48,149 bases of DNA from Macrostomum lignano (Eukaryota): assembly GCA_002269645.1 (NCBI GenBank), contig NIVC01001904.1:1-48149 (forward strand), written 5' to 3'. The notes below the pieces were generated by a model. That model was not told the DNA's origin, ran no database searches, and saw nothing but the letters and a program-made list of their open reading frames with translations. Shown piece after piece: positions 1 through 48,149 of this stretch (positions are counted from its first letter, which is position 1; each line of letters opens with the position of its first letter). The position numbers and the translations under genes are program-made.

Positions 1-3000
1 CAAGGCCCTGGCCGATGCTGGGAGAGCCTAAAGAGGACGCCGCTTTCACAAGGTGAACTTTGAATATCATATATCATAAATCATTTTTGATATTTCATAT
101 TTGAAAAAATACCTATTTTATCCAAGAACTTTAAGGGCACTTTGAAACCATCCGCGACACAATGTCCATCTTATTATTCTCCGCCAGGGAATATTTCAAA
201 GGCCGAAGTTCTGTACTTCAAGGGTGACTTTGAGAACCGCGCTGGTGTTCTACCACCGGCGGCCACAAGCTGCGCCCGGAGATGGAGGAGTTTCGGCTGG
301 GCATCCAGAAGGCCGAGGAGGCCATCAAATAACAGTGTCGGAGGTGGGTGTTGGCGGCAATTGCAATATCCTGACTGCTCTACTCAATAGTAAAGATAAA
401 ATCATTTTTAGTTATCGAATCGCTTCCCTGCCCTGCATTCCAGACCCGTCCGTCATCAAATTGAGATCCGACGGTGACCTGTCGTTTTTCTACGCAGCTG
501 AGGAGGTAAATGTGTATTCTTTAAACTATTGTAATATACTACTATCATTTGGCTTGCATTTTCAGTAGTATATATTTTTCGTAAACTAACAATTGAAGCC
601 CCGAACTTTCATCAACACGGATCAACCATCCACACTTTTGAATGAAGTTTATTCCTAATTATTTGCGCGTTAGAATATTTTTGTTAATATACTACTGCTA
701 CTAATGCGGAGTGAGTAGTAGCGACGCTTTGTTCTTTCTCTAAGCTTCTCCCCCGGGGAACAACACGTTTCTGCTTGAAGTTTTCAGAGGCAAAACAGGA
801 TGGAGGCGCGGGTCAGATGGGCCGAAGAAGTCACGCGGCACCCGTGAGCGATCAGGTCAGCTGGTTGTCCGGGTCTCAGCGCGCACAGCTTAAGACTCTG
901 AGACCGGGAGCCGCCTAGCAACTAAAATGTTGATAGAAAATTAGCCTCTTAATGCTGCGCTGAAGCTTAATATTTTGCCAAGAATTTGGCGCGGGCAAAG
1001 CTGAAGCAGCAGGACGCTGCAACTCAAAAATCCTGCCAAACTTTGCTGGAGGTCGGTGCTGGTTGCAAAATGGCTCGGCAAAGTTGGGAAGTCTTCAGTG
1101 GATTTTTCTAGACAGCTTTTGTCTATGGCGCAACCAAGGACTACTCAAGTAGAGGGACGCGAAACCTTCTTTCTAGGAAATTTTCCAGAAATATGCAGCG
1201 CCCTGCTGCTTCAGCTGTCTGTGTCATTTTGCTCACCTACAGTTCGCTTTTGGGTGCAGGACAAAATGCAATGCTTATATTACTATCAGTAGTATCAACT
1301 CCCATACTTATTTTAAATTAATTTTAATCTAATTAGTTCTTGGCCTACATCACTGTTTATATTCCGTGGTATTTTTACTCTAGACAGTAACAAAGGCATT
1401 CGACTCTCAAGGTGTTGTTGCTATGAAACGTCTATATTACTAATTGCTACTAACAGTCATAGTGTGCATGCCTACCCAGTGTGCAGGTTATTTTCATATT
1501 CAATGCATTTTTGGTGAATTTGCACTGTTGCAGACTGATGGCTCGTCTAATGAGGTAATTTGCTCATTGCACTCGGCCCACTCCAGCAAGGACGCTTGCA
1601 TATCTGCCAATTTTAATTTGCAAGCTTTGCAAAGCCTACAAAAGTAAATTATACCCGGCATATACTACTCAGTTAATTACCCCGTTAATTTTTATTCTTC
1701 AAAGCGGAGAAACTTAAGGAAGAGGGAGCAAAGTAGTCAGAGGCTACTTTATACACCTGTAGTCTCACCTATCAGCTCAATTAGACTCTCCTAAGTCAGT
1801 CTGCCTTCATCTCTAGGCACCTTCATCAAGATTAGTGCACGATGGGGTGTTCGGGTTTTCTTAACTTAACCCCAGGCCCGAAACCCGCCCCGAAACCCGA
1901 CCCAAAACTCGACCCGAAATCCGACCCCCGAAACCTGACCTAAAACCTGACCCGAAAAATGACTCGAAACCTGATCAGAAACCGGACCCGAAACCTGACC
2001 CGAAAAATGACCAGAAACCCGACCCGAAACCTGACCCGAAAAATGACCCGAAACCTGACCTGAAACCCGACCTGAATCCTGACCCAAAACCCAACCAGAA
2101 ATCCAACCCAAAACCTGACCCGAAACCCAACCCGAAACCTGACCCTAAGCCCAAACCAAAACCCAACCCGAAACCTGACCCGAAACCCGACCCGAATCCT
2201 GACCCAAAACCCAACCCAAAACCTGACCCAAAACCTGACCCGAAATCCAACCCGAAACCTGACCCAAAACCCAACCCGAAACCTGACCCAAAACCCAACC
2301 CGAAACCTGATCCAAAACCAACCCGAAATCCGACCCGAAACCTGACCCGAAACCCGACCCGAAACCTGACCCGAAACCCGACCCGAAACCTGACCCGAAA
2401 TCCAACCCGAAACCTGATCGAAACCCGACCCGAAACCTGACCCAAAACCCAACCCGAAACCTGACCCAAAACCCAACCCGAAACCTGACCCAAAACCCAA
2501 CCCGAAACCTGACCCAAAACCCAACTCAAAACCTGACCCAAAACCCAACCCGAAACCCGAACACCGCTAGTTACCACCGATTTCATATCTTCGACAAGAC
2601 CATTCAAGATTTTGCTTAATTCGAAGTTTTGCATCTTTGCTGAAGATTTGGATTTTTTGGCTTATTTGAGTATGAGTAAAATATCAATATAAATTTTATT
2701 GATCCCATTTTGCAGCTAACGGTAAGGCCACTTGGATGATTTAGAAGTGAAAGAAGCTGCCTATGTTACACCCTCGTGTGCTCGTTGACAACCGTTTACG
2801 TGCTTTTTGGCTGTTTAATTTCACGTGTAATTTCTAAAAAACTTGCTGAAAGCGTTGAAAATATTTGAATAGCCGGCTTGAGTTGCCGCTCTTGACGGAT
2901 TATTGATTTATAAGTGACGTGCGATTCCAAATGATTGATTCATCTCCTGCTTGATATCCCATGACGATTGCCTACCGTGTCTCAACCCGCTTTTGACAAT

Positions 3001-5605
3001 ATTTATGCTTTAATTTAACAAACTCTAAAGTTTTAATGTATCTATTGATACATAATCGTAATATACACTCGTATTTGTTCAAGGCATCAAGGCAGGCCTG
3101 CAATGTTCAGAATGTCATGTTGTGCACCATTGTGATTGGCTCTGTGTTTTGGTAACCTGGGAGTTTGGACAGTTTTCACACCCAAGGGACAGGAAGTGTA
3201 CATGCATTGTACACCCTGCGTGAGCGTGTACGGGTGCGTGCCTGCGTACAGCCCTGGTGCGCTTGTGTGTGCTCTGCAGAATTGGCAGAATCGCTTCAAT
3301 GCTGTCTGCCGTACGATGTCGCCGGAGTCAACAGATTTTACCTGTACTTTAAAGTGCATGTTGACCTGCATGGGACAGTCGAAATCTGTTTAAATTGGAA
3401 TCTCTTCAATCCGAAGCAAACAATTTCTGCTTGCAGAAGAAGAAGCCGGCCGCCCGGTCCAGCTACCAGAAGCCCAAGAAGGAGGACAGCGGGCCGAAGC
3501 GAGCTCAGCGCAACAAGGCGCCAGCGGACTCCAAGACCATCAAGAAGATGCTCGGAGACCTGTATGCCGATCGCGAGTACCTCGAGAAGCTGCTGCGCGA
3601 GGAGTCGGCTAAGGCTCGAAAAACTGAGCACAGCGAGAAGATCCAGGACCTGTGCATCGAGGGCCTGAACTACCTGGACAGCCGCTCGGAGTTCTGGCAG
3701 CAGCAGAAGCCGCTGTACAGCCGCAAAAAGTCGGCGATGCGAGAGGCCGCCGAGAAGGACAAAAGCAGCGCCGCCAAGTACGTCATTGCCACATTGGAGG
3801 AGATCGACAACAAGCAGGTGGGCACGCGATCTTGTTGCTTGAAAGTTCCATTTCAGCAGGTGTTTGTAACTTCGCACATATATTTTCATCGAGCGTATTT
3901 GTAAACAAAACAGTTTGTAGCCAAAATTTTAGAAACTTTACTCGTTCAGTCTGCAGTCTTTGTAGATGTAGCTGCAGTTTTATAGCAGGAGTCTTTGTAG
4001 CTGTAGTCTTTGTAGCTGTAGTAGTCTTTGTAGCTGTTGTAGTCTTTGTAGCTGTAGTCTTTGTAGCTGTAGTCTTTGTAGCTGTAGTAGTCTTTGTAGC
4101 TGTAGTAGTCTTTGGAGCTGTAGTCTTTGTAGCTGTAGTAGTCTTTGTAGCTGTAGTAGTCTTTATAGCTGTAGTCTTTGTAGCTGTAGTAGTATTTGTA
4201 GCTGTAGTAGTCTTTGTAGCTGCAGTCTGTAGCTACAGTCTTTGTAGCTGTAGTAGTCTTTTTATTATCACCCTTTCCGCTTCACTTTGTAGTTTCACTC
4301 TGACTCTAATCCTAACCCCCCGCAGACCGCAGGCGAGCACGAGGCGGCCATCAAGCAGGCCACCCGCCTGCTGCGCACGGTGGAAAAGTGGAGCCCGGAG
4401 GACCTGCAGAATCGCGAAGAGATCCGCGCCAACCTGCACTCGCTGATTGGAAACTCGCAGTTCGAGCTGGAGCGATACGACCAGGCCCTGGCCAGCCACC
4501 AGGCCGACCAGAAGATCGGCGAGGAGCACGAACTCGAGGAGTCGCAGGCCCGCTCCAGGGACAACATCGGACGGGTGCTGGCCAAGCAGGGCAACTTCAG
4601 CGAGGCCATCCAGGTGTGGGAGCAGCGGCTCGAGAGCTCCAAGAGCCTCAGCCCAATGGAGTCCACCTGGCTGCACCACGAGATCAGCCGCTGCTACCTG
4701 GAGCTCAAGGAATTCAACAAGGCCAAGGAGCTGGCGGAGAAGGCGCTGAGCTACGCCAACCAGATGGGCGACAACCAGTGGCTGCTGAACACCAACGTCC
4801 TGGTGCGTTGTGGGGGGATGTACTTTTATATTTAGACCTAATTCCAGTGTTGCAGCATACTATTACTACTACTACTACATCTATTTTCAGGTGGCCCAGT
4901 GCGAGGTCCGTCTGAAGAACTATGCCAGCGCGGCGGGCAACTTCGACAGCGCGCTAGAGCACGCGCGCATCGTTGACAACGCTCTGGCCATTGACGCCAT
5001 AAACCGGGCCATCCAGGACGTCAACCAAAAGTTGGTGGAGGAGGAGAAGCGCCTGGAGGAAGAGAGGCAGGCCGGCGAGCAGGGCGAGGGTGACGGTAAG
5101 AGTCAAATTATTGAAGGGAACCCGTTGAATGACTTGGCATCTCAGCATTCCACTGAAGCCAATTGGCATCTCAACATTCCACTGAAGCCAATTGGCATCT
5201 CAGCATTCCACTGAAGCCAATTGGCATCTCAACATTCCACTGAAGCCAATTGGCATCTCGGCATTGCACTGAAACCAATTGGCATCTCGGCATTCCACTG
5301 AAGCCAATTGGCATCTCAGCATTCCACTGAAGCCAATTGGCATCTCAACATTCCACTGAAGCCAATCGGCATCTCAGCATTCCACTGAAGCCAATCGGCA
5401 TCTTGGCATTCCAAAAACAGTTTTGAATTCGCATATTCGCACACATTCGAGAGAGTCTAAGAAACTGTTTTTATTTGCAGCCAAGCCGGACGAGGCCGCT
5501 GGAGGTGAAGAGCAGCAGCAGCAGCAACAGCAACAGCAAGAGCAACAAGAGCCAGTGCAGCAGCAGCAGCAACAAGAGCCAGTGCAGCAGCAGCAACAGG
5601 AGTGA
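1..5605 (+). CDS. TTC25: Tetratricopeptide repeat protein 25 / outer dynein arm docking complex subunit 4, 5'-partial. Exons approx 1-52, 188-343, 444-505, 790-855 (tentative), 3437-3817, 4326-4802, 4891-5095, 5481-5605
   Basis: Exon peptides match recalled ODAD4 motifs: [101 protein letters not shown], followed by TPR helices. GT-AG sites are phase-compatible from 444 onward. The first two exons need about 7 single-base indel corrections. Ends in a polyQ tail. Confidence 0.9.
1875..2560. repeat. About 12-bp minisatellite (AAACCTGACCCG / AAACCCAACCCG) in a TTC25 intron
   Basis: Visible tandem array; it explains the overlapping GSGF / QVSG / RVRF ORFs. Confidence 0.95.
3960..4260. repeat. 15/18-bp minisatellite GTCTTTGTAGCTGTA(GTA) in a TTC25 intron
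   Basis: Visible tandem array between exons 3817 and 4326. Confidence 0.95.
5135..5412. repeat. 29-bp minisatellite CAGCATTCCACTGAAGCCAATTGGCATCT, about 9 copies, in the last TTC25 intron
   Basis: Visible tandem array; each unit contains the palindrome GCCAATTGGC. Confidence 0.95.
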
Positions 5606-6592
5606 CCTGCACCCTGCACGGCAACCATTTTGAATACTTCTTGACAGAAAAATCCGCTCAGATAAAAAGTGCCTGGATTTATCGAGCACCAGATTTATGA
5701 CCAGTTAATCCCTACCTGTACCGCATCAGTTTGCTTATATTATTTTTATTGAAGGCTAAATACACTGCGTCCCAGTTCTGGTTGAAACTGCATGGCTCGC
5801 AGCAACAACTCTTTATTTGTTATTTGTCGAGACCAAAAGCCATGCATCAATATACAATGCACGCAACCGCTACTGTGCATAGTAGTATGTACGCTGTTCC
5901 ATAGTCCACTGAATGGTCAGTTCACATGCACTCTACCCAAGCCCTCCGCCCATTAGCGAGGGAGACACGGAGCTGGACGCCATGTACACAATTAATTTAT
6001 CGGATTGCTACACATTATCAACGCTATGCTGTACAGAGCGCAAGGATGTACATGTATTTGATTTTAGTAAATTCAAACAAATATTGTTTCTGATTTCAAT
6101 GGCTTCAATCAGCATGAGTTTGAGGGACATTAATGGAATGTATGGAGTTTATGCAAGTAAGGTGCACACAAATATACTTGCTGGGTTAAGTACGCAAGCC
6201 AGGAGAATTACAGCTTAGGAGCGGCAGGTGAAGAGCTTCACTAGAACTGAGTGGCAGTCAATGAATTCATAAAAAATATGCATAAATAAATGAGGAATAA
6301 AACAATCACAAAAGTACACTAGGGGTATTCGAACAGGAAAATTGGAATGTAGCACGAGATTAGTCAATTAGAATAAATACCAGAGAGTATTAATAAATTA
6401 CCGCAAGGTAAGATAATAATTAAAATCACAACAGACCTTGATCTAAATCCATATAAAATTTTCTATATAAAAATCAAGTTGAAAACGAATAATTCCGATT
6501 TAAAAACGACCCTGACAGAAAATACAAGACTTTAGCTGCTAAAACTGAACGTTTATAGATTTTGGTGGCTCTGGAGGAGTAGTAAGAGTAAA

Positions 6593-7422
6593 TTGGAGTG
6601 GGGAGGGGTTGGGGTCAGAGAGTGTAAATTGGAGTGGGGAGGGGTTGGGGTCAGAGTGTACATTAAAGTGGGGAGGGGTTGGGGTCAGAGAGTGTACATT
6701 GGAGTGGGGAGGGGTTGGGGTCAGAGAGTGTACATTGGAATAGGGAGGGGTTGGGGTCAGAGAGTGTACATTGGAGTGGGGAGGGGTTGGGGTCAGAGTG
6801 TACATTAAAGTGGGGAGGGGTTGGGGTCAGAGAGTGTACATTGGAGTGGGGAGGGGTTGGGGTCAGAGAGTGTACATTGGAGTGGGGAGGGGTTGGGGTC
6901 AGAGAGTGTACATTGGAGTGGGGAGGGGTTGGGGTCAGAGAGTGTACATTGGAGTGGGGAGGGGTTGGGGTCAGAGAGTGTACATTGGAGTGAGGAGGGG
7001 TTGGGGTCAGAGAGTGTACATTGGAGTGGGGAGGGGTTGGGGTCAGAGAGTGTACATTGGAGTGGGGAGGGGTTGGGGTCAGAGAGTGTACATTGGAGTG
7101 GGGAGGGGTTGGGGTCAGAGAGTGTACATTGGAGTGGGGAGGGGTTGGGGTCAGAGAGTGTACATTGGAGTGGGGAGGGGTTGGGGTCAGAGAGTGTACA
7201 TTTGAGTGGGGAGGGGTTGGGGTCAGAGAGTGTACATTGGAGTGGGGAGGGGTTGGGGTCAGAGAGTGTACATTGGAGTGGGGAGGGGTTGGGGTCAGAG
7301 AGTGTACATTGGAGTGGGGAGGGGTTGGGGTCAGAGAGTGTACATTGGAGTGGGGAGGGGTTGGGGTCAGAGTGTACATTAAAGTGGGGAGGGGTTGGGG
7401 TCAGAGAGTGTACATTGGAGTG
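6593..7422. repeat. 36-bp G-rich minisatellite GGAGTGGGGAGGGGTTGGGGTCAGAGAGTGTACATT, about 23 copies
   Basis: Near-perfect tandem array; the 12-aa periodic ORFs (PTPPHSNVHSLT) confirm the 36-bp unit. Confidence 0.95.
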
Positions 7423-8039
7423 GAGTCGTTGGGGTCATTGGAGTGGAAAATCAACATGCTTAACTGGTGCGCAACAAGCAAAACAAAGGTGGCATCAAAC
7501 TCAAGGCATAAAGTGCATGAATATGATAAAATATTCTGCTAAAAGTACAACTAGTAGACAAATAAAATTCAAACAAATAACTTCGGCATTTCGTCATCTG
7601 AAAATGATCTCAAAATTTTTTTGTAAGAATTATCCCTTGACAAAAATAGGTAAGAGCAGGAGAGGTGGATCACAGCCTGCAGTAAGCTGCAGTTACAGCA
7701 CTAGCACAGCCTAGTTAAGGTATAAAAACATAATCTACTGGGTACACAAAGATAGAAACAAAACACTTTTTTGACGATACGCTAAATATGTGAATCAGGA
7801 AATGGTATCTACAAATAAAACATGAGCAAGCAGTCAGACGGGGGGTGAGAGAGCAGGCGAGAGAAATCAGAATTTTCTACACAGATTCGGGCATCTATAA
7901 AATTTTTGCTGAACAGCTAAGAACAGGAAAAACAGCGAAGCAAAACTACAAAACTGGTAAAAATGGAACAGAAATACAACACGTTTGTGCAACTGGCGAT
8001 TCTCGCATGAGTGAGAGTCAGGGTGAGTGCTACTGTTGA

Positions 8040-9056
8040 GAAGTAGGGAGGGAAGCAGGGAGAGAGAGGAGCAGGGAGAGAGAGGAGCAGGGAGAGAGAG
8101 AAGCAGGGAGAGAGAAGCAGGGGGAGAGGAGCAGGGAGAGAGAGAAGAAGGGAGAAAGAGAAGAAGGGAGAGAGAAGCAGGGAGAGAGAGAAACAGGGAG
8201 AGAGAGAGAGAAACAGGGAGAGGGAGAGAAGCAGGGAGAGAGAGAGAAGCAGGGAGAGAGAGAGAGAAACAGGGAGAGGGAGAGAAGCAGGGAGAGAGAG
8301 AGAGAAGCAGGGAGAGAGAGAAACAGGGAGAGAGAAGAAGGGAGAGAGAGAAGCAGGGAGAGAGAGAAGCAGGGAGAGAGAAGCAGGGGAGAGAGGAGAG
8401 GGAGAGAGAGAAGAAGGGAGAAAGAGAAGAAGGGAGAGAGAAGCAGGGAGAGAGAGAAACAGGGAGAGAGAGAGAGAAACAGGGAGAGGGAGAGAAGCAG
8501 GGAGAGAGAGAAGCAGGGAGAGAGAAGCAGGGGGAGAGGAGCAGGGAGAGAGAGAAGCAGGGAGAGAGAAGCAGGGGAGAGAGGAGAGGGAGAGAGAGAA
8601 ACAGGGAGAGAGAGAAGCAGGGAGAGAGAAGCAGGGGAGAGAGGAGAGGGAGAGAGAGAAGAAGGGAGAGAGAGAAGAAGGGAGAGAGAGAAACAGGGAG
8701 AGGGAGAAACAGGGAGAGAGAGAGAGAGAAACAGGGAGAGGGAGAGAAGCAGGGAGAGAGAGAGAAGCAGGGAGAGAGAGAGAGAAGCAGGGAGAGAGAG
8801 AAACAGGGAGAGAGAGAAACAGGGAGAGAGAGAGAGAGAGAAACAGGGAGAGGGAGAGAAGCAGGGAGAGAGAGAGAGAAGCAGGGAGAGAGAGAGAGAA
8901 GCAGGGAGAGAGAGAAGCAGGGAGAGAGACAAACAGGGAGAGAGAAACAGGGAGAGGAGCAGGGAGAGAGAAGCAGGGTGAGAGAGAAGCAGGGAGAGAG
9001 AGAAGCAGGGAGAGAGAGAAGCAGGGAGAGAGAGAAGCAGGGAGAGAGAGAAGCAG
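8040..9056. repeat. About 1-kb purine-rich (GA)n / GAGAGAAGCAGG simple repeat immediately 3' of the kinase gene
   Basis: Almost exclusively G/A on the + strand; produces low-complexity ORFs. Confidence 0.95.
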
Positions 9057-9117
9057 TATACCATGCAGGGTCTGTAGGATGCGCGAGTTCCTCGCCCAAG
9101 CACTGAGCAGGCAGGCA

Positions 9118-18994
<9,877 letters not shown>

Positions 18995-19689
18995 GTTTCT
19001 GTTAGCAGCTGACTATGAAATGCAAATCATGGGCCAAAAATGCCACAGCAGATTAGAGATGTTCTTGAATTGTTCTTAAAATCTGTAAGGCCAGCATAAA
19101 TACAAAAATCGAATTTAATTATTGCCAACTGATGTTTCTAGATATTGCCTAGATAAATAAAATGGTAAATTGAGTATAAGAAGCGTATTTTTACCAAGCC
19201 ATATTATTAATATTAACATCCAAGCAAAGACTAATTAAAATAGCCAAGTATATTCGGGCTTCTTGAACTTTAGGTAGATAAAATAGTTGCAGTTTTGATC
19301 GGATCATAATTTTGTCTCTATAGTGGTTCTTGATGGTGCTGATTTCAAATTTGAGCTTCATTTTTTGTAGCATAATGCCAACTACTGGGGCATGGGGAAT
19401 GGGGGGTTTTAGAGTAGGGAGAATCTTTATGGGGAATGATTTTATGTCCCTAAACTTCAATAGAGGCGTCATACATGCGCAACAGTCGGCCGAGTCGGCC
19501 GATCCGGCCGACCGATTTGGCGGCCAACCAAGTAAGTCGCAAAATTGATTAACCGCCAAAAAAAAACGAAAAAACAAAAGACGAAAAAGGGGAAAGGAAA
19601 AGGAAAAAATGAGAAAAAGGGAGCAAAGAGAAAGAGAAAAACACAAAAAGAGTTGTAAGTGCTGTAAGTTGCAGCACTGAAGACAAGGT

Positions 19690-21780
19690 AAGTCGCACCG
19701 AGGGCAAGCTAAGTCGCACGAGGGCAAGCTAAGTCGCAGCAGGACCGAGCTAAGTCGCATCGAGGGCGAACTAAGTCGCACCGAGCGAGAGCTAAGTCGC
19801 ACCGAGGGCGAGCTAAGTCGCACGGAGGGCAAAATAAGTCGCACCGAGCGAGAGCTAAGTCGCACTAAGTCGCAGCAGGACCGAGCTAAGTCGCACCGAG
19901 GGCGAGCTAAGTCGCAGCAGGACCGAGCTAAGTCGCACCGAGGGCGAACTAAGTCGCACCGAGCGAGAGCTAAGTCGCACTAAGTCGCAGCAGGACCAAG
20001 CTAAGTCGCACCGAGGGCGAGCTAAGTTGCAGCAGGACCGAGCTAAGTCGCACCGAGGGCGAACTAAGTCGCACCGAGCGAGAGCTAAGTCGCACTGAGG
20101 GCGAGCTAAGTCGCAGCAGGACCGAGCTAAGTCGCACCGAGGGCGAACTAAGTCGCACCGAGCGAGAGCTAAGTCGCACTAAGTCGCAGCAGGACCAAGC
20201 TAAGTCGCACCGAGGGCGAGCTAAGTTGCAGCAGGACCGAGCTAAGTTGCACCGAGGGCGAACTAAGTCGCACCGAGCGAGAGCTAAGTCGCACTGAGGG
20301 CGAGCTATGTCGCAGCAGGACCGAGCTAAGTCGCACTAAGGGCGAGCTAAGTCGCACCGAGGGCAAAATAAGTCGCACCGAGCGAGAGCTAAGTCGCACT
20401 AAGTCGCAGCAGGACCGAGCTAAGTCGCACCGAGGGCGAGCTAAGTTGCAGCAGGACCGAGCTAAGTCGCACCGAGGGCGAACTAAGTCGCACCGAGCGA
20501 GAGCTAAGTCGCACTGAGGGCGAGCTAAGTCGCAGCAGGACCGAGCTAAGTCGCACTAAGGGCGAGCTAAGTCGCACCGAGGGCAAAATAAGTCGCACCG
20601 AGCGAGAGCTAAGTCGCACTAAGTCGCAGCAGGACCGAGCTAAGTCGCACCGAGGGCGAGCTAAGTCGCAGCAGGACCGAGCTAAGTCGCACCGAGGGCG
20701 AACTAAGTCGCACCGAGCGAGAGCTAAGTCGCACTAAGTCGCAGCAGGACCGAGCTAAGTCGCACTAAGTCGCAGCAGGACCGAGCTAAGTCGCACCGAG
20801 GGCGAGCTAAGTCGCACCGAGCGAGAGCTAAGTCGCACCGAGGGCGAGCTAAGTCGCAGCAGGACCGAGCTAAGTCGCATCGAGGGCGAACTAAGTCGCA
20901 CCGAGCGAGAGCTAAGTCGCACTGAGGGCGAGCTATGTCGCAGCAGGACCGAGCTAAGTCGCACTAAGGGCGAGCTAAGTCGCACCGAGGGCAAAATAAG
21001 TCGCACCGAGCGAGAGCTAAGTCGCACTAAGTCGCAGCAGGACCGAGCTAAGTCGCACTAAGGGCGAGCTAAGTCGCACCGAGGGCGAGCTAAGTCGCAC
21101 CGAGCGAGAGCTAAGTCGCACTAAGTCGCAGCAGGACCGAGCTAAGTCGCACCGAGGGCGAGCTAAGTTGCAGCAGGACCGAGCTAAGTCGCACCGAGGG
21201 CGAACTAAGTCGCACCGAGCGAGAGCTAAGTCGCACTGAGGGCGAGCTAAGTCGCAGCAGGACCGAGCTAAGTCGCACTAAGGGCGAGCTAAGTCGCACC
21301 GAGGGCAAAATAAGTCGCACCGAGCGAGAGCTAAGTCGCACTAAGTCGCAGCAGGACCGAGCTAAGTCGCACCGAGGGCGAGCTAAGTCGCACCGAGCGA
21401 GAGCTAAGTCGCACCGAGGGCGAGCTAAGTCGCAGCAGGACCGAGCTAAGTCGCATCGAGGGCGAACTAAGTCGCACCGAGCGAGAGCTAAGTCGCACTG
21501 AGGGCGAGCTATGTCGCAGCAGGACCGAGCTAAGTCGCACTAAGGGCGAGCTAAGTCGCACCGAGGGCAAAATAAGTCGCACCGAGCGAGAGCTAAGTCG
21601 CACTAAGTCGCAGCAGGACCGAGCTAAGTCGCACCGAGGGCGAGCTAAGTCGCACCGAGGGCGAGCTAAGTCGCACCGAGCGAGAGCTAAGTCGCACTGA
21701 GGGCGAGCTAAGTCGCAGCAGGACCGAGTAAGTCGCAGCAGGGCCGAGGTAAGTCGCAGCAGGACTGAGTTAAGTCGCAG
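19690..21780. repeat. About 21-bp satellite (CTAAGTCGCACCGAGGGCGAG and variants, about 100 units) with 220-bp and 576-bp higher-order periods, inside the hAT element
   Basis: Invariant core TAAGTCGCA; near-identical minus-strand ORFs recur at 20179/20399/20619, and identical ones at 21027/21603. Confidence 0.95.
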
Positions 21781-21983
21781 AGCATCTTTAGGATTATTAG
21801 GATAGGATTAGTTTAGGATGAATTTAATGTATCACTTACTAGGGTGTAGGCTACGTGTGCATTAACGCATCAATTTGAAAAATTAAGAATTACGAAGCCA
21901 GAAATGGCTAAGGAATAGAAATAGGGATAGAATAACTTATAAGCAGTAATTTTTCAGCCCTATTACAATTGCAAATCATACTT

Positions 21984-24900
21984 TTAATAATATTTAATTA
22001 GCAAATTAAAACTGCAAGATTCTAACGGTCTTATATATGAACTTAGAAGAACTGTAGTCTGACCAGAGATTGTCCTTTCTGTAGCGCGTTCTGAAGCATC
22101 TGCATCTCTAGAGTCTGAATCAGAAAGATGGTCCTCTGTTTCAGATTCAGAGCTGTCATCTTCCATTCCAAACCGTCTAGCAAGAGGTATGATTCTCGAA
22201 CTGTATGTAAAGACAGTATGTAATGTTTCAGCATTAGGCAATAACACTGGGTTGAGCACATTAAATATTGAGTAGTCATCCTCAGGAAAATAATTACGCA
22301 GCTGATCAATTATGCTATCAATGATTCGACTGCGAATCTCATCCAGTGCTGGATAAGCTCCCATGTCAACAACACTGCCACGTCCACTAGCATCAAATAA
22401 TCTATTTCTTAGAGATCTGTCTGCAGCAGAACCTGGTTGCTTCAACTCAAACCTCTCTGTTGGATCGCTGCTTCCAGGGCCGGAAGGACAAGCAAAGTTA
22501 GAATAAGATAGGTCTCTTGTGTGACATCCTGAATGGTATTCCAGCTGCGGATATCCATCTGCAGTTCCCAAAACTCGACGACACTTGCAGGAAGCCAAAA
22601 AGTCCACAATGCGAGGACCATTGTTCGTTTTTAAGGTTTCTAGTGAATGGATAAGGTTAGTGTGGCGTTCTTGCAAGCCAATAAATGTACCCTTGGCTCT
22701 TTGAAACTGCAAGGACTCAAATTCCAGTAATTTTAGAATGTCCATGAGAAATAGATGTAATGAATAATACCGGACATTTTGCAATGTTTTCAATAATCCA
22801 GAGGCAGTTGCTTTACTTTCGTCATCAAAGCCTGAGGAAGGTGATTTGATATTTTCTAAATTTGTCAGAAGCAAGTAGTACGACTTTCGAATCACATCAA
22901 GAGCAGACACTTCCGATGCAACCCACCTGATGCGATATATTCTTTTTAATTCATAGAAAACCAAGTTGAGTGCTTCCGAAGTTTGTGCCAAAGATGCCTT
23001 ACGTTTAACAGCGTGGCTCATATAAAATTTGTGTAGAGAATTTATATTCTTATCGAGATGTTGCATAAATGGGAAGATTTCAAAGGCATGATAGATTGAA
23101 AGTTCTAACTTATGCGCTGCACAATGGTGCTGAAAAAATTGTTTGCTAGCCCAAGGCCTCAGTTGACTTATTAATCCCACTCGACTTCCTGTCATTACGG
23201 ATGCACCATCAGTTGTCACCCCCAATAGCCTTCGTTTGATTTCATCTTCTAGCTTGTCATCCGAAAATAAACGGATGAGAAGTTCATAAATGCTTCGTCC
23301 AGTCTCTACTTCAGTCAGACGTTTAAACCGATAAAAAACATCAAATGTTGGCTGTTTTCAAGAACTCTGAAGTATATCATGACGTAGCTGTTTGAATGAA
23401 TATCAGACGTTGTATCTAGTACAATAGAAATCGGAAGATTGTCAGCACTTTTAATGTAATTCACAAATGTCCGATGCATTGTATTACTGATTGATTCCAC
23501 CATTGCTGCGGCACTTTTGCGATGCTTATGATGGCTCCCCATATCCAACCCATTTTTTACTTGTAAATCAATCATATTTGGATGAGCACTGAATGGAATA
23601 TTAGATTTGACTTCGGCATAAACTGTTGTCAAAACTCGGGCTGTTATTTCATCTCGTTTAGTTTTAGCTAGTCTAGCGGCCTCATTCATCTGTTTGAGTT
23701 GCTTTGCAAGAACTGAAGTATGTTTTTCCTTCATCCACTTTATGGCGTCACTGAAGTGTATTTGATGAATGTTCCTGTAGTTTTCTTCGTACGTTATCTT
23801 TTGCATGACCTTTGGGAATGTAGCCTTGTTCTGTTGCAAAAGTTAACTTACGTTGGCTCTCTAGATTTGTCTCCTTTTTCTTATGTGCATTCAAAAATTT
23901 TCTGCAGATCCGACATTGTATTCCAGATCTTGATAGATCTTCGGTGTTTTGAACATATTGAAACCATGTCTTCATTTCTTGTGACACAAATTTTCTTAAA
24001 ATTGATCTGCAATGGTCAAATTAGAGAATATTTTGGGATTTGGACTATTTGTGAGTATCTAAAAGCAATATGCTAATAAGTGCAATACACAATACACTAT
24101 ACATTAATTTACAGTTCGTCAGTTTCCATTTACTTACTGTGACTGGTGCATCTCCAAAGAATGTAACCACTCCTCTCGAAAACCAGATGTATCCTCTCAG
24201 TCCTTTTTAGGGAAAACTTCAATATTTTCGCCCATCATAGAGGAAGACGAGGGCTTTGATGCTGAAGTGGCTAGACATGCGTCTGCAGATGTGCTTATGC
24301 ATGGTATTTTTTTTTGCGATGGCCCTGCTTCTGCAGTATTTACTTGTACTATTTCAACATCACCTGAACCCCTTGAGTCGCTCGAATCTAAATCAACAAT
24401 AGGACTTTGGCAAAGTGATCGTTTCGTTGATTGTCTTTGAATATTTACTTGCCTAATAATTTCCACTTGTAGTTTGCTTGTTTGCTGGTCATTCTCCAAC
24501 AACTCTCTTCTTTCCTGTACATTTGCAGCAGAGCAAAAATTAGAAGTTTCTGCAGCAGCAGTTTGAACAGCATGATCTCGATTAGCTGCTATTTGCTCTG
24601 AAAATTCATAGGACCTGGCCAATTCACTACGGTGTGAGCTTTCAGAACATGGAGCTGGAGCAGGAGCTAGTCGCATTTCGATTCTTTCTGTTGCTGATGA
24701 AGCAGATGCTAATGCTGAGTCTGCCAATGTACCTGCTTCTCTTGAAGGTGTATTTATGATGGCTTTAATATTGTCCTCTAAAATCCAATGAGCACCTGAG
24801 CAGTCATTTTCTCTACCTGGAGTCAACTGTCCAAGTTTCCACCTTGTAAAAAGCAAAGGCTTTCGTAACTCACTGCTGGATTCAGGGCACCGGTTTATTG

Positions 24901-25765
24901 AATAGTCCTCATGACCAAGTTCATCCCATTCTCTTGCTGGCTTTAAGATGTAGTTGGGCTTGTCTCTTAGCCTACGATAAATGGACTAAAAAAATGTGCA
25001 CCTGTTATTTTGTGTACTTCGTGCATAGATGATCATGTCATGCACATTGTTCCTAATAATTTCAGCTAATGAGTTATCAATGATAATTTTATCTTCATAA
25101 ACAGGTCTTCTTTGTGTTGCATGCATTTTAGCTAGTCGCAGTTTTCCAATGCTACTGGCAGTTGTGGAACTTGAACTGTCCGATTCTGATCTAGAAAAGT
25201 CTCGTTGATACAAGAGAATAATGGCCATAGCACTTTTACCATTCCCATTCTTTAATGCATTTGGTTCTGTTGGAATTGTCTTACTAGCAGACTTGAAAAA
25301 ATCAATGATGGATGACTGCGATGATCCACTAGGAGCGGAACTTGGCAGCCCATGTCTAGTTTTTCCCTGATACCCAATAGATGTATCGGTAAAAAACATA
25401 TCTGCTGCTTCCTGCTTCTCTTTTGATGCAATAACAAAGAAACTGCTGTCCGTTTTGAAGCCCGAGGACCGATAGAAGTCAGCAGAAAATGAAACCACAG
25501 GTCGTCTAAAATCGCCGCTATATTCTTGAACTCCAATCAGAAGAAAATCACGGAGTCTCACTGGCACTGATCCTAATAGCATTGCAGTTGTGGAACAAAC
25601 TTTCTTCAGCTCAATGAACTCTGAAAATTCTTGAGATCCAATATTAGGCTCATCAGTATTTAACTCATTTATAACAATTGAGCACTCACTCTCAGCTAGA
25701 ATACCATTGATAGCTAGGATGCCACTTAGAATCAGTAGGCAAAGACAACTAAGGCTGTACATCAT
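21984..25765 (-). pseudogene. Signal peptide + lamin-tail-like domain + linker + ZNF862/KIAA1586-like hAT transposase, about 1215 codons, interrupted by 2 in-frame stops and 2 frameshifts
   Basis: ORFs 24986-25846 and 24197-24856 are in the same frame with open sequence between them. After TGA 24197 the frame continues to a GTAAGT donor (24137), which is phase-2 compatible with the TTGCAG acceptor (24007) entering the CRIC-containing transposase frame. Frameshifts near 23760 and 23345. Confidence 0.75.
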
Positions 25766-28077
25766 TCTGTGAAAGATTAAGTCGAGTATATGATTTTGGT
25801 GATAAAATAAAATTGATTTATGAGTATTACTATATAAATAAAACATTTAAAAGCCCTTACCTTTACCAATTCATGTACAGAAAGTAAGTGTAAATACAAC
25901 CAATTGCCTTGGTAGTTTAGTTATATGCTCGTATCAGATGCAGGCAGACAGCATAGGCTGCCAAGGTGCTATAAGTTAAGGTTAACTTTCACTATTTGGC
26001 TTTACAGACTGCTTTTATCGCTGCATGCATTGACTTAGCCTTAGCTTGTGCCATCATACTCATACAGCTATATATACATATGTATCTCTGCCACTCCCCA
26101 CTTTTGCAACCTTACACTGTACAATCATGCCTAAAACACTCCGTGTCAAGTGTACTGTTCTAGTGCCACATGGGGTACAAATACGATTAGGAATGACAAG
26201 AGTCAAAACCATACATGCACAATAGTTGGCCGATATGGACGACTGATTTGGCGGCCAACCAAGGTAAGTTGCAAAAATGCCCACCCAAATAAATACCAAA
26301 GTAGTATTAAGTAGCTGACGAAGCATTTTGCCTTAATAAAGACAGTTATAGTTACTCCTGCCGTTTACCCAAAGTTGCGTTAATTTTGCTTTTAGGTTTT
26401 TTTCATGTAAGTCGCATTTTTGGCCGAAAACTACGTCGCATTTTTGTTAAAACTAAGTCGCACGGCCGACCAAATTTTGGAGGTTGCGCATGTATGAGAG
26501 GCGTGGAGGTCTATTTAGGATTAGGTAGATAAATTCGGAGGCTGAAGGAAGGGGGCAAGTTTTGGGTGGAACGGGGGGGCAAGGGGGGGCTAACAACCAC
26601 TAACAACAGGGTATGGGAATTGGGGGTTTTAGGATAGGGAGAATCTTCATAAGGATAGATTTTATATACCTAAACTTCAATAGAGGCATGGGGTCTATTG
26701 AAGATTAGGTAGATAAATTTGGAGACTGAGGGGGTCTAGAGGGGAATTTTAATGAAGCCTAAATAAAAAATTCAGCATGTTATCATATACTTTCATGGAG
26801 AAAAATTATAATCCTATCAAACTAATTGATATCAGCAGCTGTAGTTACCTTCAGAATAGAGAAGACAACATAGATTAGTAGAAATGAGTATAGATAAACA
26901 AGTAAAGAATGTATGGGCATGGCTAGTCACAACCATGACAGAACGAAAGCAAATCAAAAGTGGGAAGTGAGGGGTAGTGGCAAACTGTGGGTCAGCATTT
27001 TATAAAAACACTAATCATACTGTTTTATGAGACAGCCCCTCTCATTCACTGCATCACATTTAGCCATAGATAGCCCATGATTACGAAAAAATCGATAAAC
27101 TCGTAAAAGTTTTCTGTTGACATTTTTGAGGTTCTGTAAGTCTATGACTGACCTTTCTCTACTTAATCGTCCATATCTCTTAAAGCACAGATTCAAATCT
27201 CTTGCAATTGGTGTCATTTTAAAGAAGAGACATGCCGCTTTCAAATGACACCAAGCACATGCAAGTGTGACTGTCCATATGTCCACACCAAGCAAAAGTA
27301 ACACTACTTTCTGGATGCCCCTTGTATATTTCCAAATAAAATTATTTTCATTAAAATATAAAGAACTATCATTAATAATTAAAAATTCTTAATTATGAAT
27401 TAGCTTTTACAATAGAGTACTGCAGCTTAGTAATATTAGTAACTTAATTAATATATTGACTATAAACAATTGATATCTTCATTATTCAAGCATATATATA
27501 TAAGCAATCAGCAATAAAAAAATTAAATGTATTGAAAAACAGTGTTTAACTTATCTTTATATTTATTTTGGCTGAAACTCTTACATTATAAATCAAATAA
27601 GAAGCTCAAGACAGGAAAAACTCATAATTTAAATTTTATTGCATATAAAATGAATTTTTTATATTTCATAAATTGGTTGAGATAGCCTGGTCGACACTGT
27701 ATTCTGATCTAAGAGAGAAAAGCATTCTGATTTAAAAATGCTTCTGCTGGAAGCTACAGTAATAATTCCTTAATGATCAGCATTAAGGAAGAATTAGAAG
27801 AATTGAATCTTAGAGTTTCCTATAAATTTCTATTAATAAAGGTCTTAAGGTAAAAAGAATTATATTTATAGATGTATTTTAGTTATTAACTTTTTTATGT
27901 AGTTGTTTTGAATTAGATATTTTAGATAGTTAAGTTTTACAATAATTTTGAAGCTTTTTTGTTTTACTTTTTTACTCTCTAATCTTGAAAATTTTTGTCC
28001 CGGGCCTCGCGGGGCCCACAACTTTGGGTCGATCAAATGTAAAAACAGTCTAGATTTTATTCTAATAAATAATTTAC

Positions 28078-28286
28078 CTGTCTTTGTCATATTCAAATGT
28101 GGGCGCTGGCGTCGAAACATTCAAAGCAAAAATGCCTTCTGTCTTGCGAAACGAATATGCTGGAACTGGTGATGTTGTGGGACGTGGGTACAGCTGCTGC
28201 TGATGATGATGCTGCTGATGCTGCCGCGCCTCTGCTTTCAGCTCTGCGTCAGCCTCGGCCTTGGATGGAGTGATATTCCATAACAT
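28078..28286 (-). CDS. Orphan first coding exon (MLWNITPSKAE..polyQ/H..FEYDKD) ending in a GTAAAT donor; possibly an upstream exon of the kinase gene
   Basis: ATG-initiated GC-rich ORF within AT-rich DNA; phase-2 donor at 28077; head-to-head with the + gene at 28617. Confidence 0.4.
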
Positions 28287-28616
28287 GATGGATGTTCTTT
28301 ACATGTTAATGTAATATAATGTCAGCATTTAATTTTATCTACTTTTTTAGCTCAAAATAATCCTAAACTATAGAAGTCGTTGCGCTAAATGAAGTCGTTG
28401 TTTTACGCGCGTTCATTTACATATGATGTCAATTTTTTCCAAATTAAATTGTGTCGCTATTTAGGAGTAAATTTGGCTGTCTATGGCTTTGCATACGCTC
28501 AAAGCTTTTAATGAATTAAAAAGAATAAATGGAGGACAATCGCATATTTTATTCGACTTATATTTTACACTGAGATTATTAGGATTAATAGACCTAATTT
28601 TAAAAAAACTGGAAGC

Positions 28617-28823
28617 ATGGAGCTCTCGGACGAATGCCGAGACTGTGCCAAGGACAGCAAGAAGGACAGCCAAGGAGATCATGAAACGCCGCTATCGTTG
28701 CATCAAATCCGGAATGGTTCGCACCCAACGTTCGGCTTCGACTGCCGTGTGCTTCCTGCCCAGGGGATTCTTTCTGATTACACACGAGTGAGTTTTGTCT
28801 TGATGCGAATTAACGCTGGAGTT

Positions 28824-28858
<35 letters not shown>

Positions 28859-28859
28859 T

Positions 28860-28898
<39 letters not shown>

Positions 28899-28899
28899 T

Positions 28900-28930
<31 letters not shown>

Positions 28931-29049
28931 CTAAGACAGACAGACACTAAGACAGACACTAAGACAGACAGACACTAAGATAGACACTAAGACAGACAGA
29001 CACTAAGACAGACACTAAGACAGACAGACAGACAGACAGACAGACACTA

Positions 29050-29090
<41 letters not shown>

Positions 29091-29121
29091 CTAGGACGGA
29101 CAGACACTAAGACAGACAGTC

Positions 29122-29162
<41 letters not shown>

Positions 29163-29680
29163 GGCAGGCAGAATGTACTCCCTTAAGAAATCATCTACCA
29201 AGCGATGCGCCAACCACGTGCCACCGCTGCAGCGTGGAGGTGAACATGCTGTTTCAGACGCAGACCGACAAGATTGAGGTTTTCACATTCGTGAAGCGCC
29301 TGTTCCAGGAGCACAACGCTCTGATTAGGGGCAGCAGGAGTCGGGCTCTGTTCATTGAGACAGCCTACCTGTTCTGCATGGATGTGAGTGCCTCATAGTT
29401 GGCTATGCTTAAAAATATCCTTGCTTCCTTGTAAAACAGCCTTGCGATTAAATTTCACCCAGGTAGCCGAGAGCGCCATCTCGTCGAACTTCTTCATGTA
29501 CATACCGAAGTCGCACTACAGGCGCTATTTGGAAGATGTGCCAATTTTGATGAAAGCAAAAGTCTGCATCATCATCGACTATCACAGGAGCCTGGCTTAT
29601 CGATTTGGTAATTTTTTATCGAGATTGTTGATTTTAACTAAGTGTAAAATGACAAAACAAATGACACCAACATCACCAGG
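28617..29680 (+). pseudogene. Truncated duplicate (exons 28617-28787, about 29164/29172-29383, 29463-29607) of the unidentified gene at 37205-38965
   Basis: 29172-29680 matches 37540-38048 with only 5 substitutions in 509 nt. Exon 1 carries indels relative to the other copy. Homology stops one base after the exon-4 acceptor. Confidence 0.7.
28824..29170. repeat. (CAGA)n microsatellite with CACTAA interruptions
   Basis: Visible; fills intron 1 of the duplicate gene. Confidence 0.95.
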
Positions 29681-30027
29681 CTGAATGCATTGGAGTAAAC
29701 AGGATTTTACCATAGACGGTCTCTGTGGACCGTGAAACGCGGTTTTCGCCCGCAAACTATAACACTAATATGGATGGGCTGCGGAGGGCAGAAACGATCT
29801 ATAACGCCGAGGTGCGTAGCGCCTCGTGTATTAAAGTGTATTAAAGCCCAAGAAAAGCATAGAGGCCGTCTCTAAAGCAAGTAAAACACAGTCCTAAAAT
29901 TTTGTTCTTTTGGTCTAAAGGCTGGATCGATTTCATATGGTGCTTTAACCATAGGCAAAAATTAGTTATTTTTATCACGAGAAAGGCCCCATGTTTATAA
30001 TACCAAAATCTTTGGTACAAATTAAGA

Positions 30028-30082
30028 CTTGTCACTTGTCATTTGTCACTTGTCACTTGTCATTCGTCAGCTTGTCACTTGT
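30028..30082. repeat. 7-bp tandem repeat (CTTGTCA)n
   Basis: About 8 visible copies. Confidence 0.8.
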
Positions 30083-31098
30083 ATTATTAATGAAATAGGC
30101 CCCAGGTATTTTTATAAGCAGTGATCTATAAAATCTAGTGTTTTATGCATGTCCACTTACATGCCATGCGTTCCTGACCGCTATGACAAACTCCGCTTAG
30201 CATGGCAAATTAAGACCCGTGAAGTGGGGGGGGGGGGTTAAAAACTCCCAGTTTCACAACTGTAAAATTTCTAGATTGTGAAGGCACCCCACTCGTGGAT
30301 GCCATGAGAGATATAAATTCGTCAGCGTCAGCCATATATCAAACTTTTTTTGAAGGGATCACCAAAATCGGGGGGCTGTAGCAATTCTATAATTGTACAA
30401 CTGTACTCATAAAATGACCATTGGGCGATTCCTCATTTAGAATGCTTTTGGTAAGTTGGGCTACGATATGCTCACTGAACGAGAGCTGAGCACAGTCTAG
30501 GTTAAGAGCCGAACTTTCGGTTTTCTTCCGCTAAGGACGAAGGACGAAAAGCCATTTCTTCATATTCACTGTACCAAGTCACTACTCAGTAGTCAGTAGT
30601 AGCACTCTGGTTTTTTTAGTCCGAAATCAAAGAGACCGCACAAGGACTATTTAACAACTGAGCGTCCTAAGTTGTTAAGTAGTCCTTGAGACTGCACAGG
30701 CTCACATCACAGAGTGTAACATACTGTAATATGTGTAACCACACGGTCAATATTTAAGATCTTCTCTGGGTCTGCATACATTTATTTATAGCATTTGCTG
30801 TTATATACTAATTTTCTCGTTATAATATGCTTTCCGTTTGACAGTGTCTACATACACCAATCAAATTATGATTTTTGAAAATCCAAAAAGACCCAGATCC
30901 ATGCTTTCATGGGTTTGAAATCGAAAATTTTTATTTTCAACTAAGCCGCTGAAGCCGGGCTCACAGCATGAATGCAATTATTTATTGCCAGAAATGATTA
31001 AGTGGGTCCAAAATGAACTTCTATCCGCCCACGCAAAATTTACCTATAAAATTTGTCCAACAGTCAGAAAAACGAGCGCACACGGTAGAATATGAAAA

Positions 31099-31700
31099 AT
31101 GGCGGCCACCACTCACAGAAAAACGCTCAACGAATTCGAAATGAAAGGCGTCGTGTGGAACAACTACACCACACCTGAGGTGCTGCGCCGATCTCTGGAC
31201 TTTAGATTCCGACCGAGCGATGTTTGCGTGTGCACTTTTCCCAGGTGCGGCACAACGCTTACTCAGGAAATTGTGTGGCAGCTTGTTCACCGAGACACCA
31301 TCAAGCAAGGGGGCAAGTACGCTCCCATTGACCAACGGTTCCCGTTCCTGGAGTTCAACTACGGTCTCGAGTAATTGCTGTGCTGCGCAACCCCCAAGGA
31401 CTGCTGCAATTCGCTCTACCACTTCTACAAAGGCCTCGAGATGTACGGGCCCTGGTCGGGAACCTGGGACGAATTTGTTGACATATTCCTGAGCGGCAAG
31501 ACAATGTGCGGCGACTACTTTAAGGTTAGTTTCGTGAGGCTTTAACCTGTACAGATGCAAATTTTGATACCGTATTCATTTAATTGCAAACTTTGCGTAC
31601 TTACGTCTCTGCGGACTGGTGGCAGCTCCGGAATGAGCCGAATGTGCTGCTCTTGAAGTACGAAGATCTGGTCAGCGAACCTGACAGCCACCTGGGAATC
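31099..31700 (+). pseudogene. Cytosolic sulfotransferase (SULT) pseudogene or fragment
   Basis: Has 5'PSB TFPRCGTT, RFPFLEF, RVIAVLRNP(+1)KD, WDEFVDIFLSG..GDYF and DWWQLRNEPNVLLLKYEDL. The catalytic-His segment is missing and no RKG..GDWK C-terminus was found. Confidence 0.8.
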
Positions 31701-31858
31701 AACATGTATTTAAAATTAGCCAGCATATTCGCGAATGATCGCTGCTTTTACCTACGTTTATAGCTGTCAACGCCTATATAAGTTTTCGCGCTGTGGCCTA
31801 CGGTTCGATACAAGTTATTTCATGGTACTTCACAAATCATAAAAGTCTTTAAACATTG

Positions 31859-33268
31859 TCATGCTGTAAATTGGATCAGCGGTGTTTCTTCGTTAATCTC
31901 CCGATCCCATTGCTCCTCGTCGATGCATTCTTCCTGGTCAGAGATGTCGCCTGACAGGAACAGCATTACAGCCATTGGATAAGCCACGAATCGATAGTAC
32001 GCCGAGCCAACGATTAGGAATGCAACAATAATCAAATGGTAGACATAGAACAGGGGCGCCCGGCCCTGCGCCGGTTGCAGAACCGGGTTGTCCGCCGGCA
32101 CGGCGCTAAGAACTGCTACTAGAGACTGACCGGCCAGAGTAGCGAGGCCCCATACGGTGAAGCCGATCCCCATCACGAACAGCTTGCAGTGGTTTGGCGC
32201 AACGCCGTTCAGTATCTCCAAGGCGGCGATCACGGTCAGCAACTCGGCCGCACCGTCCACTGCGGAGGCGGCCCAGAACACGGCCTGCACAGACAGGGCA
32301 CGCTGAGGTGGGGACCGCGAAACTAATATTAAGACGATTTCCACCAGGGCTTTGACAATGATTCCTCCCTGAAGCCGGAGCTCAATTGATATATGCTTGG
32401 ACGAGCGGTAGGCAACCAGCATTAGCAGCAGACTCCACACGATCTGACAACTGACTTTCATTAACTCAGGTGAAACTAAACACTCGTTAGATTGGCCATT
32501 ACTGGTGTTAGTCGAATCAATTGATTCGATGTAGTGACGCATCTCAATAGTGTACACCAAACTTTGACTTCCAGCAACCGAAATTACAAACGGAATCATT
32601 GGAGAAAATATCTTGAAGTATCGAATCAAACGACCTGTCGTTGGAAATGTAAAACGGGCGCGCCGAGCCAGGTCGTCAGTATTGATGTAGCCCGACATAG
32701 CCATGAACGCTATGCTGGCTACAATGCCAACCAGGGTGTAATAGTTCCCGACTAGCTCCTCAGACATCGGCAGCACAATGCCGATGAACTGGCCAAGCTT
32801 CACGGACAAAAAGTAGGCACCGCTGAGTATTGTCCAAATCCTGGGCTGAGGGTACCAGCGGTAGATGCAGTACACAATGCATGGCTGCATCAGGCCGTAC
32901 AGAAGTGGAATAGGCGACCAGGCTGCCGTAACTAAAGCGCTTGAACTGCAGATGAAATTCAAAAAGATTGCAGCCACAAGAAGGATAGAGGACACAAGCA
33001 TCAGGTGACCGCAGATGTGAATTACAACCAAGTATCCCATGCAGGCATTAGCTAGCAGCCCGCCAAGCACTGGAAGAAGATACCTGGTGGAATAAATCCA
33101 AAAGATTGCTGTGCCTCGGGAGTCAAAGCACTGATCGCTCAGCCGGCACGTACCGTTTACAGACAAAAAATTCTCTGGGGACAGTATGCCAAGCTGATTG
33201 TCCACGACCTTGCTGCACATCTTCATAAACAGCACCACCAGAATGTCGACTGTGCTTTCGCGAAGCAT
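31859..33268 (-). CDS. Divergent POT/PTR2 (SLC15-like) MFS transporter, about 469 aa, uninterrupted CDS
   Basis: Multi-TM hydrophobic ORF. YLLPVLGGLLANACMGYLVVIHICG resembles the POT Y..PLLGG.LAD..LG.Y..I motif. AELLTVIAALEILNGVAPNHCKLFVMG resembles GE....TGLEF.YS.AP.SM.S..MG. A GTAAGC donor near 33965 suggests a 5'UTR exon. Confidence 0.7.
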   Translation of the reverse strand: MLRESTVDILVVLFMKMCSKVVDNQLGILSPENFLSVNGTCRLSDQCFDSRGTAIFWIYSTRYLLPVLGGLLANACMGYLVVIHICGHLMLVSSILLVAAIFLNFICSSSALVTAAWSPIPLLYGLMQPCIVYCIYRWYPQPRIWTILSGAYFLSVKLGQFIGIVLPMSEELVGNYYTLVGIVASIAFMAMSGYINTDDLARRARFTFPTTGRLIRYFKIFSPMIPFVISVAGSQSLVYTIEMRHYIESIDSTNTSNGQSNECLVSPELMKVSCQIVWSLLLMLVAYRSSKHISIELRLQGGIIVKALVEIVLILVSRSPPQRALSVQAVFWAASAVDGAAELLTVIAALEILNGVAPNHCKLFVMGIGFTVWGLATLAGQSLVAVLSAVPADNPVLQPAQGRAPLFYVYHLIIVAFLIVGSAYYRFVAYPMAVMLFLSGDISDQEECIDEEQWDREINEETPLIQFTA

Positions 33269-34392
33269 CGCAAATAAAAAATCAAACTGTAAAGACTTCA
33301 ATTTAGATTGTAGAACGATATACGCTTGATACCAGGCAAGCGACTGAGATTTATATTTTAAACATTGACCACGATACATTGGGTGGATGAGGCTTTAGGG
33401 TGGAGAGCAAGAGCGGCCAGAATGCAGAGCGTACATGAGTAAGAATGTACAGTGAAATATTGTAGAAAGGCGCACGCAACGAAACAGGTAACGAGTAAAA
33501 CACCACTCCAAAATTCTGAATAAAAACAAGCTAACAAAAGTAACAAAAATTTGCCCAGCCAAGTCACCACACAAACGATACAGCTTTGTGTTCGAGCAGG
33601 CGTTTTAAAGCAGGCAAATTTAGGTTAACTATGCAAGGCAGCAAATATATGGACGTTAAAGACGGCATCTCTTTTTTGAAAGCAAAATTAGCATCCGAAA
33701 TGCTATCAAGCAGACAATTGGTTTACAGAACAAATAGCTTGTGCAGAAGCTCACGATGCCGTATTGTCCTTCACGCAAGACTCAGTCTAGCAATAGCCTA
33801 CCAGTACAGCTCATTGTCTAAAAAAGTGTAGAAATGTACAAATCTGCTCTAGCTATACTAGATTAGATAGATTACTCGGAGAATCTAGAGTAGATTCCTA
33901 TGTCCCGCTAAGGTGCCTAATACAAAGGCAGACCCAAAGAACTAGCAGATTCGAAGGCTTACCAGCCGCGATTTTTGGTAGTTCGAACCCCAAACGGCGC
34001 CGACACGGGGCAGCGGAATTCTTCCCGTATTTGTATTTCTTCTGGTATTTCGTTTTACACACGCTACTCAGCGGCAGGGGCGCGCAATTCAATGGGCACA
34101 CTACGCTACAGTACAACAAGTCACCGGAGAGCCACGAGCACGACGAGAATAGGGGTCTCACGGGGTCTGAATAAATAGACAGCAAACTGGGGTCGAGGGC
34201 ACAGAATATACACAGAAATTCAAGCATTTTTGTTTAAAAAATCGGTGCAAGAATTGAAATCACACCAGCCTACTCTTGTTGTGAAGCTTTGATAAGTAGG
34301 GCTTGAGTTTTTGCCATAGACTATTCTAAGAGCGAATTTTATTCTTTGCTTTCAAATGAAAATTAAGTTCAGTCTGAGCTTTTCTGCGCAGC

Positions 34393-34499
34393 ATGGCTGG
34401 AAAATCCAGACTCCAGTGCGCAGTCTATGGATGCCCAAACTGTGCCTACAAGTGCCCTCCGGACACCCGATTTCATCGATTTCCGTCAAGCCGCGAGAG
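34393..34499 (+). CDS. THAP zinc-finger first exon (MAGKSRLQCAVYGCPNCAYKCPPDTRFHRFPSSRE); no continuation found
   Basis: Canonical THAP N-half CAVYGCxN..FHRFP; ATG start; GTGAGT donor at 34500. Not present in the ORF track because it is too short. Confidence 0.7.
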
Positions 34500-34517
34500 G
34501 TGAGTAAACTTATTATA

Positions 34518-34674
34518 TGAGGGGTCTTTCAAAAGTTCGTAGAAAAGCCATCTCCCCTTAAACATATGCCCTTGAAAATTTTCCATTCTCCAAGTTTTCC
34601 AAGGAGCAGTCAAGAGCCATTTGACTACGAACTAAGTCTACAACCAAGTCTACGAACTTTTGAAATACCCCTCG
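34518..34674. mobile_element. 157-bp Tc1/mariner MITE with 26-bp TIRs and TA TSD
   Basis: Left end TGAGGGGTCTTTCAAAAGTTCGTAGA; reverse complement of right end CGAGGGGTATTTCAAAAGTTCGTAGA (2 mismatches). TA at 34516-17 and 34675-76. The CGAGGGGT..TCAAAA terminus resembles irritans/Hsmar2-type mariners. Confidence 0.85.
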
Positions 34675-35867
34675 TACAACTGGCATCGCAACCTTGCTGA
34701 CCGAGTTTCAGGCCAAAGTAACAGCAAGTGCAAGTGCGCCCAGTCCTGGTCCGCAGGGCGATGGTCTGATTTCAGCAGACTCCACTGAGGAAGCTCAGTT
34801 TAACTGAGAAGTTTAACTGTGATGCGAATGAATTCTGCTTAACTGGAGTTCTTCAGAGTGTTTGGTTTGTTAAGATGATAAAATACGAAGAAATGATAAA
34901 ATTTTACATTTGGTCCTCCAGGTAGGATCTCTGACTGCCTGCGAGACTTTGCTAAATTATTCTTCGCTAATTTATACTACTGGCCATAGACTTCACAACA
35001 AGAGTAGTGCACACGAATTTTAATTCGGCTTCATGGAAATCGCTCGATTTGGCATTCTGTGTATATTCTGTGGTCGAGGGTGCGAGAGAAAGACGGCTTA
35101 GACAGCTCATGGGACCAAGACGAGAGGTGCCAGCCAATCACCGAGAGCGCAGCACGGCAGACTGGGACTGGCAGCCAATCAAAACTACTGGGACGGACGC
35201 GGCAGCTTGACTTACACACAACAGAAATGGGGGGGGGGCACGCAAAGAATTGGGGTTGAATAAAACGGACAAGACCTAGGCAGAGGGGGTTAAGGGGTAC
35301 GCACGCGCCAGATGCCTCACTTGCTGCTCTAACGACGCATTAATCGATTTTTAATGTTAAATTGGTCTTACTGGAAAAAAACGTTTAAAATAATGACAAG
35401 ACCATGAGCCTTGCCCTTGGCTTTAAAAATTTCGCTCCATAAAAATGTGAGCCCCATGTCGCTCACCCTCCTGCGAATATCAATCTGGCTCTGCAACACT
35501 CAGCAAGAAGAACAATGCTAATGCCACAATTACAGGTTTAAGTATTACTCAAGTATGGCTCCGTCAATTCCGCAAACTAACAAGCCTGCAAAAATACTTC
35601 TGACTCGTATGCAAATTCGTACTTACAAAAATTACTTTTACCTTTAATTCAAGCACTCACTGAACCCCTCCTGGCCCGTCTGTCTGTGCACTCGTGCTGG
35701 ATCAGTCACGGCACAGTTGAATACTTTGTAAATGAAAATAATATGACATCAATTTCTCAAGCCAAAAGCTATCAAAGCTCGCTTCATATAATCTTCGATG
35801 TTTGTTTTAAAAGTTTCTGAGAATTTCATACCTTCATTTTAGCTTCAGGCACTCTATAGAAAAACTC

Positions 35868-36312
35868 ATCTCAAACTCCGGATGTCTCAAATGTCCATCT
35901 CAAACTCCGGATGTCTCAAATGTCCATCTCAAACTCCGGATGTCTCAAATGTCCATCTCAAACTCCGGAAATCTCAAATGTCCATCTCAAACTCCGGAAA
36001 TCTCAAATGTCCATCTCAAACTCCGGAAATCTCAAATGTCCATCTCAAACTCCGGATGTCTCAAATGTCCATCTCAAGCTCCGGAAATCTCAAATGTCCA
36101 TCTCAAACTCCGGATGTCTCAAATGTCCATCTCAAACTCCGGATGTCTCAAATGTCCATTTCAAACTCCGGATGTCTCAAATGTCCATCCCAAACTCCGG
36201 AAATCTCAAATGTCCATCTCACACTCCGGAAATCTCAAATGTCCACCTCAAACTCAGGAAATCTCAAATGTCCATCTCAAACTCCGGAAATCTCAAATGT
36301 CCATCTCAAACT
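35868..36312. repeat. 29-bp minisatellite TCAAACTCCGGATGTCTCAAATGTCCATC, about 15 copies
   Basis: Visible array; identical ORF starts are offset by 29 nt (35882/35911/35940). Confidence 0.95.
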
Positions 36313-36407
36313 TCAGAGTTAGCGTTCATGAATCTCATTCTTAATTCATTCTATCTTAATCATAGACCATGAAGTTCAACCCATGGAGGAGGAGAATTCT
36401 TTCCTCC

Positions 36408-36935
36408 ATGGTTGAACCAAAGAGTATTGAGGTCGCCTAGTATAGAGTGCCAATAAGGATGAAAATCTGAAGCCGACTTTTAGAATCCACCCACCCCTTC
36501 CGGTCACCAAGCTTTTTAGTCTATGGCACAAGTTGTGGCTAGAATGGTGTACAAAGCCGATGCTTAAGATTAATACAGATGCATCAGAAACGCAGTTATT
36601 GCAATTAGCTACCGCGCACTTTAGTGGCAAGGCTGTTGTTTTTCAGACGTAAGGGCTATATGGCATGGCTGTTACGGAGTTGTGTATCGACGACGGCAAC
36701 TGAGTCTGGTGACTGAGCGATGTTGTCTTGCTTATTTGATACATGCATTTTCTAAGTGTGAAATGTCTTATATTTCTGAGCATCGGCCTTGTACACCATT
36801 CTAGCCACAACTTGTGCCATAGACTAAAAAGCTTGGTGACCGGAGGGGGTGGGTGGATTCTAAAAATCGGCTTCAGATTTTCAACCTTATTGGCACTCTC
36901 TACTAGGCGACCTCAATACTCTTTGGTTCAACCAT
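36408..36935. mobile_element. Foldback element: inverted arms of about 160 bp around a spacer of about 200 bp that contains a THAP-like start
   Basis: ORFs 36376-36630(-) and 36743-36991(+) encode near-identical peptides (HHSSHNLCHRLKSLVTG..RRPQYSLVQP). The spacer reads PLKCAVANCNN on the - strand. No TSD seen. Confidence 0.6.
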
Positions 36936-37204
36936 ACACTGTAGACAAAATCAATCGTGCACTTTATTTTTGTTGTCTTTTCAATTTATAAAAATAAATT
37001 TCAATCCTGCACCTATGCTGCATTAGACTTCAAGGAGATTTTGCCATAGACAAAATCAGTTCTGCGCGCTAGAGCGTGCAAGATCAGCAATTCTGCACGC
37101 AGAATCAAATAAGAATGGATGAGTTGACAATCTGATACATATATTAGCGAATTATTTCACACTGAAAATCATTATAAGTTTAATTGGCTTTAAAAACTGA
37201 AGAC

Positions 37205-37397
37205 ATGGAGCTCTCAGACGAATGCCGAGACTGCGCCAAGGACAGCACGGATCCGGAGATCACGAAACGCCGCTATCGTTGCATCAATCCGGAATGGTTC
37301 GCACCCAACATTCGGCTTCGACTGCCGTGCTTCCTGCCCAGGGGATTCTTTCTGATTACACACGAGTGAGTATTGTCTTACAGACAAACAGACAGGC

Positions 37398-37486
<89 letters not shown>

Positions 37487-37489
37487 CTA

Positions 37490-37526
<37 letters not shown>

Positions 37527-38965
37527 GGCAGGCAGGCAGAATGTACTCCCTTAAGAAATCATATACCAAGCGATGCGCCAACCACGTGCCACCGCTGCAG
37601 CGTGGAGGTGAACATGCTGTTTCAGACGCAGACCGACAAGATTGAGGTTTTCACATTCGTGAAGTGCCTGTTCCAGGAGCACAACGCTCTGATTAGGGGC
37701 AGCAGGAGTCGGGCTCTGTTCATTGAGACAGCCTACCTGTTCTGCATGGATGTGAGTGCCTCATAGTTGGCTATGCTAAAAAATATCCTTGCTTCCTTGT
37801 AAAACAGCCTTGCGATTAAATTTCACCCAGGTAGCCGAGAGCGCCATCTCGTCGAACTTCTTCATGTACATACCGAAGTCGCACTACAGGCGCTATTTGG
37901 AAGATGTGCCAATTTTGATGAAAGCAAAAGTCTGCATCATCATCGACTATCACAGGAGCCTGGCTTATCGATTTGGTAATTTTTTATCGAGATTGTTGAT
38001 CTTAACTAAGTGTAAAATGACAAAACAAATGACCCCAACATCACCAGGCATTCGCGTCAGCAAGCTCACGGATGAGTCCGACCGCGGCACCGAGAGCACC
38101 AGGAACTCCCAGGTCGAGTCCACCATGGACCGACCGACCGTCCGCTTCCACCGGAACCGCGCCGCGGTGGAATTCATCCAGGAGGGCCGGGCCTGCACCA
38201 TCGCTGGTGAGTCAGCTGCTATGGAATTTGCTGAAGCTGAGCTGCCCTTCAAATCCGCAAAATGACCGGAAATGCCTATTGGGGTCTGAAAAAATTAAAG
38301 TATTACACTCACAGGCAGTATTACACTCACAGGTAGTATTACATTCACAGGCAGTATTACACTCACAGGCAGTATTACACTCACAGGCAGTATTACACTC
38401 GCAGGCAGTATTACACTCACAGGCAGTATTACATTCACAGGCAGTATTACACTCACAGGTAGTATTACATTCACAGGCAGTATTACACTCACAGGTAGTA
38501 TTACATTCACAGGCAGTATTACACTCACAGGCAGTATTACACTCACAGGCAGTATTACACTCACAGGCAGTATTACACTCACAGGCAGTATTACATTCAC
38601 AGGCAGTATTACACTCACAGGCAGTATTACACTCACAGGCAGTATTACACTCGCAGGCAGTATTACACTCACAGGCAGTATTACACTCGCAGGCAGTATT
38701 ACACTCACAGGCAGTAATAAACTCACAGGTAGTATTACATTCACAGGCAGTATTACACTCACAGGCAGTATTACACTCACAGGCAGTTTTACACTCACAG
38801 GCAGTATTACACTCACAGGCAGTAATACACTCACAGGCAGTATTACACTCACAAGCAGTATTACATCTCACAGGCAGTATTACATTCGTACACATTGCAG
38901 ACATTATCGCCACAAACAGGGCCATCCAGTCCAAAAGGAACACGGACCCGTTGCGGCACCCGTGA
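37205..38965 (+). CDS. Unidentified multi-exon gene (exons about 37205-37365, 37532/37540-37751, 37831-37975, 38048-38206, tentative 38874-38965)
   Basis: Coding-like exons bounded by GTGAGT/GTAAT donors and YAG acceptors, e.g. VNMLFQTQTDKIEVFTFVKRLFQEHN..AYLFCMD|VAESAISSNFFMYIPKSHYRRYLEDVP..|GIRVSKL..RFHRNRAAVEFIQEGRACTIA. Family not recognised; the exon-2 reading frame is ambiguous. Confidence 0.55.
37380..37539. repeat. (CAGA)n microsatellite forming almost the whole of intron 1
   Basis: Visible. Confidence 0.95.
38300..38886. repeat. 18-bp minisatellite ACACTCACAGGCAGTATT, about 32 copies
   Basis: Visible array; 6-aa periodic ORFs. Confidence 0.95.
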
Positions 38966-39249
38966 CTCGGACCAGTCAGTGTGGTTCATCTGTCAATGAC
39001 AAGCAAAGCGATTCTGACTGTCTACTGAGCAGCTTTTCAATTAGCAAGCTGCAGGTGAATTCTAGCCTCGACAACTTTTTATGCCAAGAGCTAGGGAGAC
39101 AGTTTAATACTCTGAGTCTAATTGTTTTGCATTGATTACCATCGTATTGCAGCATGCAAAATAGTTGCCGAAATTCTATAATTCTCAGAAGCTACAAATA
39201 CGTACATTGATAAAAATTATTAGCGTTTCATGGCGGATAAAAAACCTTT

Positions 39250-39897
39250 GCTGAGAGGTGGTTTTTGAGAGGATGGGTTCTGAGAGGGTGGGTTCTGAGA
39301 GGGTGGGTTCTGAGAGGGTGGGTTCTGAGAGGTTGGGTTATGAAAGGGTGGGTTTCTGAGTGGATGGGTTCTGAGAGGGTGGGTTCTGAGAGGTTGAGTT
39401 CTGAGAGGTTGAGTTCTGAGAGGGTGGGTTCTGAGAGAATGGATTCTGAGAATGGGTTCTGAGAGGGTGGGTTCTGAGAGGATGGGTTCTGAGAGGTGGT
39501 TCTGAGAGGGTGGGTTCTGAGAGAATGGATTCTGAGAAGGTGGGTTCTGAGAGGGTGGGTTCTGAGAGGATGGGTTCTGAGAGGGTGGGTTCTGAGAGGG
39601 TGGGTTCTGAGAGGGTGGGTTCTGAGAGGGGGGGTTCTGAGAGGGTGGGTTCTGAGAGGGTGGATTCTGAGAGGGTGGGTTCTGAGAGGATGGGTTCTGA
39701 GAGGGTGGGTTCTGAGAGGATGGGTTCTGAGAGGGTGGGTTCTGAGAGGGTGGATTCTGAGAGGGTGGGTTCTGAGAGGGTGGGTTCTGAGAGGGTGGGT
39801 TCTGAGAGGGTGAGTTCTGAGAGGGTGGATTCTGAGAGGGTGGGTTCTGAGAGGGTGAGTTCTGAGAGGGTGAGTTCTGAGAGCTGGTGGGTTCTGA
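39250..39897. repeat. 15-bp minisatellite GAGAGGGTGGGTTCT, about 42 copies
   Basis: Visible array; 5-aa periodic ORFs. Confidence 0.95.
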
Positions 39898-40883
39898 AAG
39901 GAAGGGTTACAAAAGGTTTGAATCCGAGATACAAAACATGAACGAGTACGGGACAACACAGATACTTGTTGTTGAATTCAACCAAATCACTGCAAAAAAG
40001 TTTTCTATTTTTTTAGCCTTGACACTGCAGGATGCGCTGCAATGCAAATATTGTTTTGAAAAAACAAATCGACTTAAAATGTGTAGTGAAGGGAATTAGT
40101 ACGATTCGGATTGGCAATGAATAAAAAGACGCTAAAATTTGCAGAGGGGCTACAAGAATCAATTAGAAAATAGTCCAGCTCAGCCGTTTCTGCAGAGCTC
40201 ACTGGTACAATATTTCTGATATTCGCGGCAACCATAAACAAAGGTAGACTCAAATAGCAAAGATACTTTCAAAGCATTCGTTAAATATAACATAGAAAGC
40301 CATGAGCGCTTGAATAAGCCTTGAACAAAGTTGCCGAAGGCACATTGGTGTGTGTGTGTGTGTGTGTTTGTGTGTGTGTTTGGCAGTAGTTGATGTACGT
40401 ATGGGCATCCCAATATTTGACACGTGTTGCCAATCCGTTAATTAGCTGTCATGTTAGTAGTTTACAACAAAAATTAGTTTGTACTTCAATTTAAGGTGCT
40501 CATAGCGCTGTGAAATGTCGTTTGTGTCACACCGAGAGGGACAACTCACTGACCAAAAACGGTAATAGCAACAAAAAGACTGTGATACACGTGCATGCAA
40601 TATTGCACAAGCTTGTGCCATACATTTTCGAGAGTATCTATTCATATCGAAATGTTCAGTAAATAGATAGAACTGTGCTGAAAACTGAGGATTTTCAAAA
40701 AAAGGCTGAGGATCTGAGGCCTGAGCTTAGATATCAGTTCTGAGACTGGGGCGTGTGAGGTTCAATCACTCCCAAACCGCTGATTTGGCGAACTTGCGAA
40801 GAATCTCTGAAAAAGAATGTGAAACAAGTTGAATAGTGTAAGGTTTAATGACACAGGTTTGCAGATTCTTTGTAAACCTGTCC

Positions 40884-43800
40884 TTACCTAGCAGAAACAG
40901 GGCTATTGCTGCTGAAGTCTGCGCAAGCCCCTAAATAAGGCCTTGCTTGAAAGTGATCCTGGACCTGGAGACTTTCCGGTGTAAGATAAGCCGACAGATC
41001 GCCTACTGATAGCCTAAAATTAAAAAAGTAATGTGCTTTGCTTACCTTTGCTAATAAACAAATTAAGATTTCATGCATGTGATACAGGATTCTGTCATAC
41101 CTGCTACCGGTATTGGGTCCTAGGCCTCGCTCAGCTCTCAGACGCTCTCCGAGTTCCCGAATTTCCCTGTCGTGCGAGAGCAGCATGAAGTCTAGCGCGC
41201 AATCTCCATTGTGGTTAGCGAGCGTCGGAGAGGCTTCCTTGTCCAACAGAGCCTGGACGCACTGAACTGACCGCTGCTGCACAGCAAGCATCAGTGGTGT
41301 CACTCCATCTTTATTCTTTGCGTCGACTGTAGCTCCTTCTGTCAGCAAAGCCTCAACTTCAATCTGATTAGATTTGTAAGCAGCCCAGTGAAGAGCAGTG
41401 CTCTGAGTCTCATTCTGATGGCTTGCATTTACATGGCAGTTTTCCAGTAAAAACTTGGCTGCCTCCGTGTTGCCGTGAAGCACAGCCAGCATGAGGGGTG
41501 TGTCGCCGTGCGCGTCAATGGAATCGAAAAATTCTTCATTGGACGAGTGCTGCTTTAAATAGAAAAGAATCTCCTTGTTGCCTCCAATGGCAGCTAAGTG
41601 GGCGGCGTTTCTTCGCAACAAATTTCGATCGTTAAGACTACAACCAAGCTTTCCGTGCAACACCTCCAGTAGCCGGGTCCTTCCCAGAACAATGGATTGT
41701 AGGAGGGGCGTGTCTCCATTCACATCCGGTTCTTTCGCCCGGACTCCGGGGTCACTAATCAAGTGCAGCAGAATCTGCTCGTGACCAGCTGCAACAGCTT
41801 CGTGCACGAGCGTATAGCCGCGCTTTGTTTTCACCCCGAGACTGCAGCCGATTTTCTCGAGCTTCCGAAAAATGTGATAATTGCCTACTCTGACGGCAAG
41901 CGTTAGTGCAGTTTCTCCGTTCTGATTTGCTTCATTTAGGAGCCTTTTATTCTCTTCTGTGCTCTGATTGTCCCGGATCAGCATCAGTGAAGCAAATATT
42001 GACTGCCACTGGCTATCACAGCATCACGAATTTGCCCTGACTGTTTCTTACAAACTCGCGTCGCTGAAGACTCCTGAGCGCTGCTGCCTGACCAGTAGAC
42101 GCCAAATGGCAAAATAAGGACTCGCAGACGCTGTCACTGTGATTTCTCAGGTGCATCGTCACGGCGAACCGGCTGTTTCCTGAGCGAGCCGCCAATTCCA
42201 GCATTGAGCGGCCATCTCTAACCGCAAGTTGTGGGTTCCAGCCCTTTTCAACCAGCAGCTGGTACATCTCTTCGTTGCCTATTCGCGCGGCTAGGTGCAA
42301 GGCGGTTTCTTCATAACAATTTTTGGCATCCTTTAAAAAGTCGAATTCAGACAAAAGCCACCGTAGGGTGCTCAGTTTGGATTCAGAAACCGCCACGTGA
42401 AGCAAGGTGTTTTTGTTATTGTTCACGTCGTTCTTTGATTCCGGGTGCTTCCGCAAAATCTCGCGGGCCAAATCAATTTGGCCAAATCGAATAGCGGTCA
42501 GCAAGGGCGTGTACCCCTTAGCATCTTTGACTGTAACGCTTGCACCTCTGCTGAGCAGTTCATTAATAAGACTACTGCGACAAGTTTCTATTGCCAAGTG
42601 GAGTAAATTCCACTGACTTTCGCGCCTGTCTACTGGTACACCCAAATCGAGCAACTCTGTTAAGTTCTTATTCTTTCGAGAGCGAATGTTAGTACGAAAG
42701 ACTTCGAAATTCGGAGACAATGTGTCGGCCGATAGACGAGCACCCGTTTGTAAGAGCAAATCGATGATACTCCGACTGCCCCGAAAGAATGCCTCCGCTA
42801 ATACAGAGACTCCATCCTTGCTGACCACATTCACGTCTGCACTTTTGGCTAATAAAAGTTGGCAAATTTCAAAGCCTTTTGAAGCCGATAAAGCGCCAAA
42901 TATCGGTGTCTTTCCATTTCCATCAATAGCATTCGGATCAGCTCCGTATTCGAGCAGCAACTCAACAATATCAAGCTTTAAATTGCGGCATGCGACATGG
43001 AGGGGCGTTTCAAAGTCGCCATTTCTGGCATGCAGAAGGGATTCATTCTTCTCAATTAGGCTTTTAGCAATCTTCTTTGAACCTCCTTTACAAGCAAAGT
43101 GAAGGAGAGTGTTCTTCAGTGAGTAGACTTTCACTGAGTCTTCGTCAGTAATTGGCCAGATTTTTGACAAAACATCTTCATCACCGCGCAGGCACGCAAT
43201 GGAGACAGCCGAATCACCATCATTGTTTGTGTGTCTTTTTTCCAAGCCAAAATCGATTAGTAGGCCAACTAATTCTGCACTGGCCTTTGCTGCTGCCAGT
43301 GTCAAGCACGAGTCACCTGACTTAGTTACCGTGTCGATAGGGAACTTCTTTTCGATTAAAACCTTCAGAATTTCGAGCTTGTTACACCTGCACGCCAGGT
43401 GAGCAGCACTGAGACCGTCTTCTGTTTCGGTGTCTTTGCTGCACCCGTTGGCGATTAATATCTGCACCATGCTATCGGCCGCAGCCTTGCCCACCTCTAT
43501 GGCAATCAAGAGAGGTGTCCAACCGTTTGACTTCCGATTGTTCACGTCGCATCCAGCGCTAATTAGATCAGACAGAAGCTCGCTATTCTGGCCAATGATT
43601 GCATACTCAAGCGCAGTCTTGCCGTAGTTATCTTTAGCTGTCACAAAGTTCAGGTCTGGTACCGTCGTTAAGAGAATTTTCACAGTTTCCCTTGACCCAG
43701 CCAGCGCCGCCAGCATCAGGCTCGTGATTCCTGCCGAGTCAATGCAGCAAATGGAGACGTTTTTCTCCACCAGCTTCTGTAGAACTTCAAGTCCACCTGC

Positions 43801-46275
43801 CTCGCAAGCAAAATGGATGGCTTGTCTGTTTTCTTTAGTGCAGGGTTCAAGCAGAACGTTTCTGGATAGCAGAAAGTCTACAATAGACGAGTCGTTATTG
43901 GAGCATGCTATCATAAGTGGCGTCTTGCCCGTTTTGTCTTCTTGGTCGAGGCAACAGTCCTTCCGTTCTAGCAGCTTCACCATGTCAAAGAATCTCATCT
44001 GCGTTGCCATGTGGACCGCATTTTCACCTTGATTGTTTCTCAAGTTAACATCGGCACCGTAGTCCGCGAGTTTCTTAACCACGTCTTCGTTGCCTTCTCT
44101 AACGGCTAGCAAGAACAGAGTGAGCCCGTATTTGTCTTTTGTATCGAAAACGCACTTTAAATTGTTAACAAGATAGACAATTGCTTCAGGATGCCCCTTC
44201 ATGGCAGCGAAATGCACAGCGGTTCTGCCGCACTCGTCTGTAGCGTTTTTATTGTCATTCTCTTCTGGCGAGTCTCGGTGGAGATACCGAATAACATCGA
44301 CTTGGTTTTTTGCTGCAACTTGCATTAGGATAGTCTTACCCTTTCTATTAATGTTCATTATAGGTTTTCCGCTTGCAGCAAAATGTGTCAGTAAGTCCAC
44401 CCTACCCATCTTGGCGGCCATGCTCAAAGCAGAATTTCCTTTGTTATTCTTAACAGTGGAACTACACCCGTACCCAATTAAAGCAATGACAATTTTTCGA
44501 GTCAGGGAGCCGTCCTCAGACTGCGCGGTGATTGCCTTCATGAGAGGGGTATTGCCCTTGTTGTCGGCAATGTCCATGGGGACTTTCTTCTCAATCAAAA
44601 GCTTGATCAGCGGCCAGTTAAGAGCAGAGGTAGCTTGAGAAGCTACTGTATTTCCCTTATTATCGATGACATTAATCTTGCAACCCTGATCTAACAGGAA
44701 TTTGACAGTCTCCAAAGCGTTGTCTTTTGAGCCTGCAGCTACCAATATTGCAGTCTTGCCTTCTGAGTTTGGTACATCGAAGTTTGCTTGATGACTTTTT
44801 AGCACATTCAGCACGCTCAACTGCCCATTGGCGGCAGCCAAAAGTGCCGGAGTATTTCCAGCTCTATCGATGCGATTTACGTCGCAGTTATTTTCGGCAA
44901 GATAGGCGACTGTCTCTGCGGTGCCGGCGTGACACGCTGCCATGACTGCAGTTCGACCGTCCTTCGCTCTCGGAATGTCCAGTGGCATACTAGCTTGATG
45001 AAGCTGCTTCAGCATTTGGACTCGGCTTAGTTCAGCTGCCAGTTGAATCAGATTTGACTGGGTTTCACATTCGAATTGGTCGGTAGATTTCATTGCGTCA
45101 AGCACGCAATCGAAGATCTCTTGATTTTCAGATTCGATGCAGTAGGCTAGGGGGCATTTCCCCATACCATCTTTCAGGTGCACGTTGGCACCAGCTCTAA
45201 GTAGCATCTTCACAAATTCTATATGGCTATTCATTACGGCTGAAAACAATGGTGTTCTACCCAGGTTGCAAACCCGATTTACGTTGCAGCCTTTGCTCAA
45301 TAGAAGCTCTGCAATCTCTTCGCTTCCTTGCTGAGCAGCGTAGAACAACGGGGAGCTGTTGGTATTGTCAATCTTGTCGAAGTTTCCATCTTGTTCTGCA
45401 ACTAGATGGAGAAACTCTGTGGAGCCAATTTGGGAGGCTACATGAGCGATTGTCTGCTCATCCTTGTACTGGAGATCGCACGGCTTTTCGGCGTCTCGTT
45501 TCGGATAATTTTCCAGCCAATAACGGACGCATTCGGTTGCATGGCTCCGTACCAGCTCCGGTATGGTCTCGTTGTGCACCGCCGCGTCAAACTGCAGAGC
45601 CAACTGCTTCTCTTCCAGAATAGCAAGACTCTGCAGGTCGTGAGCAGCAAAGGCCAAGTCAGCGGCTGTGAATCCCTGGCGATTTTTTACGACAAGATCT
45701 GCGCCACGGTCAGTTAGCAGCCGGAGCAGATGTGGTTGCTGATTAACGGTTGCCAGCATTAGAGGCGTGTTGCCGTCTTGGTCCTGAGCGTTGATACTGG
45801 CCCCTTCGGAGAGAAGCCTGCTGGCAATCTCACTTTGTCCGTTTCTAGCTGCGCAGTGAAGCGCAGTCAATCCGTAGGCGTCTTGACAGTCGACACTCGG
45901 AACTCTGCGCAGGGCCATCTGGCAGGACTCTAGGTCGCCAGATTCAGCTGCGCGATGTAGACTACGGGTTGCTCTTAGTAGGGCTTCATCAGGCTCACCG
46001 TCTTCTCTGCTGTCGGCGCGACTTGACAAAGAAGCCGAGTCGTCACGCCATTGCATGAAGCGCCTAATCTGGAGAGCGAGCTCCTCCAATTTAGCATACT
46101 CGAGCTGATCTAATCTTTGAGTGCTCAATTTGGATAGCAGTTCCTTAATACCTTGAGGAAGACGAGTGCCAGTTGATGGTTCATTTGACGAGTTTTTTAT
46201 TCCAAGCTGCAGAAGAAGTTCCTCGACTTCTCTCGCCTTCTTGCGTTTTTTGTTGTTGTCGCTGGGCTTCGGCAT
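40884..46275 (-). CDS. Very large ankyrin-repeat protein (about 45-48 repeats, about 1740 aa up to a splice donor at 41045), split by a frameshift near 42000
   Basis: The 1419-aa and 366-aa ORFs are both continuous G.TPLM.A / TALH.AA ankyrin arrays, separated by 31 nt in different frames. AAG|GTAAGC donor after ILICLLAK. Confidence 0.85.
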
Positions 46276-48149
46276 GTCTGAAAGTCATTGATTGTTATTG
46301 CTTTTGTACAAATCTTCTCTGCAAGAAACGTGGCACCTACACGATTTAACTGTGTGATTCTTTTGTTTGAAAGTTACTGATACAAAGCTAGGGCGGTCAA
46401 AAAACTGGTTTAAAGTCGGAAAAGAGGGTTTCACCTCAATACAGTTTTGATTTAGCTAGGCGAATTCGCGCGAATGACTAGTGACTAGTGATCTGTATTT
46501 CTGACAATTTCTAATGATATTTTTAATAGCTATTTTTAACTTTTAGTATAATGGACTAGCAATCTCCGCCCACACTAGAGAGGCAACAAAGTAAGGAACA
46601 CAACTTTTTAATAAACTGCATGTAGGTTTCGACCTTGTACAGTCACTACTGTTAGTTTCTTAAGGAAAACGAAGTTTAAAGCAGTTTAATCCACCCAGAA
46701 AGCCAGCTATCTAACCTAAGATATCAACAGCTCCTTTGAGCTTTAGCATCAAAGAATCTGAGCAACCCCCATCAGCCACACCATTTCAGCAATTCCCATC
46801 AGCCTTGATATCTCAGAAACTATCCCACGAGTCTGTAAATATCAGTCATCCTGCCTATATGAGCCTTGACAACTCAGCAATTCCCCCCACGAGCCTTTAA
46901 GGTCGACAGAGCGAATCAGTTCAAAAGAACAAAGTGTGTATCTATCCAGATTCAAGATTGTGTGCAATTTTTTCTATTCATGATACATTCTATTCTATTC
47001 ATTTATTTTATTCATGAAGTTTAATGAAAAGCAAATATATTTGTTTTGAATAAGCATTGACATTGAAAAGGTATGAATAAAAAAGAGAAACCTTTTTTAA
47101 TCTTGCAAGAAAGCGAGAATTTCTTGGCTTTTAATGAACAAGAAAATTACTTTTTCTCGCGAGAATTTCTTCTGAAGATTTTCTTATGAGATTTTGAGAC
47201 AAGAGTATCTTTTCTCTTTACCCTTTTCTCAATGTCTGTGTCCGTCAGTTGTGCACCCAGTCTTATTTCTGTCTCTCGAGATTCCACCCAACCTTGCCCA
47301 GGTTGGCCCATAGACGACAATTTGCTTCATAAATTCTTGCGAGAAAGTCTTGAAAGCCAAGAAAAGTTTATTCATGTCTTTTGCAGATTTTCTTAGCTTG
47401 AGAGAATTTCTACGCGCGAAAATCTCGACAGTTGAGAAAATATTTTCCTTTTTATCTTGGCTTACAAGAATTTCCGCCGAGATTTTCTCGATTTTTATTC
47501 ATATACCGCCCATTTATTGCATTTCAATCCTTTCAATCAGATTTCTGAGTACCCCAAAGTTTAGCGACCGGCATTTATACAAGATTTTACCTGGTGATCC
47601 CGATGGTACACCGAAAGCCCATAGAGCTGAAAGCTTCGAAGTGCAAACGGAAGACGGCTGACTCTGTCTTGCTAAAACGTCGTTTTTCCGTATCGCGCTC
47701 ACGCCTAGAAAGAATGAATTTGAGAGCTTAAAACGCATGGCTGGAAAGCTTTTGGAGAGACGAAATTATAGACAGGAAAGAGAAGGCAGGGTGTGTGGCA
47801 GGGTTTCTGTACAGATGACTGTACGGCAAGCATAGAAGAGGGCAGTCTACCACATACATTTAAGTACATGAAATGCGCACAATAAAAACTTTCAGAAGCT
47901 ATACGAGGTACTTTGAGCCAAGTACAAAGTCAAAATAAACAGAACCGACTGGGTTTCGGCTGCAAGTCTTGCCGACAGATTCCCTGACGCTTGGATAACA
48001 CTAGAAACTCGTTGGCTTAGCAAAGAAAAGAAAAAATAAAGTCATCTCCTTAATAAACAAATTTGCACCTGGCTGGCTACTCTGTGTAAATATTGTTTTA
48101 TTTAAAAAGTTAATCATTGATCGTGGGATATTGAGTGAGAGGCCATGCG

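Follow-up and report, generated by a model that had tools for sequence, protein, structure and literature searches.

A dead hAT-type transposase gene in Macrostomum lignano probably represents a lineage with a signal-peptide-like leader and a divergent lamin tail domain

Introduction

Few eukaryotic DNA transposons have been studied as well as the hATs, whose transposases normally carry zinc fingers as N-terminal accessory parts. The terminal inverted repeats (TIRs) of hATs are typically 10-25 nt long. Here we analyse a gene on the minus strand of Macrostomum lignano contig NIVC01001904.1 (assembly GCA_002269645.1, positions 1 to 48,149; this 48,149-nt stretch is called the window below). The gene is very probably a dead, 3′-truncated copy of an autonomous hAT of the Buster or FAM200/ZBED5 type, from an apparently undescribed lineage in which a leader and a lamin tail domain (LTD) precede the transposase. 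The Buster assignment is tentative and follows the name of the Pfam family.

With the Buster-type hATs and their derivatives FAM200/ZBED5 (PF27073, PF05699), the lineage shares the RNase-H-like core with its two Asp, the CxxH and RW motifs and the insertion domain, as well as an upstream CCHH finger and, in relatives, the C-terminal dimerisation domain with its Glu and the TIRs (L009 and L013). It differs from them by the additional leader, LTD and long linker at the N-terminus, and its observed TIRs, of 43 nt and at least 76 nt, exceed the typical 10-25 nt. ZNF862, with which the transposase part had been compared initially, likewise has a core of hAT origin and these general motifs, and the only family assignment that we obtained is PF27073 (FAM200/ZBED5).

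For the N-terminal part, the closest known counterpart is the LTD (PF00932), in particular that of Branchiostoma floridae LOC118427361 (XP_035693005.1; “LTD domain-containing protein” in UniRef), whose whole LTD unit of about 180 aa can be aligned to the module studied here. Both share a [IV][IV]INE[LIV]N...E[FY]IEL start, vDxvvY, SxxRC, a TPGxxNxC end and an invariant Cys pair, and both proteins begin with a signal-peptide-like leader. The module of the transposase family differs in being present as a single copy, with insertions of about 40 and 28 aa, an extra near-invariant Cys and a score below the Pfam cut-off, and it is fused to a transposase, whereas LOC118427361 contains 8 repeats and, at its C-terminus, a membrane span.

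Bacterial extracellular LTD-nucleases (of the ExeM, Xds or NucH kind) combine a secretion signal, an LTD and a DNA-cleaving enzyme. The order of parts is the same in our family, but the likeness is an analogy only: in bacteria the enzyme is a nuclease with a different fold that cuts extracellular DNA non-specifically, whereas the family studied here has a eukaryotic DDE transposase to which a zinc finger and an NLS-like patch belong.

One disrupted gene in the window

The initial annotation had read four minus-strand open reading frames (ORFs; 24986..25846/25765, 24197..24856, 23315..23839 and 21984..23225, all reproduced in window coordinates) as a single gene, and intact relatives back the view that they form one disrupted gene running from 25765 to 21984. 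The first two ORFs lie in a common frame and are split by the TAG at 24988-24986 alone; the TGA at 24199-24197 is also in that frame. The motifs quoted in that annotation (MMYSL..., SIVINELNTD, EFIELK, NRC, TPGRENDC, CRIC, TTDGAS and HHCAAH) are all found in the window. The features of the gene are as follows.

25767..25860, minus strand: putative 5′UTR intron of 94 nt ending 1 base before the ATG (GTAAGG donor, CACAG acceptor)
25694..25765, minus strand: signal-peptide-like leader MMYSLSCLCLLILSGILAINGILA, 24 aa (Kyte-Doolittle 19-residue window score 2.39)
24770..25690, minus strand: divergent LTD module of about 307 aa, broken by the in-frame TAG (hhalign, AF2, dN/dS)
24986..24988, minus strand: nonsense codon TAG for Glu (CTFF-E-SIY), Glu in P0001, P0002 and P0004
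24200..24769, minus strand: low-complexity, helix-rich linker (helices from the low-confidence P0001 model, pLDDT 42.8 with 5 sequences) with basic patch SQKKIPC (24319-24299)
24197..24199, minus strand: nonsense codon TGA where P0001, P0002 and P0004 have the Trp of the conserved WEDTxxF
24007..24137, minus strand: intron of 131 nt, phase 2 (GT..AG read; position and phase kept in L006, L002 and L005)
23741..24006, minus strand: start of exon 2 and CCHH (BED-like) zinc finger, with frameshift 1 inside (CRIC 23915-23904; H..H about 23774-23741)
22164..23740, minus strand: hAT RNase-H-like core with insertion domain, with frameshift 2 inside (tblastn; precomputed PF27073 on relatives)
21984..22163, minus strand: unrelated acidic, Ser-rich tail with stop TAA in place of the dimerisation domain (homology ends at 22164)

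The intron between the linker and the zinc finger reads CA|GTAAGT...TTGCAG| and, as had been proposed, is phase-matched, with position and phase recurring in relatives. L006, which has 59% amino acid identity to the window, carries a phase-2 intron at the equal position, and P0002 terminates at the donor of this intron; the intron is absent from L001, P0014 and L013, in which the ORF is continuous. The signals of the proposed 5′UTR intron (AAAG|GTAAGG at 25860 and CACAG| at 25767) are likewise present and both are conserved in L002, while L001 has a similar acceptor immediately ahead of its ATG. Rfam returned no match within the window.

The copy in the window is dead: it carries two stops and two frameshifts and has lost the catalytic Glu and the dimerisation domain. 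The TAG arose by a G to T change beside a T6 run, and L006 has an independent TAA at the matching codon. A programmed stop at this position was considered and rejected, with Glu found in three other members and the stops of both the window and L006 being G to T changes beside T6. Both frameshifts (-2/+1 near 23755, placed by comparison with L006, and -1 in a T run near 23334) had been overlooked in the initial annotation, as had the loss of the final ~140 aa, which form the hAT dimerisation domain. The last ~140 aa of any full-length relative found no match anywhere in the window, even at E<=10. A working enzyme cannot be encoded by this copy, a point that had been missed; functionless itself, the copy is of value as a pointer to its family.

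The stop and the intron separate the leader-LTD part from the transposase in the window, as would be expected if a leader-LTD gene of the host had a distinct hAT transposase gene as its neighbour and reading through stops had falsely joined the two. This is highly improbable, being contradicted by the continuous ORFs that cross both parts in P0014, P0020, P0043 and L013; in addition, no intron interrupts P0004 between the LTD and the zinc finger, and P0001 has Trp at the position of the TGA.

A divergent lamin tail domain

That the N-terminal module is an LTD had been proposed from its motifs, and profile-profile comparison with bona fide LTD repeats bears this out. Using hhalign, a 5-sequence profile of the module matched the LTD repeats of Branchiostoma LOC118427361 (P0121) at 98.0% and E 1.8e-13, and an alignment of 51 sequences matched the 8 repeats of P0121 at 99.7% and E 9.8e-26 over the full length of the template (1-182 of 182). 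A search with the family profile also matched P0121, at E 3e-10, and Pfam itself scores P0121 as LTD at E 7.5e-95.

The Pfam model for the LTD (PF00932) gave no match to the window ORFs or to P0001-P0004, even at E<=10, and its gathering cut-off was reached by none of the 51 modules, with weak matches in 7 (best E 0.005). LTD is nevertheless the sole Pfam family matched by more than one of the 51. In none of the tested members does standard Pfam recognise the LTD, which would account for the absence of the architecture from annotation.

An AF2 model of the module built from the 51-sequence alignment is of good quality (pLDDT 84.5, pTM 0.87) and mainly beta. In a Foldseek search of the PDB, the AF2 model matched only Ig-like structures, and weakly (E>=0.14); none of these matches was a lamin tail. 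Between the window and L002, dN/dS is 0.165 in the LTD and 0.215 overall.

The transposase part and its hAT membership

The window core contains the residues expected of a hAT transposase: D in VLDTTSD (23422-23402), D in TTDGAS (23216-23199), the CxxH motif (HHCAAHKLEL, 23129-23100) and RW (IRWVAS, 22931-22914), all of which are residues invariant in an alignment of eight relatives (A7, 8-protein core). Tblastn of P0014, P0019, P0020 and P0008 against the window core reached E values down to 1e-76, and homology to the relatives stops at ARRFGM (22181-22164). Upstream of the core, the zf-BED match of the window is weak (E 0.063), and H16 and H22 are invariant in the same alignment.

Neither the window ORFs nor the conceptual protein joined from them gave a Pfam match for the transposase part, PF27073 included, and PDB sequence searches yielded chance matches only, whether the query was a single protein, profile A3 or profile A7. 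The hAT membership of the window copy consequently rests on its relatives and its motifs. PF05699 (Dimer_Tnp_hAT) is above the Pfam cut-off in three full-length relatives (P0014, P0020 and P0043) and sub-threshold in four more. The precomputed family PF27073 (FAM200-ZBED5_RNase-like) is unmarked on the ORF of L006, weak or faint on P0014, P0020, P0075 and P0141, and also listed on P0156 and P0158-P0161. Together with the motifs in the window, these assignments uphold the initial classification as hAT, with the dimerisation domain being a feature of the family and not of the window copy.

In the linker, a basic K/R patch lies 20-45 aa upstream of the WEDT motif in 9 of 15 relatives (SPKKKRVC in P0002), and this patch is a putative nuclear localisation signal.

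Transposon ends and the status of the locus

Two relatives lie between long TIRs and are thus real transposons: L009 has repeats of 43 nt with 1 mismatch exactly at both ends of its contig, and L013 has repeats of at least 76 nt. TIRs were found neither for the window copy nor in L008, L010-L012, L017 and L018. A scripted search for a TIR paired with an 8-bp target-site duplication found none in L008 and L009, the contigs of L009 and L013 ending at or inside the repeats, and target-site duplications were found neither for the window copy nor for six other relatives. A pair of repeats flanking the gene (19388-19544 and 26224-26687) was considered as element ends and rejected: the repeats are direct, not collinear, and resemble an unrelated dispersed repeat.

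It may be asked whether the lineage of the window is instead a fixed, possibly domesticated hAT-derived gene, of which the window holds a pseudogenised allele or orthologue and not the relic of a recent insertion. L002-L004, from three samples, encode an identical intact exon-1 protein and share the upstream non-coding sequence of the window (26209-25895) apart from indels. With some 300 nt of such sequence in common, L002 may represent this locus in a different individual or species, and that would suit a fixed or domesticated copy no less than a mobile copy. The overall dN/dS of 0.215, the host-like introns and the small size of the 90% identity cluster (2 member sequences on 3 contigs only) also count in favour of a fixed gene. 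We nonetheless consider a fixed gene unlikely, as the window copy has five independent disabling lesions, L006 is a second, diverged copy that is likewise decayed, and elements bounded by TIRs occur among relatives in other hosts.

The leader: secretory or nuclear?

The signal-peptide-like N-terminus described in the initial annotation turns out to be a family-wide trait, as judged by heuristics. About 70 family members have a classical leader directly ahead of the LTD, and a hydrophobicity criterion finds a leader in 63 of 97. By home-made heuristic rules, the median h-region of 70 members is 12 aa and the median presequence 25 aa; net charge of the n-region is at least 0 in 65 of them and a -3/-1 site is available in 69. 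Across lineages that are only roughly 25-30% identical, the character of the leader is kept and its sequence is not, which argues for selection.

A conserved signal-like leader on an enzyme that acts on nuclear DNA is an odd pairing and raises a testable question. To our knowledge, no DNA transposase takes a route through the ER, its lumen or secretion. It is rather improbable that the leader is a working signal peptide by which the transposases of this lineage, or an N-terminal LTD product, would enter the ER or perinuclear lumen or be secreted; if true, a lumenal route could limit the dose of transposase, let it reach the nucleus from the lumen side, or move protein between cells.

Tentatively, the hydrophobic N-terminus may not be a working secretion signal at all, but either the inert relic of a captured exon or a tether that keeps a nucleoplasmic protein at the ER or inner nuclear membrane, with the LTD acting as a nuclear accessory that binds chromatin or DNA. 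A transposase needs nuclear DNA, the basic NLS-like patch and the zinc finger lie downstream of the LTD, and there is no second transmembrane segment able to hold the transposase outside the lumen. The LTD module also has rare N-glycosylation sequons and usually an odd number of Cys (five). All of these speak for a relic or a tether; speaking against are the retention of leader character across the diverged lineages and an h-region that stays below 18 aa in 66 of the 70 members and is short for a membrane anchor. The invariant Cys pair of the module (C268/C297) counts against it as well: this pair recurs in the LTD repeats of the amphioxus protein, and those repeats are sited between a signal peptide and a membrane span.

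Relatives and the lineage

The profile search retrieved 232 proteins at E<=1e-3, each of which represents one 50%-identity cluster; their sources are Logan assemblies of read sets, metagenome assemblies of ENA and JGI and, in at least one case, an NCBI genome. Relatives of the window gene were retrieved with E values as low as 1e-211, and the pattern is not due to chance. P0001, which is 95% identical to the window, has Glu and Trp at the positions of the two stops. P0014, P0020, P0043 and the ORF of L013 run uninterrupted from the leader to the hAT C-terminus, the intact relatives carrying leader, LTD and transposase in ORFs of 1,100-1,250 aa, and L013 is 41% identical to P0014 end to end. 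Since the fusion is old and widespread, locally captured cargo, one of two origins initially suggested, does not fit the data; the other, an undescribed hAT lineage that carries the module, does.

In such a lineage the transposase would open with a cleavable-signal-peptide-like leader and one divergent LTD with two insertions, followed by a linker of about 130-215 aa that includes a basic NLS-like patch; the CCHH zinc finger would come next, ahead of the DDE RNase-H-like core and, last, the hAT dimerisation domain. The intact single-ORF relatives, two of them TIR-bounded, suggest that these elements presumably move by ordinary hAT cut-and-paste. The leader and LTD may have been captured once, long ago, as a block from a host gene whose product was an extracellular LTD-repeat protein of the LOC118427361 type, and selection would then have kept the module as an accessory that most likely binds DNA, chromatin, a membrane or a partner protein. 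The family would be a clear case of a captured host module retained by a mobile element over long times, and it adds to the partners with which the LTD is known to occur in eukaryotes.

A lineage of this architecture is apparently neither named in database sources nor described in the searchable literature. Literature searches on lamin tail with transposase and on hAT transposase with signal peptide gave nothing relevant, and cluster look-ups gave no name for any family member, the amphioxus LTD protein alone being named. Protein searches with a transposase query returned only unnamed metagenome proteins; a metagenome scan with alignment A8 gave no matches, and one with P0019 yielded L013-L016. 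Stand-alone leader-LTD host proteins of 350-460 aa were considered and set aside, at least some of them being exon-1-only gene calls; P0036 ends in a WETT motif followed by junk.

Structure of the window gene

Four ORFs on the minus strand (25765-21984) read from the sequence as fragments of one gene. ORFs 1 and 2 lie in a common frame, split only by a TAG at 24988-24986, and this frame continues to a TGA at 24199-24197 and then to a splice donor, CA/GTAAGT, at 24137. With an acceptor, TTGCAG, ending at 24007, splicing from this donor takes out a 131-nt phase-2 intron, and the predicted splice preserves the frame into '...MKTWFQYV...CRIC...'. The initial annotation had already proposed a single gene with a phase-matched 131-nt intron. 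The shared frame, the splice that keeps it and the intact relatives described below bear out the single gene, while the intron is supported by its GT..AG signals and by the related contig L006, which has the same order of parts and an intron at the same position and in the same phase. Beyond CRIC, the frame is lost twice, by a -2/+1 change near 23755 and by a single-nucleotide deletion from a T run near 23334, both placed by comparison with L006.

The motifs TTDGAS, HHCAAHKLEL and IRWVAS all fall in the last ORF. Similarity to relatives ends at ARRFGM (22181-22164), followed by an unrelated acidic tail and a stop TAA (21986-21984). Overall, the window gene aligns to residues 11-1004 of the 1147 residues of P0014, a related protein; the part of P0014 beyond residue 1004 has no counterpart in the window, indicating that this copy has lost its dimerisation domain, together with the catalytic Glu. 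The window copy is a dead element, ordinary junk.

Recent decay of the window copy

Searching proteins with the first 336 aa returned P0001 at 95% identity, with a Glu at the window's TAG and a Trp at its TGA; the P0001 ORF terminates precisely at the window's intron donor. The other matches were P0002 (64%), P0003 and P0005 (59%) and P0004 (44%), in the last of which the N-terminal module reads into the zinc finger without an intron. Against the related contig L002, exon 1 gave a dS of 0.105 and a dN/dS of 0.215, and the N-terminal module a dN/dS of 0.165. These values indicate purifying selection during most of the window-L002 divergence, and hence that the window lesions are recent.

For the window locus itself, the leading alternative is that the copy is fixed or domesticated. 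In its favour, contigs L002-L004 and the window have some 300 nt of non-coding sequence upstream of the gene in common, and these contigs may represent this locus as sampled from other individuals or from a sister species. L002 further differs from the window by an upstream GC-rich insertion of about 640 nt, and its conserved intron holds a CACTCC-type microsatellite (L002 sites of insertion and microsatellite, 428-1104 and 2960-3050).

A stop occurs at the same Glu codon (CTFF-E-S) in the window (24986-24988) and in L006 (1106-1108), copies that are only 59% identical. Both stops are a G->T change directly after a run of six T, a sequence context in which a mutation hot spot next to the homopolymer seems likelier than a programmed stop.

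A lineage of hAT transposons with an N-terminal LTD module

Searched as a profile through 1.84 billion representative proteins, the N-terminal module matched 232 of them at E<=1e-3, including 113 with E<=1e-10. About 14 of the 232 matches measure 1,000-1,250 aa. Intact copies joining a lamin tail domain (LTD) to a hAT transposase, which the initial annotation had suggested looking for, do exist: in P0014, P0020 and P0043 a single ORF opens with the module at its N-terminus and closes with the hAT dimerisation domain (Dimer_Tnp_hAT), there above the Pfam cut-off, and this domain is sub-threshold in four further members. The 4,625-nt contig L009, which encodes P0014, carries a 43-nt inverted repeat with one mismatch at both contig ends. 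On contig L013, the gene is flanked by inverted repeats of at least 76 nt and its 1,157-aa protein is 41% identical to P0014 from leader through C-terminus. L009 and L013 are therefore bounded transposable elements, with leader and module inside the repeats. Inverted repeats were sought for the window copy and six other contigs and none were found. Collectively, these results demonstrate an autonomous hAT lineage composed of leader, LTD, linker, zinc finger, DDE core and dimerisation domain, of which the window holds a dead copy.

The L006 transposase ORF has a precomputed Pfam match to PF27073 (FAM200-ZBED5_RNase-like), and by this family name the transposase of the lineage is tentatively assigned to the FAM200/ZBED5 (Buster) hAT group. 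Full-text literature searches turned up no publication that connects a hAT transposase with either a lamin tail domain or a signal peptide. Of 19 clusters of family members that were checked, none had a descriptive name or accession; one was labelled 'hypothetical protein' and one came from an NCBI genome assembly. We regard the family revealed by the window copy as moderately surprising and easily testable.

Identity of the module

The Pfam LTD model stayed below threshold in every member checked, and LTD was the only Pfam family matched weakly by more than one of 51 modules. The module profile also matched P0121, a Branchiostoma floridae protein (LOC118427361, XP_035693005.1; UniRef name 'LTD domain-containing protein') that consists of a signal peptide, eight tandem repeats of about 180 aa (Pfam LTD, E 7.5e-95) and a C-terminal membrane span. 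When the module was compared profile to profile with the eight repeats, a five-sequence alignment gave 98.0% (E 1.8e-13) and a 51-sequence alignment 99.7% (E 9.8e-26), with the whole repeat aligned. Accordingly, the LTD named in the initial annotation holds: judged by profile comparison the module is an LTD, though under the Pfam cut-off. Among its invariant residues are a Glu in each of INE and EFIEL, the Asp of HDM and a Cys in each of NRC and NDC, and this Cys pair is likewise invariant in each amphioxus repeat; two inserts, about 40 and 28 aa long, set the transposon module apart from these repeats. An AlphaFold model on the 51-sequence alignment was confident and mostly beta (pLDDT 84.5, pTM 0.87), and Foldseek against the PDB returned only weak, Ig-like matches. 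In the family member P0033, the N-terminus is the end of one LTD unit and a complete second unit comes after it, hence tandem transposon-type LTD modules also exist.

Leader and cellular destination

A Met and a short hydrophobic stretch almost always directly precede the LTD in the family, and a hydrophobicity rule scores a leader in 63 of 97 Met-initiated members. Across 70 members, median length is 25 aa for the presequence and 12 aa for the h-region (range 8-20; <18 in 66); 65 members have an n-region net charge >=0, and 69 offer small residues at -3/-1. The signal-peptide-like start first noted in the window copy thus extends family-wide, as judged by hydrophobicity and the n-region, h-region and -3/-1 rules. 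The character of the leader is kept across the family while its sequence is not conserved, as in working signal peptides, which argues against an inert relic. A hydrophobicity scan of full-length members found no second strong hydrophobic segment. Sequons are rare in the module and the usual Cys count is five. In contrast to the leader, two sequence features point to the nucleus: a basic patch in the linker, such as SPKKKRVC, seen in 9 of the 15 members looked at, and the zinc finger that follows.

Most probably, intact members move by ordinary hAT cut-and-paste, and leader and LTD represent the first coding part of a host extracellular LTD-repeat gene, captured anciently and retained as an accessory binding domain; a P0121-like gene is a candidate type of host source. 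Bacterial secreted LTD-nucleases combine signal, LTD and DNA-cleaving enzyme in that order, and the same order here may be viewed as an analogy only.

Neighbouring features

Other features of the window:
9118-13471, minus strand: cytoplasmic tyrosine kinase gene (SH2 exon and kinase lobes)
13031-13471, minus strand: SH2 exon (Pfam SH2, 5e-13)
11890-12786, minus strand: kinase N-lobe ORF, by eye, interrupted by repeats
9118-9501, minus strand: kinase C-lobe (PK_Tyr_Ser-Thr, 4e-42)
17389-17790, minus strand: 133-aa ORF
31859-33379, minus strand: 506-aa ORF, by eye with many hydrophobic stretches resembling membrane spans
40884-46275, minus strand: a pair of long ORFs with ankyrin repeats (1419 and 366 aa)
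17004-17351, 17953-18197, 28824-29172 and many others: minisatellites

The cytoplasmic tyrosine kinase gene indicates that the host is an animal or a close relative. The two ankyrin-repeat ORFs are apparently one intron-poor gene. Neither the 506-aa nor the 133-aa ORF has a Pfam match; the latter appears to resemble the C-terminal part of a reverse transcriptase from a non-LTR retrotransposon.

Minisatellites are unusually abundant across the whole window, and several lie within host-gene introns; one of 2.1 kb with a 21-bp unit (19689-21780) directly borders the relic at its truncated 3' end. A short dispersed repeat, probably an unrelated small repeat, flanks the relic on both sides (19388-19544 versus 26224-26276 and 26609-26687; 85-87% identity), in direct orientation and non-collinear.
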